Assembly (NCBI GenBank): GCA_015233495.1
Contig: JADFXQ010000005.1
Location: forward strand, 3,066 to 67,065
Length of the DNA: 64,000 nucleotides
Direction: 5' to 3'
Source: Candidatus Omnitrophota bacterium
GTDB lineage: Bacteria > Omnitrophota > Gorgyraeia > Zapsychrales > Zapsychraceae
Position numbers and translations under genes: made by a program
Part shown: positions 1 through 64,000 of the stretch, in pieces
How positions within the stretch are numbered: the first letter of the stretch is position 1
Layout of the letters: each line of letters begins with the position of its first letter
The notes under the pieces: generated by a model
What the model was told of the DNA's origin: nothing
The model's database searches: none
The model's input: only the letters and a program-made list of their open reading frames with translations

Positions 1-579
1 GCTTTGGCCGATCCGCGTTTTTAATTCTTTGGATTCGGCAACGGCCTGTTGGAATTTGTCATAGAGTTCAACCCGCCGAAAATTCAAGGCGATTTGCGCA
101 GCTAAAAAGTCGAGCAATAATAGTTCGGACGCGGTAAAATTTTTTTTGGTTTTTTTATCAGTGAGTGTGATGACCCCGATTAGCTGGTCTTTGAGCAAAA
201 GCGGCGCGCAGAGAAAAGACGGTGTTTTATAGCTGTGCCGGGCTTTATATCCGGGAAACCGTTTATCCGCGGCGATATTTTTAACGAACAATGGCGATTT
301 TAATAAGGCAACACTTCCGATGACTCCTTCCCCCAGCCGTTTTTCCAGCTTTTCTTTTTCCGTGGACTTCATGCCTACCGCGCTGCGTAGGACCAATTTT
401 TTGCGTTTGGGGTCAGCGATAAAAATCGAGCCGCGTTCACAATTGAATAATTCCAGAGTTTTGCGCAAGGAAATCTCTAACAAGTCTTGGTCATTGGTCG
501 CGGCATTTACCGCGTCGCAAATATTGGCGATACGTTCAAAAAGGGTATTGCCGGTCCAGACATTGAGCAAGGAATTCGG
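1..579 (-). CDS. GAF domain protein, 3' part truncated by window start
   Basis: Manual minus-strand translation from ATG at 577-579 (MMRPNSLLNVWTG...GSIFIADP...GEGVIGSVA...LCAPLLLKDQLIGVITLTDK) runs to position 1 with no stop. GAF-like motifs are present. The ORF track missed it because there is no in-window stop. The start is 6 bp after the stop of the 585..1553 gene. Confidence 0.55.
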
Positions 580-584
580 TCGCA

Positions 585-1553
585 TCATAATTTTATCTTT
601 TTAAGCCAAGATTGGTTTTCCAAATGCCAGTCAACGGTGCGTTTGATCCCTTCGGCTAAGGGAATCGTTGGTTTCCAGTTTAGTATTTTTTTGGCCTTGT
701 TGATATCCGCCCACGTCGCACGGACATCCGTTTTGGGAAAAGCGAACCGTTGGATTTTGGCTTTTTTGCCGAGCTCGGCTTCGATCATGCGGATAACCAT
801 TTTAAGGTCATACGGCGCGTTGCCTCCCAAATTGATGATTTCAAAACCGACTTTTTTGAGCGCCTTGACTGTGCCGTCCGCAATATCGTCAATGTAGGTA
901 AAATCCCGGCTTTGGGTTCCATCGCCGAACAGCTCGATCGGCTTGCCGGCATAAATCCATTGAATAAAACGGAATAGGCTCATGTCCGGCCGTCCGGCTG
1001 GTCCATAGACAGTAAAATAGCGCAAGATTGTGACATCGATATTAAAAAGATAGTGATAAGTATAACAAGCCATTTCTGCGGATTTTTTGCTGGCCGCGTA
1101 ATAGGAAATTGGGGTGTTTACCGGCAAATCTTCGCGAAACGGCATTTTTTGTCCGGCATACAGCGAGGAGGTTGACGCGAGAACGAATTTTTTAACCGTA
1201 AACTCTTTGCACAGCTCAAGCAAATTCAGGGTTCCCAAACTGTTCGTGGAATTATAAATATAGGGATTGACCAGACTGTAACGCACTCCCGCCCGCGCCG
1301 CTAAATTGATGACCGCGGAAAAATGGTGTTTTTTAAACAACGGTTGGAGCGGCGCGGCTTGTTCGATGTCTAAAGCATGAAAAGTAAAATTTTTCTGCGC
1401 CATCAGATTTTTGAGACGAAATTGTTTGAGCCGCACGTTGTAATAATCGTTCAGATTGTCAACGCCAACAACGGAATAACCTTGTTTAAGCAAGATTTTC
1501 GCGGTCTGCGCTCCCACAAACCCCGCCGCGCCGGTGACGAGAAGTGATTTCAT
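585..1553 (-). CDS. NAD-dependent epimerase/dehydratase family protein (nucleotide-sugar epimerase)
   Basis: Rossmann motif VTGAAGFVGAQTA and catalytic YAASK (YxxxK). Length is about 322 aa, typical of the SDR extended family. Confidence 0.8.
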   Translation of the reverse strand: MKSLLVTGAAGFVGAQTAKILLKQGYSVVGVDNLNDYYNVRLKQFRLKNLMAQKNFTFHALDIEQAAPLQPLFKKHHFSAVINLAARAGVRYSLVNPYIYNSTNSLGTLNLLELCKEFTVKKFVLASTSSLYAGQKMPFREDLPVNTPISYYAASKKSAEMACYTYHYLFNIDVTILRYFTVYGPAGRPDMSLFRFIQWIYAGKPIELFGDGTQSRDFTYIDDIADGTVKALKKVGFEIINLGGNAPYDLKMVIRMIEAELGKKAKIQRFAFPKTDVRATWADINKAKKILNWKPTIPLAEGIKRTVDWHLENQSWLKKIKL

Positions 1554-1589
1554 TTTTTCTCCGAACTTTTTTCAGATTTTGCGGTTATT

Positions 1590-2621
1590 TTAAGTTTGGG
1601 CGGCCAAGCTTTTCTGCCACAACCAGGCGTCGCGTAAGGCTTCTTCGATCGTTAGTTTGGTCTGCCATTTTAATAAACGGTTTGCTTTATCTGGGTTAGC
1701 AAATAGGACAGCGACGTCGCCTTGCCTCCGGGAACCGATAACTACCGGTAATTTCAGATGATTGACCTGCTCAAAAGTTTTAATGATCTCGAGCACGCTG
1801 TATCCCCGGCCGGTGCCGAGATTAAAAACTGCGTAACCCGGCGCGGCATTGCTTTGTTCCAAATACTCCAGCGCGTTGATATGGGCGCGCGCCAGATCGA
1901 TGACATGAAGATAGTCCCTTATTCCCGTGCCATCGGGCGTGGGATAATCATTGCCGAATATAGTTAATTTTTCGCGTAAGCCTGCCGCGGTTTGGGTCAC
2001 AAATGGCACCAAATTGTTCGGCGCGCCGAGCGGTAATTCGCCGATCAGCCCGCTGGAATGCGCGCCGATCGGGTTGAAATAGCGCAGAGAAATTGCCTTC
2101 AATGCCGCCCCGCTTTTTACGAGGTCAGCCGTAATTTCTTCGCCAATTTGTTTGGTGTTTCCATAAGGAGAGGTTGCAGGTTGAACCGGACTTTCTTCCG
2201 TGACCGGAGACTTTGCGGCGCCGTAAACGCAGGCAGACGAGGAAAAAACAAAATATGGGACTTGTGCTTCCTGCAACACGGTTAATAAGGCGGTCAATGA
2301 GCCAAGATTATTTTGATAATACAGCAGTGGTTTGTGCGCGGATTCGCCAACCGCTTTGACGGCCGCGAAATGAATCGCGCCGTGGATTTTTCCTTCTGCC
2401 GTGAATATTTTTCGCAGCAAGTCGATTTGACAACAATCGCAGTCATAACATTCTACCGGCCGGCTCAGGATGGTTTTAATCCGTTCGAGTACGAAACGCC
2501 GGGAATTGCAGAAATTATCAATAATCACCGGCTCATATCCGGCTTGAGCCAATTCTACAACCGTATGTGATCCGATATATCCCGCCCCGCCGGTGACAAT
2601 GATTTTTTTCTTCAGGCCCAT
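1590..2621 (-). CDS. galE: UDP-glucose 4-epimerase
   Basis: IIVTGGAGYIGSHTVVEL N-terminus and SPYGNTK (YxxxK). 343 aa with GalE-like conservation throughout. Confidence 0.85.
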   Translation of the reverse strand: MGLKKKIIVTGGAGYIGSHTVVELAQAGYEPVIIDNFCNSRRFVLERIKTILSRPVECYDCDCCQIDLLRKIFTAEGKIHGAIHFAAVKAVGESAHKPLLYYQNNLGSLTALLTVLQEAQVPYFVFSSSACVYGAAKSPVTEESPVQPATSPYGNTKQIGEEITADLVKSGAALKAISLRYFNPIGAHSSGLIGELPLGAPNNLVPFVTQTAAGLREKLTIFGNDYPTPDGTGIRDYLHVIDLARAHINALEYLEQSNAAPGYAVFNLGTGRGYSVLEIIKTFEQVNHLKLPVVIGSRRQGDVAVLFANPDKANRLLKWQTKLTIEEALRDAWLWQKSLAAQT

Positions 2622-3355
2622 TGCGTTAACTTTGTTTTAAAGGTTTGAATGGAGTCAATCCCGCTGATTTCCACGCGGCGCAATTCATATGACGGCGTGT
2701 CTATTGTATTCTTTCCCGGCCGCACTGTCAAAGCGTGCCGGATTCTGGCAGCGCGAAGAATTTCGATCGTCGCGGAATTGTACTCTCCATAAGGATAGCA
2801 AAATGTGTTTAACCGGCTGCCCGGCGCTATGTGTTCTTGAATATAATCGCAGCTGGGATGAATTTCACGTTGCTGTTCTTCGGGTGACAATGCAGTCAGG
2901 TGGACATGATTCTGAGTGTGCGGCCCGAACGTCATGCCTTGGTCTGCCATTTCCGCAATCTCTTTTAAGTTTAACATATCGCGCTCCGGATTTGCCGCGT
3001 AACGCGCGAATTTTTTTCCCGTATCGATCATTCCGGTCGCCAAGAAAAAAGACGCGGGCAAATTCCATTGCCGTAAGACGGGAAAGGCGTTGGTGAAATT
3101 GTCCCGATAACCGTCGTCGAAAGTGATAATAATTTTTAAATAAGCAGGGTTTGGCAATTGGTAATAATAATCAGGGCGCTCCTCCCAATCTCGCAAGCTG
3201 ATCACTTCACCCAGTAGGGGCGAGGATTTGAGATAGGCCATTTGCTCAGCGAAGCGTTCGGTGCGGATGACTAAAGCATTTTCCGGCAATTCGTCATTAA
3301 CGCGGTGGTACAAAATTATCAGGACGCCGGGCCGCGGCGCAGTTTTTGGCTTCAT
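2612..3355 (-). CDS. polysaccharide deacetylase (NodB-homology, CE4) family protein
   Basis: TFDDGYRDNF motif 1 and HTQNHVHL His motif. Confidence 0.8.
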   Translation of the reverse strand: MKPKTAPRPGVLIILYHRVNDELPENALVIRTERFAEQMAYLKSSPLLGEVISLRDWEERPDYYYQLPNPAYLKIIITFDDGYRDNFTNAFPVLRQWNLPASFFLATGMIDTGKKFARYAANPERDMLNLKEIAEMADQGMTFGPHTQNHVHLTALSPEEQQREIHPSCDYIQEHIAPGSRLNTFCYPYGEYNSATIEILRAARIRHALTVRPGKNTIDTPSYELRRVEISGIDSIQTFKTKLTQWA

Positions 3356-3942
3356 TGGTTTGCGGGAGGAGCGGATTCGACAGGATTGGCGATGGGTTGG
3401 GATGGCTGATTTTTAATCGCATCTTTCACCTCATTAAGCGCCGCTGATAACCCGAGAATTTTATTGTTTAACAGAACTTGGGACTTTTGGGTGTCATTTA
3501 AGTCCGTTTGGTTGACTGTCAATGTCTGCCGAAAAGATTCCAATTTCATTTCAAGGAGTTTTTGGCGGGTTTCGGCGGCTTGAATGCGTTTTTCTAAGGT
3601 GATTAGATCAGCTTGAAGAAGTTTTTTAGTTTGATTCAACTCTTGTTTGAGCGCTTCGATGTTTTGGTTTTGCAGAGTCAGGGTTTCTTGAAACTGGCCT
3701 GCCTTGTTGTTTTGGGCGCGTAAACTAACGATCATCTGGTAATTGACCGCGCAAAAAATAAATAGTCCGGAAAGAAAAAATAATGTTAACGGAATAAAAA
3801 TTTTTTCGCTGAAGTGTTCGCCCGCAGACATTTGTAAATGGTCCAGCATGCGCAACGGCGACTTGTTTCCCCCCGCGTCGAGAAAAGCGGGTTTATTTTT
3901 TTTATAATTGGGAAAAGGAGTAGATGGCGAACTCATATTCAT
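3352..3942 (-). CDS. membrane-anchored coiled-coil protein, unknown function
   Basis: Single TM segment (LTLFFLSGLFIFCAV) followed by a long heptad-like Q/L/K-rich region. Divergent from rpoN. Confidence 0.5.
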   Translation of the reverse strand: MNMSSPSTPFPNYKKNKPAFLDAGGNKSPLRMLDHLQMSAGEHFSEKIFIPLTLFFLSGLFIFCAVNYQMIVSLRAQNNKAGQFQETLTLQNQNIEALKQELNQTKKLLQADLITLEKRIQAAETRQKLLEMKLESFRQTLTVNQTDLNDTQKSQVLLNNKILGLSAALNEVKDAIKNQPSQPIANPVESAPPANQ

Positions 3943-3974
3943 ATTATAACAATATTTTTTTTTATGTCCCGCAT

Positions 3975-4004
3975 TTGGCAGAATATTTTTTAAGATGTTA
4001 TACT
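3975..4004 (+). promoter_or_regulatory. sigma-70-like promoter upstream of rpoN (TTGGCA-N18-TATACT). The -10 ends 6 nt before the ATG, suggesting a leaderless or near-leaderless transcript.
   Basis: Direct reading of 3975-3980 TTGGCA and 3999-4004 TATACT, with the ATG at 4011. Confidence 0.35.
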
Positions 4005-4010
4005 TTCAGT

Positions 4011-5360
4011 ATGAAGATAGAAATTTCCTCACTCCAGTCTCAACGACCAATATTTTTGCCGTTGATCCGTCCGGCAATGGAAGTGTTGATGCTGCCAATT
4101 CTTGAGCTTAAGACAGTTATTGAGGCGGAGTTGCAAAGCAACCCGCTTTTGGATGTAGACGAGGAACTGACGCGACAAAGATATGAAATTTTGCAGGAGC
4201 TGCTGCGGGAGCGCTATCCAAGGGGCCGTTATGCGTCGGGAGATTCCTTTCCGGAGGACCCATTTCAGGGACTGACGCGTGAAATATCCTTAGAAGAACA
4301 TTTACTGCAGCAATTAGATTTGGAAATCAACGATACTGAGGAATTAAAAATCGGCGAAATGATTATTGGGAGTTTGGATGAGAATGGATATTTACGAGAA
4401 AGTTGCGAAATGCTGGCCGCGGGATTATCCCTGGCGGTTGAGAAGGTGGAAAAAGTTTTAAACATTATTCAGGGTTTCGACCCGCCCGGAGTCGCGTCGC
4501 GAAATTTAAAAGAATGTTTATTGATTCAGGCCGGGACCCGGCTGACTCGGCAATCTGATTTGTATCAAACATTGATCGCGGATCATTTTGAGGATTTGGC
4601 TAAAAAAAAGTTTGGGGATATCAGCCGGGCTTTGCGGATACCAGTTGCGCAGGTTAAAGACATGACCAGAATCATCGCCGCGTTTAATCCGCGACCCGGA
4701 TGCGCGTTTCAGGCAAGGACGCCGAATTTATATGTTCAACCGGATATGATCATCCTCCCGGCGACTGACCCGAGCGAATATGAAATTATTTTAAATCAAA
4801 CCGAAGTTCCGGTTTTGAAGCTGAATCCGGTTTATCAAAATCTCCTGCGCCGGAGTGATTTGAAGACCGAGGACATTCAGTTTCTTAGAGAGAGAGTTAA
4901 AGACGCGGTTTGGTTCATTCGGAATTTAAAACAGCGAGAGCAAACTATTCAGATGATTGCGGAATTTATCGTTGGCTATCAAAAAGATTTTTTTAAACGC
5001 GGGGTGCTCGGATTGAAACCGTTGGCGCTCAGTGAAGTGGCGCGAGCCATTGGCCGTAATGAATCAACCGTGTGCCGCGCCGTTAACCGTAAATATGTGG
5101 ATTCACCGCAAGGTATTTTTCCGCTCAAATATTTTTTTACGACCCGGGCTTCCCGCCAACGCGGGCAAGAACGTCTTTCCACGCGCGGCATTAAAGAAGA
5201 AATCCGCGTGATTGTTCAAGAGGAAAATACCGGCGCCCCACTCTCCGACCAGGAAATTCACGAAATTTTAGAACAACGCGGCAGGCCTATATCCCGCCGG
5301 GCCATCGCTAAATATCGCGATAAATTGAAAATTCTTCCGTCGTATTTGCGTAAAGGATAA
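4011..5360 (+). CDS. rpoN: RNA polymerase sigma-54 factor
   Basis: N-terminal Q/L-rich activator-interacting region (MKIEISSLQSQ...ELQSNPLL). HTH motif STVCRAVNRKYV...PLKYFF. RpoN box RRAIAKYR. Start placed at ATG 4011, because the track start at 3924 overlaps the divergent gene. Confidence 0.9.
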   Translation: MKIEISSLQSQRPIFLPLIRPAMEVLMLPILELKTVIEAELQSNPLLDVDEELTRQRYEILQELLRERYPRGRYASGDSFPEDPFQGLTREISLEEHLLQQLDLEINDTEELKIGEMIIGSLDENGYLRESCEMLAAGLSLAVEKVEKVLNIIQGFDPPGVASRNLKECLLIQAGTRLTRQSDLYQTLIADHFEDLAKKKFGDISRALRIPVAQVKDMTRIIAAFNPRPGCAFQARTPNLYVQPDMIILPATDPSEYEIILNQTEVPVLKLNPVYQNLLRRSDLKTEDIQFLRERVKDAVWFIRNLKQREQTIQMIAEFIVGYQKDFFKRGVLGLKPLALSEVARAIGRNESTVCRAVNRKYVDSPQGIFPLKYFFTTRASRQRGQERLSTRGIKEEIRVIVQEENTGAPLSDQEIHEILEQRGRPISRRAIAKYRDKLKILPSYLRKG

Positions 5361-5368
5361 AACGAAAA

Positions 5369-5722
5369 TTATTTTCTGGAATAATCATCTTCCAGGCGCT
5401 CAATATCGTCTTCCGACAAAAGTTCGCCGGTGGCGACCTCGATAAAGATCAGGGGTTCGGCGCCGTTATTGGTGATCCGGTGCGCTGCGCCTATCGGCAC
5501 ATCGATCACGGCGCCGGCGGCAATCGGGGATTCTTCCCCGGCAACAAAGACAGTTCCAGATCCGCGGACAATATTCCATTTTTCCGAACGGCGTTGATGT
5601 TTTTGCAGACTCAACCGACAGCCAGGTTTGACCTCAACGCGTTTCACCCATACGCCCGCTTCTTGAAAAAATTTGATATAAAATCCCCAAGGCCGCTGCG
5701 TGACATTGATTTGAATATCCAT
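5369..5722 (-). CDS. cupin domain protein
   Basis: 117 aa with a conserved-barrel pattern G..H.H...E..Y (GSGTVFVAGE...GAAHRITNNGAEPLIFIEV). Confidence 0.6.
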   Translation of the reverse strand: MDIQINVTQRPWGFYIKFFQEAGVWVKRVEVKPGCRLSLQKHQRRSEKWNIVRGSGTVFVAGEESPIAAGAVIDVPIGAAHRITNNGAEPLIFIEVATGELLSEDDIERLEDDYSRK

Positions 5723-5742
5723 AAAGTTCCTTCCCTTATTGT

Positions 5743-6870
5743 TTAAACGAGTGCAGCGCTTTGCAATGTTTGTTTTAAAGTCTGGATTTCGGCGCGGGTG
5801 TGGCTTAAGGAAAAATAAAATGGTTCCGCTGCCTTTGCCGGCAGGATGATATTGTTTGTCCAGGCGCGGGCTACGAATGCCGCGTATTCATTATCGTCAA
5901 TGGTTTCCGGGATGAATCCGAGCATAGACCCAAAACGAGTTAAGCGCGGCAGCATTTTTTTTTCTTCCCAAAAAGAATTCAGGGCGGCGGTAAAATTTTC
6001 CGCAGTGGTGTTAAGCTTCGCGTAGACAGGCGGGGTGAGTTGGCGCAAGATGGCCAAACCGGTTTTGGCCACCACTGGGTTGGGAATGCCGGGCAGCACG
6101 AAAGCGTCGAGGATTTCCGCTTTTCCGCCAACCGCTCCTAAGGAAAATCCGCCGCCAATGATTCGTCCCAAACAAGTTAAATCAGGTTGAAAATGATGGG
6201 CAGTTTGCCATCCGCCCAAACCCTCCCGGAAGCCGGTCGCAATTTCATCGAAGATTATATAAAAGCCATGTTCCCGGGACAAAGTAGTCAGAGTGTTTAA
6301 AAAATTTGAGTCAACACTGGCAAAACCTTGGCGGGTGAAGGCCACAGGCGTGAGGATGATCGCAGCCAGAGCCGCGGCGTGGCGGCGTAGTTCGAGGGTA
6401 ACCGCGTTCCAATCTCCCCAGGGTAAATGCAGAATATTACTGGAAGAATTGAGCGGCGAAGCTTGATCCAGAGAAACAATCAATTCTTTTTTGCGGTTCA
6501 TCCGGGCCAAAGTCATGGCCAAGCGCCGGGCTTTTTCTTCGGACGAAGTCAGCTGGATTTTTTCGATCGCGGGAAAATGTTTTTTAATTTCTTTCGCCAG
6601 GCTCACAGTATCCCGGCTAAACGAAGAAAAAAAGATTCCTTGATCCGCCGCTTTTTTCGCGGCTAAAGCGGCAATCCGGTTGTTATGTCCGAGAATAATG
6701 GCGCCCTGTCCCAGGGTATAGTCCGTAAAGGCATTATTGTCAAAATCATAAATACGCGAACCGCGGGTGTATTTTATCAAGGTTGGCAAATGATTTGCCG
6801 GGCGCGGCAAAACTGCGCTGGCCTCCGCGAAAAGAGGATAAGAATGTCCCGGATATTTTTTTTTCTTCAT
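5743..6870 (-). CDS. aminotransferase class-III fold PLP enzyme (glutamate-1-semialdehyde 2,1-aminomutase-like)
   Basis: IFDEIATGFREGLGGWQ...GRIIGGGFSLGAVGG matches the class-III pattern DEV.TGFR...GK.IGGG.P.GAFGG. Start moved to ATG at 6868-6870 (MKKKKYPGHSYPLFAEA), which removes the overlap with the upstream gene. Confidence 0.7.
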   Translation of the reverse strand: MKKKKYPGHSYPLFAEASAVLPRPANHLPTLIKYTRGSRIYDFDNNAFTDYTLGQGAIILGHNNRIAALAAKKAADQGIFFSSFSRDTVSLAKEIKKHFPAIEKIQLTSSEEKARRLAMTLARMNRKKELIVSLDQASPLNSSSNILHLPWGDWNAVTLELRRHAAALAAIILTPVAFTRQGFASVDSNFLNTLTTLSREHGFYIIFDEIATGFREGLGGWQTAHHFQPDLTCLGRIIGGGFSLGAVGGKAEILDAFVLPGIPNPVVAKTGLAILRQLTPPVYAKLNTTAENFTAALNSFWEEKKMLPRLTRFGSMLGFIPETIDDNEYAAFVARAWTNNIILPAKAAEPFYFSLSHTRAEIQTLKQTLQSAALV

Positions 6871-6883
6871 ATGGTTTGCCAGA

Positions 6884-8989
6884 TCAAATGATTTCAGCGA
6901 CCAGTTGTTGTATTTTGGGCAACGATCGTCGGGCGGCTTCTTCCCCGCGCTTAATGAGCTCTTCGGTTTTATAAAGTTCATACCATTCAATGCCGATTAA
7001 ATCCGGATGAATAGCGACATCGGCTTGATGCGCGCTTTGTTCAGCGATCACATACTCGGTGGCTTGCAGGGTTAAAACAATTATGTCGGAAATATTGGGA
7101 TAAAAATAACGGTTAAAAAAGCGGCCAATGCGGAACAGGATATATTTCCAAGGCGCGGTTTTAAACGTGATGTTTTGGCGGCGGCGTAAATCCCGCGTTT
7201 TGATGTCGAGACTTTTCATGACATCGTCCGGCGATTGTAGGACGTTTACGGAAATGATTTTTTTAATTCCTTCCGCTACCAAGACATTGGTCGGCAAAGG
7301 ATTGAGCACGCCGCCGTCGATAATCACCCGTTGGTTTTGCCGGATTGGTTTGATGATCCCGGGAATGGCAATGCTTTGCATGACTGCTTCAACGATCGTG
7401 CCGCTATTGATGACGATTTCCTGACGCGAGGCGAGATCATAGGAGACAATGCGCAACGGCACTCGCGTGGTGTAAAAAGTTCGGTCGCCGAATTGTTTTT
7501 TTAGCCACTTGCGGATCGCCGCGCCGCCGATAAAACCTGATATGGGGACAATCGGGTCTAACAAACTTAAGGCAACTCTTTTACTTTGAAACTGTTTGGC
7601 TAATTTTTCGATTTCATCCGAGGAATAGCCGCAGGCCCACAAAGCGCCGATTAAAGCGCCCATACTGCTGCCGCTGACCATATCCACCGGGATATTTTCT
7701 TTTTCTAAGACGCGTAAGATGCCGATGTGGGCGATGCCTAAAGCCGCGCCGCCGCCTAAAGCAATGCCTAAAAGTACGCCGCCGATTTCCCGGGCGATGC
7801 GCGTGGTGACTCGGTTGTAGGCGCTATCCGGGCTGCAACGGGCGAAATGAATGTGCTCCGAGTCAAAGGGCACGTTCGGGTCCCGGTCGCTGATATAAGG
7901 CAGTCGGGTATAGACGGAATAATCCAAAAGCCGGCTGATTTCGTCTAAAGACCGGTTATGGTCAGCCGTTAAGGAACTTATCACGATCCGAATATTTTCC
8001 GGCTGGAAGTTTTCCTTTAACGCAGACTCTAAACGGTCGATAACGCCCCGGGTCAAATCAAGCCCGGTTTTTTGATCCAAACTCACGAGATGCACAAGAT
8101 CGGATTGGGCCAATGTTTCTAAAACCACATCATCCATTTCATTCGGCAAATCCACTACAACATAATGATAATCTCCGACCAAGCTGGTGACAAACGGGGC
8201 GATTAGTTTTTTATTAAAGGACGGCCCAGGTTCAAACGTTACATTGAGTAAATCAATTTTTAGGTCGCTGTGTAAAATGGCTTTATGGATTTTATCGTTG
8301 TTGTCTGCGATATCGTTTAAAGCAACCGCGGTTTGCCGCCAACGCGGCGCGATATCCGGGTTGTCGCCAGAAGGCGCGGAATCTCTAGAATGGATGCGCA
8401 CGAAGATCACGCGTTTTTTGGATTCTCTTTCGAGGCTCAACGCTAAGTTGATCCCGTAGGTGGAATTTCCGGTTTCTTTCATCGGGCTATATACCGAAAT
8501 TATGGTGCTTAAGAAGCCGCCTTTATGGCCTTTGATTTTACGGCGCATTTCATTAGATAAAATTTTACTGAATTGGATGCTGAGCTCCGGCACAAGTTTT
8601 AATATGGCGTGAAAATCATTTTTGGCGATTTGCAGGATGACCGAGTCGTTCAGCGCTTCATAATTATTGGAATGCGTCTCGCCGGTAAATACCGAAAGGA
8701 TGCCGAAATGGGACCCGCGGTGGATAAATTCCACGTTTTCTTTATCGTCATGGGCGTTGAGGGTAAAAGCTTGGATACGTCCGGATACAACACAGTAAAA
8801 AAAATCAGCGGGGTCGCCTTCCTTGCGAATAAAAGACCCTTTAGAATATTCGCGAAAGACACATTTGCGGGCGATTCTTTGTTGATCAAACCAGTTGAGC
8901 TTGGCAAAAACGGGAATTTGTCGGACGATTTGCAGTTGATTGAGCAAATTCGATAATAAATTCATGGTTAAATCCATTTTGTGAGCCAA
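6884..8989 (-). CDS. cyclic nucleotide-binding domain / degenerate ParA-like domain / patatin-like phospholipase, three-domain protein
   Basis: N-terminal CAP-family cNMP-binding fold (FIRKEGDPADFFYCVVSGRIQ...RGSHFGILSVFTGE). Middle segment resembles a MinD/ParA fold with a degenerate Walker A (MKETGNST) and a DLPNE Walker-B-like stretch. C-terminal patatin motifs GGGAALGIAHIG (Gly-rich) and GSSMG (GxSxG). Confidence 0.75.
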   Translation of the reverse strand: MAHKMDLTMNLLSNLLNQLQIVRQIPVFAKLNWFDQQRIARKCVFREYSKGSFIRKEGDPADFFYCVVSGRIQAFTLNAHDDKENVEFIHRGSHFGILSVFTGETHSNNYEALNDSVILQIAKNDFHAILKLVPELSIQFSKILSNEMRRKIKGHKGGFLSTIISVYSPMKETGNSTYGINLALSLERESKKRVIFVRIHSRDSAPSGDNPDIAPRWRQTAVALNDIADNNDKIHKAILHSDLKIDLLNVTFEPGPSFNKKLIAPFVTSLVGDYHYVVVDLPNEMDDVVLETLAQSDLVHLVSLDQKTGLDLTRGVIDRLESALKENFQPENIRIVISSLTADHNRSLDEISRLLDYSVYTRLPYISDRDPNVPFDSEHIHFARCSPDSAYNRVTTRIAREIGGVLLGIALGGGAALGIAHIGILRVLEKENIPVDMVSGSSMGALIGALWACGYSSDEIEKLAKQFQSKRVALSLLDPIVPISGFIGGAAIRKWLKKQFGDRTFYTTRVPLRIVSYDLASRQEIVINSGTIVEAVMQSIAIPGIIKPIRQNQRVIIDGGVLNPLPTNVLVAEGIKKIISVNVLQSPDDVMKSLDIKTRDLRRRQNITFKTAPWKYILFRIGRFFNRYFYPNISDIIVLTLQATEYVIAEQSAHQADVAIHPDLIGIEWYELYKTEELIKRGEEAARRSLPKIQQLVAEII

Positions 8990-10092
8990 GCTAAGGTTTC
9001 AATATGCTTGGTTTTCGGAAAAAAATCAAAGGGCATAACGCGTTGAATTTGCCAACCACCCGAAACCAACCCGTTTAAATCCCGAATCAAGGCTTCGGGC
9101 TGGCAGGACAAATAAAGTAAATGTTGAAATCCAGTCGCGTTTTTAAACATGGCTAAGGCGGAGGAACTCAGACCGGCTCGCGGCGGATCAATTATTGCGA
9201 CGGCGGAGTTATTTTTGTCCGAGAAATTGAGAATGTCCAAATGCTCTTCCATTTTTCCGGATTTGATTTCAAAATTTGTTAAGCCGTTATAATGCGCATT
9301 GTGATGGCAAAGTTTTATCGAAGCCGGATTCTCTTCAACCAAAACCACCTGGCGCGCCAAATCCGCCAAGCCGATTCCAAACAATCCTACTCCGCCGTAT
9401 AAATCAAAGAGCCGAGGTTTGTTTTGGTTATCGTTGGGTGTTTTCTGCCGATTGTCGACAGTCGGTTGTTTCTCACCCGTTTTTTGCCCCCAGATTGGCA
9501 ATGTTTCTATTGTAGCGAAAAGTTTGGGCAAAATCGACAAATTTGCCTGAAAGAATGTTTCTAGGCTGTAAAAAATTTTTCGGGAACGGATGGTGGCGGA
9601 AAAATAATTTTCCGGAGATTGGCGCAAGGATCGTTTGCCGATGCCGCCCCAAAAGACCTTTCCTTCCTCTCCGGTCCGCACGACAAGATTAGCGACTCGG
9701 TAGCGTGCCGGCAATGTCGCGCGGACTTGCCGGGTGAGCTCGGGAATAAAATCAGAAATTTCCCGCCGGGCGATGTAACACGCGCTGATCGGGAGAATGC
9801 CGCGGTGGTTTTGCGGGGTAAAGCCCACCAGGATTTCGTTGGTTTTAGTGCGCAGGAGTTTTAGGTCTATCCGGTTGCGGTAATTATATTCCTCTGCGGA
9901 TGCGACAATAGGTTCCGGAATCCCGGCGAAACCGGCAGCCTTAAAGATTTTTTGTAAATAAGCTTGTTTCCAATTTAGCTCTTCGGAATAGGAGATGTTT
10001 TGAAATGAACAGCCTAAACAAGTTTTAAAAACCGGGCAAAGCGGCAGGACACAGAGTGCGTCAGTGTCATAATTTTCAATATCAGGTTTCAT
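8968..10092 (-). CDS. 23S rRNA (uracil-C5)-methyltransferase RlmD/RumA family
   Basis: N-terminal Cys cluster (CVLPLCPVFKTCLGC). SAM-MTase motifs LFDLYGGVGLFGIGLA and IIDPPRAGL. Start moved to ATG 10090-10092 to avoid overlap with the upstream gene. The track start is 10131. Confidence 0.75.
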   Translation of the reverse strand: MKPDIENYDTDALCVLPLCPVFKTCLGCSFQNISYSEELNWKQAYLQKIFKAAGFAGIPEPIVASAEEYNYRNRIDLKLLRTKTNEILVGFTPQNHRGILPISACYIARREISDFIPELTRQVRATLPARYRVANLVVRTGEEGKVFWGGIGKRSLRQSPENYFSATIRSRKIFYSLETFFQANLSILPKLFATIETLPIWGQKTGEKQPTVDNRQKTPNDNQNKPRLFDLYGGVGLFGIGLADLARQVVLVEENPASIKLCHHNAHYNGLTNFEIKSGKMEEHLDILNFSDKNNSAVAIIDPPRAGLSSSALAMFKNATGFQHLLYLSCQPEALIRDLNGLVSGGWQIQRVMPFDFFPKTKHIETLAWLTKWI

Positions 10093-10099
10093 GAGAGAA

Positions 10100-10693
10100 T
10101 CACAACAGTTTGAAGGAGCGAAATAGGGCATTGACAGACTTGATGTACAGATCGTAATCCGCCAGTGTAGCTACATAGGTGATCTGGTAAGCTTTCCCGT
10201 TTTTTAACGCCCAAACGTGCGTGATTTTTAAATCATAGATGGGGTCCCGGGCGATATAGGTGAATTTAGCGGCAGGAAAACCCGCTAAGGTAAATGGCTC
10301 TTGATCGATGATTTCAATTTTTGCTTTAAATACGGCTTGTAATTGTTTAACTGCCCGGTCTGAATAGACTTCTAAGGACAGGCGCGGGTCAACCCCTTGA
10401 ATCACCACGTTGACATTTTCCGAGAAAGCATCCAGCGCATTTTTTCGCGGTGAATTAAATATCACCGCAGTGTTGTCTTTATTTTCGGTAACTGCCCAAT
10501 CAGACGGATATTTTAGGGCAAACCCATAAGAAGGATTAGCGTAGGATTGATACGTTTTAGCTTCTCTTAACCATAAATAGCCGATGATTCCTAAAATTAC
10601 AGCGCATAATCCGCTTATGAGATAAAGCTGCAAGGCGCTATATTTGTGTTGTATATCTCTCAGCGGGTTGGGGGTTGAAGTATCGGGTGGCAT
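10100..10693 (-). CDS. membrane-anchored protein, possibly PsbP/DcrB-like (DUF1795) fold
   Basis: One N-terminal TM segment followed by a roughly 150-aa periplasmic domain. The family assignment is tentative. Confidence 0.4.
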   Translation of the reverse strand: MPPDTSTPNPLRDIQHKYSALQLYLISGLCAVILGIIGYLWLREAKTYQSYANPSYGFALKYPSDWAVTENKDNTAVIFNSPRKNALDAFSENVNVVIQGVDPRLSLEVYSDRAVKQLQAVFKAKIEIIDQEPFTLAGFPAAKFTYIARDPIYDLKITHVWALKNGKAYQITYVATLADYDLYIKSVNALFRSFKLL

Positions 10694-10708
10694 GGTTTGC
10701 TTTCATGG

Positions 10709-11521
10709 TTATTCGGATGCTGACCAGAGAACTGCCTCTCCCATCCGGCGGACATTTTGCGGCAAACGCAGTTGTTGGGCCGCGTCTTTATCTAAAAGAA
10801 AAAATAATTCATTATTATTTTGGGGAAGAACCTGAGCGGCGGGCGCGTCTAGGGCTCCGGTTAATAAAGCGCGGCTGATGACCGCTTTAGGTTTTCCCTG
10901 AATTAAAAAAATAATGCAAGCGGCATTATTAATCACCGGGAGAGTTAAGCTGATCCGGATTTGGGGAGCAAAAGCGGCCTGGCATACTGTGACGCTGCGG
11001 GAGCGCTCCTCCCAATTTTTATCGTTTGGAAACAGCGATGCCGTATGGCCGTCTTCGCCAACTCCTAAAAGCATGAAATCAAAACGCGGCCACTCCCCCG
11101 CCGGACAACCGAAAAAAGTTTCCAAATGGCCGGCATATTGCGCCGCGGTTTCTTCCGCGGCGGCAGGCGAAGCGTCAAACGTCGCGGAACCGTTTGGCGC
11201 GATAATGGGATGAATATGATCATCCGGTAAAAGATGATCGTCAAACAAATTGTTCTTGAGCAGCCGAAAATTGCTGGCAGGATCCAGAGCCGGCACAAAA
11301 CGTTCGTCAGTTAAAAAAATATGGGTTTTTGACCACAGATCGTGCCGGTCTAAATTAGCCAAGCGGCAATAAAATTCCATAGGGGTTTTGCCGCCGGAAA
11401 GCGCGGCGGTGAATATTCCTCTTTCGCGGATGGCCGCTTCCGCTAAAGCCGTCCATTGCGTTAAGAGATGATTGGTAAGGCTGTAAGGATCTTCAAAAAT
11501 AAGAACCTGACGAGAGGCCAT
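10709..11521 (-). CDS. pgl: 6-phosphogluconolactonase
   Basis: GGKTP, FLTDERFVP and GVGEDGHTASLFP motifs. Confidence 0.85.
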   Translation of the reverse strand: MASRQVLIFEDPYSLTNHLLTQWTALAEAAIRERGIFTAALSGGKTPMEFYCRLANLDRHDLWSKTHIFLTDERFVPALDPASNFRLLKNNLFDDHLLPDDHIHPIIAPNGSATFDASPAAAEETAAQYAGHLETFFGCPAGEWPRFDFMLLGVGEDGHTASLFPNDKNWEERSRSVTVCQAAFAPQIRISLTLPVINNAACIIFLIQGKPKAVISRALLTGALDAPAAQVLPQNNNELFFLLDKDAAQQLRLPQNVRRMGEAVLWSASE

Positions 11522-11524
11522 ATT

Positions 11525-12469
11525 TTATTTCACTTTTCGAGCGATGACTCGTTTCACCGCGGCGATGATGTCCGGGCTTTTCAGATGATAATGCCGCAGG
11601 AGTTCCTCCGGCGATCCTGACTGGCCGAATTGGTCGTCGACCGCGATTATTTCCATAGGGACAGGACATTTTTGCGCCGCGACTTCAGCGACCGCGCTGC
11701 CTAAGCCGCCGGCCCTCTGATGTTCTTCCGCGGTGACAATGGCGCCGGTTTCCGAGACGCATTTTTCAATCATCGCGGCATCGATCGGTTTGATCGTGTG
11801 CATATTGACGACCCGGATATCGATGCCTTCCTGAATCAGATCATCGGCGGCGTTTAAGGCTTCAGAAACCAAACCGCCGCAGGCAATCACGGTCGCGTCT
11901 TTTCCGCCGCGCAAAATGTTTGCTTTGCCCAAAATAAACGGGTCGGATTCTTTGGTGATGATCGGAAACGGCGCGCGGCTGGTGCGCATATAAATCGGCC
12001 CGGGAGTCTCAGCCATTAGGCGGGTGGCTTTGCGCGCTTCAATTACATCCGCGGGGCAAAGCACTTTCATATTCGGTAAAACGCGCAGAATGGCGAGGTC
12101 TTCCAAACATTGCGCGGTAGCGCCGTCTTCGCCTACTGTCACGCCATAATGAGAGCAAACGATTTTAACATTGCATTCGTTGTAGCAGACATCGAGCCGC
12201 AGCATATCATAAGCGCGGTTGGTCAAAAATACGGCAAACGAAGCGATAAAAGGTATATAGCCGGCCATACTCAAACCGGCGGCGGTGCCGACCAAATCCT
12301 GCTCGGCGATGCCGACGGTAAAAAAACGGTTGGGATAAGCGTCACGGAAAAATTCCGCGCGGGTCGCGTCTTCGAGATCCGCGGATAAAACCAGGATTTT
12401 ATTGTTGGATTTTCCGAGCTCGACGATTTCCGAGCCGAATCCGTCACGTGTTGCCGCGATATGAGCCAT
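11525..12469 (-). CDS. transketolase, C-terminal (pyrimidine-binding) subunit
   Basis: 314 aa, homologous to the Pyr and C-terminal domains of transketolase. Paired with the N-terminal subunit gene upstream (split tkt). Confidence 0.85.
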   Translation of the reverse strand: MAHIAATRDGFGSEIVELGKSNNKILVLSADLEDATRAEFFRDAYPNRFFTVGIAEQDLVGTAAGLSMAGYIPFIASFAVFLTNRAYDMLRLDVCYNECNVKIVCSHYGVTVGEDGATAQCLEDLAILRVLPNMKVLCPADVIEARKATRLMAETPGPIYMRTSRAPFPIITKESDPFILGKANILRGGKDATVIACGGLVSEALNAADDLIQEGIDIRVVNMHTIKPIDAAMIEKCVSETGAIVTAEEHQRAGGLGSAVAEVAAQKCPVPMEIIAVDDQFGQSGSPEELLRHYHLKSPDIIAAVKRVIARKVK

Positions 12470-12486
12470 AAGTCTGGGTTTCCCTT

Positions 12487-13305
12487 TTAGTTTAATTCCG
12501 CTAATGCGGTTTTTAATTGTTCTTCATTTGGCGCTTTACCATGCCATTTCGCTTCGCCTTCCATAAAAGAAACGCCTTTGCCTTTTATGGTATGAGCGAT
12601 GATCGCCAAGGGTTTGTTTTTGGTTTTGCCTAATTTTTGGAAAGCCTCCAGCAAGCTGGGGAAATTGTGTCCGATCGCTTCCACCGTGTGCCAGCCAAAA
12701 CTCCGCCATTTATCGGCGAGCGGTTCCAGATTTTTGATCTCATTGGTCGGCCCGTTTTCCTGCACTTTATTATAATCAATAATGGCGCAAACATTGTCTA
12801 ATTCGCGGTGGCTGGCAGTCATCGCGGCTTCCCAAACCGAACCCTCCTGGATCTCGCCGTCACCCAACAGGCAATACGTTTTGTAGCGTTTATTCTGCAT
12901 TTTTGCGGCTATTGCCAGGCCATTCGCGACGGATAGACCGTGTCCTAATGATCCGGTGCTGAATTCCACACCCGGCACCTTTCTATAAACATGGCCTTGC
13001 AGCAGGCCGCCGAATTTCCGGTATAATTTGTATTCGTCTTTTGAAAAATATTTTTGGTTAGCTAAAGTCACGTATACAGCCGGGGAAATGTGCCCTTTTG
13101 AAACAATCAACCGATCGCGGTCTTCCCAGAGAGGGTTAGCCGGATCATGGTTCATCTGACAGGAATACAAAGTCAATAAGATTTCGACCGCGGACAAAGA
13201 CCCGCCAGGATGTCCGCACTTGGCGGCGTTGGTTAATTCTAAAATTTCCCGGCGGTACAATTTTGCCTGACTCTTGAGAAATTCGATGTCGGTTGTTTTA
13301 GACAC
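12487..13305 (-). CDS. transketolase, N-terminal (TPP-binding) subunit
   Basis: GHPGGSLS and GDGEIQEGSVWEA TPP-binding motifs. Confidence 0.85.
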   Translation of the reverse strand: MSKTTDIEFLKSQAKLYRREILELTNAAKCGHPGGSLSAVEILLTLYSCQMNHDPANPLWEDRDRLIVSKGHISPAVYVTLANQKYFSKDEYKLYRKFGGLLQGHVYRKVPGVEFSTGSLGHGLSVANGLAIAAKMQNKRYKTYCLLGDGEIQEGSVWEAAMTASHRELDNVCAIIDYNKVQENGPTNEIKNLEPLADKWRSFGWHTVEAIGHNFPSLLEAFQKLGKTKNKPLAIIAHTIKGKGVSFMEGEAKWHGKAPNEEQLKTALAELN

Positions 13306-13340
13306 GTTAAACTCGCTTTGGTTATTTGTTGATAAAAGTC

Positions 13341-14615
13341 TTATTCGAAAAATAAATGTTTAAGATTCATGACGTCGCGGTAGGGAACAACTCCCAACAT
13401 TTTTCCGAACGCATCCGTGATCGGCAGAGCGCGGAAACCATAGCGGGCGAACATCTCTGAGGCAGATTTTAAGGTGCTGTCCGTGTTCAAGCTGATAACT
13501 TTGCTCGTCATGAAATTTTGTAAAAGTTCGCTCTCTTGCGCGCGCAGCAATTCTTTTAAGTGGATGACGCCTAATAACATATCCGCGGGATCAAGGATAT
13601 AAAGATAAATAATACAATCCTTATCTTTAGCGGATTGCAGATATTCTTGCCGGACTTGCCCGGCCGTCACATCCGGGGAAAAGCGTAAAAAATCCGAAAC
13701 CGCGAAATGGATGGCCCGTTCTTCTTGCATTTCCAGAATGCCCCGGATTTTCGCGGCGTTTTTATTATCAAGTAATTTTAAAATGGCGTCGACTTCCCAC
13801 CAGGGCAAGATTGACAGAATATCCGCGGCTTGTCCCGGAGTCATCTCATTGATCAAGAGCGCGGCCTTGTCTTTTTTGAGCGATCCGATCAAGTCGCGTT
13901 GATACCGCGGATCCAATTCTTCCAGGGTGTCGGACGCGTGTTCGGTTTCCAACTCGGAAAATAAGGCCACCCGCTGCTCCGGGTCAAGTTCTTCCAAAAT
14001 ATCCGCCAAATCCATGGGCTGCATTTCCGAAAGCCGCTCCTTGAGGATTTTTAATTTCAGGTCGCCTTTAAAACTGCTGATATTTTCCGGCAAACGTTGG
14101 ACATAATTCCAGGATACGGTTTGACTGCGGATTTTTTCTGCTAGTTTATAAATAAAATTCGCCAGCCATTTTAAACCGACGCGGCGCAGCAACCCATAAC
14201 GGCTGAGGTCCACGTCGATGACGAATAGTTTTTTATTGCTCAAGAACATTTTAACGTCATAAACAACTTCCACTTCCCTTCCATCCACGTCCAAGACTTT
14301 TTTATCCAAGATGTGGTCGCGCAGCAGCACGCTGCCTTCCGCGGGTTCGCCGATGTAAGGCTCAAAGGAAGCGATGTCGATTTCAACATCTTTTATCCCG
14401 AACAATTTCACTTTATCCCAGGGGATCAGCAAGGACGGTTCCCCAAACGGCCGCGAGACCAGAATATGCGTTATTTCGGCAATTTTATCTTTGTCGATAA
14501 TCTGAAAATCGTCTAACTTGCCGATTTTATTGCCGGAATTGATGACCGGGATATCGGTGATTTCGCTTAAGAAAAAGGTTTGATCCACCGGAGTCGGCCG
14601 GGCTGTGGTGTTCAT
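13341..14615 (-). CDS. soluble PRC-barrel / MgtE_N / tandem CBS domain protein (MgtE-like cytoplasmic Mg2+-sensor architecture without a channel domain)
   Basis: N-terminal PRC-barrel-like repeats (VLDVDGREVEVVYDV). MgtE_N acidic helical region (DLADILEELDPEQRVALFSELETEHASDTLEELDP...PGQAADILSILP). Two C-terminal CBS motifs. No TM segments. Confidence 0.7.
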   Translation of the reverse strand: MNTTARPTPVDQTFFLSEITDIPVINSGNKIGKLDDFQIIDKDKIAEITHILVSRPFGEPSLLIPWDKVKLFGIKDVEIDIASFEPYIGEPAEGSVLLRDHILDKKVLDVDGREVEVVYDVKMFLSNKKLFVIDVDLSRYGLLRRVGLKWLANFIYKLAEKIRSQTVSWNYVQRLPENISSFKGDLKLKILKERLSEMQPMDLADILEELDPEQRVALFSELETEHASDTLEELDPRYQRDLIGSLKKDKAALLINEMTPGQAADILSILPWWEVDAILKLLDNKNAAKIRGILEMQEERAIHFAVSDFLRFSPDVTAGQVRQEYLQSAKDKDCIIYLYILDPADMLLGVIHLKELLRAQESELLQNFMTSKVISLNTDSTLKSASEMFARYGFRALPITDAFGKMLGVVPYRDVMNLKHLFFE

Positions 14616-14619
14616 CAGT

Positions 14620-14811
14620 TTATTTTCCTAACAAGGTGTAGAATTTAAAAAATAAAATTCCGACAAGCAAAATGAGATAAAGCCGTAAAGTGATCAAAGC
14701 AAACCGGACAAACGGCGTCATTTTGATTTGGGGTTTAGCGTATTTGTGATTGATTTCCTGCACGGATTCTATCGCGTCTTTAAAAACATTACGTATAAAA
14801 AAACCAGCCAT
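14620..14811 (-). CDS. small membrane protein (63 aa), unknown; lies between the NRAMP-like and MgtE_N/CBS genes
   Basis: Basic N-terminus, one or two hydrophobic helices, tight spacing within the operon. Confidence 0.4.
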   Translation of the reverse strand: MAGFFIRNVFKDAIESVQEINHKYAKPQIKMTPFVRFALITLRLYLILLVGILFFKFYTLLGK

Positions 14812-14825
14812 AGAGCAAAGTCCCT

Positions 14826-16097
14826 TTATTTAAATATCTCCGGAAATAAAGCCGTCAAGCCGTACAGCGTTGAAACGATAATAATGAACACCACGATGCC
14901 GACATTGATAATGTTTTGTAAAAGGGTGTTTTTATACTTTCCCATCAACTCATCATTATTGAGCAAAAGAATCAAAAATACAAGCGCCGCCGGTAAAAGC
15001 GTGACTGCGATGACCTGAACGAACAGCGTGATCAGCACCAAAGGCGCGCCGGGGATGAGCACCACAGTTCCGGCGGTCAACAAAGCAAAGAAATAAAAAG
15101 CGTAAAACCAGGGTGCCTCGCGGACATTGGCGTTAAGGGAATGCGCCCAGCCAAAAACTTCTCCGAAGGCCCAAGAACTGGCTAAAGAAATACAAACCGC
15201 GCCGAGCAAGCCGGCGTTGAACAGGCCGATCGCTAAAAGCGTGCCGAGGAATTTATTAACGCTCATCAGCTGAATCGCGGCTTGTGCCGCGCTGTCAATC
15301 GGCACGCCGTATAAAACTGTGCCTGTGACCACAATACAAAAAGCGGCGACCATAATCGTGAAAAACGAACCGATTGCCGTGTCGACCTTGCCCCAAACAA
15401 TATCTTTTTCTTTGACGTTTTTATCGACCACTGCGCTTTGTTGAAAAAAGACCATCCAGGGAGCAATCGTGGTCCCGATGTTTGCCATGAGCAAAAAGAA
15501 AATTTGATTCGTAAACCCGCCCGGCGGCAAATGCGGCACAAAACTATTGTATAAAACATCCGGCACGGATGGGTTCACCATAAACGCAGCGGGAATATAA
15601 ATCAGGTTTAAAGCGCAGAAACCCATGACAATTTTTTCCCAAGTCCAGTATTTCCCCTGCAAAACCATAAAGCCCATCAGGGCGGACACCGCGAGCACCG
15701 TGATGACCGGCGGGACATGGAAAATGCTCAAGGCCGCGGTCATGCCGATGAATTCCGTGACCAAGGTCAGCCAATCCGTGAGGATGAGGTCGAGCAAGGA
15801 AAACCAGCCCCAAAACGGGCCGAACCCCTGAAAAATCGCTTCCGCGTGGCCGCGTTTGGTGACCGCGCCGAGTCGCACGGTCATCTCCTGGACAAAATAA
15901 GCGATGAACCCCAGAACAACCAGAAACCACAAAAAATGATATTTATATTGAGCGCCGGTCACGGCGTAAGTGGTGATCCCGCCCGCGTCATTGTCGGCGA
16001 TCATCACAATGATCCCCGGCCCGGCGAGGAGTAAATAAAGTTTCAGACCTTTAAAAAATTTACGGTATTCGTAAAAACTTTTGGCGAAAATATTCAT
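14826..16097 (-). CDS. NRAMP (SLC11) family transporter with non-canonical metal-site motifs, NRMT-like
   Basis: 11-12 TM segments. The TM1 motif reads ADNDAGG where canonical Mn/Fe NRAMPs have DPGN. The TM6 motif reads IAPWMVF where they have MPH. Confidence 0.75.
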   Translation of the reverse strand: MNIFAKSFYEYRKFFKGLKLYLLLAGPGIIVMIADNDAGGITTYAVTGAQYKYHFLWFLVVLGFIAYFVQEMTVRLGAVTKRGHAEAIFQGFGPFWGWFSLLDLILTDWLTLVTEFIGMTAALSIFHVPPVITVLAVSALMGFMVLQGKYWTWEKIVMGFCALNLIYIPAAFMVNPSVPDVLYNSFVPHLPPGGFTNQIFFLLMANIGTTIAPWMVFFQQSAVVDKNVKEKDIVWGKVDTAIGSFFTIMVAAFCIVVTGTVLYGVPIDSAAQAAIQLMSVNKFLGTLLAIGLFNAGLLGAVCISLASSWAFGEVFGWAHSLNANVREAPWFYAFYFFALLTAGTVVLIPGAPLVLITLFVQVIAVTLLPAALVFLILLLNNDELMGKYKNTLLQNIINVGIVVFIIIVSTLYGLTALFPEIFK

Positions 16098-16243
16098 AAA
16101 GCGAAGGAAATCAAAACAGATTGGCTTTCGATTTTAACCACGAGAGGATAACAGAAAAAATCCGGCGTGTAAACCAAAAATCAGGAAAAATAGCCACAAA
16201 ATGCGGGCTATACTACAAAGCAGCCTGACTTGAATCGAAAAAA

Positions 16244-16801
16244 CTACCAACCTAAAATCAGGAAATAAAAGAAATAAAAAATGATCCAAAAAGCTGAAAA
16301 TATCGCTCCTTTTTTTGTCGGCCATTGTTGAACACATTTGTTCCCGGAAAAGTCGATGATCTGGGCGATAAAAATGCCCACTAAAAAACGAGTAGCTCGC
16401 GCTAAAATGGAAAAGAAGAGAAATAGAGTTATATTGCCGGAGAGTCTTCCCCACTCCGCAGCGTAAATTTTATATGGGATGCCCCGAAACATCCCGTTAA
16501 ACACACTGATGAGACCGGATTCGCGCAAATGTCCCGCGACTTGGTTGACCATGTTCGCAGAAATCCCGGGTGTCCTGTCCAGACGCAAGGTTAGTTGCGG
16601 CATAGGGGTTTGCTTCCCGACAAAATACATCAGTAAACCGCCGGAGAGAGCTCCGAGAACCGCCCACATCACAGCTCGATATGCCATTTTGCGGTTGGGT
16701 AAAAAGAATGCCAATCCGGTAAGCCAGACGTCCGGCACGATGAAAAAAAACGTCCCTTCGGCCAGCCCCCATAAATAAGGAATGAAAACAGTTGCGATCA
16801 T
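16244..16801 (-). CDS. DedA/YqaA-like (SNARE-associated) membrane protein, tentative
   Basis: 185-aa polytopic protein. The WGLAEGTFFFIVPD...GALSGGLLMYFVGK pattern resembles the YqaA/DedA re-entrant motif region. Directly upstream of plsC. Confidence 0.4.
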   Translation of the reverse strand: MIATVFIPYLWGLAEGTFFFIVPDVWLTGLAFFLPNRKMAYRAVMWAVLGALSGGLLMYFVGKQTPMPQLTLRLDRTPGISANMVNQVAGHLRESGLISVFNGMFRGIPYKIYAAEWGRLSGNITLFLFFSILARATRFLVGIFIAQIIDFSGNKCVQQWPTKKGAIFSAFWIIFYFFYFLILGW

Positions 16802-17448
16802 GATCGATTTTCCTTAAGCCGAATTACGGCTTCGCGCAATTGTTTTACAGCCGTATCTTTCGGGCCTTCCAGGGCAATCGGTTGTCCGATATGAACTTCG
16901 CAAAAAAAAGGCAATAAAATTAACTCTCCTTTTGGCAGGGCGCGGTACATATTGTTTAAATACACCGGGATGATAGGAATATTGCCGTGTTCTTTGATGA
17001 GGTGGACGACGCCGGCATGAAAGGGCCCGATCGTGCCGTCTTTTGACCGCGTGCCTTCCGGAAAGATAATCAAAACATTTTTTTGCTTCAAGGCATCTTT
17101 CAGTTTATCTATGGGATTGCATTCCCGGTTAATATGGGCTCGTTCAATGGACAAGATATTAAAAAAGGTGTGCGCGAGCCAGGAAACGAAAGGATTTTTT
17201 TCAAAATAGTCAGCCGCTGCCACAGGACGCACTTTTCCTAATCGGTGTATGGGAAATAAACTTAATAACGCGGCAGTATCCAGATGGCTGGAATGATTAG
17301 CGATCAAAATATAAGGTGTTGAAAGGGGTAAATTCTCCCGCCCATAGATCCGTAGACCGATAAAAATATATAACACCGGCCGCAAGATAAAAATGAAAAA
17401 TAATACGCGCAGAATGTTCCGCATATCAATAATAAAAATACCGGACAA
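16798..17448 (-). CDS. plsC: 1-acyl-sn-glycerol-3-phosphate acyltransferase
   Basis: HSSHLD (HxxxxD) and FPEGTRS motifs. Confidence 0.85.
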   Translation of the reverse strand: MSGIFIIDMRNILRVLFFIFILRPVLYIFIGLRIYGRENLPLSTPYILIANHSSHLDTAALLSLFPIHRLGKVRPVAAADYFEKNPFVSWLAHTFFNILSIERAHINRECNPIDKLKDALKQKNVLIIFPEGTRSKDGTIGPFHAGVVHLIKEHGNIPIIPVYLNNMYRALPKGELILLPFFCEVHIGQPIALEGPKDTAVKQLREAVIRLKENRS

Positions 17449-18388
17449 GATGAAAAAATATCGGGGCTGTATAACACAAAGAGTCGGCGCGATCTAAAGC
17501 GCCTCCGTGTCCGGGGATAAAATTGCTGAAATCTTTGATCCCGACGTCGCGTTTGATCGCGGACATGACAACATCGCCGAAAAATCCCAATACTCCGATG
17601 ATGAAGCCGAAAAATAAAGTTTCCTCGACGTTAAAAGGCGTTAAAAATCTTAAAAAAAGAGAACAAAGAGTTGTTGTGATTACACCGCCCCAAAAACCTT
17701 CAGACGTTTTCTTCGGGCTGACGCCTGGTATGATTTTACGGCGCCCGACGGCTTTTCCCCAAAGATATTGAAAGACATCATTCATCTCGGTCGCAATGAC
17801 TAAAAAAAGCAGCAATGTGGCGCCGTTGACCCTGCCAGAGTTGATAGCCGGCATTTTTGATAAAAATGCCAAGTGGCTTAAGCCGAACACAAAAGCCATC
17901 AACCCCCATTGAATAGCAGATGTCGAAGATAAAAATCCTTTGGGTTCTTCCGTTAAAACAAGGCGTATCGGGATAAACAAAAACATATAAACAGGAATAA
18001 AAATAATGAACATCCCGTACCAACCGATCGAAACAAAATAATATTGAGCCGGAATGCAGAGAAATGCCCAAAATAAAGCCCGGTGATCAGCGCGCCGGGT
18101 ATCAAGAATCGTAACAAATTCTTTAAAAACCATAAAACTCAAGAGGGCAAAAAATATGATCGTTATAGAACGGTTGACGACTACTGCGGCAAAGAAAAAA
18201 AATGCCATGATCCACCATGCGCGAACGCGGTCTTTCAATTCCGTGATATTGAAGGAAATGATGTGGCGAGATAAAAATTCTATGAGCGCGGAAGACAAGA
18301 GCAAAACACAAAAAATCATCAAACCGGCCAGTGACAGGGAAGACAGAATAGGATCCGTAATGCCCCTCATAGATTCGCCTCCTTCCAA
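17426..18388 (-). CDS. cdsA: phosphatidate cytidylyltransferase
   Basis: SPKKTSEGFWGG and GHGGALDRADS signature, with an extended N-terminal TM region. Confidence 0.85.
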   Translation of the reverse strand: MEGGESMRGITDPILSSLSLAGLMIFCVLLLSSALIEFLSRHIISFNITELKDRVRAWWIMAFFFFAAVVVNRSITIIFFALLSFMVFKEFVTILDTRRADHRALFWAFLCIPAQYYFVSIGWYGMFIIFIPVYMFLFIPIRLVLTEEPKGFLSSTSAIQWGLMAFVFGLSHLAFLSKMPAINSGRVNGATLLLFLVIATEMNDVFQYLWGKAVGRRKIIPGVSPKKTSEGFWGGVITTTLCSLFLRFLTPFNVEETLFFGFIIGVLGFFGDVVMSAIKRDVGIKDFSNFIPGHGGALDRADSLCYTAPIFFHLVRYFYY

Positions 18389-19002
18389 ATCGCAGTTAAA
18401 CGGTTAAGGCATGTTACAAGTGTTAGAGCAGCTGCGATGGCAAAGAATATTTTCCAATAATGAATCGTTGCCGGGTAGAAAAAAACTATAACGATTAGCA
18501 ATCCGGTAAAAAAAGCCCGATCGCTTTTGCCCATGGGACCTTCGTAATGACGGTGCGCTTTCAATGCAGGCCCAAGCAGACCGCAAAATTCCGTAAAAAT
18601 CCCTCCTAAAATAAAAAATAATATCGGGAATTCAGCCGATGGACATAGAATAAGAAATGGAATAAAAAGAGCAGCATCGGAAACAAGATCGCCGATCTCG
18701 TTTAAAATCAGTCCGAGCCGAGATTGCAATTTAAATTCCCTGGCCATCATACCATCGAGAGCATTTAATGCCATCCGGATAAAAAGCCAAACAGGGAATA
18801 TGAGAATTTTAACATTATCCATAGAAACCAAGGTCATCAGAAAACCTACGCAAATAGACCCCCCAACGGCCGATAAAGTCAAACCATTGGGGGTAATTTT
18901 CAGATCATGTAAAAAAAACATGACCGGACGCATGAGATTTTGAAACGCTGGTTTTAGGTTATAAATACTCGGCACCGTCACTCCCTTCACTGACAGATTC
19001 AA
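18367..19002 (-). CDS. CDP-alcohol phosphatidyltransferase family protein (PgsA/Pss-like)
   Basis: DGMMAREFKLQSRLG...EIGDLVSD motif (DGxxAR...G...D...D). Confidence 0.8.
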   Translation of the reverse strand: MNLSVKGVTVPSIYNLKPAFQNLMRPVMFFLHDLKITPNGLTLSAVGGSICVGFLMTLVSMDNVKILIFPVWLFIRMALNALDGMMAREFKLQSRLGLILNEIGDLVSDAALFIPFLILCPSAEFPILFFILGGIFTEFCGLLGPALKAHRHYEGPMGKSDRAFFTGLLIVIVFFYPATIHYWKIFFAIAAALTLVTCLNRLTAIWKEANL

Positions 19003-19006
19003 AAGA

Positions 19007-19687
19007 TTAAGAACATGCCCGAAAAACTTCCCGCGGCCCTAATTTTGTGTCTTTCGGCACGATCGCGCCGGCCGGGACAATCGCGTTGTCGCCGATTTCC
19101 ACGCCGGGCATGATGACCGAATTGAGACCGATCAAGGCGTTTGCGCCGATTTTTACTTTTTTGAGTTTAAGGCCTTTGCGCTCAAAGATGTGACAGATGA
19201 CCGTTGCGTTGCCGCCGATGACGGCGTTGTCACCGATTTCCAATAAGGAAAGATCCGCCACGTTTTTGGAATTGATTTGCACGTTGTACCCCAGCTTCGC
19301 GCCCATCATGCGGTAGAACAAGCTGGCAAACGGGGTCAATAACATGAAGTCCATAAAAAAGGCTTTTACGGCTTGCACTAAGGCATTGAGAAAAAACCAT
19401 TTCAGCATTTCGCTGTCTTTAAAACCATAGTACCCTTCTTTCAGCCGCAGTTGTAAGACAATGTTGAGCAGCCCGACGAGCAACAGCAGTATGATCCCAA
19501 ACAGAAAAAATCCGCCGGCCATGCCCAAGCCGAGCATCAGGGCCCGGGCCAGAATGTCCCAACCCGCAGTCCAGCGGAGCAGGTTTAAAAACAGCATTAA
19601 GCTTGGCACAAGCGACAGGCCAACGACCATAGTGCCTAAAAAATATAGGCAGAGAACAATAATGCTTTGGATAATGGCAATGATCAT
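19007..19687 (-). CDS. membrane-anchored hexapeptide-repeat (LbH) acyl/acetyltransferase
   Basis: Three N-terminal TM helices followed by [LIV]G-x4 hexapeptide repeats (IGDNAVIGGNATV...IGANALIGLNSVIMPGVEIGDNAIV). Start moved to ATG 19685-19687, preceded by a GGAGGGA ribosome-binding site. The track start at 19786 lies inside repeat copy A. Confidence 0.7.
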   Translation of the reverse strand: MIIAIIQSIIVLCLYFLGTMVVGLSLVPSLMLFLNLLRWTAGWDILARALMLGLGMAGGFFLFGIILLLLVGLLNIVLQLRLKEGYYGFKDSEMLKWFFLNALVQAVKAFFMDFMLLTPFASLFYRMMGAKLGYNVQINSKNVADLSLLEIGDNAVIGGNATVICHIFERKGLKLKKVKIGANALIGLNSVIMPGVEIGDNAIVPAGAIVPKDTKLGPREVFRACS

Positions 19688-19740
19688 CTGATTCCCTCCT
19701 AACCCTATATGTGTAAACTTGATGCTTACTACGGCTTTTT

Positions 19741-19814
19741 GTAGGGGCGCCCCTCGTGGGCGCCCGTCGTCCTGGCGCGGCCGCACAACGGGCGCCCACG
19801 AGGGGCGCCCCTAC
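19741..19814. repeat. GC-rich palindromic element, copy A (inverted orientation): GTAGGGGCGCCCCTCGTGGGCGCCCG-N22-CGGGCGCCCACGAGGGGCGCCCCTAC
   Basis: A perfect 26-bp inverted repeat read directly from the sequence. The loop is the reverse complement of the loop in copies B-D. Confidence 0.9.
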
Positions 19815-19891
19815 ATCATTTAACAGGACATTGCAATTTTCACATAGCAACAAGTATTTTATATCAGCTGTATGAGCCGCTCGTAATCGTA

Positions 19892-20623
19892 TCAAAAATT
19901 GATTTTCAACCAGTCCAGGCAAATTTTTAAAAAAACGTCCGGTTGATCGTCGAACAATTTTTCCGCGTGGCCGCCTTTTTCGATAATCTCAATTTGTTTG
20001 GGCTGCTTGGCTTTCTCGAATAATTCCCGGCTGTGGTGAACGTGGATCAGCCAGTCGTCACTGCCGTGAATAAACAATACCGGGCGCGGCGCGATTTTGT
20101 CGACAATGTTGATCGGCGAGGTTTTGGGGCTGAACGGGTTTCCGGGACGCACGCCCTTTCCCCGGCCCTTATGTCCCAGATTTAATTTTAAATCCTCCCA
20201 CATCCCCGGTTCCCAAAAATGATAGTCGATTTTCCAGAAATCCGACGGGGAACTGACCGCGATTACGGTTTTGATATCCGGGTTTTGCGCGGCGGTGATC
20301 AGGCTGATGGCTGCCCCGAGGGAAAAACCAATCACGCCCACAGCTTCATATTTGAAAGTTTTAACATATTCCAGAACAGCTTGTAAATCCGCGGTCTCGG
20401 CGGATGTCCAGCAAAAAAAGCCGGAACTTTTGCCATGACCGCGAAAATCAAACAAAACCACATCATATTCAGGGCTGAATTCTTTGGCCATTTCCTTAAA
20501 CAGATGCACGTCTTTGTTATTAAAAAATCCGTGGGCCAAAATCAAAACTTTCTTGTGCTCATTTTGATAATGGAGCGCGGCGATCCGTTGGTGATCCGAA
20601 GTTTTTAAAAATAATTTATGCAT
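19892..20623 (-). CDS. alpha/beta hydrolase (esterase/lipase-like)
   Basis: HGF oxyanion region, GFSLGAA nucleophile elbow and a catalytic His near the C-terminus. Confidence 0.75.
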   Translation of the reverse strand: MHKLFLKTSDHQRIAALHYQNEHKKVLILAHGFFNNKDVHLFKEMAKEFSPEYDVVLFDFRGHGKSSGFFCWTSAETADLQAVLEYVKTFKYEAVGVIGFSLGAAISLITAAQNPDIKTVIAVSSPSDFWKIDYHFWEPGMWEDLKLNLGHKGRGKGVRPGNPFSPKTSPINIVDKIAPRPVLFIHGSDDWLIHVHHSRELFEKAKQPKQIEIIEKGGHAEKLFDDQPDVFLKICLDWLKINF

Positions 20624-20644
20624 TTGTTGCCTTTTGTCCGGTGT

Positions 20645-20709
20645 TGTCGGGGCGCCTATTGTGGGCGCCCGTTGTTCGGCCGCGCCAGATTGACGGGCGC
20701 CCCTACGAC
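20645..20709. repeat. GC-rich palindromic element, copy B: GGGGCGCC-TATT-GTGGGCGCCCGTTGTTCGGCCGCGCCAGATTGACGGGCGCCCCTAC
   Basis: Shares the 44-nt core with copies C and D. Confidence 0.9.
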
Positions 20710-20758
20710 TAGGATTATAAATACGCTAATGTTTAACCAGCATAATGTCCGGTATTTG

Positions 20759-23700
20759 TTAAACATTGGTCAATTCTATGGCCAAGGTTTTCACTTTTTT
20801 AAGATCAACCTTTCCCGTTCCCAGCATCGGGATCGCGTCTACCCGGACAAAACTGTCGGATTTCGGGATCCATAAATTCGGCAAACCTTTTTGGGATAAT
20901 TTTTCCGACAGGCCGGCGATATCCAAGTCAACAGCATGCAAGACAATCAGCCGCTCCCCTTTTTTTTCATCCGGCACAGACGTTACCGCAATCACCGGAT
21001 CAACCGCGCCGATCGCCTCCAGAATATTTTCTTCCACCTTGATATGCGGCACCATTTCGCCGCCGATTTTGCTGAACCGGCTCAACCGGTCCGTAATTTT
21101 GATAAACCCGTCCTCGTCAATGGCCGCGATATCGCCGGTCACATACCACCCGTCTTTAATCACTTCCGCGGTCTTAGCCGGATTGTTGAGATAACCCTTC
21201 ATCACATTCGCGCCTTTGACCAAAAGCAGACCCGGTTCATCCGGCCCTTTTGCTTCCCCAGTGTCAGGATCAACCACCTTGACAGCCACGCCGGGGATCG
21301 GATGCCCGACCTTGCCGAATTTATGTCCAACCTGACGCTCCATAGCCGCGTCATTCACATAATCCGGAAATCCGACCGTCACAATCGGCGACAATTCCGT
21401 AGCGCCATAACCTTCAAACGGAGTGACGCCGAATTTTTCGTGAAACGCGGTCGCGAGCGGCTCTTTTAATTTTTCCGCGCCGACAACCGCGAGCCGTAAA
21501 TGGCCGAATTGTTCCGGCGTGCATTTTTTGATATACGCGGACATAAAAGTCGGCGTGCCCATCAAAATCGTTCCCTTATACTTCGCGGCCAGTTTGCCGA
21601 TCGTCCCCGCATCTAACGGGTTTGTATGATAAACAACGCCGACTGCGGTTCCGACCGGGAAGCACATCGTTGCCGTGAATCCAAACGAATGAAAAAACGG
21701 CAAAGCCGCGATCACGACATCGTTTTTCTGAATATTAAAGATCTGATAAAAACTTTCGATATTGGAAAAAATATTGGCATGAGTGAGCTGTACGCCTTTG
21801 GGCTCCCCGGTAGATCCGCTCGAAAAAATAATAGTCGCGGTTTCATGTACATCGGTCTGATCCCCCCGGACATATAAAACGCGCAACAGCCATTTCGGCA
21901 AAACCAAACCGGAGACAAAATACAGCCTGGTCAAAACCGGATTGATTTCTTTTTTGATATCTTCGGCAAAAATCATCTGGGGCAGAGCCGCGATCCCGGT
22001 TTTTTCCAAAAACGCCCGCGAAGTCACAATGCGCCGCATATCGCATTGTTTAACGCAAGACGCGAAAGCGTCGGCGGACAATGTGAAATTTAGATTCACC
22101 GGAACTTTGCCGGCAAAGGCAATGGCCAGATTAGCGATCACCGCGAAACAAGACGAAGGCAACAAGACCCCCACTTTTTCCTTTTCGTAGGGGCGCCCCT
22201 CGCCTGCCCCGGCCGCTTTGTTTTGCGAAGCAAAACAGCCGGTGTGGGCGCCCGTTGTTCGGCCGCGCCAGATTGACGGGCGCCCACAAGCTTGTCTGCC
22301 GAAGGCAGGGGACGCCCCTACAGAATCGCTTGCAAAAATTATTTTGGACAACGCCACAGCCGCGGCAAATGTCTTGCCATAAGTGATCTTTCCGCCCAAA
22401 GAATCAGCCATGGAAAATTTGAAAAAATGACGTTTTACCTCATCAATAAACGCCAGATGCAATTTTTTGCGCCACGCGCCGCGCAGGATATTGGCCTCTG
22501 CCCCCAATTCCTGAACAGCCTGGCGGACCTGAGGCGCTTTGACGTCCGGCGCCAAAGGTTTGCCGAATACGATCGAAACCGGATACAAAGTCAACCGCGG
22601 CATTTTCCAAATATATTTGCCGTTGGCATAACTGTAAATACTGCCCCAAACATTATCCAGGTACAACGGAATGATCGGCGCGTTCAAGCCTTTCATAATA
22701 TGCTCAAACCCGCGGTTAAACGGCAGCATATTGCCGGTGCGCGTCAAATGACCTTCCGGAAAAATACAGACGAGTTCGCCGTTCTGAATCGCTTCCCGCG
22801 CGGTGGTCAAGGCGCGGACAACCGCTTTCGGCCCGCCCTCCCGGTCGATCGGAATGACTTTCATAATGCGGCAGAGCGTGTTGATAACCGGCAATTCATA
22901 CATATCCTGCGCCATGATAAACCGGACCGGACGTTTTAAAGCGGCCAGCACCAATGCTCCGTCGATAAATGAGATGTGATTCGCGGTGAGAAGCGCGCCG
23001 CCCTGATTCGGCACATTGTGACTGCCGACCACGCGCAGCCTATACACCGTGTGCGCGGTTAGCCACGTTAAAAGCCGGACGAGCGCGCTGGGCAGGGTCA
23101 TCAGGATATAAATCGTTGTGAAGAAAGTCAGGCCGGAGACCATTAAAAAAATTTTATCCGCCCGTATGCCCAACTGACCGCTCACAATCCAGAGAAACGC
23201 GCCCGCGGCGAGCGAGCCGATCGACGTGACAATATTCAAAACGGACAAATATTGGCCGCGGTTTTCTTCCGGGCTCCAGCGTTGGAAAAAAGCGTTTAAC
23301 GGAACCGTATAAAAGCCGGCGCAAATTCCCAGAATGAACAGAATAAGCAAGGCAGAGAAGAAATTTCCGCCGCATCCCAATAAAAAAGCCATGACTGTGA
23401 TCCCGGCCGCGCCTAACGGCACCAATCCCAATTCCACCTTGCCTTCGGACGCCATAGCCGCGAGCACGCTTCCCCCGGCGATGCCTAAGGATACCGCGAC
23501 GAGAAGAAAACTGATTTGATCCTGGGCCAAGTGAATGATATGCGAGCCGTAGATCAAAATATTCATTTGAAACACCGCGCCGATAAAGGAAAAATACGCC
23601 AAGGCCAACATGGTGAGAAAAAGTCCGTTGTCTTTGCGGATTCCTTTCCAGGCGGACAATGCGCCGGCCCAGAAATTTTGCGGTTGCGCCGGGATTGACT

Positions 23701-24298
23701 TAAGGGTGGGCTGAATCAAAAAACTCGCGGCAAATCCCAAGAGCACTAAAAAAGCCATTAACAGCCCGACGACTGACAAATGTTGTTGAAAAATTTTGTA
23801 TAAAATACCGCCCGCAGCTGTCCCCAAAATGATCCCGGTGAATGTCCAGAGCTGAAGATAACCGTTGCCCTTGGACAAATCCTCCTCGCTCAACATCTCC
23901 GGCAAAATGCCGTATTTGGCCGGCGAGAAAAGCGCGCTTTCAATCATGAACAACAATAAAGTCCCGCACAACAGCCAGAGGTTCCCTATATAAAGAGCGC
24001 CGGCCGCACCCAGCGCCAGCCCCACCTTGACCGCGCTCATGACAATGATGATGGATCGCTTAGAAAAACGGTCCGCCAAAAAACCGGCATAAGGAGAAAA
24101 AACAACAAACGGCAGGATAAACAAAAAACCGACAACACTCACAAACCGGCTGGCCGCTTCGGCCGAAGTCAAAATCTGAATCGCATAAAGCGAAACCACC
24201 ACCTTCAACAAATTATCACTAAACGCGCCAACAAACTGGGCAGTCAGCAAGGCCTTGAAAGAAATTGATCGACAATTTTCGCGCATATCGTCCCTCAA
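20759..24298 (-). CDS. fusion protein: LplT-like MFS lysophospholipid transporter / PlsC-type acyltransferase / acyl-ACP synthetase (Aas-like)
   Basis: About 12 N-terminal TM segments of MFS type. Acyltransferase HISFIDG and FPEGHLTRTG motifs. AMP-binding SSGSTGEPKG and GYGATE motifs. One continuous 1179-codon frame. Confidence 0.8.
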   Translation of the reverse strand: MRDDMRENCRSISFKALLTAQFVGAFSDNLLKVVVSLYAIQILTSAEAASRFVSVVGFLFILPFVVFSPYAGFLADRFSKRSIIIVMSAVKVGLALGAAGALYIGNLWLLCGTLLLFMIESALFSPAKYGILPEMLSEEDLSKGNGYLQLWTFTGIILGTAAGGILYKIFQQHLSVVGLLMAFLVLLGFAASFLIQPTLKSIPAQPQNFWAGALSAWKGIRKDNGLFLTMLALAYFSFIGAVFQMNILIYGSHIIHLAQDQISFLLVAVSLGIAGGSVLAAMASEGKVELGLVPLGAAGITVMAFLLGCGGNFFSALLILFILGICAGFYTVPLNAFFQRWSPEENRGQYLSVLNIVTSIGSLAAGAFLWIVSGQLGIRADKIFLMVSGLTFFTTIYILMTLPSALVRLLTWLTAHTVYRLRVVGSHNVPNQGGALLTANHISFIDGALVLAALKRPVRFIMAQDMYELPVINTLCRIMKVIPIDREGGPKAVVRALTTAREAIQNGELVCIFPEGHLTRTGNMLPFNRGFEHIMKGLNAPIIPLYLDNVWGSIYSYANGKYIWKMPRLTLYPVSIVFGKPLAPDVKAPQVRQAVQELGAEANILRGAWRKKLHLAFIDEVKRHFFKFSMADSLGGKITYGKTFAAAVALSKIIFASDSVGASPAFGRQACGRPSIWRGRTTGAHTGCFASQNKAAGAGEGRPYEKEKVGVLLPSSCFAVIANLAIAFAGKVPVNLNFTLSADAFASCVKQCDMRRIVTSRAFLEKTGIAALPQMIFAEDIKKEINPVLTRLYFVSGLVLPKWLLRVLYVRGDQTDVHETATIIFSSGSTGEPKGVQLTHANIFSNIESFYQIFNIQKNDVVIAALPFFHSFGFTATMCFPVGTAVGVVYHTNPLDAGTIGKLAAKYKGTILMGTPTFMSAYIKKCTPEQFGHLRLAVVGAEKLKEPLATAFHEKFGVTPFEGYGATELSPIVTVGFPDYVNDAAMERQVGHKFGKVGHPIPGVAVKVVDPDTGEAKGPDEPGLLLVKGANVMKGYLNNPAKTAEVIKDGWYVTGDIAAIDEDGFIKITDRLSRFSKIGGEMVPHIKVEENILEAIGAVDPVIAVTSVPDEKKGERLIVLHAVDLDIAGLSEKLSQKGLPNLWIPKSDSFVRVDAIPMLGTGKVDLKKVKTLAIELTNV
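22187..22321. repeat. GC-rich palindromic element, copy C (135 bp, longest form with extra terminal and internal hairpins), inserted in frame inside the aas/lplT gene
   Basis: Runs GTAGGGGCGCCCCT...AGGGGACGCCCCTAC and contains the 44-nt core plus a CTTTGTTTTGCGAAGCAAAACAG hairpin. Length is 135 bp, which is 45 codons, and it is translated as VGASPAFGRQACGRPSIWRGRTTGAHTGCFASQNKAAGAGEGRPY. Confidence 0.9.
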
Positions 24299-24321
24299 TT
24301 GTATAAGAAAAATATTCCTGA

Positions 24322-24414
24322 AAACGCCCCTCGCCCACCACGTATGCCATTTTTTGTGGGGCGCCCATCGTGGGCGCCCGTTACGAGGCCGCGCCAGAAC
24401 GACGGGCGCCCCTA
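24322..24414. repeat. GC-rich palindromic element, copy D
   Basis: Runs ACGCCCCTCGCCCACC...GTGGGGCGCCCATCGTGGGCGCCCGTTACGAGGCCGCGCCAGAACGACGGGCGCCCCTAT. Lies immediately upstream of the aas/lplT start. Confidence 0.85.
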
Positions 24415-24470
24415 TCCGATAATTATAACTTTATCATATTCAAGTTAGTCGAGAATAATCAATTTTTATT

Positions 24471-24620
24471 TAGTGATACAAAGACACATAATAAGTATTG
24501 TTAGAAACATATCCGCTATAAGCAATATTTTTAAAAGACAAAAACATCTGCCCCCAACCGACCAACAAACACCCGGCCACGAAACCTATCAACAGTAAAT
24601 TTTTAATTATTTTTTTCATG
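24471..24620 (-). CDS. small putative lipoprotein (49 aa), not in the ORF track
   Basis: Manual translation gives MKKIIKNLLLIGFVAGCLLVGWGQMFLSFKNIAYSGYVSNNTYYVSLYH. The signal peptide carries a VAGC lipobox-like motif. A GGAGG ribosome-binding site lies 5 nt upstream of the ATG. Confidence 0.45.
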
Positions 24621-24634
24621 CCCGCCTCCTTAAT

Positions 24635-24652
24635 TAGTTGATACATCAACTA
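24635..24652. promoter_or_regulatory. operator-like palindrome TAGTTGA-TACA-TCAACTA (candidate MarR binding site)
   Basis: 7-bp perfect inverted arms. A second copy with a different 4-nt spacer lies upstream of marR. Confidence 0.45.
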
Positions 24653-24667
24653 TATAATCAAAAAAAA

Positions 24668-25138
24668 TTAATTTCCCAAACCGACCAGCCATTTTTTAAA
24701 AATCCCAGCCAGATTCTTTTGATCGTCGGAAGACAATTTATTCATCAAGGTTCTCATTTCCTTGACATATCCCGGCCAAACCGAGTCTAAAATTTGCGAC
24801 CCCTTTTTTGAGATCCGCACCACCTTCACCCGCCGGTCTTCCAAGCGTCCGGCGCGCTCAATCAATTTCTCCCGCTCCAGCTTATCCAGAACCCGCGTCA
24901 TGTTCGAAGCCGTAACCAACAACCGCTGACCAATCTCCCGCTGGCTCAACCCCTCCGCGCCGCCCTGATGTTTAATCACCATGAGCACATTCATCTTGGC
25001 CGGCGTCAAATCAAACCGATCCAAATATTTGGAAATCCGGTCAAACAACAAAGTATAAACAAGGACGAACTGATAAAACGCCTCCTCATCATATCGCCCT
25101 TTCCCGGTTTCCACCCCAAAAGCATCCAAATTATTCAT
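24668..25138 (-). CDS. MarR family transcriptional regulator
   Basis: 156 aa with a winged HTH (LSQREIGQRLLVTASNMTRVLDKLEREKLIER). Confidence 0.8.
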   Translation of the reverse strand: MNNLDAFGVETGKGRYDEEAFYQFVLVYTLLFDRISKYLDRFDLTPAKMNVLMVIKHQGGAEGLSQREIGQRLLVTASNMTRVLDKLEREKLIERAGRLEDRRVKVVRISKKGSQILDSVWPGYVKEMRTLMNKLSSDDQKNLAGIFKKWLVGLGN

Positions 25139-25176
25139 CGCCCTTCTCCTCTTTCTAAAACAAGATTACCATGAAA

Positions 25177-25194
25177 TAGTTGACCTATCAACTA
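25177..25194. promoter_or_regulatory. operator-like palindrome TAGTTGA-CCTA-TCAACTA, 39 bp upstream of the marR start
   Basis: Direct reading. The half-sites are the same as at 24635..24652. Confidence 0.45.
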
Positions 25195-25216
25195 TATTTC
25201 TAAAAAAATTTTCAGG

Positions 25217-25474
25217 TTAAAAAATTTTGTTTACCTTCTCTAAAAGATCATAAAGCGTTTCCGGAGCAATGTCCGCGTCATTTGGCCAAGCGATTGTCCC
25301 GCCTTCAATCCGCGCCGCTGAAAAAATTTTTTTATTTTTAAGCGGCGCAAAAATACCCGGTCGGTTTAAATAGGAAGAGAAATCAATATCGCCTTCTTTG
25401 CCGTCATCAAACACAATATGGTAAATATAATCACCGATATATCGAATTTGTGTGACTTCGTTGAGTTTCCACAT
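25217..25474 (-). CDS. DUF2442 domain protein
   Basis: 85 aa. The pattern (IYHIVFDDGKEGDIDFSSYL...G..F.PL) is typical of DUF2442. Paired with the DUF4160 gene upstream. Confidence 0.6.
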   Translation of the reverse strand: MWKLNEVTQIRYIGDYIYHIVFDDGKEGDIDFSSYLNRPGIFAPLKNKKIFSAARIEGGTIAWPNDADIAPETLYDLLEKVNKIF

Positions 25475-25482
25475 AATGATCC

Positions 25483-25743
25483 CTACTCTAAAGGGGTAAT
25501 CTTTTTAACGTCTTTTTCAGCTCGAGCTAACTCCCAATCGTCCAAGAGTTCGGCTTGATGCAAATCAATCCAATCACGTACGAGTTTCAGAGCTGTTTTG
25601 GAACCTAAATCACCTATAATAATATTACCACGAAAATCAATTTTTGCCTTCTTTTCACCAAATGCGGCGTGCAGATGCGGTGGGTTGTGATCGTCATAAT
25701 ACATCCGTATGACGATTCCAAAAAAGCGGCTGATTTCCGGCAT
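25483..25743 (-). CDS. DUF4160 domain protein
   Basis: MPEISRFFGIVIRMYYDDHNPPHLH is typical of DUF4160. Start moved to ATG at 25743, because the N-terminal extension in the track is the translated tRNA gene. Confidence 0.6.
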   Translation of the reverse strand: MPEISRFFGIVIRMYYDDHNPPHLHAAFGEKKAKIDFRGNIIIGDLGSKTALKLVRDWIDLHQAELLDDWELARAEKDVKKITPLE

Positions 25744-25778
25744 GAATTTCTCCTTGCTTTTCCGTGGAGAAATAAAAG

Positions 25779-25851
25779 TGGGCCATGCAGGACTCGAACC
25801 TGCCACCCTTTGATTAAGAGTCAAATGCTCTACCAGATGAGCTAATGGCCC
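25779..25851 (-). tRNA. tRNA-Lys (anticodon CUU)
   Basis: Manual cloverleaf: acceptor stem GGGCCAT/ATGGCCC, D-stem GCTC/GAGC, anticodon stem TTTGA/TCAAA with loop CTCTTAA, T-arm GCAGG-TTCGAGT-CCTGC, discriminator A. CCA is not encoded. Confidence 0.85.
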
Positions 25852-25874
25852 AACGTGTCTTAAAATCTGTATTG

Positions 25875-26864
25875 TCAATTGTTTGCGTAAACGCGATTGT
25901 CATAACGTTCTCGCAAATCCGGCAAATGTGCTAAAAATGTGCTATTTTTTTCCGCGACTTCGCCGGTGTTTGTTTCAGAATCGACATTATACATAACATC
26001 TTCTTTTTTTCCAGGTATTTTTCTGCCGATTTTTTGGATCGCGTTTTTCAGCACATCCGCGCTCAAATGCGCGTAGCGTTGCGTCATAACCGGTGAAGTA
26101 TGCCCGAGCAATTTCTGGACGACATAAAGGTCAACGCCATCCCGCACCAATTGGGAAGCAAACGTGTGCCGCAGGCCATGAAAGTGAAAATCCTTCAGCT
26201 TCGCTTTCACGACGGCGCGTTGATACGCGTTTTTCATACTCCCCTGAGGTTTGTTCGTTTTCGGATTAAAGAAAATATAATCCGTGGCCTTTTGCCGCGG
26301 CATTTTCATGAGTTCCTGCTTCACGAATTCATTTAACGGAATCCAGCGCGACTTTTTGCTTTTCGTTAAGGATTCGTGAATAAAGATCATGTCGTGCTCT
26401 AAATCCACATAATTACTTTCAGGAGCGCGCCGCCACTTCAAATTCGCGATCTCACTCCAACGCATACCGGTCCGCAAAGCGATCAGAACCACGAGTCGAG
26501 TGAGGCCGTTGCATTACGACAAAAGCCGATTTTGCTCTTCTTCATTCAACCATCGACAGCGTTCATTGTTCTCGGCTAATCTTTTGATTACCCGGATCTG
26601 ATTGTTGCTGACAATCCCCCACTCAATCGCGCGGTTAAACATACATTTGATTGCCGCTAAAGAGCGATTGACGGATGAAGGGCTGACCTTATCCAGCCGC
26701 GCGGCCATGTATTCCCGGATATCCAACGCTGATATCTGATGTAAATATCGATTTTGAAAATGACGCGCGAGATTTTTGATCAGACACGTTTGCGTGGATA
26801 CGCTTTTATTCTCTACGCGGACGTAGGCGTCCAAATATTTTTCACTAAAATCTTCAAACGCCAT
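25875..26864 (-). pseudogene. tyrosine recombinase/phage-type integrase, frameshifted (N-terminal SAM-like domain 26514..26864, catalytic domain 25875..26492)
   Basis: Catalytic R (LRTGMRWSEI), HxxR (HGLRHTFA) and the Tyr motif (TQRYAHL) are in the downstream ORF. The N-terminal core-binding domain is in a separate frame. The two ORFs are 21 nt apart. Confidence 0.65.
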
Positions 26865-26983
26865 GTTACAACGGATGGCACTGTGACCACTTCCATTGAA
26901 GGCGGCCGGTGATAAAAATTACGCTGGTTCCGATGACACACACTTTATTCTTCAAGTTGTTTATTTCCAAGCGCAATTTTATA

Positions 26984-27055
26984 AAATCCCGGGGTCCTGC
27001 AGAATCGCAGGTCATCAAAAAGCGCGGGCCGCCTTTTGATGGCACCCCGGGATTT
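26984..27055. repeat. 72-nt nested-hairpin element (AAATCCCGGGGT...ACCCCGGGATTT arms, inner CCTGC/GCAGG and TCATCAAAAAG/CTTTTGATGG stems) upstream of the integrase remnant
   Basis: Direct reading. The flanks are AT-rich and non-coding. Confidence 0.5.
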
Positions 27056-27279
27056 AGAATCTTAAAACAGAATCAGATCCCAATAATTATTGTAATAAAA
27101 TGAAAGATTTAGTCGATGTAAGGATTCCCTCATCAATTGACTAGTTTTCACTTATATTTATTACCCGGGAAATCCATTGAATGCGATAAAGCTCATGAAT
27201 ATCCGAATGAATTTCGCGTCTTCGACGATAAATTGCAGTTAAGACGTCGAGCGCATAAGAAAAATAGTTGCGCGGGAGT

Positions 27280-28296
27280 TTAAGCAATTTTATAGGCAGA
27301 GAGTGTTTCCGCGTCGATTTTTATGATTAGACAGGAACAGATGCTTAGGGGATTATGTTTTGGGGTATATTTTACAGTGCGTGGGGGAAGGTCCCGGGAT
27401 TTGGAAAAATGTTGGATAAATCCGCCAGTAACCGCGATTTGTTTTAGTGAAGGTTCAGTGCTTTGCAGAATTGCGGTAGGGCCGCGTTCATCAGTGAATT
27501 GAATGATGACATCGTCTGGAAGGGCGAGGGCGATCAATGTGTCGTTTTCTTGTTCGTCGCGGCCGAGGATGAGTTTGGTGTGTTCATCGAGGCGGAAATG
27601 ACGGCCGTGTTGTAAAATCGCAGTTGCTTGGGGGCTGACTCCGCCGTGTTGAAATAAATCGGATAAGCGCTTGGCGAAGTTTTTATCGGTCAATAAACAA
27701 CCGCCCGCGGGTTGCGAAAAGTTCGTGATGCCTTTTTCCGTGGCAAGGCGTAATTGGTCTTTGCGGGAACGTCCCGATAGGGATAAAAGTTTGGCGCGGT
27801 CAATCAGCCCTTCGGTTTCCGGTATGGTCGGCGGCAAAAGCTGTCCGCTTAACGGGCGGACAAGCCGTCCGAATAAACCCGAAGCTTTTTCGATGCGATC
27901 CAGACTTTGCCGGTTTTGCGACATGGGACGTTGGCCCAAGACTTCGCCGGTAAACACAAAATGACTGCCGGTTCGCCGCATGATCTCCCCGGCTCGTTGC
28001 AGCATATGGATTTTACAGTCAATACAAGGGTTGATCGCAGTTCCATAACCATGATGCGGGTCTTTGACCATTTCGAGATATTGTTCATCCAAAGGTATGA
28101 GATCAACCGGCAAGCCGAGGTGAGCGGCAAGATCCTGGATCCGGGGTTGGTTAATAGACAGCCACGGCAAAATGAAGTATACTAAACGGGCTGCAATTCC
28201 CATGTCCTTGATAACGCGGGCGGCTAAAATGCTGTCCAACCCGCCGGATAGCAGGCCGATGGCTTTTACGGAAGATGGTTTTGGATTGTTTTGCAT
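27280..28296 (-). CDS. PP-loop ATPase of the MnmA/ThiI-like tRNA thiolation superfamily (exact family uncertain)
   Basis: SGGLDS PP-loop at the N-terminus. The NPCIDCK and FVFTGEVLGQRPMSQN region resembles the MnmA NPCxxCN and ATGHY segments. Confidence 0.55.
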   Translation of the reverse strand: MQNNPKPSSVKAIGLLSGGLDSILAARVIKDMGIAARLVYFILPWLSINQPRIQDLAAHLGLPVDLIPLDEQYLEMVKDPHHGYGTAINPCIDCKIHMLQRAGEIMRRTGSHFVFTGEVLGQRPMSQNRQSLDRIEKASGLFGRLVRPLSGQLLPPTIPETEGLIDRAKLLSLSGRSRKDQLRLATEKGITNFSQPAGGCLLTDKNFAKRLSDLFQHGGVSPQATAILQHGRHFRLDEHTKLILGRDEQENDTLIALALPDDVIIQFTDERGPTAILQSTEPSLKQIAVTGGFIQHFSKSRDLPPRTVKYTPKHNPLSICSCLIIKIDAETLSAYKIA

Positions 28297-28441
28297 AGAT
28301 GGAAATCTTAAAGGATTTACGGCATAGCCGCAAGTGTTATATTTTGAGTCTCTTCTCTTATTGCGGTTGATTATTTTGTATCCGGACCAACCGGAAAGCT
28401 GCTTTCTTTTGCTGTGTTCAACAAATAATCCCTGGAGGTAG

Positions 28442-28507
28442 ATGACGGGAATGCTTTGGCTTATCCTTGAAATAAAACTTGAAAATTTCGACGGGGATAT
28501 GTTATGA
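28442..28507 (+). other. candidate 21-aa leader peptide upstream of ilvB (MTGMLWLILEIKLENFDGDML)
   Basis: A GGAGG ribosome-binding site lies 3 nt upstream. The peptide is rich in Leu and Ile. No convincing terminator or antiterminator pair was found. Confidence 0.2.
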
Positions 28508-28555
28508 TGACCGAGTTTTAGAGTTTATGCCTATTAGCAAGGAGAGTTATTTATT

Positions 28556-30295
28556 ATGGCTTCTAAAAAATTACAATCTACATCACCCGCGAAGCTGTTA
28601 AGCGGCGGGCAAGCCCTGATCAAATGTCTGGAAAATCACGGTGTGGAATATATTTTCGGATATGTCGGCGGCGCTGCGATTCCGATTTTTGACGCTTTGG
28701 TGGATTCTAAGATAAAACTCATTTTGGTGCGTCACGAACAAAGCGCCGCGCATATGGCGGACGGATTTGCCCGGGCGACTGGCAAACCGGGCGTGGTTTT
28801 GGTGACCAGTGGTCCGGGCGCTACCAACACGGTGACGGGTATATTTACAGCGCAGATGGATTCGGTGCCAATGATCATTTTAACCGGCCAGACCGTGAAA
28901 GCCGGTTTGGGAAAAGACGCGTTTCAGGAAGCCGACATTTTTGGCGTTACCCTTCCTATTGTAAAGCATAGTTATCTGGTGAAAAATTCTAATGATATCC
29001 CTCGGGTCGTAAAAGAGGCGTTTTATATTACGAACAGCGGCCGGCCTGGGCCGGTTTTAATCGATTTACCCAAGGACACGACCGCCGGCCTTTGTACCGC
29101 GGATTTGGACCCGAAAATTGAGATCCCGGGGTATGTTGTTCCTGCTAAAGGCAGCAAAAGCGATATTACGGAAATGGTCAAGATGTTTGCCGGATGCAAA
29201 AAACCCCTTATTCTGGTCGGACACGGCGCTATGATTGCTCAGGCGTCAGACGCGGTGCGGAAATTGGCTTTCAAAATGAAAGCGCCAGTCATCTCTACCC
29301 TGCTTGGCAAAGGTGTTTTTCCGGAAACGCATCCCTTATGTTACGGGATGGTGGGCATGCACGGCACGGCTTACGCGAATAAAGCTTTGGTAAATTGCGA
29401 CATGATCCTTTCGATTGGCTGCCGGTTTGACGACCGGATCAATGGCAATAATGATGAGTTTTGCATTGGCGCGAAAAAATTTCATATTGATATTGATAAC
29501 GCGGAAATCGGCAAGATTGTAAAACCGGATGCATATGTGGTTGGCGATGCTCGATTGGTGGTCGAGGAATTAATAAAACAGGTTACGCCTTTGGATACCG
29601 CGGAATGGCTGCGGGAATTGGAATTTTACCGCCAGGAATTTGCTTTGAAGTATTCCACGGAAGAAGGTTTGCCCGCGCAATTTGTGATTGACGAATTGTA
29701 TCAATTGACCAAGGGTGAGGCGATTGTGGTCACTGACGTTGGTCAGCATCAGATGTGGGCCGCGCAATTTTATAAGTCAGATTATCCGGATAAATGGCTT
29801 TCCTCCGGAGGCGCCGGAACCATGGGATTCGGTTTGCCCGCTGCCTTGGGCGCGCAATTCGCCAAACCGAAAGAAACCGTTGTGGCGATTGTTGGCGACG
29901 GCGGATTTCAAATGACTTCCTCTGAATTGGCAACCGCGTTTATCAATAAACTGCCGGTAAAAGTCATTATCATTGACAATAAATATCTCGGTATGGTTCG
30001 TCAGTGGCAGGATATGTTTTATGAAAAACGTTATTCCGGGGTGGATTTGGTGGGCAACCCGGATTTTGTCAAATTGGCAGAAGCGTATCACGTGAAAGGG
30101 ATTAACATCTCCACCGTGCAGGAAACCCGGGCCAAACTCAAAGAAGCTTTGAATCACAAAGGGCCGGTTGTCGTGCAATGTGAAGTCATTAAAGAATTGA
30201 ATGTGTTTCCGATGATTCCGGCGGGAAAATCGGCGCATCACATGATGGTGGAACCGCCAAAGGTCAAAATGGACCGGCCGACGGGAAGCACGTGA
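28556..30295 (+). CDS. ilvB: acetolactate synthase, large (catalytic) subunit
   Basis: 579 aa with TPP motif GDGGFQMT...N and an FAD-binding middle domain. Confidence 0.9.
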
Positions 30296-30354
30296 GAGAG
30301 TTGAAAGATGATAGGTGAAAGTTGAAGATAAAAGATATAAAGGAAAAGTGAGCT

Positions 30355-30864
30355 GTGATTATGAATGATAAAAAAATGAATATTCACACAATCAGTATGT
30401 TGGTTGCCAATAAACCGGGGGTTTTAGTGCGGGTGGCTTTGGTTTTTGCCCGGCGGGGATATAATATCGATTCGTTGGTGGTTTCCCCTTCTTTCGACGA
30501 GCGGTATTCACGCATGACGATCACCGCGCAAGGGGATCCCGCGATTTTGGAACAGATCATCAAGCAGACTGCCAAATTGGTGGATGTAATTCATTCCGGG
30601 GAACACACGGAAGCTGAGGCTCTGCACCGCGAATTGGCGTTGGTGAAAATTAAAAATGTCACGGCCAATCATTCGATTGTGACAAAATTTATTAAGAAAT
30701 TCAACTCCGCGGTGATTGATCAAGACGAAAAAGCGCTGATTGTTCAGCTGGTTGGAACTACCGCAGAGTTGGACGAAATGGAAGTCTTTTTGAAAAAATA
30801 CGGCATGATGGAAATTGTGCGTTCCGGCAAGCTAGTCATGGTTAAAGGCACGCAGGAGACATAG
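30355..30864 (+). CDS. ilvN: acetolactate synthase, small (regulatory ACT-domain) subunit
   Basis: NIHTISMLVANKPGVLVRVALVFARRGYNIDSL ACT domain. The start may be the internal ATG at 30361 or 30376. Confidence 0.85.
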   Translation: MIMNDKKMNIHTISMLVANKPGVLVRVALVFARRGYNIDSLVVSPSFDERYSRMTITAQGDPAILEQIIKQTAKLVDVIHSGEHTEAEALHRELALVKIKNVTANHSIVTKFIKKFNSAVIDQDEKALIVQLVGTTAELDEMEVFLKKYGMMEIVRSGKLVMVKGTQET

Positions 30865-30890
30865 CGGGAAGAATTCCTGCCGGCAATGAT

Positions 30891-31271
30891 TTATTCGCGG
30901 AATGGCGGCAGGATATGGGCTTTGATTTCTGTGCCGTCTGGAGTTTGATTGACGAGCGTGATTTGACAGCGCAAGGGGTCCTCTCCCTCCGCTTCCTTTC
31001 CGAGGTATTTTGCGATTAACACTTGCAAAGAATCCCACAACAAATAGGTTCCTAAATAAATGTCCGGGTCGGACAGATCAATGGTTTTCGCGAATGCGCC
31101 AAAAGTCGCAGCGCGCAATTCTTCTAAATCTTTTCCTTGAGAGAATCGAGTCAGAATGTTATTGTGGCTGCTGTTTAATCCACAGGATGAGCAGCGTAAG
31201 TCGAAGGCAATGAAATTTCCAGCCGGATCTAAGGATAAAACAGCGTTGCTCTGAGGTTCAATATTGTCCAT
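30891..31271 (-). CDS. divergent IscU/NifU-like Fe-S scaffold domain protein, tentative
   Basis: CSSCGLNSSHNNILTRFSQGKDLEEL aligns to IscU CGSAIASSSLVTEWVKGKSLDEA. The C-terminal region has PLRCQIT, comparable to IscU PVKIHCS. Confidence 0.45.
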   Translation of the reverse strand: MDNIEPQSNAVLSLDPAGNFIAFDLRCSSCGLNSSHNNILTRFSQGKDLEELRAATFGAFAKTIDLSDPDIYLGTYLLWDSLQVLIAKYLGKEAEGEDPLRCQITLVNQTPDGTEIKAHILPPFRE

Positions 31272-31281
31272 AAGCTTTAGT

Positions 31282-32214
31282 TTAAAAAATATTCCATTGG
31301 TGTTTGCAGAGATAGCTGAGGATTTCCCAGTTCCAGCCGATACTGAATAAAATCGTGAAAACCAGGAGCATTTGTCCGGTTGCCGCCAGCGCTTGGTTCA
31401 TTGCCGCGGGTTCCTCAGTCTTCTCGAAAATCGCCGGAATTATGCCAATGGATAGCAGCACGGGCAAAGCCGCGATAATAAGCGGTTGGTGGTCGTCGAT
31501 TAAAAGCACGATTAACAATGGCAGAAGACAAGCTATAAAAATAGCGGCTAAGTAATGCTTTTGCGAAAAAGCTTTCCCGAAAATCACCGTGCTGGTTTTC
31601 TTTTTCGCTAAAGCGTCAGTGCGAACGTCGCGGATATTATTGATAATTAAAATGCCATTGGCGAGCAGTCCCGGGCTGACTCCGGCTAATAAAACCGCGC
31701 AGTTCATTTCATGCGATTGGACGTAATAGGTTCCCGCCACTGCCACCGGACCGAAGAAAAGAAAAACAAGAAAATCTCCCAGCCCAAAATAGCCTAGCGG
31801 TTTTGGTCCGGCAGTGTAAAAAAATCCCGAGCCAATGGCCAGCGCGCCTAAAGCCGCGATGCCCCAGCCGTTTTTTAAGCTCAGATGTATGACGCCAAGC
31901 GCGCCAATCAAAAAAAACAGCGCGAAAAACAATTTAGTTGCCCAAGCCGGAAAATCTTTTAAAGGTTCGGGTCGGAGAAAACCAGAACGCTCATGCCTGT
32001 CAGCTCCGTTTTTAAAATCGAAAAAATCATTGGCCACGTTCGTTCCCGCTTGCAAACAAACCGCAGTCACTAAGCACCAAGCAGCCGCGCTGAAATTGTG
32101 AACCCCATCCCCAAAAGCGATGGCGGTTCCCAAAAGGACCGGACACGCTGACGCGAGCAGAGTTTCGGGCCGCGTGGCGAGGAATAAATGAAGAGCGCGA
32201 GAAACAAATTTCAT
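31282..32214 (-). CDS. menA: 1,4-dihydroxy-2-naphthoate polyprenyltransferase (UbiA family)
   Basis: NDFFDFKNGADR motif and about 8 TM segments. Confidence 0.8.
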   Translation of the reverse strand: MKFVSRALHLFLATRPETLLASACPVLLGTAIAFGDGVHNFSAAAWCLVTAVCLQAGTNVANDFFDFKNGADRHERSGFLRPEPLKDFPAWATKLFFALFFLIGALGVIHLSLKNGWGIAALGALAIGSGFFYTAGPKPLGYFGLGDFLVFLFFGPVAVAGTYYVQSHEMNCAVLLAGVSPGLLANGILIINNIRDVRTDALAKKKTSTVIFGKAFSQKHYLAAIFIACLLPLLIVLLIDDHQPLIIAALPVLLSIGIIPAIFEKTEEPAAMNQALAATGQMLLVFTILFSIGWNWEILSYLCKHQWNIF

Positions 32215-32231
32215 TGGGGATAACTATTTTT

Positions 32232-33590
32232 TTATACGGAGTCGTTTAAATAGACGATATCAATGGCCCCTTTTTGCACTAATTGATTTTTGGCGTCTTG
32301 CATCGTCTGCATACCGTGGTTTTTGCCGGTTTGAATAATACTGGAAATTTGTTTCCAATCAGCCTCCCGGATAATTTTTTGCGCCGCGTTATTGGGGACC
32401 AGGACTTCGATTGCCGGCACTAGGCCGTCGCCGACGCAGCGCGGGATGAGTTCTTGGGTCAAGAGACATTTTAAGACTAATGATAAGCGGATGAGCGCGT
32501 GTTTTTGCGCGTCCGGCGGGAAAAAAGAAGCGATACGGTCCAGCGCTTGGGTGGTGCTCGCGGCATGGATGGTTGTTAGGACCAAAGCGCCGGATTCCGC
32601 GGCCGTTAATACCAATTCCAAAGTTTCTTTATCGAGTGTTTCCCCGATCACCAAGACATCGGGATTCTGCCGCAGGGCGTTGCGCACGGCGGAAGAAAAA
32701 GACGGCGTGTCTTTGCCGACTTCGCGTTGTTTGATGATGCCGCAGTTGTTTTTATGGATATATTCAATCGGGTCTTCGATAGAAAGGATGATCCCTTTTT
32801 TAAAATTATTAAGAAAATTGACCATGGAAGATAAGGTGGTTGTTTTACCCGAACCGGTCCTCCCTGCCACCACAATCAAACCTTTGGGTGTCGTCTCCAT
32901 GATTTTTTCCACGACTTGCGGCAGACCGATATCGCTGGGTTTTCCGATATTGTAATTGATGACTCGAAAAACCCCTTCGATTTTACCTTGTTGAAAATGA
33001 ATATTGGCGCGGAGCCGTTTGTTTTTATAAAAAAAAGCGAAGTTAACGTCTTTTTCGCGCATCAATTTTTCATAACGGTCATCGTCAAGAATATTGAGCA
33101 TCAAATTTTTGATGGTATATTCATCTAAAACCGGACCGATTTGTTTCAGTTCGCCGGTTTTTTTCACAATCAGCGGAGAATCGGCGATGAAGTGCATATC
33201 CATAACATTGTTGAGATCAATTTTATCTAAAAAGGAAAAAAGGTGGATGCTGGCGAGAAATGCATTTAAACGCGCCCGGTCGTTTTCGTTGATGCTTTTT
33301 ATCTCGGTTCCGGCGACATATTTCATTGCGCCATTTTTAACGATTTGTAAACGCACCACCCGAGTCAGGAAAGAAACTTGTTCTAGGTTTGAAACGGAGC
33401 AAGTGACGCGCAGAAGAGAATTTAAGGGAAACTCTTCATTAGTATAAAATCCCAGTCCATTTATTGATATGTCCAAAGCGCTGGTCGCGGTGGGTGTGCC
33501 GAAATTATTTTCTCCGAGCATTTTTTCATATTGGACGGTGTTACGGAAGCGCACGCGGGGATTTTGACGTTTATTATTGTCCGTAATCAT
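32232..33590 (-). CDS. PilZ domain fused to a PilT-type (retraction-type) type IV pilus/T2SS ATPase
   Basis: N-terminal PilZ-like motifs (RVRFR...DISINGLGF). Walker A GRTGSGKTT, Asp box EDPIEY, Walker B DVLVIGE, His box TIHAAS. Confidence 0.75.
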   Translation of the reverse strand: MITDNNKRQNPRVRFRNTVQYEKMLGENNFGTPTATSALDISINGLGFYTNEEFPLNSLLRVTCSVSNLEQVSFLTRVVRLQIVKNGAMKYVAGTEIKSINENDRARLNAFLASIHLFSFLDKIDLNNVMDMHFIADSPLIVKKTGELKQIGPVLDEYTIKNLMLNILDDDRYEKLMREKDVNFAFFYKNKRLRANIHFQQGKIEGVFRVINYNIGKPSDIGLPQVVEKIMETTPKGLIVVAGRTGSGKTTTLSSMVNFLNNFKKGIILSIEDPIEYIHKNNCGIIKQREVGKDTPSFSSAVRNALRQNPDVLVIGETLDKETLELVLTAAESGALVLTTIHAASTTQALDRIASFFPPDAQKHALIRLSLVLKCLLTQELIPRCVGDGLVPAIEVLVPNNAAQKIIREADWKQISSIIQTGKNHGMQTMQDAKNQLVQKGAIDIVYLNDSV

Positions 33591-33727
33591 AATGAGAGTC
33601 CTTAGTCTGTTTTTACAAGACTTATAATGCTTAATAATACCAAAAAAAGCAAGAATTTACTTAAATTTTACAAAAATTTACCCAAAATGGATTTGTTAGC
33701 GGTGCGAGCGTGCAGGGATCCGGTTGG

Positions 33728-34432
33728 TCAGCGTTTATTGCCGCGATAAATTGTTATAAACCCGAATTGGCAAGTTTGAAACGAGACTTCGAGAAAACCC
33801 ACCTGTTTTAGCATATCAGCAAAGGCCATGCCAGATGGAAAATTCAGAATGGATTTTCGCAAATAATGATAAGCTTGCGGGTCGCGGGATAGGAATCCGC
33901 CGACAATGGGAATAAAAAAGCGTAAAATAAAACCGAGGATTTTTTGCTTGATCCCGGATGGAGGAAAAGAAAATTCCATAATCAATATTTGCCCGCCGGG
34001 TTTGAGGACGCGGCGCAATTCCCTCAGAACCGCCGCTGGATCCGGAACATTGCGGATTCCGAAGCATAAAGTCGCCGCGTCAAAAACTTGATTATTAAAA
34101 GGGAGAACGTTTGCGTCACCCTGGAGGAACGCGACTCTGCCAGGTCGATGCTGTTGGTCAATTTTGGTTTTTCCCAGCGACAACATGGGATAAGACCGGT
34201 CTAAAGCGATGATTTTTTGAACTTTGGATTTTTGGCGTAAGAGCATTAAAGGGACTTCCCCGGTGCCCGTGGCTAAGTCGAGAACAATCAGCCCCGGCGC
34301 GTTTGGGAGCAAATCCGTGAGTTTTTTACGCCACCCGCGGCTTAGGCCAAGAGAAATAATTTGATTGATAAAATCATAGCGCGGCGCGATGCGGTCGAAT
34401 AGCCGGTAGGATTTGGATTTGTCAATCAGCAT
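33728..34432 (-). CDS. demethylmenaquinone/ubiquinone methyltransferase (UbiE/MenG family)
   Basis: IAPRYDFINQIISLG N-terminal region and VLDLATGTG SAM-binding motif. Confidence 0.8.
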   Translation of the reverse strand: MLIDKSKSYRLFDRIAPRYDFINQIISLGLSRGWRKKLTDLLPNAPGLIVLDLATGTGEVPLMLLRQKSKVQKIIALDRSYPMLSLGKTKIDQQHRPGRVAFLQGDANVLPFNNQVFDAATLCFGIRNVPDPAAVLRELRRVLKPGGQILIMEFSFPPSGIKQKILGFILRFFIPIVGGFLSRDPQAYHYLRKSILNFPSGMAFADMLKQVGFLEVSFQTCQFGFITIYRGNKR

Positions 34433-34434
34433 AT

Positions 34435-35130
34435 TTAAAGCGTCCCTTGATCCGCGAAACTATAATATTTGTTATTTCCGATGATGATATGATCCAGGAT
34501 TTTGATTCGCATAAGGTCCCCCGCTTCCTTGAGCTCATGGGTGAATTTATGGTCTTCTTCACTCGGGAGTACTTCCCCGGATGGGTGATTATGGCCGCAA
34601 ATCAGACCCGCGGCGCCGAGGTCGATCCCTTGCCGGATGATTTCTCGGATAAACGGGACAGCGCGGTTAATAGTTCCGATGCTGGAATCGTGAATATCCA
34701 AAATCCGCTGCCTTCCGTCCAAATATATTGTTTTAAAAATTTCAATTTTCGCGTCTCTCAACAGCGGCATGAAGATATTGGCTGCGTCTAAGGATGAAGT
34801 TAGGGCTTTCCCTTCTGCCCGTGTTTCATTATCGCGAAAACGCCGGCCGATTTCAAGCGCGGCTTTGATTTGTGCGCGTTTGGCTTGGCCCAGCCCGCGA
34901 AAGCATTGCCATTGCAGGGTAGACGCTTTGCTCAAATTGCGGAATGTTTTGAATTCTTGAATCAGGGCTTTGGCCAAATCCAAAGCGCTTTGTCCCCGTG
35001 TGCCGGTGCGCAACAAAATAGCCAACAGTTCCGCGTCTGTGACATTTGCTTCACCGTTGATTTTTAATATTTTTTCGCGCGGACGGTCTTGGATTGGCCA
35101 GGTCTTGATAGATTGAGATAGCACAGACAT
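34435..35130 (-). CDS. radC: RadC-like JAB/MPN domain protein (UPF0758)
   Basis: JAMM motif HNHPSGEVLPSEEDH and an N-terminal helix-hairpin-helix region. Confidence 0.8.
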   Translation of the reverse strand: MSVLSQSIKTWPIQDRPREKILKINGEANVTDAELLAILLRTGTRGQSALDLAKALIQEFKTFRNLSKASTLQWQCFRGLGQAKRAQIKAALEIGRRFRDNETRAEGKALTSSLDAANIFMPLLRDAKIEIFKTIYLDGRQRILDIHDSSIGTINRAVPFIREIIRQGIDLGAAGLICGHNHPSGEVLPSEEDHKFTHELKEAGDLMRIKILDHIIIGNNKYYSFADQGTL

Positions 35131-35197
35131 AAATCTTCCTTATAATTAAAATTTGCGGGAAATATATGATCGGGAGAATGATTAGGGTTGCCGGGGA

Positions 35198-36136
35198 TTA
35201 TCCGATTTCGTGCAAATATTGTTCAACATTTAAAGCGGCCATGCAGCCGGAACCGGCGGCTGTTATGGCCTGACGATATTTTTTATCCTGCACATCGCCG
35301 CAGGCGAACACGCCGGGGAGGTTGGTTTGCGTCGTACCGGGGAGGGTCATGATATAACCGGTTTCATCGGTTTTTAACTGGCCGTTGAGAAATGCGGTAT
35401 TCGGCGCATGTCCGATCGCGAAAAATAAACCGCTGGCGTCGACAATTCGGGTTGCTTGAGTTTGATTGTTAAGGATAACCGCGCCGGAAAACATTTTTTC
35501 GCCGAGGGCTTCCGTTACATTGGAATTCCAGAGAATTTCGATTTTGGGATTAGCCAGCGCGCGTTGTCGCATCACCTGAGACGCGCGCAAGACATCGCGC
35601 CGCACCACCAGATAAACTTTGGCAGCGAACTTGGTCAGATAGGTTGCCTCCTCTACGGCTGAATCCCCGCCGCCGATCACGATCAACGGTTTATTGCGAA
35701 AGCACGGCAGCGCGCCATCACAAACCGCGCATGCGGAAATCCCGCGCTGCCACAAGCGGTCGCCGTTTTGGATTTCTATTTTTTTTGCGGTTGCTCCGGT
35801 AGCGATGATGACGGTCTTGGATTCATACATTTGTGACCCGGCAAAAATTTTAAAGGGATGGGCGCTGAAGTCAACTTTGTCTACGGTCAGGGTTTCGATT
35901 CTGCAGCCGCATTTAACGGATTGTTCCCGCATCGTTTGCATCAATTCCGGGCCGGAAATGCCTTCCGGAAATCCCGGGAAATTTTCAATTTCTGTTGTAG
36001 TGGTCAATTGTCCGCCCGCCGCGACTCCACCGGCAAACATGCCTTCCAGCATTAAAGGATTCAAATTCGCGCGGCTTGTGTAAATTGCTGCCGTGTGCCC
36101 GGCTGGACCGGAACCAATAATAATGACATTTTCCAT
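35198..36136 (-). CDS. trxB: thioredoxin-disulfide reductase
   Basis: IIIGSGPAG FAD motif and CAVCDG redox-active disulfide. Start moved to ATG (MENVIII). The track extension starts at TTG and is the translated palindromic element 36165..36275. Confidence 0.85.
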   Translation of the reverse strand: MENVIIIGSGPAGHTAAIYTSRANLNPLMLEGMFAGGVAAGGQLTTTTEIENFPGFPEGISGPELMQTMREQSVKCGCRIETLTVDKVDFSAHPFKIFAGSQMYESKTVIIATGATAKKIEIQNGDRLWQRGISACAVCDGALPCFRNKPLIVIGGGDSAVEEATYLTKFAAKVYLVVRRDVLRASQVMRQRALANPKIEILWNSNVTEALGEKMFSGAVILNNQTQATRIVDASGLFFAIGHAPNTAFLNGQLKTDETGYIMTLPGTTQTNLPGVFACGDVQDKKYRQAITAAGSGCMAALNVEQYLHEIG

Positions 36137-36164
36137 ATCAAAATTTTCCTTATTGAAATAAATA

Positions 36165-36275
36165 TCCGGCCGGGTGACCCCGGAGGCGGGGACCCCGTAC
36201 ATCCGCAGCCCGCCGGCGAGGATGTACAAGGCGCCGCAGGGGGCGGGACCCGGACGGATATTTATGTGATATAGA
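36165..36275. repeat. GC-rich nested palindrome of a second family (AAATATCCG...CGGATATTT outer arms, GTACATCC/GGATGTAC inner arms)
   Basis: Direct reading. Its sequence is not similar to the GGGCGCCC family. Confidence 0.7.
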
Positions 36276-36294
36276 TTTTAGAGCCTAAATTATT

Positions 36295-37350
36295 TTACAG
36301 GAAGATCTGACTTTTGGTTATTTTTTTATTGCCGCTTTCCTTTTCGATTAAACCGTTCAAATCATGTTCCCCGGCCAGAGCAAATCCTGCGTCGCGGATC
36401 ATGGTTAGAGTTTTTAAGCGTGCCTCCCCTTTCGTGTTCAAATATCCGTCCAGAAACAAAGAATTCGCCGGATATAAAGCCAGGACTTCCATATCGCGTA
36501 AATGGATTTCCCGTCCCGCGGCAATGCGGATTTCCGCTTTCGGATTCAAGAACCGGAATAAACATAAAACGCGCAGACAATATTCCGGAGTCAACGCGCC
36601 CGGATTCTTTAGCTTAAGCCCGGGGATCGGAATAAAAAAATTCACCGGAATAGACTCTGCCTTGATCTCGCGTAACGCCAAAGCCATATCAATAATATCC
36701 TCAGCCGTTTCCCCCATGCCAATGATCACGCCGGAGCAAACCGGCAGTCCGACCGCGTGGGCGTTCTTCAAAGTTTGCAAACGGTCTTCATAAGTGTGTG
36801 ATGTGCAAATGCGGCGGTAAAGATTCCGCGATGTGTTGATGTTGTGGTTTAACCGGTCCAGCCCGGCTTGTTTTAAAGTTCGGGCCTGTTCCCGCGTGAT
36901 GACGCCGGGAGACACGCAAACTTCCAGAGGATATAAGGATTTGATTTTGCGGATCAAACCGGTCAGATGTCGGATCCGTTCCTCGGAAGGTTTTTTTCCG
37001 GCAAACACCATACAGTAACGAAACGCCCCGTTCGCGTGTGCCGCCTTGGCTTCCGCGAGAATTTCCGCGTCGGATTTCATCGGATAAGTCTCGATCTTTG
37101 CCTTCGAGCTTTGTGACTGCGCGCAATAATGGCAATCCTCCGGACAATGCCCGTTTTGAACATTATTCAAAATATGCACGGTAACCCGGTTCCCAAAATA
37201 TGTCCGCCGCACAGTGTAAGCCGCATCCAACAATTTCAGCAACTCAATATTTCGACCGGTCAAAATTCGGATGCAATGACGTCTATTCTGCGGAAGACCG
37301 GCTTTAGCAGATTTTGTTAATTTGACGTAAAAAATATCAGTATTAAACAT
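36295..37350 (-). CDS. bioB: biotin synthase-like radical SAM protein
   Basis: CPEDCHYCAQS (CxxxCxxC), a length of about 350 aa, and a C-terminal region with Cys/Arg typical of the BioB/ThiH/HydE group. No other bio genes are adjacent. Confidence 0.65.
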   Translation of the reverse strand: MFNTDIFYVKLTKSAKAGLPQNRRHCIRILTGRNIELLKLLDAAYTVRRTYFGNRVTVHILNNVQNGHCPEDCHYCAQSQSSKAKIETYPMKSDAEILAEAKAAHANGAFRYCMVFAGKKPSEERIRHLTGLIRKIKSLYPLEVCVSPGVITREQARTLKQAGLDRLNHNINTSRNLYRRICTSHTYEDRLQTLKNAHAVGLPVCSGVIIGMGETAEDIIDMALALREIKAESIPVNFFIPIPGLKLKNPGALTPEYCLRVLCLFRFLNPKAEIRIAAGREIHLRDMEVLALYPANSLFLDGYLNTKGEARLKTLTMIRDAGFALAGEHDLNGLIEKESGNKKITKSQIFL

Positions 37351-37362
37351 GATTGACCAATC

Positions 37363-37659
37363 TTAAGGATGCGGGACGATTGCAAAGATTCTTATCATCG
37401 TTTTCTCCGGGCCCAAAAAGAAAAAGATCCGATAAGCGCCCGGCGTGTTGTTTTCCGCGTAAGCTTCCCAAATTTTTTCACCGTGAGGCCCGGCTATCGA
37501 GGTAAACGGATGAATGTTTAGTCCGGGATGGCGGGGATTTAAAGATAAATGATGCAAGGCTTTGCTTACAGCTTTAAAATGATTTTGCAAATCGGGGGAA
37601 TGTTTCAGGCCCTTGGATTGAGTTTCCGCTGCCGGCATGAATTTTAGGAAAAAGTTCAT
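37363..37659 (-). CDS. type II toxin-antitoxin RelE/ParE family toxin
   Basis: 98 aa with RelE/ParE-like conservation. Overlaps the upstream antitoxin gene by 4 bp. Confidence 0.6.
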   Translation of the reverse strand: MNFFLKFMPAAETQSKGLKHSPDLQNHFKAVSKALHHLSLNPRHPGLNIHPFTSIAGPHGEKIWEAYAENNTPGAYRIFFFLGPEKTMIRIFAIVPHP

Positions 37660-37991
37660 AATTTTTTGATGAACGCGTCAAGGTTTTTGACAACCTTGCC
37701 TTTTCCGGCCGCGGATTCCCGGAGCCCTTGCTGGAGTTTTGAAAAAACTTGCGGATTGTCATATACCCAGGCTTCGCGGGCCGGCACGGAAATCTCCGGA
37801 CGCAAAAGAATGTCCCCGTCTTTATTTTGATAAACCTGAAAGGATTTGATTGGCCGAGCGGTCTTTTCAAACCATACCGCTCCCAAAGTGATGCGCTTTT
37901 TCGAGTCCAACGACCGGCTTTCGAGCGCGACAAATTGATCGTTAATATGAAGTGTGCCGGAAGCGTGTTGTGCCATAGAGACCTCTCTCAT
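37656..37991 (-). CDS. putative antitoxin (AbrB/MazE-like swapped-hairpin or Phd-like), partner of the RelE/ParE toxin
   Basis: Small acidic protein in an operon with the toxin. The KKRITLGAV segment resembles an AbrB/SpoVT core. Confidence 0.45.
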   Translation of the reverse strand: MREVSMAQHASGTLHINDQFVALESRSLDSKKRITLGAVWFEKTARPIKSFQVYQNKDGDILLRPEISVPAREAWVYDNPQVFSKLQQGLRESAAGKGKVVKNLDAFIKKL

Positions 37992-38075
37992 TTTAAATTG
38001 GGCGGCTATCCTCTGATGCCTGATTTAATGATACCAAACGTGGGATGATTGTCAAGTGGGAATTCCCACAAATTT

Positions 38076-40173
38076 TTATCTTCGCAACCCGATGAGCGGC
38101 AAAGCGGCGGGAAATGAAATGATCCGTAAAATGGTTCCATCCAATCCGCGATAATTCCCAGAACGCAATTGCGCGCCAATCGCCGGATCGAATTTAAAAT
38201 TAATGGCTTGGCCTGTTGACTCGACGTCCAGGCCCATCTTGTTTCCGTCGAGTTTAATGCCGCCCGGAGTAGTTTTTACGGGCGAAGAATTTTGATTTGT
38301 GTCAATGCCGATGGCGTAAGTGATGCCATTAAAAGTCACGGAAAAATATTGTATGTCAGGGTTACCCAGACGCGCCATATTGTCTGTTTGAGTTATATTG
38401 GTTTCAATGCCTGTGGGCGTTATAACCATCACGGCATCAGGGCTGATTCCTTCTTTGAGACCATTATTATCTACAATGTTGGTCGCTTGTAACTGGCCAT
38501 ACAGCCAACCAGCAGTCAAAGGGATCGGTTTATTCGGTCTTTTGTGGGTGATAATGTCAACCATGTCGCTGATTTGTTTTAGCTTAGCTATGGAAATAAT
38601 TTCTTGCTGATCACTGCCGGCTTTGAAGGTGTGGACAAGCGCTTTGGCTTCAGACATTGTCGGCATTTCATCAACTTTTTTAGTGTAACGAAAATGGAAA
38701 CGCCCTTCCGCTAAAATTTCCCCAAGAACCCGCGCTTGGGCTTGCGGGGACAAGGAGCTTTTAAGTTGAGAGACCTTGCTTTCCCACCAAGTCCCCTGCA
38801 AACTGTTTAATGTATAAGTTTTATCCTCCGGCAGAGCATCCGAAACAATCCGAATTTCAATTTGACTGTTGTTTTGCGTGTAGAGAATATCGACATCCGG
38901 CCACATAGCATCATCAAGAGCTTTGATACCAACGCCTCTTACCCGGGCAATCTGTGGTTCATATTCTTTCGTATCGAGTTCGCACTCTTGAAGCAAATCC
39001 GAATAAAGTCTGAGTGGTTTCTTCCGTGATCGGGTCGGTGTCTTCTTTGATATAATTGAACACGCCCTGTTGGAAGGTCTGCACATACTTTTGATAAATC
39101 TTATCTTTTTCCTTCGGGTCAGCCGTGGCAACGCCGCCGGTTTTGCCTTTATTGCTGTAGACTTGATTGATCAGCGCGTTTTTTAGAGACTTTTTGTACC
39201 AGGCGGCCAGAATCATGGCGTGGAACATTTGGCGTAATTGCGCGAAGTTTTTGCCTTGGTTCACTTCCTTTTCGATTTCGGGAATGATTATTTCCTTAAC
39301 AGCCGCAGCCGCCATGCTTTGAGCGGAGCGAAATGGCGGCGGAGCGCCGGACCCAGTCAGTTCGGCCTGCGCTGCGAGCGCGTGGGCTGATTCATCCCGA
39401 TGACGGGCGTACCTCGTGTGCGCCCGCCGAGATATGCCAGAACTCTTTTCCAATGCCGTATAATCTTCTTCCATCATAACTTTCAACCGCCAACCTGTCA
39501 CAAATGCTGAATTATGAATTTGCATAACTTTTGCGCGGTCGGCGACGATCCAGACTTTATTAAAAGTGTCTATCGGGATATCAACGTTCCCGTATTGTTT
39601 TTGCACTTTGGCGTACACCTTGTCCCAAAATTTTTTCCCCAGTTCGTTTTCCGGATACATCAAGGAGGCAGTCAATTGTTTGAGGATATAATCCTGGGCA
39701 AGCATATCCCGGCCCATCTCCGTTTGACCCAGATCCGTCGGGATCATGCGGTCTTTTTCATAGGGAGATAAATTGACCCAAAGGTCGTCTTCCTTGATTG
39801 TCAGGGTGGCTAAAAAATATTTGATGAGTTTTTGCGATTCGGCTTTGAACGCGGGGCTGTTGATTTTGTATCCGGACATTCCCGAATCAATGATAAAATC
39901 AAACAAGAGCGGGTTTTCGGGGTGAACGATCAGCCCTTTCATCATGACCGGCACAAAGGCGGATGTCGAAGTGATCAGCTCACCCGGAGCAGGTAAAAAT
40001 GAGGTTTGGGCCAGAACGTTTTGGACCGGTCCTTCGCTATAGACGCAAAGCATGACCAGAACCATTGCAACACATTGATAGAATACGTTTTTTTTAAATC
40101 GCAGCATAAAAACCCCAGTAAACAAATAATTATTTTTACTCTTTTCAATAATTTTATAAAGTAAAGATAACAT
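38076..40173 (-). CDS. large secreted protein of unknown function; apparent frameshift, present as two overlapping ORFs (38959..40173 N-terminal part with signal peptide, 38076..39131 C-terminal part)
   Basis: N-terminal signal peptide (VAMVLVMLCVYSEGPVQNVLA). The two ORFs overlap by 172 bp in different frames, and both translations look protein-like across the junction near 39010-39050. Confidence 0.45.
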
Positions 40174-40323
40174 ATAACTCCGGCTTTGGCAAACTGGGCA
40201 ACTGGGGGCCGGTAATTTTGACAGGATTCAAATTGTTCAAATTGTTGCCGATTTATTCCTTGCAATCAGACGAGAACTGGATATGATAAAAGAAATGTGC
40301 TTTTAATCAAAATAGGAGATTTC

Positions 40324-42165
40324 ATGCCGCAAGGCCATACTTTTCATATCCCTGTTATGGGGACTGGTTTTACGATTGACACGCCGGTAAAGGTGGCGAA
40401 ATACGGGATTCACTCCGTCATTTCGTTGGTGGATGACACGCTGATTGAGCAGATGCGCCAATATTATTGCGGAGTGATCGGCGAGGCTTATACTCCGATT
40501 ACCAAGCATGATGAAGATTACCGGGCGCGGCGGATCACGGCTTATCTCAATTTGCTGGACCGTATCGTAAAAATGGAGTTTGCGAAAGTCCGGTCTGCGG
40601 CGTTTGAACCGAACAGCGAGATCACCAAATATTTTGAAATGCTTCCCTCCCGGTCGCGGCTGAAGCAGGAATATAAAAAAATGTTGTCCGTGACTGACCC
40701 GGCGGCGAAACGAAAAATGCAGGAAAATCTGCGCGGTCAGATGAAATGCGGACGCATTGACGTCAACATCATGACCAAATTAGACCGAATAAATTTTACT
40801 CCGGATAAAAAAGAACTGCCTCCCGAATTTACCGACGCTTTAGCCGCGTTTCGGGGCTATGCGCAGAGTACGCTGGAATCCGCGATTGTGTTTTCCGCGG
40901 GATTTAACCGCCACCTCTATTCCTATATCGAGAAATTTGAAGATTTTTACGCTAACGCCAGCGGGTTTATAAAAAAGAAGATCATTTTAAAAGTCAGTGA
41001 TTTTCGTTCGTCCATTACCCAGGGAAAATTTTTAGCGAAAAAAGGGTTGTGGGTTTCGGAATACCGCGTCGAATCGGGTCTTAATTGCGGCGGGCATGCC
41101 TTTTCTTCCGCCGGGGTGCTCATGGGTCCGATCTTGGAAGAGTTTAAGAATAAACGCAAAGAATTGGTCGCCTCCTTGCATGAACTCTACAACAAAGCGT
41201 TGGCGCTCAGTAACCGCAAAACTTTTGACCAGCCGCATCCTTTGACGTTTACGGCCCAGGGCGGGGTTGGAACCACCCGGGAACATGAAATGTTGTTGAA
41301 TACTTATGACGTCGACAGTGTTGGCTGGGGCACGCCGTTTTTGCTTGTTCCGGAAGCGGTCAATGTGGATGAAGAGACTTTGCGGCGTTTGGCTGCGGCT
41401 GGCGAGGAAGATTTATTCTTGAGCGGCAGTTCGCCTTTAGGCATCCCGTTTAATAATCTGCGCAACGCTACGTCGGAAGAAGAAAAACGGCGCCGCATCG
41501 CGGCCGGGTGTCCGGGGTCGTCTTGCGTAAAAGGTCATTTGGCGATCAACACAGAATTCGCCGGTATGCCCATTTGCACGGCTTCGCGGGAATATCAACG
41601 GCAAAAAACGAATAACATTGACGCGACTGTCCCGGATGAATCGAAACGCAAAATATTAAAAGATTTGGTCATGGAAAAAGCCTGCATCTGCCATGAATTG
41701 GGCAATGGCGTATTGTTAAAATTAGGGATTGTTAAAGATCCGTCCAAAGCGCCGGTCGCGGTTTGCCCGGGTCCGAATTTGGCGTATTTTTCCAAGATCG
41801 TGACATTGGCGGAAATGATTGATCATATTTACGGACGGATCAATCTGTTGAATGAAAAAATCCGGCCGCATATGTACATGAAAGAATTGCAGATGAACCT
41901 CGACGCGTTTTTTGCGGAAGTAAAACTGAATTGTGTGTTGTCCGACGCGAACCGGGTAAAATATTTGCAGGAATTCCGCGACAATCTTCAGCAAGGCATT
42001 GCCTATTATCAGCATTTTTTTGCCCAATTGGCCCACGATGCCGAATCCGTGCGCGACCAAGCGCTGGAAGAATTGCGCAATTTTGAAGCGCGGTTGGACG
42101 CGTTTATCGCGGAACACGCGGAGCTATTTCCGCCGGTGGCTTCGGTGGCGAATTGCGCTGTATAG
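40324..42165 (+). CDS. large flavoprotein of the nitronate monooxygenase/FabK/PfaD-like (NPD) TIM-barrel fold with a Cys-rich C-terminal extension; function unknown
   Basis: N-terminal IPVMGTGFTIDTPVKVAKYGIHSVISL is comparable to the NMO [28 protein letters not shown] pattern. AQGGVGT...VGWGTPFLLVPEA is comparable to the NMO AAGGI..G...GA.GVQMGTRFL..EE pattern. The C-terminus carries a C-x5-C...C-x1-C...C cluster. Start placed at ATG 40324, with an AGGAG ribosome-binding site 6 nt upstream. Confidence 0.5.
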   Translation: MPQGHTFHIPVMGTGFTIDTPVKVAKYGIHSVISLVDDTLIEQMRQYYCGVIGEAYTPITKHDEDYRARRITAYLNLLDRIVKMEFAKVRSAAFEPNSEITKYFEMLPSRSRLKQEYKKMLSVTDPAAKRKMQENLRGQMKCGRIDVNIMTKLDRINFTPDKKELPPEFTDALAAFRGYAQSTLESAIVFSAGFNRHLYSYIEKFEDFYANASGFIKKKIILKVSDFRSSITQGKFLAKKGLWVSEYRVESGLNCGGHAFSSAGVLMGPILEEFKNKRKELVASLHELYNKALALSNRKTFDQPHPLTFTAQGGVGTTREHEMLLNTYDVDSVGWGTPFLLVPEAVNVDEETLRRLAAAGEEDLFLSGSSPLGIPFNNLRNATSEEEKRRRIAAGCPGSSCVKGHLAINTEFAGMPICTASREYQRQKTNNIDATVPDESKRKILKDLVMEKACICHELGNGVLLKLGIVKDPSKAPVAVCPGPNLAYFSKIVTLAEMIDHIYGRINLLNEKIRPHMYMKELQMNLDAFFAEVKLNCVLSDANRVKYLQEFRDNLQQGIAYYQHFFAQLAHDAESVRDQALEELRNFEARLDAFIAEHAELFPPVASVANCAV

Positions 42166-42210
42166 AATTTCTCTCTTTACCCATCCCCAAGGGAGCGTTC
42201 CTCCTCATAC

Positions 42211-43882
<1,672 letters not shown>

Positions 43883-43958
43883 GGAGAGATAAGAGATGAT
43901 TTTTTCGCGCTATCCGACTCTCCCGCTGCCTTTAAGGAGTTCAAAGGAATATATTTAA

Positions 43959-44582
43959 ATGGAGAATACAATGAAAAATTTCGTTGTTCCCGCAGAAGTA
44001 TTTTTTGAACAAATCCCGATCGGGCCGATGGCGAATTTCGCTTATTTGATCGGCGACCGGCACTCCGGTGAAGTCGCTCTGGTGGACCCGGGATGGGAAA
44101 TTCCCCGTTTGCTCGATATGATTAAACAGAAAAAATGTTTCTTGACGGCGGTTTTATTAACCCACGGGCATTATGACCATATAGACGGCTTAGCTGAGTT
44201 ATTGGATGATCAGGATGTTCCGGTTTATATTTCGCGGGCAGACGCGGATTTTTTTAAGGTGCAAGCTGGGCATTTGGTCAAGACGGTAGATGGCGATAAC
44301 ATCAAAATCGGCGGGATTGAGTTGGAATGCATCGCTGCGCCGGGACATACGCCGGGATGTCAATTGTACCGTTATAAAAATATTTTATTGACCGGCGATG
44401 TTCTTTTTTTCGACGCGTGCGGACGCTGCGACTTGCCCGGCAGTGATCCGGCGGCTATGGAAACAACTCTGCGCAAAATCAAACAGTTTCCGGATGACAC
44501 CCTGATCTTTTCGGGTCATGGTTATGGTCGCAAGTCCTGGGATACGTTGGCCAATCAGAAAAAGACAAATCCATTTTTGTGA
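43959..44582 (+). CDS. MBL-fold metallo-hydrolase (glyoxalase II-like)
   Basis: LLTHGHYDHIDG (HxHxDH). The start may be the ATG at 43971, which has a GGAG 6 nt upstream. Confidence 0.8.
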   Translation: MENTMKNFVVPAEVFFEQIPIGPMANFAYLIGDRHSGEVALVDPGWEIPRLLDMIKQKKCFLTAVLLTHGHYDHIDGLAELLDDQDVPVYISRADADFFKVQAGHLVKTVDGDNIKIGGIELECIAAPGHTPGCQLYRYKNILLTGDVLFFDACGRCDLPGSDPAAMETTLRKIKQFPDDTLIFSGHGYGRKSWDTLANQKKTNPFL

Positions 44583-44588
44583 TCCGAG

Positions 44589-46268
44589 TTAAGGTTTTAG
44601 TTTGTCTTGCGCCAGCGACAAATAGCGGGAAGTTTCCGTCTGCTCGGGGTTTAAAGCATGGGATTGTTTAAGCAGAGCTGCGGCTCGGGGAAAATCGTTT
44701 TGAAAATAATAAGCGATCCCGGCTAAACGATAGGTATCCGCGTATCGCGGATTTTGCTTTAAGGATTGTTCTAAAATGGCAATACCGCGTTGAGTCTCTC
44801 CGGTTTCCAAATAAATGACGCCCAATTCATTGAGGCTATCGACATTCAGCGGATTAATTTGTGCGGCTAAAGTGAGCGCGGCTATGGCTTGGCTGATTTT
44901 TCCTTGTTGATGATAAATATTTCCCAAGCGTTTTTCCCACAAACTCCTTTCATATTTCGTTTCGGCCGCGGCGATTAAGCGCTGCACGGCGTTCGCGTCG
45001 GTCTGAAATCGCAGGGCGATTTGTTGTTTCGAAGCGGTCCCTTCTTGATTTTCCAACGCGGAAACGTGCCGCAGAAGAGTTTCTTCGTTTTGCCAAAAAT
45101 AGCCGCGTACCGCAACGCTTAAACAAAAGGATAAAAGCATGCCGTAAATAAAAACCCGGCGTGCCAGCGAGCTGTTTAGCTGCTGGATGGTCGCGGCGAG
45201 CAGGAGCGCGAATCCCAGAGAGGGCAAATATAAAAAATGTTCCGATAGGACCGGGCCGATATGTTCCGCGATTTTACGCGCCGCGATAAAGGAAAATCCG
45301 CCGCTGGCTAACCAAAGGAGCGCGAAACCTTGCTGACCCCGCAGAAGAAAATTTTTTTGAAAAAGAAAACCCCAAATGATCAGGGCGCTGATCAACCCGG
45401 CTAACCCGAGGGGCGATAAATCGAGATGCGGGTAAATCATCCGGGGCAGCGCATTCCAAAAATAGAAACATCCCGGCGCGATATTGCTTAAAAGAGAATT
45501 AGTTTGGCCGATCATCGGAAAAATCAAACTGCGGGTGAGGCACAATAAAATAGGAAATATGCTGAATAACAGAGATAAGGCGCAGGCTTTTTTAAAATCG
45601 CGGGCGCGGTATAGGGCGATCAAAAACAGGTAAAAAAGATTGATGACCGCGGCCTCGCGCGTCAATAACGCAGCGCCGAACGCGGCCAGGCTCAACAACA
45701 GATCCCGGAGTTTTTGCTTATCGATGTAGAAAATATAAAAAATAAAAGATACCAAACTCAGACCGGTTTGCAGTAAGTCGCAGCGGCCGGTGATATACCG
45801 CACCGACCATTCTTGGCCGGGTAAAACGCAGAATAACAATGCGGTTAACCCCGCCAGGGGAAGATCTTGAAATAAAAGATATAAAAATACCAGCGCCAGC
45901 AGACAATTTAGGATATGAAAAATAATATTGCTGCGATAAAATCCTATCGGATTCAAGCCTCCCAGATGATAATCAACGGCAAAAGATAAAGTGACCAAAG
46001 GCCGGTAATAGTTCAGATGAGATTCATTGGTCAGGGACGCGGATTGAAAAAATCCGGAAGTAAAAATTTTGGGAAACCAAGCGGGGTTTTTTATCCAGCT
46101 GTTTTGTTCGATCACAACATGGTCGTCTAAAACAAAGCCTAAGTTTTTTTGCGGCGCATAAAGAATAACCGTGAGCAAAATCAGCAACGGAAAACAAACA
46201 AACTGGAAACCTTCCGGCGGATGCGCCATCAATTTGAGGAATTTGCCGATTTGTTGAGTTGGGACCAC
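44589..46268 (-). CDS. polytopic membrane protein with C-terminal TPR repeats (PMT/TMTC-like GT-C glycosyltransferase family)
   Basis: About 11 TM segments, a YYRPL...DYHLGGLNPIGFYRSNIIFH loop motif, and C-terminal TPR units (AIAALTLAAQINP, YADTYRLAGIAYYFQNDFPRAA). Confidence 0.6.
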   Translation of the reverse strand: MVPTQQIGKFLKLMAHPPEGFQFVCFPLLILLTVILYAPQKNLGFVLDDHVVIEQNSWIKNPAWFPKIFTSGFFQSASLTNESHLNYYRPLVTLSFAVDYHLGGLNPIGFYRSNIIFHILNCLLALVFLYLLFQDLPLAGLTALLFCVLPGQEWSVRYITGRCDLLQTGLSLVSFIFYIFYIDKQKLRDLLLSLAAFGAALLTREAAVINLFYLFLIALYRARDFKKACALSLLFSIFPILLCLTRSLIFPMIGQTNSLLSNIAPGCFYFWNALPRMIYPHLDLSPLGLAGLISALIIWGFLFQKNFLLRGQQGFALLWLASGGFSFIAARKIAEHIGPVLSEHFLYLPSLGFALLLAATIQQLNSSLARRVFIYGMLLSFCLSVAVRGYFWQNEETLLRHVSALENQEGTASKQQIALRFQTDANAVQRLIAAAETKYERSLWEKRLGNIYHQQGKISQAIAALTLAAQINPLNVDSLNELGVIYLETGETQRGIAILEQSLKQNPRYADTYRLAGIAYYFQNDFPRAAALLKQSHALNPEQTETSRYLSLAQDKLKP

Positions 46269-47128
46269 GCGCCGATTCCTTTGGATGAGATTTGATATAC
46301 GATGCTTGAGTAAACTGAAAAGGGAAGAATTTTTCTTAAGAGGATCAATGTTCGGTTCTGCCAGTCGGGAATGTGACGCAATCCGGAGTTGGGATGATTG
46401 ATGATTTTTTCGATGAGTTTGGCGATTTCAACCGGGTCGCGGTGGTTTGGTTTCAGGTGTTTGTGCATAAAAATTTTTAAATCTTGCGAGACCTGATAAT
46501 AAGGGCTGAACGGATTATTGAAATGGGTAGCATAATGGGCATTTTCGTAAAAGATTTTTGTCTTGTAGGACCCGGGTTCTATTAATGCGACGCGGATCCC
46601 GAATGGTTTGAGCTCATAATAGAGGCTTTCGCTGTATCCTTCCAATGCCCATTTGCTGGCGTTATAAGCGCCTAAAGCCGGATAAGCGGTAAGACCGGAG
46701 ATACTGGAAATATTGATAATAGTCGCGGCGCGCCGGGCGCGGAGCAATGGCAGCATGGCTCGGGTGACATTTTGCGCGCCAAAAAAATTTACTTCCATTT
46801 GGTCTCGGATATCTTTTTCGGTCAAATCGACAAAAAATCCCGCGATTGCGAAACCGGCGTTATTGATCAGAACATCGAGTCCACCGTATGCTTGATCAAG
46901 CTGTTGCTGGCAGTCAGCAATCGATTTGTGGTCAGTGACATCTAAGGGCAGAATTTTTAAAGGCTGGCTGACTTTATGTTGTCGCAGTTTAGCGAACAGG
47001 GCGTCTTGTTTATTCAAGTCGCGCATGGTCGCGATAACCTGATGGCCTTGGGAAGTCAAATAGACCGCGGCGCTGAGGCCAAATCCGCTGGAAGTCCCGG
47101 TGATCAAAATTGTTTTGGCGGCTGACAT
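46229..47128 (-). CDS. SDR family oxidoreductase
   Basis: ILITGTSSGFGLSAA cofactor motif, NNAG, and a YxxxK catalytic dyad. Confidence 0.75.
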   Translation of the reverse strand: MSAAKTILITGTSSGFGLSAAVYLTSQGHQVIATMRDLNKQDALFAKLRQHKVSQPLKILPLDVTDHKSIADCQQQLDQAYGGLDVLINNAGFAIAGFFVDLTEKDIRDQMEVNFFGAQNVTRAMLPLLRARRAATIINISSISGLTAYPALGAYNASKWALEGYSESLYYELKPFGIRVALIEPGSYKTKIFYENAHYATHFNNPFSPYYQVSQDLKIFMHKHLKPNHRDPVEIAKLIEKIINHPNSGLRHIPDWQNRTLILLRKILPFSVYSSIVYQISSKGIGAWSQLNKSANSSN

Positions 47129-47156
47129 AAACGATTTGGAAAAATATTCCGCGGCG

Positions 47157-48239
47157 TTAAACGGACGCGGGAGATTCTCGGATAATTTTTTGGATCAGCA
47201 AACGATCGAGGATAGTGACCGCGATCATCGCCTCGACTACGACTACGGCGCGCGGGCAAATGCAAGGGTCGTGGCGGCCGTGGATCTCCACGCTGGTATC
47301 TTTGCCGTCAACCGTGACGGACTGCTGCGGCTGGCTGATGGACGCGGTCGGTTTGAATGCGACGCGCAAAATAATGTCCGCGCCCGTGCTGATGCCGCCA
47401 AGAATGCCGCCGGCGTGATTGGTCATGGTGCGCACTTTGTCCCCATCCATGTAAAATTTATCGTTTTGTTCTAAGCCATGGCGGGCGGCCGCGGCAAAGC
47501 CGTCGCCAAATTCCACGCCGCTGACTCCGCCGATCGACATGACCGCGTGGGCTAAACAGGCGTTGAGTTTGTCAAAAACCGGATCACCCAGCCCTGCCGG
47601 ACAACCATGCGCGACAGCTTGAATAATGCCGCCGAGCGAGTTTTGTTGATTGCGCGCGATTTCGATTTTTTGCGCCATCAACAGCGCCGCTTCCGGGTCA
47701 GGGCAGCGGACGGGATTTTTTTCAATCGTCGCCAGATCAATTTTTTTGGCAGTGATATCGCCGATGGCTAAGGTGTAGGCAATGATATTGATGTTGTGAT
47801 TGCGCAGAATTTTTTTGGCGATTGCGCCGGCAGCGACCCGGCAAGCGGTTTCCCTTCCGGAGGAGCGTCCCCCGCCGCGATAGTCTCGGATGCCGAATTT
47901 TGTTTGATAGCCGAAATCCGCGTGACCGGGACGGAAAATATTTTTTAGCGCTTCGTAATCGCGGGTTTGCTGATCCGTGTTATTGATGAGTATGGCCAGC
48001 GGAGTGCCAGTCGTGCGCCCCGCAAGGACGCCCGATAGAATATGCGCGGTGTCGGCTTCTTGCCGTTGGGTGGTGATAACGCTTTGACCGGGTCGGCGGC
48101 GGTTTAATTCGAATTGAATATCGGATTCGTTTAAAGGTAAATTGGGCGGCACACCGTCGATAACGACACCGATCGCCGGGCCGTGGCTTTCGCCAAAGGT
48201 CGTGATTTTAAAAATTTCACCGAACGAATTTCCCGCCAT
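47157..48239 (-). CDS. aroC: chorismate synthase
   Basis: GESHG motif near the N-terminus and a length of about 360 aa with AroC-wide conservation. Confidence 0.9.
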   Translation of the reverse strand: MAGNSFGEIFKITTFGESHGPAIGVVIDGVPPNLPLNESDIQFELNRRRPGQSVITTQRQEADTAHILSGVLAGRTTGTPLAILINNTDQQTRDYEALKNIFRPGHADFGYQTKFGIRDYRGGGRSSGRETACRVAAGAIAKKILRNHNINIIAYTLAIGDITAKKIDLATIEKNPVRCPDPEAALLMAQKIEIARNQQNSLGGIIQAVAHGCPAGLGDPVFDKLNACLAHAVMSIGGVSGVEFGDGFAAAARHGLEQNDKFYMDGDKVRTMTNHAGGILGGISTGADIILRVAFKPTASISQPQQSVTVDGKDTSVEIHGRHDPCICPRAVVVVEAMIAVTILDRLLIQKIIRESPASV

Positions 48240-48242
48240 GAT

Positions 48243-48857
48243 TTAACCGAGCCAGGGTTGTTGGGTTATTAATTTTTTTTCAAAAGCCTTAATCGCCTCA
48301 GCAAACTGCATTGTCCAGCCGATTTGGTCCAAACCTTTCAGCAAGCAATCCTTGATAAACGGATTTATCTCAAAGCGCAGTGTTTTTCCCGATTGTGCGC
48401 TGATTGTTTGGTTCGACAGATCAGCGGTCAAGAGACTGCCCGGTCGCTCCTGAATTTGGCAAATCAAATCATTGACATCCGTCTGGCTTAATCGTACCAA
48501 AAGAATCCCGGTCTTGGAACAGTTATTGTAAAAAATGTCGGCAAAACTGGGCGCGATAATCACGCGAAACCCATAATCGGCCAGGGCCCAGGGCGCGTGT
48601 TCCCGGCTCGAACCGCAGCCAAAATTTTCCTGGGCCAATAAAATCGTGGCGCCGCGAAAAGCGGGTTGATTTAAAACAAAGTCAGGGTTTTCCTGGGTGC
48701 CCGCGTAATCCGTATAACGGATTTCATGAAAGAGATGTTTGCCGAATCCCGCCCGTTCGGTTTTTTTTAAAAATTGTTTTGGGATGATCAAATCCGTATC
48801 GATATTTTTTCGGTCTAATGGCGCGGCAATGCCGGTATGAGTCGTGATGGGCAGCAT
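48243..48857 (-). CDS. leuD: 3-isopropylmalate dehydratase small subunit
   Basis: 204 aa with a LeuD-type N-terminus (TGIAAPLDRKNIDTDLIIPKQFLK). Confidence 0.85.
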   Translation of the reverse strand: MLPITTHTGIAAPLDRKNIDTDLIIPKQFLKKTERAGFGKHLFHEIRYTDYAGTQENPDFVLNQPAFRGATILLAQENFGCGSSREHAPWALADYGFRVIIAPSFADIFYNNCSKTGILLVRLSQTDVNDLICQIQERPGSLLTADLSNQTISAQSGKTLRFEINPFIKDCLLKGLDQIGWTMQFAEAIKAFEKKLITQQPWLG

Positions 48858-48868
48858 AACGGAGTTCC

Positions 48869-49243
48869 TTATCTTTTATGCGGTATGAGTTTTAATAACT
48901 GGTCTTCAATTTTTTTGTGATAATCGAGCTCGGCGCGCAGTTGCCGGGCGATGATCCGTTCAACATCGGCTTGCGTTTTAGCTTGATTGGTTAATTCTTC
49001 TTGGAGTTTTATATTTTTATCTGTTTCTTTTTTCAATTCTAACCAACGCCGAAAAGAAAATACCCCCAGCCCTATGGTTAAAGTTAAGAAACCCGTGATG
49101 ATCTCATCAATGAATCCGATGGAATTGGGGTGTTTTTTAAAAAAATCGACCAAAATGATGAAAGTATTATAATAATAAGAACAGATCAGCACGGTGATAA
49201 AAACCGCGCCGATAACCAGCAAATCTTTTTTAGCGTTTGTCAT
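48869..49243 (-). CDS. small membrane protein (two TM helices plus a coiled-coil tail), unknown; inserted between leuC and leuD
   Basis: Hydrophobic helices LLVIGAVFITVLICSYYY and ITGFLTLTIGLGVFSF followed by a charged helical tail. Confidence 0.4.
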   Translation of the reverse strand: MTNAKKDLLVIGAVFITVLICSYYYNTFIILVDFFKKHPNSIGFIDEIITGFLTLTIGLGVFSFRRWLELKKETDKNIKLQEELTNQAKTQADVERIIARQLRAELDYHKKIEDQLLKLIPHKR

Positions 49244-49263
49244 GGTTATTGCACCGATAGGAA

Positions 49264-50676
49264 TTATAAATATTTGCGCACATCCGCGATCTTCCCTTCA
49301 ATCGCCGCGGCTGCCGCCATTTCCGGACTCATCAGGTGAGTGCGGCCCCCGGGACCCATACGGCCTTCAAAATTGCGGTTGCTGGTCGCGGCGCAGCGAT
49401 CGCCCGGTTTGAGCTGATCTTCGTTCATGGCTAAACACATTGAGCAGCCGGCATAACGCCATTCAAATCCGGCGGCTTTAAATATTTTATCCAAGCCTTC
49501 TTTTTCTGCTTGTTGTTTGACTAAACCGGAGCCGGGCACTGCCAAAGCGCGGATCCCGGATTTGATTTTGCGATTTTCCAATATTTTTGCCGCGGCGCGG
49601 AAGTCTTCGATCCGGCCATTGGTGCAAGAGCCGATAAATACGGTATTAATGGCAATGTCCGTCAGCGCAGTGCCGGCGGCAAGCCCCATATATTTTAACG
49701 CGGCGGCATAAGCGGTTTTTTCAACAGAGTTTTGACATTGCTCCGGGTTGGGAACGCATCCCTCAATCGATGTCACATGTCCCGGGCTGGTGCCCCAGGT
49801 TACTTGGGGCAGAATAGTTTCCGCTTTAATTTCTAAGACGCGGTCGTATTTTGCGTCCGCGTCGCTCGGCAAGGTTTTCCAATAAGCCACGGCTTGATCC
49901 CACAGCCGGCCCTTAGGCGCGTGCGGTTTGCCTTTTAAATAAGCAAAAGTTATTTCATCCGGGGCGATCATCCCGGCTCGGGCGCCGGCTTCGATGCTCA
50001 TATTACAAACAGTCATGCGTCCTTCCATGCTTAAACCCCGGATCGCGCTTCCCGCGTATTCCACGACATAACCGGTCGCGCCTGACGTGCCGATTTGTCC
50101 GATAATGGATAAAATCAGATCTTTGGACGTAACGCCTTTACTCAGCCGGCCATCCACGCGGATGAGCATTGTCGGGGAGGCGTTTTGCTGTAAAGTCTGG
50201 GTAGCTAAAACGTGTTCGACTTCGGAAGTGCCGATGCCAAAGGCCAAAGCGCCGAAAGCGCCGTGCGTGGCAGTGTGTGAATCCCCGCAGACAATCACCA
50301 TCCCCGGCTGGGTGATTCCCTGCTCCGGACCAATGATATGAATGACGCCCTGTTGCGGGTCGGCAAAATCAAAGAGTTTGATGCCAAATTCTTGGGTGTT
50401 GCGTTTTAATATTTCCATCTGGGCTAACGACTGACCGGTAACGGCGCTCCAATCTTTGGTTGTGGTGGGCACATTGTGGTCCATGACGGCAAAGGTTTTC
50501 TTTGGACAACGGACCCGGCGGTGATTTTGTCGTAACGCCTCAAATGCCTGCGGGCTGGTGACTTCGTGGATTAAATGGCAATCGACGTAGATGAGCGCGG
50601 TATCGCCTTGGCTGGGACGAACCAGACGGCTTTCCCAGATTTTTTGATACATTGTTTTTTCCATAATATGCCTCAA
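49264..50676 (-). CDS. leuC: 3-isopropylmalate dehydratase large subunit
   Basis: 470 aa of the aconitase family with cluster-ligand cysteines (GSCTNGR...AGCSMC). Confidence 0.9.
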
Positions 50677-53393
50677 CGAGATTTATAAAGAAATTTTTTA
50701 AGTACGGTCGGCAAAATACCGCCGTTGCGAAAATAGTCAATTTCCACGGGAGTATCCAGCCGGACGATTGCCGGGAACTTTATTGTCTGACCTCCCGGCG
50801 ACGTCGCGATGACCTGGATTCGTCCGCAAGGTTGCAAGAGTTCAGTGATTCCGTCAAAATTGAATGTTTCCTCTCCGGTAATCCCCAAACTGGCGGCGTT
50901 GGCCCCCTCCTCGAACTCCAGCGGCAAGACTCCCATGCCGGCCAAATTGCTGCGATGGATCCGCTCAAAACTTTGGGCGAGCACTACCCTTACGCCGAGC
51001 AACGCGGTTCCTTTTGCCGCCCAGTCGCGGCTGGAACCGGTGCCATATTCTTTGCCGGAGACAATCAGCAAAGGGGTCTGGGATTTTTGATACCAACTGG
51101 CTGCCGCGTAGATCGACATCAATTCCCGGGTTGGCCCATATTTGGTCCAACCACCTTCTTTGCCATCCGCCAAGAGATTATGTAATCGAATATTCGCGAA
51201 GGTGCCCCGGGTCATCACTTGATCATTCCCCCGTCGCGCGCCATAACTGTTGAAATTTTTAGGATTAACCCCGCGCGAAAGGAGATATTGGCCGGCCGGA
51301 CTTTCCACGGCAATCGCACCGGCCGGAGAGATATGGTCCGTGGTAATCGAATCGCCGAACATCGCTAAAATTTTTGCGTCCCGAATCGCGGGCGAAGTAA
51401 CGGTTAGCCGGTTTAAATTTTTAAAGAACGGAGGTTCTTGGATATAGGTACTTTTGGAATTCCAAGGATAAAGGGCTGATTTTTTAGCCTTAACCTTGTG
51501 CCACTCTTTGCTTCCATTATATACTGAACGGTATCGTTCGCGAAACCATTTTGTTTTTACGGATTTGAGGATTTGAGTGTTGATTTCGTTTTGCGTCGGC
51601 CAAAGGTCTTTTAAGAAAACTGGCTGGCCTTGGGGATCGATCCCCAGCGGCTCATGTTCAAAATCGATCCGCACTGTGCCGCTTAAGGCGTAAGCGATTA
51701 CCAAAGCCGGACTTGCCAAATAATTCGCTTTTGCGTGCGGGCTGACCCGGCCTTCAAAATTACGGTTTCCGCTTAATACGGCTGCGGCGATCAGCTTGCC
51801 GTTTTTTATTGCCGAGGCTACTTCCGCGGATAAAGGCCCGCTATTGCCGATGCAGGTCGCGCAGCCATAGCCGACAATATGAAATTTGAGTTTTTCCAAA
51901 TAGGACAATAAACCGGCGGCGGACAAATAATCCTGCGCGACTTGCGACCCGGGAGCGAAAGAAGTTTTCACATAAGATTTTACCCTCAGCCCTTTTTCTA
52001 CGGCTTTTTTGGCCAAAAGCCCGGCGCTGATCAACACCGCAGGGTTGGAAGTATTAGTGCAACTGGTGATCGAGGCCAAAACTACCTGACCGTGGCCTAA
52101 GGCGACGTTCTCTCCTGTGCCGAGCTTTTGCTGATGATGCAAATCTTGGGGATTTAGGCCATAACCCCGTTGTTGGGTAGGCAGAGCTAAGCATTCTTCA
52201 AAAGATTTTTTTACGTCGTTTAATAAAACCCGGTCTTGCGGCCGCTTGGGTCCGGCGACGCATGGCTGAACCGTGGATAAATCAAACTGGACAGTGTCAG
52301 TGAAAGCCGGAATGGGATCTCCTGATTGATAAAATAATCCCTGGATTTTCAGGTATTTTTCCAGCAAACGGATTTGGGATTCTTTACGCCCGGTTAAGCG
52401 GTAATAATGCAGGGTTTCCGCGTCGATTGGAAAGATCCCGATCGTCGCGCCGTATTCCGGAGCCATATTGGATATGGTCGCCCGGTCCGGCAAGGTCAAA
52501 TGTCGCAATCCGTCGCCAAAAAATTCAACGAATTTTCCTACCACGCCTTTTTTGCGTAAGAGGGCCGTGATGGTCAAAACCAGATCCGTAGCGGTGACAG
52601 CGGGTTTAAGACAACCGGTTAATTTTACTCCGACGACTTCCGGCAAAAGCATGGTTAAAGGCTCTCCCAGCATCACTGCTTCCGCTTCAATCCCGCCCAC
52701 TCCCCATCCGACAATGCCTAAACCATTGATCATGGTTGTATGACTGTCCGTGCCGACTAAGGTATCAGGAAAAACCAGGGTCGCTTTACCGGTTCGTTTT
52801 TTTAAAACACCTTGAGCGAGATATTCCAGGTTAACTTGATGGATGATTCCTGTCGCGGGCGGGATGACTGAAAAATTTTTAAAAGCGTTTTTACCCCATT
52901 TTAAAAAGGCGTAACGTTCGCGGTTGCGTTGAAATTCCAGCCGCACGTTTTTCGCCATCGCCGCGGGCGTGCCGGCATAATCAACCTGCAAGGAATGATC
53001 AATCACCAGATCACAAGGCACGCCGGGATTGATTTTTTTGATGTCCCCGCCCAGACGTTGGATCGCCCAGCGCATGGCCGCGAGATCCGCCACGCAAGGC
53101 ACGCCGGTAAAATCTTGCAAGAGAACCCGGCCGGGTTTAAAGGCGATTTCCGGTTGCCGCGACATCTTAGGCGACCAGCTCAAAATGTTTTTAATATCGT
53201 TAAGGGTAACCTGATAATTGTCGCAATTGCGCGCCGCATTTTCCAAAAGGATTTTGATGGAAAATGGCAAGGCGGATGTGGAACCCAGAACGGATTTGCC
53301 CAATTGTTTTAAAGAAAAATATTGATAATTTCGTCTGTCAAGCTGAAATGTGCGCAAAACCGAACCTGGGTTAAATGAAGTCGCTGGTTTCAT
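50673..53393 (-). CDS. acnA: aconitate hydratase A
   Basis: 906 aa with full AcnA/IRP-type domain order. Overlaps the leuC start by 4 bp. Confidence 0.85.
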
Positions 53394-53488
53394 CCGGGAT
53401 CCTTTGCAAAATGGTATATATGAATTTTGCTATTATATAGAAATGATCAAAGACCGTCAATAAGCAGACCGGCAAAACAGACAGGCAA

Positions 53489-54013
53489 TCACGGCAGGAG
53501 TAAATCCGCGATGCTGCGGCTGAAGGGGAGCGCGTGTGCCGGACCGTCCGCGGTCACGATGGAACCGTCGACCGTGACTTCCTGCCCTGTGTAATCCGCG
53601 CCATTGGCTTTAAGCAGAGATTGTTCATCCATCCAAACAGTGGCTTTTTTCCCCTGGAGAACTCCGGCTTTGGCAAGCGTGACTGGCGCGATGCAAATCG
53701 CGGCCAATACTTTATGCGCGAAGAGCGTGTCCCGGGCGATGCGGTGCGCGGCGGGGTCGTCCCAATATTGTTCCGCTCCTCCCCCGCCGACAAAAATGAC
53801 CGCGTCATAGAAAACTGGGTTTATCGTTGTGTAGAGTATATCGGGACGGATAGCCGCGCCGAGCATACCGGTCACGGTTGCAGTTGTGGAAGAAGCGATG
53901 GTTACTTGCGCGCCTAAATTTTGGAAATAGGCGCGGGGCACGAGTAATTCTTCATCCCGGAAATCGTGCGCCGCGATGATCATGACGATTTTTTTTCCGG
54001 TTAATGTTTTCAT
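53489..54013 (-). CDS. DJ-1/PfpI family protein
   Basis: AAICIAP nucleophile-elbow Cys. Start placed at ATG 54011-54013, which has a GGAGAAGGGAG ribosome-binding site. The track start is 54127. Confidence 0.7.
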   Translation of the reverse strand: MKTLTGKKIVMIIAAHDFRDEELLVPRAYFQNLGAQVTIASSTTATVTGMLGAAIRPDILYTTINPVFYDAVIFVGGGGAEQYWDDPAAHRIARDTLFAHKVLAAICIAPVTLAKAGVLQGKKATVWMDEQSLLKANGADYTGQEVTVDGSIVTADGPAHALPFSRSIADLLLP

Positions 54014-54071
54014 AGGACTCCCTTCTCCTATCCGGGCGCCGAGTGATACAAGAAAAAACAACGCGAAGAGA

Positions 54072-54368
54072 TCAATTATTCCCCGGCATATTGAATTTTT
54101 TAATGCTGAGCAGAATGCGGTTTTCATCTGGTTTATGGAATTGAGCGATAAAACGGTTGAGATTCTTGTCTTTTTCCGAAATCACCCGCTCCAAATGGTT
54201 GATTTCGCCGGTTAAAGAATCAATTTTCTCTTTGAGTATTTTGCGGGCAAGACGGGCGCGGTTTTTGAAAAAAAGATGCAGGACTGCCATGGTTAAAAAT
54301 CCAAAAAGAAAAAAACCCAGATGAAAAAGCAAGTCGAAGTTGAAGAAAGATCCTGAGAGATTATTCAT
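54072..54368 (-). CDS. small TM + coiled-coil protein (FtsB/DivIC-like?), tentative
   Basis: One TM helix (LLFHLGFFLFGFLTMAVL) followed by a coiled-coil. Confidence 0.3.
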   Translation of the reverse strand: MNNLSGSFFNFDLLFHLGFFLFGFLTMAVLHLFFKNRARLARKILKEKIDSLTGEINHLERVISEKDKNLNRFIAQFHKPDENRILLSIKKFNMPGNN

Positions 54369-54400
54369 GGTTAGCTCAAGGGCGGCGCAGCGGGAGCCGT

Positions 54401-54583
54401 TTATTTTTGGTTTGGAGCAAAGATGTCCGTTTCCGCTTTTTGTTTTTCTTTGAGTTTGTTTTTTTCAACCAGTCCTTGGGTGCCGAGGATGAGGCCGGCA
54501 ATCAATAAAATGGGGATAAAAATAAAAGCGATAATTACCCAAGGGTGGGGTTTCCGGGTACGAGGATTGTAAAACATGGACAT
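54401..54583 (-). CDS. small membrane protein (60 aa), unknown
   Basis: A single hydrophobic helix IIAFIFIPILLIAGLILG. Confidence 0.3.
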   Translation of the reverse strand: MSMFYNPRTRKPHPWVIIAFIFIPILLIAGLILGTQGLVEKNKLKEKQKAETDIFAPNQK

Positions 54584-54698
54584 AAGACCCCCTTATCGAA
54601 TGCGCTGCGTGTCAACACTATCAATTTTTGCGGAGCATTTTTATATTATCAGGAAAACGCCGGACGTCAAGATAGGGTTGGGAATTTCATTCTAGAGG

Positions 54699-55472
54699 CT
54701 ACCCGGCGTTAAAAATTTCAATTCCTACCGGACAATGATCGGACCCGGATACCTGTTTTAAGATGAAAGCGTTTTTGAGCTGCGGGAGAATGTTTTCTGA
54801 AACAAAAAAATAATCGATTCGCCAGCCGATATCGCGTTCCCGGGCCTTGGTTTTATAGTCCCACCAGGAATAATGCCCTCCCTGTTTTTCAAAATGGCGG
54901 AACGTGTCAATATAACCGTGGGAAATCAATTTGGAGACCCAAGCCCGTTCTTCGGGTAAAAACCCCGTGTTTTTTTGGTTTTCTTTCGGACGGGACAGAT
55001 CGATTTCCGTATGCGCGGTGTTCACGTCCCCGCAGAGGATAATCGATTTTCCCTGTTTTTTTAATTGATCCGCTTTTTTCAGAAACGCGTCGTAAAACGC
55101 CATTTTAAACGGGACCCGTTTGTTCCCGGCCCCGCCGTTGGGAAAATAAATGTTGAACAAAACAAAATCCGGGAATTCCAGCATCAATGTCCGGCCTTCC
55201 GCGTCGAATTCCTTGAGGCCGAGACCGGTTTGAACTTTTAACGGCTGGTGTTTGGTCAAGACGCCGACCCCGCTATATCCTTTTTTCTCCGCCGTGTCCC
55301 AGTACATATGATAATTGGAAAGCTGTTTCAGCTCCGGAGGAATCTGATCAGGATGGCATTTGGTTTCTTGCAGGCAGAGAATATCCGGCGATTCTTGGTT
55401 AAGCCAAGAAAGAAAATCTTTTTTCAAGACGGCCCGCAGGCCGTTAACGTTCCAACTGATGAGCCGCATCAT
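54699..55472 (-). CDS. xth: exodeoxyribonuclease III
   Basis: LISWNVNGLRA N-terminus and EEP-fold motifs (SGSDHCPV). Confidence 0.9.
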   Translation of the reverse strand: MMRLISWNVNGLRAVLKKDFLSWLNQESPDILCLQETKCHPDQIPPELKQLSNYHMYWDTAEKKGYSGVGVLTKHQPLKVQTGLGLKEFDAEGRTLMLEFPDFVLFNIYFPNGGAGNKRVPFKMAFYDAFLKKADQLKKQGKSIILCGDVNTAHTEIDLSRPKENQKNTGFLPEERAWVSKLISHGYIDTFRHFEKQGGHYSWWDYKTKARERDIGWRIDYFFVSENILPQLKNAFILKQVSGSDHCPVGIEIFNAG

Positions 55473-55508
55473 TAAATTTTTTGAACAGGGCTTTGTTTGA
55501 ATATTTCA

Positions 55509-55922
55509 TTATAGAATATCAATCTTTAAATCATGAGCGGCTTTGATCATCGGAGAATCAAAAGTCGCCAAAGGAATTTTTTCGCGTGCCGCTAAATGCA
55601 AATAGGAAGCGTCATACACGGTTAAATGATGTTCCCTTGCCAAATGATAACAGGCCAACCAACCGGCCTCTTTGATTGAAAAACGGTCAGTTTGAATTGG
55701 CAGCTGTTTTAAAAATCCTAAAAAAATGACTACATCTTCCAAAGAAATTCGCTTGCGTCGTTCGGCCATCAAAAGGCCATTGGCAATCTCAAAAGGCCAT
55801 AATGCCGGAGTTAACGCCACGGCGGTATTCAAATTTTGAAGAATGCGCTGGGAATGAGCGGATTGTTCATCTTCGAAACACCAGCTCATCACTACGGAAT
55901 CATCAATGACAAATTTTTTCAC
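55509..55922 (-). CDS. PIN domain toxin (VapC family)
   Basis: 137-aa PIN fold with acidic residues (FVIDDS...). Overlaps the antitoxin gene by 4 bp. Confidence 0.65.
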   Translation of the reverse strand: MKKFVIDDSVVMSWCFEDEQSAHSQRILQNLNTAVALTPALWPFEIANGLLMAERRKRISLEDVVIFLGFLKQLPIQTDRFSIKEAGWLACYHLAREHHLTVYDASYLHLAAREKIPLATFDSPMIKAAHDLKIDIL

Positions 55923-56161
55923 AATCTGCGTCCCTGTTGGATCCAGGCGCGGGATTGAGCCTGGGAACTTTTGCGCTTTTTCCGAAATTTCAAAATAGCG
56001 TCAATTGTTTGAGCAATGGATCCTTTGTCCTGGGTGTTGACTGGGGAGATTTTCGCGATGAGCTGGCCGCGGCGGGTAATGAGAACCTCCTGGCCTTGAA
56101 TGACTTGTTCCATAATCGCGGAAAAATGAGTCTTGGCATCAAAAATACCGATGGTTTGCAT
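55919..56161 (-). CDS. Phd/YefM-type antitoxin
   Basis: MQTIGIFDAKTHFSAIMEQVIQGQEVLITRRGQ is typical of Phd/YefM. Start placed at ATG 56159-56161. Confidence 0.65.
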   Translation of the reverse strand: MQTIGIFDAKTHFSAIMEQVIQGQEVLITRRGQLIAKISPVNTQDKGSIAQTIDAILKFRKKRKSSQAQSRAWIQQGRRL

Positions 56162-56219
56162 GGCAGTCTCCGATCTAGTTATCTGACTAGTTAGAACATA
56201 CCATAACCAGGATTCGCTG

Positions 56220-57332
56220 TCAAGATTGATAAGAGAAAACCCCTGAGCAGGAAGTTTTGCAAAATGAGCAATGGCCGGTTTCATCCAATTGATAGTCGGT
56301 TATTTTATAACCGGTTCGCCGGATGATGAGCTGGCCGCATTGCTGACAAACCGTGGGGGTTTCGTCGTTTTGGGAGACGTTTCCCAGATATACAAAGCGC
56401 AGACCTGATTGTTGGGCGATGTCCCGGGCGGTTTTAAGGGTTTCGATGGGTGTCACGTTGTTGTCTAAGAGACGATAATCCGGGTGAAACGCGGAAAAAT
56501 GGATTGGCACATCCCTCCCCAATTCCGCGGCGATCCATTGGCACATGGACCGGATTTCGTCGGGATTGTCATTCGCGCCGGGGATTAAGAGGTTCGTGAT
56601 TTCTAACCAAGTTTTGGTGGACGTATGAATATAACGTAAAGTTTCCAATACGGGTTGTAAATGCGCGTTGCAATATTTTTGGTAAAACGCTTCTGAAAAG
56701 CCTTTCAAATCGACATTGGTCGCGTCCATGCACTCAAAAAATTCTTTGCGGGCCGGCGCTTGGATATATCCATTGGTGACCGCAACGGTTTTGAGCCTGT
56801 GTTCGCGGCAGGCTTGCGCGATATGGATCGCGAATTCGGAGAATATCACCGGTTCATTATAGGTAAAGGCGACGCTGGCGCAGTCATGGTCTTGGGCCGC
56901 GGCTATGATAAGGGCCGCGGTGACAGGCTGCATGGGTTGTTCGGTTTTAGCAAAAGCCCAGTTTTGACAAAACGAACAGCCTAAGTTACAGCCGACTGTG
57001 CCAAACGACAGGATTTTCGACCCGGGTAAAAAGTGATACAGCGGTTTTTTTTCTATCGGGTCAACCGCCAATCCGGTGGTGTGATTGAACGCGGTCGTGA
57101 CTAAATTGCCGGCGAGATTTTTCCGAACAAAGCAGAATCCGCTGGCATTTTGGTCGATCACGCAGGCCCGGGGACACAGGTCGCATTGTATCAGTTTACC
57201 GTTTAGCGGGTGCCAAAATTGGGCGGGATGATGAGCAAGTGTTGAAATAATAAAAATCCTTTTAGGCCGCTGTTTTGCTTCTGTAGGAACGCCCTTTGTC
57301 CGATCGCGCCAGAAAGACGGGCGTTCGTACAA
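56220..57332 (-). CDS. radical SAM enzyme of the AmmeMemoRadiSam/PflA-like type
   Basis: CDLCPRAC...GFCFVRKN N-terminal Cys motif and the CNLGCSFCQNW radical-SAM motif. The 5' end is uncertain: the track start is a TTG lying inside repeat copy E, and the first conserved residues begin near AHHPAQFW. Confidence 0.65.
   Translation of the reverse strand: MYERPSFWRDRTKGVPTEAKQRPKRIFIISTLAHHPAQFWHPLNGKLIQCDLCPRACVIDQNASGFCFVRKNLAGNLVTTAFNHTTGLAVDPIEKKPLYHFLPGSKILSFGTVGCNLGCSFCQNWAFAKTEQPMQPVTAALIIAAAQDHDCASVAFTYNEPVIFSEFAIHIAQACREHRLKTVAVTNGYIQAPARKEFFECMDATNVDLKGFSEAFYQKYCNAHLQPVLETLRYIHTSTKTWLEITNLLIPGANDNPDEIRSMCQWIAAELGRDVPIHFSAFHPDYRLLDNNVTPIETLKTARDIAQQSGLRFVYLGNVSQNDETPTVCQQCGQLIIRRTGYKITDYQLDETGHCSFCKTSCSGVFSYQS
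57283..57330. repeat. GC-rich palindromic element, degenerate copy E (GTAGGAACGCCC-N24-GGGCGTTCGTAC with a CGCGCCAGAAAGACGGGCG core)
   Basis: Direct reading. It shares the CGCGCCAGA..GACGGGCG core with copies B-D. Confidence 0.7.
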
Positions 57333-57341
57333 AATAGATGA

Positions 57342-58832
57342 TCAACTTTGCAGTAAGGCATTGATCGCTTGGGCGGCGCGGCGGCCTTGGCCCATGGCTA
57401 GGATAACTGTGGCCGAGCCGAGTACAATATCGCCGCCAGCGTAAACTCCTGGGATAGAGGTTCGGCTGTTTTCATCCGTGATAACTCGGCCTCGGCTGTC
57501 GGTTGCTAATCCGGGCGTGGTTTGCCGCAGCAAAGGATGCGGTTCATTGCCAATGGCGACAATAACCGTGTCCACCTCGCGGATAAATTCACTGCCTTTA
57601 ATTTCTACAGGCCGCGGCCGGCCGGAAGAGTCGGGTTCTCCGAGTTCATAACGTAAACATTGCATGGATTTGACCCGGCCTTGGTTATCGCCATAAATCT
57701 GTTTAACATTTTCCAGAAATTGAAAAACCACGCCTTCTTCCCGGGCGTGCGCGATTTCTTCCTGCCGGGCGGGCATTTCCGGTTGGGTACGACGATAAAT
57801 CACTTGGACTTCCGCGGCTCCCAGACGCAAAGCCATGCGGGCCGCGTCTAACGCGACATTGCCGCCGCCCAGCACTGCGACATTTTTGGATAAAAACGCC
57901 GGCGTGTCGGCTTTATTGCGGTCATAGGCTTTCATCAGATTCGCGCGGGTTAAATATTCATTCGCGGAAAAAACCCCGACTAAATTTTCACCGGGAATAT
58001 TCATAAATTTGGGCAGTCCCGCGCCGGCGCCGATAAACATCGCGGCAAATCCGTGTTTTTGGCGTAAATCCGATAGCGACCGGGTCCGGCCGACGATAAA
58101 GTCAGTGACCACCGCAACGCCTATGGATTTTAAAGTATTGATTTCATTTTTGACAATTTGTTTGGGCAGACGAAATTCCGGGATGCCGTAAACCAAAACG
58201 CCACCGGGTTTATGGAAAGCTTCGAATAAAGTCACGCTGTGTCCGGCACGGCAAAGCTCGGCTGCCGCCGTGATCCCGGCCGGTCCGCTGCCGATCACCG
58301 CGATTTTTTTTCCGGTCGATGTTTTGACGCTCGGCGAACCGCCCCCTTTATTCACTTGTTCCCAATCCGCGACAAAGCGTTCCAAACGGCCGATCGACAC
58401 TGCTTGCTGAATATCTTTAAGGGCCAATCCCACCGTACAATGTTCCTGACACTGATTTTCTTGCGGGCAGACCCGGCCGCATACGGCAGGCAATAAACTG
58501 CTCTTTTTAATGATATCGATCGCCGCTTGAAAATCCGCGTCTTGGATGGCTTTGATAAACCGGGGGATATCAATGGCCACCGGACACCCGGTCACGCAGG
58601 GTTTGTTTGGACATTGCAGACAGCGCGCCGCTTCGATCATGGCCTGCTCTAGGGTATAACCCGCAGTCACTTCTTCGACATTGGTTTTGCGGATCCGCGG
58701 ATCTTGGCAGGGCATATCTTGCGGCGGGATCTTGAGACGTTCCTTAAGCGTCAGCTCTTCGGCTTTGGGCCCCAAGCTGTCCCAAATTTTTTTCGCGTTC
58801 AAGCTGAGCTCGGAAAACGATTTGTGCGTCAT
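57342..58832 (-). CDS. NADPH-dependent glutamate synthase beta-chain-like oxidoreductase (NfnB/SudA/GltD family)
   Basis: N-terminal Cys clusters, IGSGPAG and LGGGNVALD nucleotide-binding motifs. Confidence 0.8.
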   Translation of the reverse strand: MTHKSFSELSLNAKKIWDSLGPKAEELTLKERLKIPPQDMPCQDPRIRKTNVEEVTAGYTLEQAMIEAARCLQCPNKPCVTGCPVAIDIPRFIKAIQDADFQAAIDIIKKSSLLPAVCGRVCPQENQCQEHCTVGLALKDIQQAVSIGRLERFVADWEQVNKGGGSPSVKTSTGKKIAVIGSGPAGITAAAELCRAGHSVTLFEAFHKPGGVLVYGIPEFRLPKQIVKNEINTLKSIGVAVVTDFIVGRTRSLSDLRQKHGFAAMFIGAGAGLPKFMNIPGENLVGVFSANEYLTRANLMKAYDRNKADTPAFLSKNVAVLGGGNVALDAARMALRLGAAEVQVIYRRTQPEMPARQEEIAHAREEGVVFQFLENVKQIYGDNQGRVKSMQCLRYELGEPDSSGRPRPVEIKGSEFIREVDTVIVAIGNEPHPLLRQTTPGLATDSRGRVITDENSRTSIPGVYAGGDIVLGSATVILAMGQGRRAAQAINALLQS

Positions 58833-58839
58833 AAAGATT

Positions 58840-59679
58840 TTATAAACCGATTTTGCATTGGTGCCGCGCTGTTTCTTCTTGAGGATGATAAGCTTTTAAC
58901 CGTTGGATCATATTGTCGAAATCAACGCGATGACCGTCGAATTCGGGGCCGTCCACGCAAACGAATTTTGTGGTGTTGTCCACCGAGACGCGGCAGCCGC
59001 CGCACATGCCGGTGCCGTCCACCATAATAGTATTGAGCGATACAACCGTCGGGACAGCAAAAGGCCGGGTGGTTTCCGCGCAAAATTTCATCATAATCGG
59101 CGGACCGATCGCCACCACCAAATCCGGACGAGGATTTTTTTGGCAAAGTTCCAAGAGCGGCGCGGTCACTAAAGCCTTTTGCCCGGATGTCCCATCGTCA
59201 GTGCAGATGATCAGGTCAGCGGCGATCGACGCTAGTTCTTTTTCTAAAATTAATAAATTTTTGGTTCGGGCTCCCAGAATAACGATCAGTTTATTGCCCG
59301 CGGCTTGCATTGCTTGGGCAATCGGGTAAAGCGGCGCCGCGCCGATTCCGCCGCCAATGCAGACCACGGCGCCGAACCGGGCGATATGGGTCGGCTGTCC
59401 CAAAGGTCCGAGGATATGCGCGATGGTGTCCCCTTCGCGTTTTTCCGCCAACTGCCGCGTGGTTTTGCCAACCCGCTGGAAAATCAACGTGATACTGCCC
59501 TCTTGAAGATCAGCGTCGGCAATTGTCAGCGGAATTCGTTCGCTGTAATCATCGTCCAATTGTAAAATGATGAATTGCCCGGGCTTTCTTTCCGACGCGA
59601 TAAGCGCCGCGGAAACTTTCAACCGGAAAATATCATCGGCTAAACGTTCTTTTTTGAGGATAGTGTGTTGGGAATGCAT
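58840..59679 (-). CDS. ferredoxin-NADP+ reductase-like FAD/[2Fe-2S] subunit (NfnA/SudB/PyrK family)
   Basis: A 279-aa PyrK-like beta-barrel plus Rossmann fold with a C-terminal CGGCRV Fe-S motif. Upstream partner of the GltD-like gene. Confidence 0.75.
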   Translation of the reverse strand: MHSQHTILKKERLADDIFRLKVSAALIASERKPGQFIILQLDDDYSERIPLTIADADLQEGSITLIFQRVGKTTRQLAEKREGDTIAHILGPLGQPTHIARFGAVVCIGGGIGAAPLYPIAQAMQAAGNKLIVILGARTKNLLILEKELASIAADLIICTDDGTSGQKALVTAPLLELCQKNPRPDLVVAIGPPIMMKFCAETTRPFAVPTVVSLNTIMVDGTGMCGGCRVSVDNTTKFVCVDGPEFDGHRVDFDNMIQRLKAYHPQEETARHQCKIGL

Positions 59680-59682
59680 TTA

Positions 59683-60258
59683 TCAAGATCGGGTTAGAAA
59701 CCCGGCATATTTTTCAATGGTTAATCGGGTCTTTTCATCCAACGCCTGAGCGTATTTTTGGTCGGTAACGTAAACAATGCCGTAAGGACAAACGCTTTGT
59801 CCGGGAAGCAGTTGATTCGGCACCGGGACAGGGATCATGCCCATGTGACAAGCGTAACAATGAATGTTTTGCAAGCACAAATTAGCGCCGTTTTCCGTTG
59901 ACCCGGCAGAAGTAAACGCCGCCAAACGTTTTCCAGCATAACGTGAATGGAACCAATGCACAGCAGTCGCGTCCATAAATGTTTTCATTTGGCCGGAGAC
60001 ATTGCCAAAATAGGTGGGCGACCCGATGATCACTAGATCCGCGTTTAATAAATCATCCGGCAGGGCAACCGGTAACTGGTTCATTTCCGATAACAGCTCT
60101 TGCGCGTCTGCCGGGGTATCTGATTGGGGTGTCCATCCGGGGTCGGCGACACGCCGAAAAAGGCAGTCGTGTCCGAGCGCGGTGCAAGCCTGAAGCATCG
60201 ATTTCGCCACCAAGTAAGTGTGGCCGCAAACACTGTGGACAACAATAACAATATTCAT
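59683..60258 (-). CDS. flavodoxin-like (WrbA/NAD(P)H:quinone oxidoreductase-like) protein
   Basis: MNIVIVVHSVCGHT flavodoxin-like N-terminus and GSPTYFGNVSGQMKTFMD FMN-binding loop. Confidence 0.65.
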   Translation of the reverse strand: MNIVIVVHSVCGHTYLVAKSMLQACTALGHDCLFRRVADPGWTPQSDTPADAQELLSEMNQLPVALPDDLLNADLVIIGSPTYFGNVSGQMKTFMDATAVHWFHSRYAGKRLAAFTSAGSTENGANLCLQNIHCYACHMGMIPVPVPNQLLPGQSVCPYGIVYVTDQKYAQALDEKTRLTIEKYAGFLTRS

Positions 60259-60639
60259 TTAGCAGGCAATACGTTTACGCGTTTTAGAAAGGTTTTGCTT
60301 TACAGATTTGCGGGTTGGTTTGGGTGACGCGGATTCGAATTTTACGGCGATGAAAGCGAAAGCGGCGTTTTTCTTTTTTTCCACGCGGACAACACGGGCA
60401 AAACCGGTAAAAATATCCAAGACACCCGACATCACGACGTGAATCTCCAGCAAATCATCAACGCGGTATTCTCCTTCGCTGTAGAAAGACAAACCGCTGG
60501 CGCTCATATCGTGCGTGACGGAAAGCTTCCAGTTTTTATCCGGGATCGGCTGATGGCTTTCGCGCGTTCGGTATTCAATGCTAAGCACGCGTTTCGCGCG
60601 GATGAAACCGCGGCGTTCAGTTATCAAAGTTTTGACCAT
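60259..60639 (-). CDS. stand-alone PilZ domain protein
   Basis: RRGFIRAKR (RxxxR) and DMSASGLSF (DxSxGG) c-di-GMP-binding motifs. Confidence 0.65.
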   Translation of the reverse strand: MVKTLITERRGFIRAKRVLSIEYRTRESHQPIPDKNWKLSVTHDMSASGLSFYSEGEYRVDDLLEIHVVMSGVLDIFTGFARVVRVEKKKNAAFAFIAVKFESASPKPTRKSVKQNLSKTRKRIAC

Positions 60640-60701
60640 AAAAATATCCTAAGGTAAAGATAGTATAGAATATAAAAAAATTATTATTTCGTCAAGCAAT
60701 A

Positions 60702-61496
60702 TTAAGCGCTGAACCCGGGCATATTTTCAATAAAGGTCGAGCGGGAAAAACGCCCGAGATATTTCGACGCGCCGGCTTCCAAACAGGCGTCTTTAGCGTC
60801 TTTCAGTTGATTGACTAGATTAATATCGGAGATTTCTTCAGGGGAGAACTGAGTGTAGGTTAAAATTTTCATGGATTTCAGTTTGATAAAACATTGCATC
60901 GCCCGGATAATTTCTTTTGCCGGCAGATCATGAATCAGGATATCAACAATAAAAAATCGCGGGACAAGTTTTACGGCCAGGGTCAGGGCTTCCATGCCGT
61001 TAGGGGCGATGGTCACGTTAAAACCGGTGTGTTCGAGCAGCAGCGCCATTTCTTTGAGGGTGGCGCGGTCATTGCCGGCAATCAGCACTTTGGCGTCATA
61101 TTGGATTGAGCCTATTAAGGAAAGCAGGCGTTCCACTTTTTCGAGGATGTCTTTGCCTTCGGTAGGTTTGGCAATGAAATCATTGACGCCTAAGGCGCGG
61201 AAAGATTCTTGGATAACCACGCTGTCAGTGATCACAATAACCGGGATTTTGGCGGTGCGGGAATTTTTTTGTAATTCCCGGTAAAAATCCACGCCGTCCA
61301 TTACCGGCATATAGATATCGGTGATGATAAGATCGACCGGCGTGTTGGCAACAATTTTTAATCCTTCTTGCCCGTTATTTGCCGTGACTACGTCGTACCC
61401 GGCATTATCTAATTGCCGTTTGATCATGGTGACGGTGACCGGCGCATCGTCTACGAGCAGAATTTTTTTTGGCACAACCGCCTCCTTTATCCTCAA
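60702..61496 (-). CDS. response regulator with an N-terminal receiver domain and a second, degenerate receiver-like domain; no output domain
   Basis: ILLVDDAPV...[14 protein letters not shown]...KIPVIVIT is a canonical REC. The second half (KVLIAGND...[12 protein letters not shown]) is REC-like. Confidence 0.7.
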
Positions 61497-62896
61497 ACCA
61501 TGTTTTGCGGACGGATGATTTGGTCAAATTCCTCAGCCGTTATAAACCCCAGACTAACGGCTGCTTCTTTTAAAGTCAGGTTTTCCGCCGCCGCTTTTTT
61601 CACAATTTGTCCCGCGCGGTCATAGCCGATTTTTGGGTTCAAAGCTGTGGCGAGCATCAGCGAATTATGCAGATGGCGGTTTAAGACCGGCGGGTTCGCT
61701 TCTATCCCGTCGACGCAGTTAACCCGAAAACTCAAACACGCCTCGGCCAGCAGTTGAATCGACTGGAGAATATTATAAATAATGACCGGTTTATAGACAT
61801 TCAGTTCCAAATGCCCGCTGGCTCCGGCTATGCCGATGGTCACGTCATTACCCATCACTTGCGCGCAAACCATGGTCAGAGCTTCGCACTGAGTTGGGTT
61901 GACTTTTCCCGGCATAATGGAACTGCCGGGTTCATTTTCCGGCAAGAGCAATTCACCGAACCCGCAGCGCGGCCCGCTGCTTAATAAGCGGATATCATTG
62001 GCGATTTTCATCAGAGACACGGCTAGGGTTTTTAAAACGCCGCTCAACTCGACCAAACTGTCATGAGCAGCCATGGCCGCGAATTTATTTACCGCGGAAG
62101 TGAAAGGATAGCCGCTCGATTGGGCGATTTTTTCCGCGGCGATTTTCGCGAAACCTTTCGGCGCGTTTAATCCCGTTCCGACAGCGGTGCCGCCCAAAGC
62201 CAAAGGATACAACCGCGGCAACACACTTTCCAAACGGGTCAAATTTTGGGTGATTTGTTCGGCGTAAGCGGAAAATTCTTGGCCAAGCGTGATGGGCGCC
62301 GCGTCCATCAAATGGGTACGCCCGGTTTTGATTATAGATTTGAAATCCGCGGCTTTTTGTTCCAGACTGGCTTGCAAAAGCCGCAGGTTAGGGAAAAGTT
62401 TTTCCTGAATTTGAGCCACAGCCGCGACGTGCATGGCGGTGGGAAATGTATCGTTGGTGGACTGGGATTGATTCACGTCGTCATTGGGATGAATAATGAT
62501 TTGACTTCCCCGGCCCCGGGATATTTCCATCGCCCGGTTGGCAATTACTTCATTAAGGTTCATGTTGGTCTGGGTGCCGCTGCCGGTTTGCCATACGGAC
62601 AAAGGAAAATGTTCGGTCAATTTTCCGTCGATGATTTCCTGGGAGGCGCAGTTGATTAATTCGGCTTTAGCCGCCGATAAAACTCCGCACGCTTGATTGG
62701 CTAACGCGCCAGCTTGTTTTACGATCGCGTAAGAGCGGATAAAAGCGAAAGGAAAAATTTCCGAACCGATTTGAAAAAAATACCGGGAACGAGCGGTCTG
62801 CAGGCCGTAATATCGGTCCGCGGGGATGGTTATTTCTTCGAAGCTGTCATGTTCTTTGCGGTTAAGGAGGGACATGGTTTTAAAATTTTGGGTCAT
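61493..62896 (-). CDS. fumC: class II fumarate hydratase
   Basis: [16 protein letters not shown] signature. [15 protein letters not shown] is closer to FumC (GSGTQ) than to AspA. Confidence 0.8.
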
Positions 62897-64000
62897 TTGA
62901 CATTAAAAAATGGGTAAGCAACCGTACCCCGGCGCCGGTGGCGCCATAATTGAAATACAGCCTCTCCCCTGTCTCGACAAACGCGGTGCCGGCAATATCC
63001 AAATGCGCCCAGCGGATGTCTGCGCCGACAAATTGGCGCAAAAATTCCGCCGCCGTAATGGCGCCAGCCGCGCCTTTCGGGAAACCGGTATTTTTAATAT
63101 CCGCGATTTTGGATTTAACCGCTTCTTTCAACTCCGGATAATGCGGTAAACGCCACACCCGGTCATCGGTCTTATCCGCAATTTTTTGCAATGCTTCCGC
63201 GAGCGCAGAGTCAGTCGCAACCAAGCCGCTGTAATCATCGCCTAAAGCCACCCGGCAAGCGCCGGTCAAGGTGGCGATGTCAATGATGGTTTGGGGCTGA
63301 TAATTTTTGGAAATATACGCTAAGGCGTCGGCTAAAACCAGCCGGCCTTCCGCGTCGGTATTCGCCACTTCCACGGTTTTTCCCGAATAGCCGCGGATCA
63401 CGTCGCCGGGTTTATAGGCGCCGGAACCGATCGCGTTTTCCGCCATCCCGCAGACGAATAAAATATTCTTTTTTAAACGCAAGGCGAGCGTGTTTTTTAA
63501 TGCGCCCAGCACTGCGGCCGCGCCGCTCATATCTTCCCGCATGGTTTCCATACTTCCGGTGGGTTTAAGATTTAAACCGCCACTGTCAAAAGTCAGGCCT
63601 TTGCCGACTAAAGCGGTAAATTTTTCTTTTGCGTCCGCCCCTTGATAACGGACGATGATCAGTTTGGGCTCTTTGCGGCTTCCCTGGTTCACGGCTAAAT
63701 GCAGGTTGAGGCCTTGAGCGATCAACTCTTTGCGGCCGAGGATTTCTAAAGAAATATTTTTTTGGGTTTTGGTCACAGCGCGGATGGTCTTTTCAAAAAA
63801 ATCCGCGGTAATAGTGTCCGCGTTGTCATTGATCAGGTCGCGGCTGAAATTAACGTTTTCGCAGATCGTGACCGCAGTGGATAAATCCGGGTGAGCAGCA
63901 GCAGCGAAAATAAAATTTTTGTCATAAACAGTTTTATCTGCTTTGCCGCGGGTCAGGTATTTGCGCCAAGTATATCCGCCGATCAGCGCCCCTTCGAGGT
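62880..64000 (-). CDS. pepA: leucyl aminopeptidase (M17), 5' end beyond window
   Basis: [14 protein letters not shown] and [11 protein letters not shown] motifs. Manual translation upstream of the track GTG start continues with no stop to position 64000 ([19 protein letters not shown]...), matching a PepA N-terminal domain. Confidence 0.8.

What the first reader, a model, noticed from the sequence alone, without database searches (positions are those of the whole stretch)
6884..8989. cNMP-binding / pseudo-ParA / patatin three-domain protein
The 701-aa protein has an N-terminal CAP-type cyclic-nucleotide-binding domain and a C-terminal patatin lipase domain (GGGAALG and GSSMG motifs). This order loosely recalls eukaryotic neuropathy target esterase. 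The middle roughly 250 residues look like a MinD/ParA-fold domain whose Walker A is degenerate (MKETGNST where active ParA proteins have KGGxGK[ST]T). This suggests an inactive ATPase-like regulatory or scaffolding domain. A second-messenger-gated phospholipase carrying a dead ParA-like module is an unusual architecture. It may relate functionally to the nearby lipid-remodelling genes.
Basis: partly seen in the sequence, partly recalled or inferred. Interest (0 to 1): 0.55.

Follow-up and report, generated by a model that had tools for sequence, protein, structure and literature searches.

The report
Bacterial NTE-like lipase with dead ParA domain
This gene encodes a conserved bacterial lipid-cleaving enzyme that joins a sensor domain, a burnt-out ATPase-like domain and a patatin lipase. 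That is the same three-part layout as the core of the human neuropathy target esterase, and in related genomes the gene sits inside fat-burning operons. The sensor probably does not bind cAMP or cGMP in the usual way.

Summary
The ORF lies on the minus strand, and the true start is probably Met9 (8965), giving 693 aa. All three domains are real:
- a CNB fold (Pfam E 1e-18);
- a MinD/ParA fold (AF2 plus Foldseek; family profile vs PDB ParA-family 3ea0, E 4e-9);
- an RssA-type patatin with intact GxSxG and DGG motifs (E 7e-31).

The Walker A lysine is lost in this protein (Asn) and across its family. The P-loop drifts freely among 54 diverse three-domain representatives, so the middle domain is a pseudo-ATPase.

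The "second-messenger-gated" reading is weakened. The phosphate-binding cassette has Ile in place of the canonical Glu and His in place of the canonical Arg, and the His is family-wide.

The architecture is not unprecedented. Animal NTE/PNPLA6 carries a Pfam "NTE_Ploop" P-loop-like domain (PF24179) at the same position. Direct sequence homology of the two middle domains is weak, and the patatin domain is closer to bacterial RssA-like proteins than to NTE.

In 14 of 21 related loci with adequate flanks, the gene lies in same-strand clusters with thiolase, FadB-type genes, acyl-CoA dehydrogenase, FadD-type ligase or GlpK. This points to regulated lipolysis feeding β-oxidation. The window itself lacks that context.

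Verdict: an uncharacterised bacterial variant of a known kind, of moderate interest.

The parts
6884..8965 (-). CDS of the three-domain protein (693 aa plus stop). The ORF extends upstream to a TTG at 8989, but those 8 extra codons are probably not translated.
   Evidence: ORF list and translation. Identical 693-aa NCBI protein P0001. The family consensus starts at Met9. The ATG at 8965 lies 2 nt after the upstream stop.
8540..8941 (-). N-terminal CNB-fold (CAP/PKA-R type) sensor domain, ORF aa 17-150.
   Evidence: Pfam PF00027 E 1.3e-18. PDB sequence hits to PKG, PKA-R and MloK1. The full-length AF2 model matches MloK1 CNBD with TM 0.86-0.88.
8654..8707 (-). Non-canonical phosphate-binding cassette FGILSVFTGETHSNNYEA: Ile replaces the canonical Glu and His replaces the canonical Arg.
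   Evidence: Ungapped phmmer alignments to PKG and PCR12. Family column counts: H 119/121, I/V 119/121. His is kept across nearly all of the 54 diverse representatives.
8516..8536 (-). Flexible linker between the CNB C-helix and the middle domain.
   Evidence: AF2 pLDDT is below 50 for residues 144-150 of the 693-aa protein.
7784..8509 (-). Middle MinD/ParA-fold pseudo-ATPase domain (CpaE/TadZ-like subfamily), ORF aa 161-402.
   Evidence: Family profile vs PDB: 3ea0 E 4e-9, PF-32 1e-8, Soj 1e-6. AAA_31 hit in 24/24 members. AF2 plus Foldseek top 50 are all MinD/ParA class. hhalign vs canonical REC+ParA-like relatives: probability 100%, E 3e-46.
8459..8488 (-). Degenerate Walker A / P-loop SPMKETGNST. 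The canonical motif is xKGGxGK[ST]T; here the P-loop Lys is Asn and the signature Lys is Met.
   Evidence: Sequence. Alignment to 3ea0 and 3k9g. Family counts at the Lys position: S107, N5, G3, K2. The P-loop drifts across the wider family.
8144..8170 (-). Retained Walker B-type strand YHYVVVDLP (hhhhD).
   Evidence: D is present in 116/121 relatives and aligns to the Walker B region of ParA-family structures.
6887..7783 (-). C-terminal RssA-type patatin hydrolase domain, ORF aa 403-701.
   Evidence: Pfam PF01734 E 6.8e-31. NCBIfam RssA model aligned over aa 407-698. Foldseek match to PlpD with TM 0.84.
7736..7756 (-). Oxyanion-hole glycine motif GGGAALG. The usual Arg/Lys of G-G-x-[RK]-G is Leu.
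   Evidence: Sequence. G405, G406, A407, A408, L409 and G410 are invariant and G404 nearly invariant in the family.
7658..7672 (-). Nucleophile elbow GSSMG (catalytic Ser434 of the 693-aa protein).
   Evidence: Sequence. G432, S433, S434 and G436 are invariant and M435 nearly invariant in 83 relatives. S437 and G439 (P0121 numbering) are invariant in the 54 diverse representatives.
7307..7324 (-). Catalytic Asp motif IIDGGV (Asp550 of the Ser-Asp dyad).
   Evidence: Sequence. D550, G551 and G552 are invariant in 83 relatives. The motif is conserved in all 54 diverse representatives.
8968..10131 (-). Context: upstream RlmD-like m5U RNA methyltransferase gene. Its stop lies 2 nt before the start codon of this gene, consistent with one operon.
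   Evidence: Pfam tRNA_U5-meth_tr. NCBIfam RlmD 158 bits, cutoff 184. It is a neighbour of this gene in many Omnitrophota loci, adjacent or one to two genes upstream.
5743..6870 (-). Context: downstream class-III aminotransferase (HemL-like). Its ATG lies 13 nt after this gene's stop.
   Evidence: Pfam Aminotran_3. NCBIfam HemL models 185 bits, below the 398-bit cutoff. Sequence context.

Best explanation
The gene encodes a soluble 693-aa lipid acyl-hydrolase. It belongs to a conserved family found mostly in Omnitrophota, with outliers in other phyla.

SHOWN:
(i) The C-terminal RssA-type patatin domain keeps the Ser-Asp dyad and the glycine-rich oxyanion loop, so it is very probably catalytically active.
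(ii) The middle domain has the MinD/ParA fold, and its closest intact relatives are receiver+ParA (CpaE/TadZ-type) ATPases. It has lost the P-loop lysine, the signature lysine and the switch-I aspartates. Its P-loop drifts freely across the family, so it is a pseudo-ATPase.
(iii) The N-terminal domain has the cyclic-nucleotide-binding fold, but its phosphate-binding cassette carries a family-specific His where the cNMP-phosphate-binding Arg should be. In the Omnitrophota clade it also carries Ile/Val where the ribose-binding Glu should be.
(iv) In most related genomes with enough flanking sequence, the gene is co-oriented and adjacent to thiolase, FadB/FadJ-type or split HADH+ECH genes, acyl-CoA dehydrogenase, long-chain fatty-acid-CoA ligase, a second alpha/beta-hydrolase and sometimes glycerol kinase.

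INFERRED:
- The enzyme is a regulated intracellular (lyso)phospholipase or acylglycerol hydrolase that frees fatty acids, and ultimately the glycerol backbone, for activation and beta-oxidation.
- The CNB-like domain acts as an allosteric sensor for a small ligand that is probably not cAMP/cGMP bound in the canonical way.
- The dead ParA-like domain serves as a rigid adaptor or dimerisation platform that couples sensor to catalytic domain. This is the same position and role as the 'NTE_Ploop' P-loop-like domain in eukaryotic NTE/PNPLA6.
For: Domains and motifs.
Structure: full-length AF2 model pLDDT 87, pTM 0.73. Foldseek matches PlpD, 3ea0 and MloK1 for the three parts. The middle-domain model matches MinD/ParA/Soj/FlhG only.
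Pseudo-ATPase status across 54 representatives clustered at 50% identity: the P-loop varies among GK[ST], GR[ST], GS[ST], GN[ST] and scrambled forms, whereas REC+ParA relatives keep KGGxGK[ST]T. hhalign to those relatives gives probability 100%.
Synteny: beta-oxidation, FadD or GlpK genes lie on the same strand within about 8 kb in 14 of 21 loci with at least 4 kb of flank on both sides. They occur in two different arrangements: upstream thiolase-FadB-...-ACAD-gene, or GlpK-gene-thiolase-HADH-ECH-x-FadD-hydrolase.
NTE parallel: PF24179 NTE_Ploop sits between the CNB and patatin domains in PNPLA6/7/SWS. One collinear profile-profile alignment covers 574 columns at E 5e-55. CNB mutations impair the lipase function of SWS (PMC12710771).
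Against: The window itself, and its closest relatives (L007, L002, L008, L009, L011), lack the beta-oxidation neighbours. Here the gene sits between an rRNA methyltransferase and a HemL-like aminotransferase, so the catabolic link rests on more distant orthologues.
No substrate, ligand or oligomeric state has been measured.
The oxyanion motif lacks the usual basic residue (GGGAALG).
The strongly conserved KG[TA]GSST loop in the Omnitrophota clade suggests the 'dead' P-loop may still bind something, so 'mere adaptor' may be too weak a description.
His could in principle still contact a cyclic phosphate.
Homology of the middle domain to NTE_Ploop is only weakly supported (hhalign probability 17-29%).
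Confidence: 0.6

Rival explanations
1. One reading: a cAMP/cGMP-gated phospholipase. Cyclic nucleotide binds the N-terminal CAP-type domain and switches the patatin domain on.
For: The CNB fold is clear and the Pfam cNMP_binding score is above threshold. The structure matches cNMP-bound MloK1 and PKG domains. Many non-Omnitrophota family members keep the FGE Glu. Eukaryotic NTE/PNPLA7 respond to cyclic-nucleotide levels.
Against: The PBC Arg that binds the cyclic phosphate is His in this protein and in nearly the whole family. The Glu that binds the ribose 2'-OH is Ile here. CRP/FNR-fold domains are known to bind many other ligands (established knowledge). No cyclase was seen among the neighbouring genes examined.
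Confidence: 0.2
2. Membrane phospholipid homeostasis enzyme working like NTE/Nte1. It would deacylate membrane (lyso)phospholipids to glycerophosphodiesters as part of a remodelling cycle with re-acylation by the Aas-type enzyme encoded 12 kb away, rather than feeding catabolism.
For: The tripartite core parallels NTE. The window carries PlsC-like, CdsA, CDP-alcohol phosphatidyltransferase and a full-length acyl-[ACP]-phospholipid O-acyltransferase/MFS fusion (1282 bits, above cutoff) at 16.8-24.3 kb. The window lineage lacks adjacent beta-oxidation genes.
Against: The lipid-synthesis cluster is separated from the gene by Nramp, MgtE-like, transketolase and 6PGL genes, and it was not seen next to the gene in the other loci examined. 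The recurrent neighbours are catabolic. The patatin domain is no closer to NTE than ordinary RssA-like proteins are.
Confidence: 0.25
3. Anti-phage abortive-infection effector, like CBASS CapV/CapE or a Pycsar cNMP-binding effector. A nucleotide signal made on infection would unleash membrane-destroying phospholipase activity.
For: Weak PADLOC and NCBIfam hits to CBASS phospholipase effectors via the patatin domain, and to PycTIR via the CNB domain. Foldseek hits to CapE.
Against: All these scores are far below family cutoffs (34 bits or less in PADLOC; 19-26 bits vs 200-400 in NCBIfam). The gene is a vertically conserved, syntenic core gene across Omnitrophota, next to housekeeping and beta-oxidation genes. 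No cyclase or other defence genes are adjacent. The PBC is non-canonical.
Confidence: 0.03
4. The middle domain is a working ParA/MinD-type ATPase that uses ATP-dependent dimerisation to position the lipase on the membrane or nucleoid.
For: The MinD/ParA fold and Walker B Asp are retained. A minority of distant family members still have GK[ST]. BcsQ-type relatives with a non-Lys P-loop are reported to bind ATP (my own knowledge, not tested here).
Against: This protein lacks the P-loop Lys, the signature Lys and both switch-I Asp residues. P-loop sequences are unconstrained across the family, including fully scrambled versions.
Confidence: 0.05

Closest known systems
Eukaryotic neuropathy target esterase family (PNPLA6/NTE, PNPLA7/NRE, Drosophila SWS)
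   Same: The core order is the same: CNB domain, then a P-loop-like domain with no functional P-loop (Pfam PF24179 NTE_Ploop), then the patatin domain. The bacterial CNB profile hits NTE CNB2 and CNB3 at about 1e-13 to 1e-14, and the patatin profile hits at 1e-37. A single collinear profile-profile alignment covers 574 columns at E 5e-55. NTE CNB sites are also partly non-canonical: Arg is absent in CNB1 and CNB2 (PMC12710771). JGI labels several family members 'NTE family protein'.
   Different: The bacterial protein has no N-terminal transmembrane segment and one CNB domain instead of three. Its middle domain is recognisably MinD/ParA (AAA_31), whereas it does not hit NTE_Ploop (1 of 54 representatives at E 0.075). 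The similarity specific to the middle domains is weak (hhalign probability 17-29%, P 1e-4 to 1.5e-3, controls P 0.08-0.9). The patatin domain scores much higher against bacterial RssA-like proteins (about 250 bits) than against NTE (about 100-140 bits).
Bacterial RssA/YchK-type patatin-like phospholipases, and the PlpD lipase domain (PDB 5fqu/5fya)
   Same: The catalytic domain is of this type. The NCBIfam RssA model aligns over aa 407-698. PlpD is the best PDB hit by sequence (E 3e-25) and by structure (TM 0.84). The GxSxG and DGG motifs are conserved.
   Different: RssA-like proteins are single-domain, about 300 aa. This family adds a 400-aa N-terminal CNB plus pseudo-ParA regulatory half. 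The RssA score (102 bits) is far below the equivalog cutoff of 272.
CpaE/TadZ-type receiver+MinD/ParA ATPases, and PDB 3ea0 (Chlorobium 'ParA family ATPase')
   Same: These are the closest relatives of the middle domain. About 400-aa proteins with Response_reg + AAA_31 give hhalign probability 100%, E 3e-46. 3ea0 is the best PDB match by profile (E 4e-9) and by fold. They share the layout of an N-terminal sensor-type domain followed by a ParA-like domain. 3ea0 itself has a Lys-less P-loop, KGGDGGS.
   Different: The relatives mostly keep the canonical KGGxGK[ST]T and lack a lipase domain. In this family a CNB fold replaces the receiver domain, and the ATPase motifs have decayed.
CBASS CapV/CapE and Pycsar cNMP-binding effectors
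   Same: They also pair a nucleotide signal with a patatin phospholipase or a CNB-effector fusion. Weak profile and fold hits were found.
   Different: CapV/CapE bind the cyclic (oligo)nucleotide signal without a CNB domain. Pycsar effectors lack a patatin domain. Scores are far below cutoffs, and the genomic context is housekeeping or catabolic rather than defence.

Membership tests
Patatin-like phospholipase (PF01734) | G-x-S-x-G nucleophile elbow | tested here: met
   GSSMG at ORF aa 440-444. G432, S433, S434 and G436 are invariant and M435 nearly invariant in 83 relatives.
Patatin-like phospholipase (PF01734) | D-G-[GA] motif supplying the Asp of the Ser-Asp dyad | tested here: met
   IIDGGV at aa 556-561. 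DGG is invariant in 83 relatives.
Patatin-like phospholipase (PF01734) | Glycine-rich oxyanion loop G-G-x-[RK]-G | tested here: inconclusive
   The motif is GGGAALG. The glycines are essentially invariant, but the basic residue is Leu in this clade (A/R/L in the wider family).
Patatin-like phospholipase (PF01734) | Patatin alpha/beta fold | tested here: met
   pLDDT is mostly above 90 in this region. Foldseek matches PlpD (TM 0.84), patatin Pat17 and CapE.
Patatin-like phospholipase (PF01734) | Lipid acyl-hydrolase activity | not testable with these tools
   Needs an enzyme assay.
Cyclic-nucleotide-binding domains (PF00027), functional cNMP binders | Eight-stranded beta-barrel with PBC helix and C-helix | tested here: met
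   Pfam E 1e-18. Foldseek matches MloK1, HCN and PKG CNBDs at TM up to 0.88.
Cyclic-nucleotide-binding domains (PF00027), functional cNMP binders | PBC Arg (R-[ST]-A) contacting the cyclic phosphate | tested here: not met
   His at that position: H 119/121 close relatives and nearly all of the 54 diverse representatives.
Cyclic-nucleotide-binding domains (PF00027), functional cNMP binders | PBC Glu (F-G-E) contacting the ribose 2'-OH | tested here: not met
   Ile here, and I/V in 119 of 121 close relatives. Glu is retained in many non-Omnitrophota members.
Cyclic-nucleotide-binding domains (PF00027), functional cNMP binders | Measured cAMP/cGMP binding | not testable with these tools
   Needs ITC, DSF or another binding assay.
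MinD/ParA (SIMIBI) ATPases | MinD/ParA alpha/beta fold | tested here: met
   The top 50 Foldseek PDB matches are all MinD/ParA/Soj/FlhG/NifH class. Profile vs 3ea0 gives E 4e-9.
MinD/ParA (SIMIBI) ATPases | Deviant Walker A xKGGxGK[ST]T with signature Lys and P-loop Lys | tested here: not met
   The sequence is SPMKETGNST: the signature Lys is Met and the P-loop Lys is Asn. The family has Ser in 107 of 121, and the wider family drifts.
MinD/ParA (SIMIBI) ATPases | Switch I / Walker A' aspartates after beta2 | tested here: not met
   VIFVRIH in this protein. The family consensus VIFVNIH has N and H where the Asp residues sit in MinD/ParA. The mapping to MinD positions rests on my reading of the alignment.
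MinD/ParA (SIMIBI) ATPases | Walker B hhhhD | tested here: met
   YHYVVVDLP, with D present in 116 of 121 relatives.
NTE/PNPLA6 family (narrow sense) | CNB, then P-loop-like domain, then patatin, in that order | tested here: met
   Pfam layout of P0271, P0348 and P0366 compared with this protein. One collinear profile alignment.
NTE/PNPLA6 family (narrow sense) | Match to Pfam NTE_Ploop (PF24179) | tested here: not met
   No hit for the window protein at E up to 1. One of 54 representatives hits at E 0.075. hhalign probability 17-29%.
NTE/PNPLA6 family (narrow sense) | N-terminal transmembrane anchor and three CNB domains | tested here: not met
   There is a single CNB domain starting at about residue 10, with no room for a preceding segment. 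The NTE layout is taken from PMC9025805 and PMC12710771.
NTE/PNPLA6 family (narrow sense) | Patatin domain closer to NTE than to other bacterial patatins | tested here: not met
   The NTE patatin HMM gives a median of 102 bits for this family vs 121 for RssA-like proteins. This family's HMM gives a median of 244 bits for RssA-like proteins vs 141 for NTE.
CBASS / Pycsar defence effectors | Above-threshold match to effector models and an adjacent nucleotide cyclase | tested here: not met
   PADLOC scores are 34 bits or less. NCBIfam CBASS_lipase scores 19 bits vs a cutoff of 200. No cyclase is present in the neighbourhoods examined.

The most novel reading that the evidence does not exclude
The bacterial CNB / pseudo-ParA / patatin family is the prokaryotic counterpart, or source, of the eukaryotic NTE/PNPLA6 core. 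On this reading NTE's enigmatic 'P-loop-like' domain is a further-decayed MinD/ParA (CpaE/TadZ-type) ATPase. The ancestral job of this three-domain module would be metabolite-gated lipolysis coupled to beta-oxidation. The His-type CNB pocket, and/or the still-conserved KGxGSST pseudo-P-loop, would sense a non-cNMP ligand such as an acyl-CoA or another nucleotide-containing metabolite.
Probability: 0.25. Interest if true: 0.65.

Novelty: new variant of a known kind. Interest (0 to 1): 0.45.

Why it matters
NTE/PNPLA6 is a human disease gene, linked to organophosphate-induced neuropathy, hereditary spastic paraplegia and Oliver-McFarlane syndrome. The papers I searched and read did not describe its region between the CNB domains and the catalytic domain. 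The review I read acknowledges bacterial homology only for the catalytic C-terminus (PMC9025805).

This bacterial family is soluble and compact. It has one sensor domain, a middle domain still recognisable as MinD/ParA, and a clear operon context of lipid catabolism. That makes it a tractable model for three questions:
- how a CNB-fold sensor and a pseudo-ATPase control a patatin lipase;
- what ligand such non-canonical CNB sites bind;
- where the NTE P-loop-like domain came from.

For Omnitrophota biology, it marks a conserved regulated lipase that is frequently wired to fatty-acid oxidation and glycerol kinase.

Tried and rejected
- A narrow Omnitrophota middle-domain HMM found nothing in the NTE linker region.
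- hhalign of only the N-terminal half (beta1, P-loop, alpha1, beta2) against NTE_Ploop produced the expected register but was not significant: P 0.025 vs 0.048 for the reversed control.
- The Pfam NTE_Ploop model is hit by only 1 of 54 bacterial representatives, at E 0.075. I do not claim membership.
- Testing whether the patatin domain is specifically NTE-like gave the opposite result: it is RssA-like. I therefore rejected 'direct orthologue of NTE' as the main statement.
- The defence-effector idea was rejected on PADLOC/NCBIfam scores and on context.
- A tblastn search of the 64-kb window with thiolase, FadB and ACAD probes found none of them. GlpK and FadD probes were run only against the first 20 kb, also without a hit. 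The catabolic context therefore cannot be claimed for this locus itself.
- Literature searches found no paper describing the bacterial three-domain family or a ParA-like assignment for the NTE middle region. No paper with Rv2565 together with either other term appeared in the 10 rows shown.
- The listing of cluster members gave almost no taxonomic names for divergent representatives; only Ca. Lindowbacteria was named.


Full report
OBSERVATION.
The ORF at 6884..8989 is real but lies on the minus strand; the plus-strand frame is full of stops. It has 701 codons from a TTG. The identical NCBI protein (P0001, 693 aa, 'patatin-like phospholipase family protein [Candidatus Omnitrophica bacterium]') and the consensus of 120 homologs both begin at Met9. 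That ATG, at 8965, lies 2 nt after the stop of the upstream gene. The downstream gene's ATG (6870) lies 13 nt after this gene's stop, which suggests a tightly packed operon. Pfam finds cNMP_binding (aa 46-131, E 1.3e-18) and Patatin (aa 410-570, E 6.8e-31), both well above the gathering thresholds. The quoted motifs GGGAALG, GSSMG and MKETGNST are present.

THE MIDDLE DOMAIN.
For this sequence alone, the middle 250 residues give only sub-threshold hints: AAA_31 E 0.0055, and MinD/BcsQ/ParA models E 0.05-0.16. At family level the assignment is unambiguous.
- All 24 members of a middle-domain alignment hit AAA_31 (best 8.5e-11), 21 hit ParA (PF10609), 17 hit CbiA and 12 hit BcsQ.
- The profile hits PDB 3ea0 (ParA-family ATPase, E 4e-9, covering the whole domain), the Borrelia PF-32 partition protein (1e-8) and Soj (1e-6).
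- An AF2 model of the domain (pLDDT 85, pTM 0.86) returns only MinD/ParA/Soj/FlhG/FleN/NifH-class structures among its 50 best Foldseek matches.
- The full-length model (pLDDT 87, pTM 0.73) matches PlpD (TM 0.84), 3ea0 and the MloK1 CNB domain (TM 0.86-0.88) with its three parts. It has a low-confidence linker between the CNB domain and the middle domain.
- An exhaustive profile search of 1.84 billion representatives found the closest catalytically intact relatives to be about 400-aa Response_reg+AAA_31 proteins, i.e. the CpaE/TadZ-type layout, with canonical KGGxGK[ST]T. hhalign of the middle domain against them gives probability 100%, E 3e-46.

DEAD ATPASE.
Aligned to 3ea0 and 3k9g, the loop SPMKETGNST places Met at the signature-lysine position and Asn at the P-loop lysine position. 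In 121 close relatives the P-loop lysine position is Ser in 107, Asn in 5, Gly in 3 and Lys in 2. The post-beta2 segment reads VIFVNIH where MinD/ParA have their Asp residues. The Walker B strand YHYVVVDLP is kept. Across 54 three-domain representatives clustered at 50% identity, the P-loop is GK[ST] in some, and GR[ST], GS[ST], GN[ST] or completely scrambled in others. Such drift means ATP chemistry is not what selection maintains, so the domain is a pseudo-ATPase. One caveat applies. Within the Omnitrophota clade the loop KG[TA]GSST is itself strongly conserved (G 121/121, S 118/121, T 114/121), so it may still bind something.

THE CNB DOMAIN IS NON-CANONICAL.
Ungapped phmmer alignments to Plasmodium PKG and Toxoplasma PCR12 CNB domains align FGILSVFTGETHSNNYEA with FGE..........R[ST]A. 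This puts Ile at the ribose-binding Glu and His at the phosphate-binding Arg. In the close family these positions are I/V (119/121) and His (119/121). In the 54 diverse representatives the His-Ser pair (LLTGExHS) is almost universal, while many non-Omnitrophota members keep FGE. The domain is best described as a CNB-homology sensor with an unknown ligand. It is not proven to be ligand-free, and a His-phosphate contact cannot be excluded.

THE CATALYTIC DOMAIN.
The GxSxG motif (Ser434 of the 693-aa protein) and the DGG motif (Asp550) are invariant or nearly so. The domain is RssA/YchK-like over its whole length, and PlpD is the best solved relative. The basic residue of the oxyanion motif is Leu.

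RELATION TO NTE.
I used a PNPLA6 fragment written from memory as bait; it proved 99% identical to a real database protein. With it I retrieved 120 animal NTE/PNPLA6/PNPLA7/SWS proteins, and all of them carry PF24179. Pfam names this family 'NTE_Ploop - Neuropathy Target Esterase family P-loop like domain'. It sits exactly between the last CNB domain and the patatin domain, for example at residues 406-601 before Patatin 606-771 in P0271. The layout of sensor, then P-loop-like domain without a P-loop, then patatin is therefore already curated for eukaryotic NTE.

Whether the two middle domains are homologous is less clear.
- Profile-profile comparison gives probability 17-29% (P 1e-4 to 1.5e-3). 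It consistently aligns the Walker-B strand, the following 'QSD-x-h-L-h' strand (NTE: RQADCILIV) and the helix R[IL]AR..G that leads into the patatin domain.
- Unrelated-domain and reversed-sequence controls give P 0.08-0.9.
- NTE_Ploop scores about the same against canonical ParA-like proteins.
- The N-terminal half alone is not significant.
- Only 1 of 54 bacterial representatives touches the Pfam model, at E 0.075.
- A full-length profile-profile alignment is one collinear match of 574 columns (E 5e-55), but the flanking domains drive that score.
- The patatin domain of this family is much closer to bacterial patatin-only RssA-like proteins (median about 245-265 bits) than to NTE (about 100-140 bits), and the NTE profile does not prefer this family over RssA-like proteins.

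I conclude that the protein works like, and is built like, the NTE core. Narrow membership in the NTE family is not demonstrated, and independent assembly of the same layout remains possible.

GENOMIC CONTEXT.
In the window the gene lies between an RlmD-like m5U methyltransferase and a HemL-like aminotransferase. Further upstream are a PsbP-like gene, 6-phosphogluconolactonase and transketolase. No thiolase, FadB or ACAD gene was found anywhere in the 64 kb.

In related genomes the picture differs. In L001, L003, L005, L006, L010 and L013 the order is thiolase, FadJ/FadB, (PsbP-like, methyltransferase, small ORF), VLCAD-like acyl-CoA dehydrogenase, then this gene, all on one strand. In L005 the ACAD stop overlaps this gene's start. 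In the 30-35%-identity clades (L014-L017, L020-L022, L026) the gene is instead followed directly by some or all of thiolase, 3-hydroxyacyl-CoA dehydrogenase, enoyl-CoA hydratase, an unknown 249-aa ORF, a long-chain fatty-acid-CoA ligase and a Hydrolase_4 alpha/beta-hydrolase. In three loci a bona fide glycerol kinase precedes it (GlpK, 715 bits vs cutoff 498). Overall, 14 of 21 loci with at least 4 kb of flank on both sides show such genes. The two rearranged configurations argue for functional coupling rather than inherited gene order.

They lie 8-15 kb away behind unrelated genes and did not recur next to the gene elsewhere.

DISTRIBUTION.
Full-length matches in GTDB representative genomes are mostly labelled Omnitrophota. 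A few MAGs are labelled Planctomycetia or Verrucomicrobiia, and single hits occur in Ca. Vecturithrix and Ardenticatenia. A divergent representative comes from Ca. Lindowbacteria.

MECHANISM (best estimate, confidence 0.6).
The protein is a soluble, allosterically controlled (lyso)phospholipase or acylglycerol hydrolase. The Ser434-Asp550 dyad releases fatty acids. In most lineages, neighbouring genes encode the enzymes that activate these fatty acids (FadD) and oxidise them (ACAD, FadB/HADH+ECH, thiolase), and GlpK handles the glycerol. The CNB-fold domain senses a small molecule through a His/Ser-type pocket, probably not cAMP or cGMP in the canonical mode. The dead ParA-like domain transmits or scaffolds this signal, perhaps through the dimer interface typical of the fold.

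What is shown: folds, motifs, conservation and synteny. What is inferred: substrate, ligand, oligomeric state and the direction of regulation.

Rivals: a canonical cNMP-gated lipase (0.2), NTE-like membrane phospholipid homeostasis linked to the Aas remodelling genes (0.25, not mutually exclusive with the best estimate), a working ParA ATPase (0.05) and an anti-phage effector (0.03; PADLOC scores 34 bits or less).

NOVELTY.
Databases already label the protein generically ('patatin-like phospholipase', 'NTE family protein', 'RssA/Mrp-family ATPase', 'RssA/BcsQ'), and Pfam already knows that NTE has a P-loop-like domain. I found no paper describing the bacterial three-domain family, its MinD/ParA-type pseudo-ATPase, its His-type PBC or its beta-oxidation linkage. 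The NTE review I read mentions only bacterial homology to the catalytic C-terminus (PMC9025805). I rate it a new variant of a known kind, of moderate interest. Its value lies mainly in offering a tractable bacterial model for the regulatory half of NTE-type lipases.

Noticed in passing
window 16798-24298 (minus strand): A phospholipid synthesis and remodelling cluster. It contains a PlsC-like acyltransferase (16798-17448), CdsA (17426-18388), a CDP-alcohol phosphatidyltransferase (18367-19002), a hexapeptide transferase (19007-19786), an alpha/beta-hydrolase (19892-20623) and a 1179-aa MFS+acyltransferase+AMP-binding fusion. The fusion matches NCBIfam acyl-[ACP]-phospholipid O-acyltransferase PRK08633 at 1282 bits, above its cutoff. 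This looks like an LplT/Aas-type lysophospholipid re-acylation enzyme fused into one chain.
   Followed up: partly
window 10100-10693 (minus); also L001, L003, L005, L006, L007, L010: A PsbP-like protein of about 190 aa (PF01789, E 4e-10) is conserved next to the RlmD-like methyltransferase. This pair travels with the three-domain lipase gene across Omnitrophota. In several genomes the PsbP-like/methyltransferase pair is interleaved inside the beta-oxidation cluster, between FadB and ACAD. No NCBIfam model matches it, and its role is unexplained.
   Followed up: partly
L020 14193-14942: A 249-aa ORF between the enoyl-CoA hydratase and the fatty-acid-CoA ligase of the lipid-catabolism operon has no Pfam hit (E up to 1e-5) and no NCBIfam hit (E up to 1e-10). 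tblastn at 1e-10 did not find it in the other loci.
   Followed up: no
L001 3799-4086, L005 4773-5060, L006 4622-4912, L010, L012: A small ORF of about 95 aa, with only a weak DUF1636 hit, recurs between the methyltransferase and the VLCAD-like acyl-CoA dehydrogenase, immediately upstream of the ACAD/lipase pair.
   Followed up: no
window 5743-6870 (minus): The downstream class-III aminotransferase resembles HemL but scores far below the model cutoffs (185 vs 398 bits), and its best matched stretch covers only the C-terminal part of the HemL model. In L003 and L006 the homologous gene follows HemC/D and HemB, which supports a HemL role. In the window those heme genes are not adjacent.
   Followed up: partly
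window 13341-14615 and 14826-16097 (minus): A 424-aa protein combines a weak PRC-barrel hit with MgtE_N and CBS domains, and no MgtE membrane-domain hit was reported for it. It sits next to an Nramp-family metal transporter. It may be a soluble Mg2+ or metal-sensing regulator paired with the transporter.
   Followed up: no
window 24668-26492 (minus): A MarR-family regulator (24668-25138) is followed by a truncated-looking phage-integrase-family ORF (25875-26492, 205 aa, matching only positions 27-169 of the profile). This may be a remnant or boundary of a mobile element. MarR plus RND efflux genes also follow the lipase gene in L001 and L005.
   Followed up: no
PDB 3ea0, alignment: The closest solved relative of the middle domain, the Chlorobium 'ParA family ATPase' 3ea0, itself has a lysine-less P-loop (KGGDGGS). 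Loss of the Walker A lysine may therefore be a recurrent feature of this CpaE/TadZ-like branch and not unique to the lipase fusion.
   Followed up: no
window 3924-5360 (plus): A sigma-54 (RpoN) gene lies on the opposite strand to its neighbours, amid sugar-nucleotide and polysaccharide genes (two epimerase/dehydratases, a polysaccharide deacetylase, a cupin-type mannose-6-phosphate isomerase). The same sigma-54 and cupin neighbourhood is seen in L007.
   Followed up: no

Follow-up and report, generated by a model that had tools for sequence, protein, structure and literature searches.

Among the Mg2+ importers of prokaryotes the NRAMP-related Mg2+ transporters (NRMTs) make up the fourth class, uncoupled according to published work. 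The locus analyzed here touches on how a cell keeps an uncoupled NRMT from producing Mg2+ overload. It lies in a stretch of 64,000 nucleotides of Candidatus Omnitrophota DNA (the window), where an NRAMP-family gene is followed by the gene of a very short membrane peptide and by a gene for a soluble protein resembling the cytoplasmic half of the Mg2+ channel MgtE. Do these three genes form one functional unit, and what would such a unit do?

Organization of the locus

All three open reading frames are read from the minus strand (14826-16097, 14620-14811, and 13341-14615), with the positions and the gene order given in an earlier description made from the DNA letters alone (the sequence-only reading). 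The stop codon of the transporter gene is followed after 14 nt by the start of the peptide gene, which is provided with an AGGGA Shine-Dalgarno-like site, and 4 nt separate the stop codon of the peptide gene from the start codon of the accessory gene; Shine-Dalgarno-like sites are present at the gene junctions. The features of the locus are collected in Table 1, including a weak promoter-like site, seen in a consensus scan only, in the 146-nt gap upstream from the transporter gene.

Table 1 Features of the three-gene cassette (window positions).
Feature	Position	Strand	Basis
Promoter-like site TTTACA, 17-nt spacer, TG-TATCCT	16145..16173	-	Consensus scan only, weak
NRMT-type gene, NRAMP-related Mg2+ transporter, 423 aa	14826..16097	-	Pfam Nramp 2e-69; closest PDB relative 7qia
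TM1 site motif D37-A-G-G40 (NRMT DxxG; DPGN in Mn/Fe Nramps)	15978..15989	-	On EleNRMT D55-A-G-G58 (HMMER)
TM6 site motif T209-T-I-A212-P-W214 (NRMT TxxA; AxxM-P-H in Nramps)	15456..15473	-	On EleNRMT T224-T-I-A227-P-W229 (HMMER)
63-aa single-pass membrane peptide, third cassette gene	14620..14811	-	ORF list; TM-like segment 37-55
Soluble accessory protein, 424 aa: PRC barrel, second beta domain, linker, MgtE_N, CBS pair	13341..14615	-	Pfam, AF2, Foldseek
PRC-barrel domain (PF05239), aa 12-80	14376..14582	-	Pfam 22.9 bits, barely over cut-off; AF2 beta barrel, pLDDT ~88
Second small beta domain, aa 95-137	14205..14333	-	Most conserved block of N-terminal half; AF2
Linker, aa 160-190, conserved W169, Y171, P174-L-P176, F182, G184	14046..14138	-	Homologue conservation
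MgtE_N helical domain, aa 191-297	13725..14045	-	Pfam 1.8e-22; on T. thermophilus MgtE residues 18-120
CBS pair, aa 300-421	13353..13718	-	Pfam, T. thermophilus MgtE alignment, AF2, Foldseek

A 185-aa membrane ORF located upstream (16244-16801) was considered as a fourth component and rejected; it is conserved in no related locus, nor does it resemble the gene found upstream in the related locus L002. Clustering of 1,080 flanking ORFs revealed no further conserved neighbor gene, and no family was common to more than 8 of the approximately 82 loci. Genes for CsoR/RcnR-like repressors flank five of the related loci.

The transporter is of the NRMT type

Judged by its sequence the transporter is clearly an NRMT and not a Mn/Fe Nramp. 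The Pfam Nramp profile (PF01566) is matched over profile positions 1-356 of 357, and the best solved relative in HMMER searches is the 11-helix EleNRMT (PDB 7qia; E 3e-60, 208 bits), with residues 19-409 lying on EleNRMT residues 35-426 over 391 residues with small gaps only and with an identity of 36% in a MAFFT alignment. Against the canonical Nramps the best DraNramp chain gave an E-value of 5e-13 (52 bits), and the NCBIfam MntH score of 94 bits is far under the cut-off of 430 bits.

The signature of NRMTs is DxxG in helix 1, where Nramps have DxxN, and TxxA/T in helix 6, where Nramps have A/CxxM (PMC8806188). The sequence-only reading had proposed that DAGG and APW substitute for the metal-site motifs of Mn/Fe Nramps, and had taken this residue pattern as that of an NRMT. 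Neither assignment is misplaced, since DraNramp shows D-P-G-N and A-T-V-M-P-H in the same alignment columns and no canonical DPGN or MPH occurs elsewhere in the transporter protein; the DxxG/TxxA signature together with the two E-values above puts the protein in the NRMT clade. Residues E115, W214, Q219, and Q361 correspond to E133, W229, N234, and Q379 of EleNRMT, meaning that both proton-pathway histidines of helix 6b are replaced (W214, Q219) and that the glutamate of helix 3 (E115) and the glutamine of helix 10 (Q361) are retained. Among the homologues from 80 genomes, which are 55-77% identical to the window protein, all four TM1 positions (D37, A, G, G40) as well as T209 and W214 are kept in 80/80 and position 212 is alanine in 71 and threonine in nine, so that the signature and site residues as a whole are invariant or nearly so. 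EleNRMT itself carries both Mg2+ and Mn2+ and does so with no H+ coupling (PMC8806188).

The accessory protein is a pore-less MgtE cytoplasmic module

The accessory protein was previously read as PRC barrel, MgtE_N, and two CBS motifs in the manner of the cytoplasmic part of MgtE, and this architecture is confirmed by Pfam, by alignment with T. thermophilus MgtE, and by an AlphaFold model together with the matches that Foldseek returned for it. In Pfam the MgtE_N and CBS domains are found at 1.8e-22 and 7e-14, and the PRC domain at 22.9 bits with a cut-off of 21.2, the equivalent region scoring 42-46 bits in the homologues P0410, P0471, and P0486. Pfam misses the second CBS motif, which has diverged too far; alignment with the cytosolic domain of T. 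thermophilus MgtE (residues 188-418, E 1e-21) reveals it, and the AlphaFold model, for which MgtE cytoplasmic domains are the best structural matches (E ~1e-18), supports it as well.

Five aspartates of the second beta domain (D100, D104, D109, D120, and D136) are invariant in the homologue alignment A3. We also considered whether residues 95-137 form another PRC barrel, and since the segment gave no Pfam match when scanned alone we keep it as a beta domain with no family name. The linker is modelled at low confidence (pLDDT below 50 at residues 158-164 and 170-193), and its W-N-Y motif occurs in the accessory protein of the Eggerthellaceae too; we regard it as a candidate partner-binding segment.

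Neither the pore domain PF01769 nor any hydrophobic segment was detected in the accessory protein, the plug helix is absent, and the C-terminus is reached approximately 10 residues past D414, which aligns with D247 in T. thermophilus MgtE. Lacking a pore domain and hydrophobic segments, the protein corresponds to the cytoplasmic module of MgtE alone and does not qualify as an MgtE channel. In terms of sequence it is an end-to-end match to the cytoplasmic part of full-length PRC-bearing MgtE channels; three such proteins with PRC, MgtE_N, CBS, and the MgtE pore (P0404, P0410, and P0449) match accessory residues 14-418, suggesting that the same module, when covalently attached, gates a Mg2+ pore. 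A literature search for the combination of PRC barrel, MgtE, and CBS retrieved no paper.

The ligand sites are kept in part. By the T. thermophilus MgtE alignment and the published ATP contacts (PMC5529423), Y337, K354, E355, and F394 correspond to Y170, R187, D188, and F227 of MgtE and are widely conserved in the family (Y337 in 71/72, K/R354 in 64/72, E/D355 in 64/72, and F/Y394 in 66/72 relatives), so by residue identity the ATP site of the CBS pair appears to be retained. For the carboxylates that bridge Mg2+ in sites Mg4, Mg5, and Mg7 of MgtE (E59, D91/D247, and D226/D250) three of the five checked are lost (D91 to G261, D226 to G393, D250 to N417) and two are kept (E59 as D229, D247 as D414), and most of the 72 accessory relatives show the same losses and retentions.

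The 63-aa peptide is a conserved component

The sequence-only reading passed over the 63-aa membrane peptide as a mere spacer between the two larger genes. This is not how the peptide behaves in related genomes, where its ORF is present in 75 of the 80 loci, with one additional match seen by tblastn only (75-76/80), and in two gene orders (61 and 14 loci). It contains a single strongly hydrophobic stretch (residues 37-55), the members of the family range in length from 37 to 69 aa, and from Omnitrophota to Archaea they keep 40-60% identity and the invariant core motif P-[RK]-[IV]-x-[MIL]-[TS]...L-R-x-Y-L...[KR]-F. The family comprises 1,335 clusters, in which every database name is "hypothetical protein", and neither the window peptide nor 21 other family members gave a match in Pfam or NCBIfam. 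When the look-up was centered on the peptide instead, 3/3 cases landed in the same three-gene cassette. Its occurrence and conservation make the peptide a third cassette component that appears to be undescribed.

No similarity of the peptide to known regulators or to MgtE TM1 was detectable. Two possible origins, as a relic of the MgtE plug helix and TM1 or as a homologue of the TM tail that the Eggerthellaceae accessory protein carries, were tried with hmmsearch at maximum sensitivity, which gave no similarity; both are unsupported, although with sequences this short a relationship might be missed.

Transporter and accessory gene are conserved together

Of 80 related genomes, with both Bacteria and Archaea represented, 78 have the accessory gene directly downstream from the transporter gene, and in the two remaining loci the contigs end too early to include it. 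Because the gene set recurs in this way, the arrangement is far beyond chance. Pairwise identities of the transporter and of the accessory protein correlate with r = 0.86 over 71 loci, and the co-occurrence of the transporter with an MgtE_N/CBS-only gene, which the sequence-only reading had expected for a functional pair, is near-obligate and accompanied by co-evolution.

In the Eggerthellaceae, whose transporters are close relatives of EleNRMT, a gene with PRC, MgtE_N, and CBS is located directly upstream at a distance of 4 nt. Its product has a C-terminal TM tail of its own and no peptide gene lies alongside; a TM tail in place of the peptide gene suggests that membrane attachment of the accessory protein is a conserved need. 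Longer accessory variants among the Omnitrophota (449-455 aa) were also considered as TM-tailed forms, and their extra residues turned out to be an internal duplication of the linker.

Mg2+ riboswitches in related cassettes

Some of the related cassettes are under the control of a Mg2+ riboswitch, as the M-box (RF00380, 101-143 bits) is located upstream of 12 of the approximately 82. No riboswitch for Mn2+ or another metal was found in the 25 related loci scanned, and the window has no riboswitch at the Rfam gathering threshold, nor between 13000 and 17500 at E <= 10. Weak Rfam matches near the locus to PhrS, a snoRNA, and a miRNA are taken as chance.

Published observations on NrmT partners

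The sequence-only reading knew of no characterized system with this pairing, a novelty that did not survive the literature search. According to Shin et al. (2014, PLoS Genet, PMC4072509), the majority of NrmT genes adjoin a gene for an "MgtE cytoplasmic-domain" protein; these authors proposed the same idea of feedback regulation by the adjacent MgtE-like protein, with "metal chaperone activity" as an alternative role. In the sole published test the pair from A. capsulatum, whose NrmT-group protein has an apparent preference for Mn2+, was co-expressed in B. subtilis with no improvement of the rescue (PMC4072509). Transport in the absence of the accessory partner is seen for the NrmTs of C. acetobutylicum, by complementation (PMC4072509), and for EleNRMT (PMC8806188). 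Our literature search turned up no later study of the NrmT accessory gene, which the structural work on EleNRMT also leaves aside.

A model for the cassette and its alternatives

With the protein identities, the signature residues, and the co-occurrence established, we infer a complex, a sensed ligand, a direction of regulation, and a role for the peptide. In the reading that we favor, with a probability of roughly 55%, the three genes would make up a divalent-cation uptake cassette, most likely for Mg2+, with an NRMT, an MgtE-type regulator acting in trans, and a peptide subunit. The NRMT would be a carrier of the LeuT fold within the NRAMP superfamily, in which the widened site of D, G, T, and A (instead of D, N, A, and M) may accept largely hydrated Mg2+, and by analogy with EleNRMT it would be a uniporter without coupling, powered by the membrane potential. 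Such a carrier would have no thermodynamic brake, which would be the reason why the cassette also encodes a cytoplasmic regulator. The regulator would bind the transporter from its cytoplasmic side, sense cytoplasmic Mg2+ and/or an adenine nucleotide through MgtE_N and the CBS pair, and close or slow the carrier in a Mg2+-replete cell, with the peptide as a third subunit that either docks the soluble regulator at the membrane or modulates the carrier directly. Gating in trans is our best inference, not a demonstrated property, and several observations count against it: there is no plug helix, the element through which MgtE passes on its signal, three of the five checked carboxylates are lost, the window has no M-box, and, as mentioned above, NRMTs are able to transport alone and the A. 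capsulatum pair gained nothing from co-expression.

The same observations can be read differently. The accessory protein, and the peptide along with it, might not be a gate but might help to assemble or stabilize the membrane-bound carrier, or might receive the imported ion as a metal chaperone or buffer, as in the alternative mentioned by Shin et al. (PMC4072509), and the missing plug helix and Mg2+-gating carboxylates, the transport by NRMTs in vitro without the accessory protein, and the precedents of MgtS and MgtR all fit this explanation. We consider it unlikely, since an MgtE_N domain and a CBS pair with conserved ATP-contact residues form the architecture of a sensor rather than that of a chaperone, and since genuine MgtE pores carry the same module in covalent form, gating being its known function there. 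It is likewise improbable that Mn2+ or some other divalent metal is what the cassette takes up instead of Mg2+, with the accessory protein sensing that metal or only the ATP/ADP energy state. The apparent preference of the A. capsulatum protein for Mn2+ and the Mn2+ transport by EleNRMT would speak for this, as would the partial retention of the Mg2+-site residues, the lack of an M-box in the window and approximately 70 of 82 relatives, and the CsoR/RcnR-like repressors at five loci. Against it stand the residues important for Mg2+ in EleNRMT, above all T224 (T209 in the window), which are invariant or nearly so, the 12 cassettes with a Mg2+ riboswitch, and the lack of any riboswitch for Mn2+ or another metal in the 25 related loci scanned.

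The idea that adjacency reflects co-regulation or co-transfer only, the CBS protein having some other target and the peptide ORF being incidental or mis-called, is very improbable and already refuted in large part by the comparison of genomes. It draws on the peptide having no annotation or Pfam family, and is opposed by the persistence of the trio across two gene orders, inter-domain transfer, and wholly different neighborhoods, by the covariation of transporter and accessory protein, and by the conserved identity and motif of the peptide from Omnitrophota to Archaea.

Implications

If the favored reading of a regulated cassette is extended to the clade as a whole, NRMTs would normally be multi-subunit transporters in which a portable pore-less MgtE sensor, kept at the membrane by its own TM tail in the EleNRMT type or, in the clade of the window, by a dedicated micropeptide conserved throughout, gates an otherwise uncoupled LeuT-fold carrier according to Mg2+/ATP. 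This extension is tentative and we would bet somewhat against it. Were it true, one sensor cassette would have been put to use in both a channel (MgtE) and a carrier (NRMT), and the published in-vitro behavior of NRMTs would be that of an unregulated core only. No new principle is involved, as regulation of Mg2+ transporters by sensor domains is familiar and the pairing is published. What the data add is that the partner is essentially obligate in Bacteria and Archaea and corresponds to the whole cytoplasmic half of an MgtE of the PRC type, and that in the largest clade a conserved micropeptide accompanies the pair, which provides function by association for an unannotated family of approximately 1,300 clusters. 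The practical consequence is co-expression of all three proteins.

Comparison with known systems

Very short enterobacterial proteins encoded with or near a cation transporter (MgtR, MgtS, and MntS) act post-translationally on Mg2+/Mn2+ transporters; MgtR and MgtS are membrane-embedded and stabilize or destabilize Mg2+ transporters. The window peptide is likewise very short and associated with a transporter, but has no sequence similarity to them (Pfam, NCBIfam), and belongs to a family spanning many bacterial and archaeal phyla whereas the enterobacterial proteins are lineage-restricted. CorB, CorC, and CNNM resemble the accessory protein in using a CBS pair as a cytoplasmic nucleotide/Mg2+ sensor, with fold matches to 7cfk and 7m1t, and differ in that the sensor is fused to a membrane domain of a different fold.

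T. thermophilus MgtE (2yvy / 2zy9 / 5x9g) shares with the accessory protein the superhelical MgtE_N domain and the CBS pair (1e-21 by sequence, ~1e-18 by fold) as well as the ATP-contact residues. The window protein differs from it by having no plug helix or pore, by approximately 190 extra N-terminal residues, and by the loss of three of the five checked carboxylates. Closer in domain order are the PRC-type MgtE channels from the representative library (P0404, P0410, and P0449; 29-31% identity), in which the PF01769 pore is present, whereas the window protein ends approximately 10 residues past CBS2. To our knowledge these full-length PRC-type channels are uncharacterized.

On the transporter side EleNRMT from Eggerthella lenta (7qia; Ramanadane et al. 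2022, PMC8806188) has all its tested site residues (D55, G58, E133, T224, A227, W229, and Q379) identical in the window; it was characterized alone, without its neighbor (PMC8806188), and in loci of its type the accessory gene is upstream and TM-tailed, with no peptide gene. Published cases of the pairing are the NrmT loci (PMC4072509; the Ca_c0685 operon and ACP_2976/2977), which share the transporter clade, the MgtE-cytoplasmic partner, and an M-box in part of the family. There the MgtE-like gene precedes the transporter gene or is split in two, and its product is termed a small protein, whereas in the window it follows the transporter gene and encodes 424 aa that include a PRC barrel and the second beta domain. 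The cassette in the window also includes a gene from the family of 37-69-aa peptides, which is not mentioned in PMC4072509. The pairing of transporter and sensor has thus been known since 2014, and the peptide appears to be its new third part.

Organization of the cassette and its surroundings

The three ORFs of the cassette are tightly packed, with 14 nt between the transporter and peptide genes and 4 nt between the peptide and accessory genes, and Shine-Dalgarno-like sequences precede the starts of the peptide (AGGGA) and of the accessory protein (AGGAAA). The ORF coordinates and Pfam domains (see table) agree with the sequence-only reading, which had accurately described an NRAMP-family protein followed by a small membrane peptide and a PRC, MgtE_N and CBS protein. 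Database records identical to the window proteins, from a Candidatus Omnitrophica metagenome-assembled genome, carry the names “magnesium transporter” or “hypothetical protein”. The promoter-like site upstream of the cassette is weak, no riboswitch was found in the window, and no terminator-like site was found in the 35-nt gap 3' of the accessory gene.

Table. Positions of the cassette genes, the domains of the accessory protein and the surrounding features of the window.
Feature	Position	Strand	Basis
Transporter gene, 423 aa	14826-16097	minus	Pfam Nramp 2e-69
Peptide gene, 63 aa	14620-14811	minus	ORF; no Pfam match
Accessory gene, 424 aa	13341-14615	minus	Pfam MgtE_N 1.8e-22, CBS 7e-14, PRC 22.9 bits (cut-off 21.2 bits)
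Accessory: beta barrel, confident	aa 12-80		AlphaFold model
Accessory: second small beta domain	aa 95-137		AlphaFold model
Accessory: linker, low confidence	between beta domains and MgtE_N		AlphaFold model
Accessory: MgtE_N helices	aa 191-297		AlphaFold model
Accessory: CBS pair	aa 300-421		AlphaFold model
Downstream neighbors (transketolase halves, 6-phosphogluconolactonase-like)	10709-13305	minus
Upstream phospholipid-type neighbors	16244-19786	minus
Fusion ORF, 1179 aa	20759-24298	minus
Palindromic element, four copies	19735-19818, 20640-20705, 22181-22290, 24349-24414

Immediately downstream of the cassette, on the same strand, follow a transketolase, split into separate genes for its N- and C-terminal halves, and a 6-phosphogluconolactonase-like gene; upstream lies an apparent phospholipid-synthesis cluster (acyltransferase, CDP-diglyceride synthase-like, CDP-alcohol transferase-like). 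The first transketolase half is supported by Pfam, and the other neighbor names come from a reading of the sequences. Beside the cassette in related loci, none of these neighbors is kept. The window also contains a palindromic, GC-rich element (about 60-85 nt; core GTGGGCGCCCGT...GGCCGCGCC...ACGGGCGCCCAC), which looks REP- or MITE-like. Three copies are intergenic, and the fourth is in frame within a fusion ORF (MFS, acyltransferase and acyl-ligase), in which it forms an unusual linker rich in Gly, Arg and Pro.

Assignment of the transporter to the NRMT family

When all PDB sequences were searched, the top match of the transporter was the Eggerthella lenta protein EleNRMT (7qia; E 3e-60, residues 19-409), and the best canonical Nramp was Deinococcus MntH (DraNramp) with only 5e-13. 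D37-A-G-G40 of the window protein aligns to D55-A-G-G58 of EleNRMT and to D-P-G-N of DraNramp, and T209-T-I-A212-P-W214 aligns to T224-T-I-A227-P-W229 and A-T-V-M-P-H, respectively. The signature defining NRMTs is DxxG together with TxxA-or-T, and in EleNRMT D55, T224 and Q379 are functionally important, while W and N stand in place of the helix-6b histidines (Ramanadane et al., PMC8806188). All NRMT features are present in the window transporter (D37, G40, E115, T209, A212, W214, Q219, Q361). An alignment of the window protein with its relatives (80 sequences in total) shows no variation at D, A, G, G, E, T or W, and at position 212 there are 71 sequences with A and 9 with T. DAGG and APW had been correctly placed in TM1 and TM6, the transporter contains no hidden canonical Nramp motif elsewhere, and judged by its sequence it is an NRMT.

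The accessory protein resembles a PRC-type MgtE lacking the pore

Residues 188-418 of the accessory protein align to the cytosolic domain of Thermus thermophilus MgtE (E 1e-21), and MgtE cytoplasmic domains are likewise the closest structural matches (E ~1e-18) of an AlphaFold model based on 66 homologues (mean pLDDT 76.5). The protein stops about 10 residues past the position aligned to MgtE D247, so that it has neither plug helix nor pore, and no hydrophobic segment was found in it. Relatives were sought among 1.84 billion representative proteins, yielding 6,769, and the top 150 included 122 of full length. A TM segment is absent in 101 of these 122, a few have a single C-terminal TM, and about 15 are some 600 aa long and match residues 14-418 of the window protein. 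Three of the long relatives (P0404, P0410, P0449) consist of PRC, MgtE_N, CBS and MgtE pore by Pfam. On this basis the accessory protein is best viewed as a PRC-type MgtE without its pore, comprising all of the cytoplasmic half.

Four further relatives with PRC, MgtE_N and CBS (P0471, P0492, P0494 and P0500; 611-651 aa) have multi-TM C-terminal regions scoring below the Pfam MgtE pore model, and P0471 aligned to only the beginning of a true MgtE membrane domain. Their pores may be in the course of degeneration, a stage between PRC-MgtE channels and the accessory protein, which has no pore.

Positions singled out in the literature on MgtE were located in the window accessory protein and its relatives. 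The ATP contacts Y170, R187, D188 and F227 correspond to Y337, K354, E355 and F394 and are conserved. Of the Mg4/Mg5/Mg7 carboxylates only E59 (D229) and D247 (D414) are retained, and G261, G393 and N417 occupy the positions of D91, D226 and D250. A linker motif, W169 / P174-L-P176, is highly conserved in spite of low model confidence, and the C-terminus YRDVMNLKH is invariant. In two Omnitrophota variants (P0069, P0070; 449-455 aa) a stretch of about 25 residues is duplicated in tandem (GLKGFANFVHSLA... repeated) in the linker between the beta domains and MgtE_N, the same conserved, low-confidence segment that is proposed below for docking.

Conservation and spread of the cassette

One genome per species was scanned for the NRMT motifs, which gave at least 595 matching stretches, and the best 80 loci, with transporters 55-77% identical to that of the window, were retained. 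The PRC, MgtE_N and CBS gene directly follows the transporter in 78 of the 80, and in the two exceptions the contig ends at or within the transporter gene. The order is transporter-peptide-accessory in 61 loci and transporter-accessory-peptide in 14, where the peptide is only 36-42 aa long and begins MPR[VI]. Over 71 loci, identity between pairs of transporters correlates with that between the corresponding accessory proteins (r = 0.86). The co-conservation called for by the sequence-only reading is found.

Bacterial hosts include Omnitrophota relatives, Acidobacteriota, Nitrospirota, Chlorobiaceae, Proteobacteria, Actinomycetes, Chloroflexota and a CPR genome, among others, and archaeal hosts include Methanomicrobiales, Methanothrix, Methanosarcina, Thermoplasmata, Bathyarchaeia, Aenigmarchaeota and Nitrososphaerota. 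The most widespread other neighboring gene occurs in at most 8 of about 82 loci. It follows that the cassette is a self-contained unit and that it has passed between Bacteria and Archaea. The transporter of the window genome shares 67-77% identity with those of methanogens, Thermoplasmata, Aenigmarchaeota, a CPR bacterium, Chlorobiaceae and others (L005-L084). This implies that the whole cassette has spread by extensive recent horizontal transfer. Peat, lake and sediment samples are the source of many of the genomes.

M-box Mg2+ riboswitches (RF00380, 101-143 bits) were found upstream on the coding strand in 12 of about 82 related cassettes, which ties the transporter clade to Mg2+ supply. One of them, full-length with 132 bits (L061:3662-3842), is on a contig binned as a Methanomassiliicoccales archaeon. 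To our knowledge M-boxes are essentially bacterial, and this one reflects either mis-binning or a riboswitch carried by inter-domain transfer.

A CsoR/RcnR-family metal-sensing repressor gene lies beside the cassette in 5 loci (L003:2560-2835, with Pfam Trns_repr_metal, and e.g. L068:611-892) and a P-type cation ATPase in about 4 (e.g. L002:6288-8852), a hint that in some genomes the cassette belongs to a broader setting of metal homeostasis. In the Acidobacteriota contig L003 a group II intron (8436-9191, minus strand; domains D1-D4 and catalytic core) is located about 2 kb downstream of the cassette.

Evidence that the 63-aa ORF is a conserved gene

The peptide has one strong hydrophobic segment (residues 37-55) and shares 44-45% identity with homologues of deltaproteobacterial, archaeal and acidobacterial origin. 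An iterated profile search placed it in 75 of the 80 related genomes, and in L018 it was seen by tblastn only; the remaining loci are three contigs ending too early and one rearranged locus. The core motif is P-[RK]-[IV]-x-[MIL]-[TS]-x-x-V-[KR]-x-x-L-x-x-L-R-x-Y-L-x-x-L-V-x-L-L-x-Y-[KR]-F. The family comprises 1,335 clusters in a large protein database, every named one a “hypothetical protein” and none with a Pfam domain, and all three contexts sampled from the peptide side read Nramp / peptide / PRC-MgtE_N-CBS. It is clear that the ORF is a real, conserved gene.

Possible regulation of the transporter by the accessory protein

In the Mg2+ channels MgtE and CorA the brake is located in the cytoplasmic domains, and for MgtE hypersensitivity to Co2+ and Ni2+ is the usual sign that gating has been lost. 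EleNRMT carries Mg2+ and Mn2+ without proton coupling (PMC8806188). In a carrier of this kind the membrane potential would power uptake, and a brake would be required. The near-obligate linkage to a complete MgtE cytoplasmic module, the occurrence of this module fused to genuine MgtE pores and the conservation of the ATP-site residues suggest that the detached module may bind the carrier and down-regulate it when the cytoplasm is replete. The sensor input may be Mg2+, an adenine nucleotide, or both, the Mg2+ carboxylates of MgtE being only partly retained; as speculation, the invariant Asp residues D100, D104, D109, D120 and D136, clustered in the second beta domain, could form an alternative site. 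We infer that the linker motif and the invariant C-terminus are candidate docking elements.

Mere co-regulation of neighboring genes is contradicted by the comparative data. Less probably than a gate, the accessory protein could be a chaperone or stability factor; Shin et al. (2014, PMC4072509), who named NrmT, speculated about the MgtE-like neighbor gene in terms of either “cytoplasmic feedback regulation” or a metal chaperone. The cassette could also, again less probably, be a system for Mn2+ or another metal, or one for pure energy sensing. The Clostridium acetobutylicum NrmTs rescue a B. subtilis deficient in Mg2+ transport (PMC4072509). The Acidobacterium capsulatum transporter appeared to favor Mn2+ and, co-expressed with its partner, gave no better rescue (PMC4072509).

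Relation to known systems

In Eggerthellaceae, a transporter 91-93% identical to the crystallised EleNRMT construct is preceded, 4 nt upstream, by a 450-aa PRC, MgtE_N and CBS gene, whereas the accessory gene of the window lies downstream. The two accessory proteins align end to end (28% identity, E 2e-56). No peptide gene was found at the Eggerthellaceae locus, and the accessory protein there bears its own C-terminal hydrophobic tail, unlike that of the window. Because a TM tail is present where the peptide is absent, the peptide, which is probably a subunit, may plausibly serve to attach the sensor to the membrane; direct modulation of the carrier is equally possible.

The structural paper on EleNRMT does not discuss the neighboring accessory gene, and our literature search found no later paper on the NrmT accessory gene, the PRC/MgtE/CBS combination or the peptide. 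The pairing noted in the sequence-only reading had already been published, though it is uncharacterised (Shin et al. 2014, PMC4072509); the observation itself stands, and its interpretation in part. What appears to be new is the conservation of the micropeptide, the derivation of the accessory protein from a PRC-MgtE, the alternative of a split or a tail-anchored form, and the spread of the cassette across domains. No new principle is involved: the cassette is one form of a system that is already known, though uncharacterised, and the finding is useful for those studying Mg2+ transport and SLC11 proteins.

Follow-up and report, generated by a model that had tools for sequence, protein, structure and literature searches.

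Most likely, a palindromic repeat that is non-autonomous and belongs to the GTAG-tagged REP-dimer (REPIN-like) type has spread locally within one lipid-metabolism operon of the window (the whole 64-kb stretch of DNA that was analyzed), and one of its copies was inserted within the aas gene of that operon. The host gene and the insert are as follows:

20759..24298, minus strand: host gene, a fusion of an LplT-like MFS, a PlsC-type acyltransferase and an acyl-ACP synthetase (Aas), from the ORF list and translation
22187..22321, minus strand: in-frame palindromic insert of 135 nt, or 45 codons (residues 656-700 when counted from the ATG start, 660-704 when counted from the TTG)

The sequence and its translation agree with the preliminary description of the element as 135 nt long, in frame and composed of 45 stop-free codons. 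The insert (GTAGGGGCGCCCCT...AGGGGACGCCCCTAC) lies at offset 1977 of the minus-strand ORF, a multiple of 3 and thus a codon boundary, and is translated as VGASPAFGRQACGRPSIWRGRTTGAHTGCFASQNKAAGAGEGRPY, a G/A/R/P-rich peptide. The element is read here as GTA GGG ... CCC TAC, i.e. V-G...P-Y, and its GC content of 69% stands against 48% for the genome. The junction in the protein is ...IIFASDS/insert/EKEKVGVLL. The insertion point had been correctly placed just before the VGVLL strand, but the residue which precedes it is S, so that the break follows ...FASDS and not ...FASD.

The in-gene copy is a non-canonical 135-nt variant of the repeat, with two extra small hairpins. Its flank and parts, listed without strand, are:

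22174..22186: flank CTTTTTCCTTTTC (plus strand), GAAAAGGAAAAAG on the sense strand, coding EKEK; a run of T immediately before the GTAG head, on its 5' side
22187..22202: outer left arm GTAGGGGCGCCCCTCG, made up of the GTAG head and GGGGCGCCCC; pairs in folds with the outer right arm
22203..22243: extra hairpin A, CCGGCCGCTTTGTTTTGC-GAA-GCAAAACAGCCGG, from folds; not in the canonical 74-nt copy
22244..22287: core, composed of GTGGGCGCCCGT, a 20-nt loop and ACGGGCGCCCAC, from the nhmmer copies
22288..22308: extra small hairpin B, AAGCTTGTCTGCC-GAA-GGCAG, from folds
22309..22321: outer right arm GGGACGCCCCTAC, 1 mismatch to consensus, from the motif search

The T-run flank is possibly the target site or else part of the element end, the boundary being uncertain by about 6 nt. 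The outer left arm exactly matches the opening 16 nt of the canonical copy (19741-19756). A 43-nt core (22243-22285) is 100% identical to positions 20660-20702, in the copy 1.5 kb downstream, while the core shares 91% identity with the copy at 19756-19799 and 86% with that at 24370-24411; the perfect match suggests, at the level of sequence, that the local spread was recent. Hairpin A has a relative, GGCCGCTGTTTTGC, which adjoins the degenerate copy at 57.27 kb, and hairpin B has no second copy within the 64-kb window.

The affiliation of the insert with a repeat family of nearby spacers, already proposed from the letters of the sequence, was corroborated in two ways. The head motif GTAGGGGCGCCCC (at most 2 mismatches) occurs 9 times compared to 1.4 expected, a number attained in 0 of 100 shuffles, and all of its occurrences are confined to 19.7-24.4 kb. 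In addition, nhmmer located copies at 19741-19814, 20647-20706, 22242-22289 and 24356-24415, three of them in operon spacers, plus a degenerate copy near 57277-57330. The copies outside the gene, again without strand, are:

19741..19814: canonical intact copy, 74 nt, two inverted GTAG units forming a near-perfect palindrome; hydrolase/hexapeptide-transferase spacer
20647..20706: copy with a shortened right arm, from nhmmer; aas/hydrolase spacer
24325..24415: copy at 24356-24415, its right arm shortened, together with a piece lying upstream of it at 24325-24355; MarR/aas spacer
57268..57332: degenerate fifth copy GTAGGAACGCCC...GGGCGTTCGTAC (nhmmer, E = 7e-6), preceded by a hairpin-A-like sequence

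The canonical copy is extragenic, since the homology of the transferase to its orthologue begins at residue 35 of the listed ORF, and the degenerate copy at 57.3 kb is probably intergenic. The upstream piece at 24325-24355 and the left end of the in-gene copy are related sequences. The window thus contains five copies in 64 kb, of 69-81% GC, all of them between or inside co-directional genes and one intragenic; four of the five fall within a single 4.7-kb operon, composed of the genes for MarR, Aas, a hydrolase and a hexapeptide transferase, in which each junction holds a copy. In the orthologous operons these genes overlap or nearly abut, with almost no spacers, and no motifs of the GGGGCGCCCC/GGGCGCCCG type were found in the approximately 85 kb searched. 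A TTTT tract occurs at most 8 nt outside one end in four of the five copies (chance 0.12-0.15 per copy; P about 1e-3 to 2e-3). The idea that only the in-gene copy has a length of 3n was dropped, as both of the shortened-arm spacer copies are 60 nt with the present boundaries; only the intact canonical copy, at 74 nt, is clearly not a multiple of three.

By the anatomy of its sequence, the element is a GTAG-tagged REP dimer (REPIN-like) and not a Rickettsia RPE. The repeating unit consists of GTAG, an 8-bp GGGCGCCC stem and a 5-nt loop, which conforms to REP units (stem-loops of 20-40 nt with stems mostly of 6-9 bp), and two inverted units with a spacer of about 20 nt build the canonical 74-nt palindrome (two 27-nt arms and a 20-nt spacer), the inverted pairing that defines a REP dimer. 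The 27-nt unit GTAGGGGCGCCCCTCGTGGGCGCCCGT folds as DNA at -11.9 kcal/mol (z = -4.2; 0 of 200 shuffles as good), and the canonical copy (74-76 nt) folds as RNA at -74 to -81 kcal/mol, with z of about -11 to -12. The GTAG-type tetranucleotide (GTAG or GTGG/GTRG) is present in the repeat copies: GTAG on both outer ends at 19741 and 22187, GTGG at 24356 and GTAC/GTAG at 57.3 kb. Two copies also carry a CT near the head, CTTTTT-GTAG (19735) and CTTTTC-GTAG (22181), a candidate for the cleavage dinucleotide (CT or CA) of REPIN/RAYT systems, and CT-GTAG is present in the related elements of contigs L038, L040 and L053. Repeats with the GGGCGCCC stem constitute a new REP family.

Other classes of element fared poorly. 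A MITE would share the inverted termini, yet direct target-site duplications are absent at all five copies; the ends GTAGGGG ... CCCCTAC differ from those of an integron attC site (RYYYAAC ... GTTRRRY), and the neighbours form a conserved syntenic operon, not cassettes; the intein and intron readings are ruled out by size and end motifs. Membership in an RPE family was likewise rejected, as judged from three features: the heads (GTAG, not CGTC), the 69-81% GC content of the element and its Omnitrophota-like host. The parallel with Rickettsia palindromic elements that was drawn at first holds for behaviour, i.e. an in-frame insertion in an ORF at a position which the structure model portrays as tolerated, and fails for sequence and tag.

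Searches beyond the window returned little. Exact look-ups of the fusion protein, with either start, and of the adjacent hydrolase had no match on record. The strict element pattern had no match in the genome contig collection, and the relaxed pattern gave mainly chance palindromes from GC-rich actinobacteria, among which the nested GTAG/GTGG architecture was limited to contigs L038/L040/L053, L050 and L007/L027. Viral contigs gave no match. Among 5.8 billion proteins there was no match to the peptide of 45 aa encoded by the insert, nor to the canonical element translated in three frames. At the Rfam gathering threshold tRNA alone passed, with no family for any repeat copy, and by E-value the single match, to the canonical copy, was at chance level (MNV 3'UTR, 18.9 bits versus a threshold of 70). 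The six-frame ORFs of the 64-kb window contained no match to an HMM derived from 16 RAYT/TIRYT sequences; a RAYT-like ORF was observed only in the unrelated metagenome contigs L042/L058, beside a different palindrome.

The window probably derives from a metagenome-assembled genome, and repeats are where assemblers err; a misjoin induced by the repeat, or its collapse, might therefore have placed it inside the gene, all the more as a copy located 1.5 kb away contains the identical 43-nt core. Such an artefact is nevertheless most improbable. The gene is colinear and in frame on both sides of the insert, matching its orthologues residue for residue, hairpins A and B of the in-gene copy are unique within the window, and a misjoin would not restore the frame.

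The host ORF comprises 1179 codons when counted from the TTG at 24298, as initially described, with its stop codon at 20759-20761; the true start is likely the ATG at 24286 (1175 aa), which agrees with the N-termini of the orthologues and makes the TTG the less likely candidate. Pfam assigns to the product the three-domain content of an Aas-LplT type fusion: MFS_1 at 17-365 (E = 5e-32), Acyltransferase at 420-547 (1.8e-26) and AMP-binding at 706-1037 (2.7e-64). The polypeptide is 72-75% identical to Omnitrophota fusions of 1136-1146 aa, and the JGI names of the orthologues fit Aas/LplT-type activities. The fold agrees with ANL enzymes, the modelled C-terminal domain aligning in Foldseek to whole members of this group, e.g. 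MatB 4gxr (TM 0.81 over the target). The AMP-binding profile match restarts at profile position 46 right after the insert, the first 45 or so profile positions lying upstream of it.

The alternative of two genes separated by the element had been judged unlikely from the outset, and the evidence supports one continuous gene with one product: there is no stop, and a split would fall inside the adenylation domain, so that the annotation of one gene stands and the two-gene reading is unsupported. A bypass of the insert by the ribosome was considered as well and rejected, as the flanking codons (TCT/GTA ... TAC/GAA), compared by eye, offer no matching take-off and landing codons.

The comparison of orthologues, proposed as a check in the preliminary description, revealed that the 135-bp insert is missing in 120 of the 120 listed homologues (at most 75% identical), which supports, on sequence grounds, a lineage-specific insertion. 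With the closest orthologue only about 75% identical, no empty-site allele was seen and the insertion is not datable. The insertion site follows the adenylate-forming domain's first long helix and precedes the VGVLLPSS strand; homologues vary there by about 10 residues in length, more than anywhere else in the region. In the AlphaFold model (mean pLDDT 84.9) the insert appears as coil, at pLDDT 24-36, between a helix which extends to residue 656 and a strand at 704-708, both at about 92-96. The loop placement suggested earlier is thus upheld by the helix-strand connection, its variable length and the low-confidence coil between confident flanks. Columns conserved at 90% or more are kept in 162 of 162 cases after the insert and in 296 of 298 overall, while the median number of deviations in the other sequences is 7. 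Judged by conservation and by the model, the enzyme would seem to carry no visible damage from the insert.

These data also bear on a less favourable scenario, in which the gene is a young pseudogene whose ORF stays open by luck, a recent insertion having disabled either the acyl-ACP-synthetase domain or, if the hairpin is poorly translated, the entire fusion. Chance alone would fairly often yield an insert that is open and in frame: three of the six frames of the element are stop-free, making openness alone unremarkable, and about 1 in 3 lengths keeps the frame. The identity of the core to the neighbouring copy suggests a recent event, such that decay may have lacked the time to show, and the very stable structure of the sense RNA (-89.1 kcal/mol, z = -7.2) could impair translation within the mRNA. 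The insert nonetheless occupies the stretch of the region that varies most in length among homologues, its flanking helix and strand stay above pLDDT 90 in the model, none of the strongly conserved residues downstream is lost, and similar inserts occur in many apparently functional genes of O. terrae and Rickettsia (PMC3733652). A crippled gene is accordingly considered unlikely, though it is the most credible of the competing explanations.

The clustering of the copies, at each gene junction of one 4.7-kb operon plus one inside a gene, may also raise the thought that the repeats serve a function, either as RNA structures for mRNA processing, stability or translational pausing in the operon, or, in the case of the insert (5 R and 1 K versus 1 E), as a positively charged flexible loop acting at the membrane or with ACP. 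REPs have been reported to act in mRNA stability and attenuation, and they flank specific gene clusters in Thauera (PMC3733652). Local transposition accounts equally well for the clustering, however; the insert is conserved in no homologue, the terminator-like and promoter-like calls of a consensus scan coincide with no copy of the repeat, and the Rfam families match none. Such co-option seems highly improbable.

The favoured explanation, a REP dimer which spread within the operon and entered the aas fusion gene, would then involve the following steps. Mobilization may have been carried out by a single-strand Y1 transposase of the RAYT/TnpA_REP type, encoded in another part of the genome, that would favour insertion beside T/A runs, here GAAAAGGAAAAAG. 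The in-frame, stop-free copy would have survived by residing in a tolerant, probably solvent-exposed loop that leaves the enzyme working, its 45 residues forming a disordered excursion, and would represent a tolerated passenger, not an adaptation. The surface exposure of the insert and the expression and activity of the protein which bears it are presumed from conservation and from the model. A bolder version envisages a REP/RAYT-like system that is active in uncultivated Omnitrophota, seeds copies beside A/T runs, has just colonised this lipid-remodelling operon and enters coding sequence, the intragenic RNA structure being perhaps co-opted for pausing or tuning translation between the membrane-embedded and the soluble synthetase halves. 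This is a long shot; if true, it would provide a live case, outside Rickettsia and Opitutus, of protein loops newly made by palindromic repeats.

The present case opens no new mechanism, yet it is a clean and well-delimited addition to the few bacteria with in-frame palindromic repeats inside working genes, and extends the known list (Rickettsia RPEs and the GTAG/CGTC REPs of Opitutus, Thauera and others) to an Omnitrophota-like lineage. With regard to annotation, the gene should be kept as a single gene, neither split nor flagged as a pseudogene. In terms of evolution, the model again portrays an ANL enzyme as able to absorb 45 unstructured residues in a variable loop at its surface.

In E. 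coli, lplT and aas are separate genes. The same three activities of Aas/LplT (lysophospholipid transporter and 2-acyl-GPE acyltransferase/acyl-ACP synthetase) reside in the host gene as MFS, PlsC-type and ANL domains, whereas here and in all listed homologues they are combined in one polypeptide of about 1140 aa, with the 45-aa insert in the present genome only.

With REPIN/RAYT systems (Bertels and Rainey 2011, PMC3116915; PMC8266576) the element shares two inverted REPs in a long hairpin, the guide-like tetranucleotide GTAG, the lack of coding capacity and, in two copies, a CT a few bases 5' of the head as a candidate cleavage site; TnpA_REP recognises GTAG and the hairpin and cleaves at a nearby CT (Corneloup et al. 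2021, PMC8266576). In contrast, REPINs are described as extragenic, and RAYT, in such systems a single-copy gene with matching REPs on its flanks, was not found within the present window. The Rickettsia RPEs (Ogata et al. 2002 Genome Res 12:808; Claverie and Ogata 2003) exhibit the same in-frame palindromic insertion at seemingly tolerated sites, with a peptide added, yet there is no sequence relationship: the intragenic REPs of R. conorii, assigned to CGTC families, are RPE-4 and RPE-6 (Di Nocera et al. 2013, PMC3733652) and belong to an AT-rich genome, while the present element is GTAG-tagged and GC-rich.

GTAG REPs, which occur inside genes, have already been recorded as behaving like RPEs, especially those of Opitutus terrae, where in-frame dimers with a V-G...P-Y reading, translated as VGPALAAGRE...ERPPY, were catalogued in 2013 (Di Nocera et al., BMC Genomics 14:522, PMC3733652). 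In the GTAG-17/18/19 repeats of O. terrae, as in the present element, a GTAG head precedes a GC-rich hairpin, and two inverted units lie in frame within otherwise normal genes; the same frame, GTA GGN ... CCN TAC, encodes V-G...P-Y peptides in which G, A, P and R abound. The two hosts are members of the PVC group, and most other copies, here those of the window, lie between co-directional genes. The present repeat differs in its sequence, with its GGGCGCCC stem, and in the 45 aa that it encodes owing to the two extra internal hairpins, compared to 20-30 aa for typical dimers; it is represented by one intragenic copy, in an uncultivated Omnitrophota-like host of 48% GC in which an insert of such GC content stands out.

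The observation of an in-frame palindromic insert in aas, the gene for an MFS-acyltransferase-acyl-ACP-synthetase fusion, is confirmed. The 135-nt element at window 22187-22321 (GTAGGGGCGCCCCT...AGGGGACGCCCCTAC) begins at gene offset 1977, a codon boundary, and is translated as the stop-free peptide VGASPAFGRQACGRPSIWRGRTTGAHTGCFASQNKAAGAGEGRPY, in agreement with the preliminary description in both position and frame; its insertion point had been placed one residue off, since the insert in fact follows ...IIFASDS and precedes EKEKVGVLLPSS. Three of the six frames of the element are open, and openness by itself is thus unremarkable. The gene continues colinear and in frame across the insert and the in-gene copy holds unique sequence, which makes an assembly artefact extremely unlikely.

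Features of the aas locus
20759-24298, minus strand: aas fusion ORF, 1179 codons counted from TTG
one side of aas: MarR gene
other side of aas: genes for alpha/beta hydrolase, hexapeptide transferase, CDP-alcohol phosphatidyltransferase, CDP-diglyceride synthase and PlsC
25779-25851, minus strand: tRNA gene, adjoining the split integrase
25878-26492 and 26517-26864: phage-type integrase in two ORFs, an N-terminal SAM-like part and a catalytic part

The insert belongs to the same repeat family as elements in nearby spacers, as had been proposed: a profile made from the copies themselves, searched in the window, matched the following copies.

Copies of the repeat family
19741-19814: canonical copy, an almost perfect 74-nt palindrome
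20647-20706: right arm shortened
24356-24415: right arm shortened
22187-22321: in-gene copy, core matched by the profile
57268-57332 (profile match near 57277-57330): decayed copy, GTAGGAACGCCC...GGGCGTTCGTAC, between two minus-strand genes

Nine occurrences of the head motif were counted in the window, where 1.4 would be expected; none of 100 shuffles contained as many. The canonical copy reads GTAG-G-GGGCGCCC-CTCGT-GGGCGCCC-GT, followed by a 20-nt spacer and the inverted unit. A single unit comprises GTAG, an 8-bp stem and a 5-nt loop (-11.9 kcal/mol, DNA fold), and the RNA fold of the whole canonical element reaches -74 to -81 kcal/mol (z about -11 to -12). The in-gene copy shares the outer arms and core, with two extra hairpins (41 and 21 nt) between them, and its sense RNA is predicted to form a closed multi-branch structure (-89.1 kcal/mol, z = -7.2). 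Extra hairpin A is seen in this copy only; one of its arms matches GGCCGCTGTTTTGC, which precedes the decayed 57.3-kb copy, and the hairpin sequence thus seems to be part of the family. The 43-nt in-gene core (22243-22285), variable loop included, is 100% identical to 20660-20702 in the aas-hydrolase spacer, 1.5 kb downstream, while the other two copies show 86-91% core identity; this suggests recent local copying or gene conversion.

With its GTAG head, short perfect hairpin and two inverted units, and with neither coding capacity nor target duplication, the element fits in its anatomy GTAG-tagged REPs and REP dimers as defined in the literature (PMC3733652), and is probably a GTAG-tagged REP dimer, or REPIN-like element. 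The TnpA_REP transposases (RAYTs) of E. coli, S. maltophilia and Marinomonas recognise a single-stranded hairpin plus GTAG and cleave at a nearby CT or CA (PMC8266576). In two copies a CT lies six bases 5' of GTAG (CTTTTT-GTAG and CTTTTC-GTAG), and CT-GTAG occurs in related elements of soil-metagenome contigs; no RAYT is encoded within the 64-kb window. Directly outside one head, four of the five copies carry a T-run (chance 0.12-0.15 per copy, P about 1e-3 to 2e-3).

Runs of at least four T outside a GTAG, GTGG or GTAC head
19735-19740: CTTTTT
22181-22186: CTTTTC
24349-24355: ATTTTTT
57330-57336: AAAATAG (other strand)

At the in-gene copy this flank is GAAAAGGAAAAAG, coding EKEK in aas. The T-run hints either at preferred target sites or at an element that extends slightly further, in which case its length in aas could be 141 nt instead of 135, both being multiples of three.

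The ATG at 24286 coincides with orthologue N-termini (MEKTCRS...) in the alignment, giving a 1175-aa product with Pfam domains MFS_1 (17-365), Acyltransferase (420-547) and AMP-binding (706-1037). The closest homologues are fusions of 1136-1146 aa, named Candidatus Omnitrophica/Omnitrophota (NCBI) or acyl-ACP-phospholipid O-acyltransferase/long-chain-fatty-acid-ACP ligase (JGI), at no more than 72% identity by BLASTP and 75% in the MAFFT alignment. The 45 inserted residues are absent from all 120 listed homologues, whose lengths at the site vary by about 10 residues within poorly conserved sequence that links the helix ...AVALSKILF to the strand (M/K)VGVLLPSS. An AlphaFold2 model from a 59-sequence alignment (mean pLDDT 84.9, pTM 0.76) places helices 636-650 and 652-656 at pLDDT about 95 and strand 704-708 at 92-96, with coil at 656-699, where 10-residue blocks inside the insert average 24-36. 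The AMP-binding match spans profile positions 46-384, so that the first ~45 positions lie upstream of the insert. By Foldseek, the modelled C-terminal domain aligns with complete ANL enzymes (e.g. MatB 4gxr, TM 0.81 over target), and the upstream segment is thus part of the adenylation fold and not a linker.

Of the alignment columns conserved at 90% or more, aas keeps all 162 that lie downstream of the insert (296/298 overall), while other sequences in the alignment deviate at a median of seven; no signs of decay were seen in these columns. Together, these results support the proposed loop before the VGVLLP strand and the rejection of two separate genes. A young pseudogene, crippled by an insertion that does look recent, is improbable in view of the loop position, the confidently modelled flanks and the intact conserved residues. 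The reading as a tolerated in-frame insertion in one gene, by a family reassigned to GTAG-REP dimers or REPIN-like elements, is supported; we infer that the loop is solvent-exposed and that aas is expressed and active.

Orthologous contigs also have MarR, aas, hydrolase and hexapeptide transferase in this order; there the operon genes overlap or almost abut (8 and 4 nt of overlap in contig L070, an 11-nt spacer in L072), and a search of ~85 kb for GGGGCGCCCC/GGGCGCCCG-type motifs found none. In the window, each junction of these four genes has an expanded spacer with an element copy, in addition to the copy inside aas. The first spacer (24287-24667) measures 381 nt against 102 nt in orthologous contigs, the second (20624-20758) 135 nt where those contigs have an 8-nt overlap, and the third (19688-19891) ~205 nt where the genes there overlap by 4 nt or lie 11 nt apart; the copies explain just part of the extra sequence. 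The 19741-19814 copy overlaps the transferase ORF solely in a spurious upstream extension, since homology to the orthologue begins at residue 35. Co-option of the element for an RNA or peptide function finds its sole support in this clustering within one operon and is very unlikely, as terminator and promoter scans and an Rfam search gave no function-indicating match on any copy and the insert is conserved in no homologue.

The 156-aa MarR gene (24668-25138) is bracketed by 38-nt direct repeats (24632-24669 and 25174-25211) that share 76% identity and both include the palindrome TAGTTGAnnnnTCAACTA; they look like paired operator sites for the MarR regulator of the aas operon. The split integrase is probably frameshifted or decayed; integrase genes also lie directly upstream of MarR in L070-L072, and that junction thus seems a recurrent integration hotspot.

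Few relatives of the GGGCGCCC-stem family were found. Soil-metagenome contigs (about 52-54% GC) contain elements with the same nested architecture as the window copies, GTAGGGGCG(T/C)CCC..GTGGGCGCCCGT, loop, ACGGGCGCCCAC..GGG(A/G)CGCCCCTAC, and a MAG labelled Porphyromonadaceae carries a variant; the loops are unrelated to those of the window copies.

Elements with the nested architecture
soil contigs: L038 3132-3217; L040 5059-5144; L053 1218-1303; L050 46-131
variant, MAG labelled Porphyromonadaceae: L007 2400-2485; L027 26-96

In contig L042 (3659-4178), and likewise in L058, an apparently frameshifted RAYT-like ORF (E = 8.5e-21 against a RAYT/TIRYT profile) has GGAGGCACGGGCGCCCnCGCCCGTGCG palindromes on both sides (3672-3700 and 4272-4300 in L042). 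The arrangement is REPtron-like, yet the repeat, though GGGCGCCC-containing, differs from the window family.

Di Nocera et al. (2013, PMC3733652) reported intragenic REPs from several species. Two sets gave the highest counts: the GTAG REPs of Opitutus terrae, which belongs to the Verrucomicrobia and the PVC superphylum, and the CGTC REPs of R. conorii, which the authors equate with the Rickettsia palindromic elements RPE-4 and RPE-6. The parallel drawn earlier to these elements thus holds for behaviour but not for family, the anatomy here being that of GTAG REPs. The peptides encoded in that study are 20-30 aa long for dimers and 43-82 aa for clusters, and O. terrae GTAG-18 dimers translate as VGPALAAGRE...AAGERPPY (PMC3733652), sharing a V-G...P-Y frame with the insert, which reads VGASPA...GEGRPY. 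The phenomenon, the element class and even the reading frame have been described before. The novelty is modest and lies in the host lineage, the GGGCGCCC-stem family, the composite 135-nt architecture and the clustering of copies within a single lipid operon.
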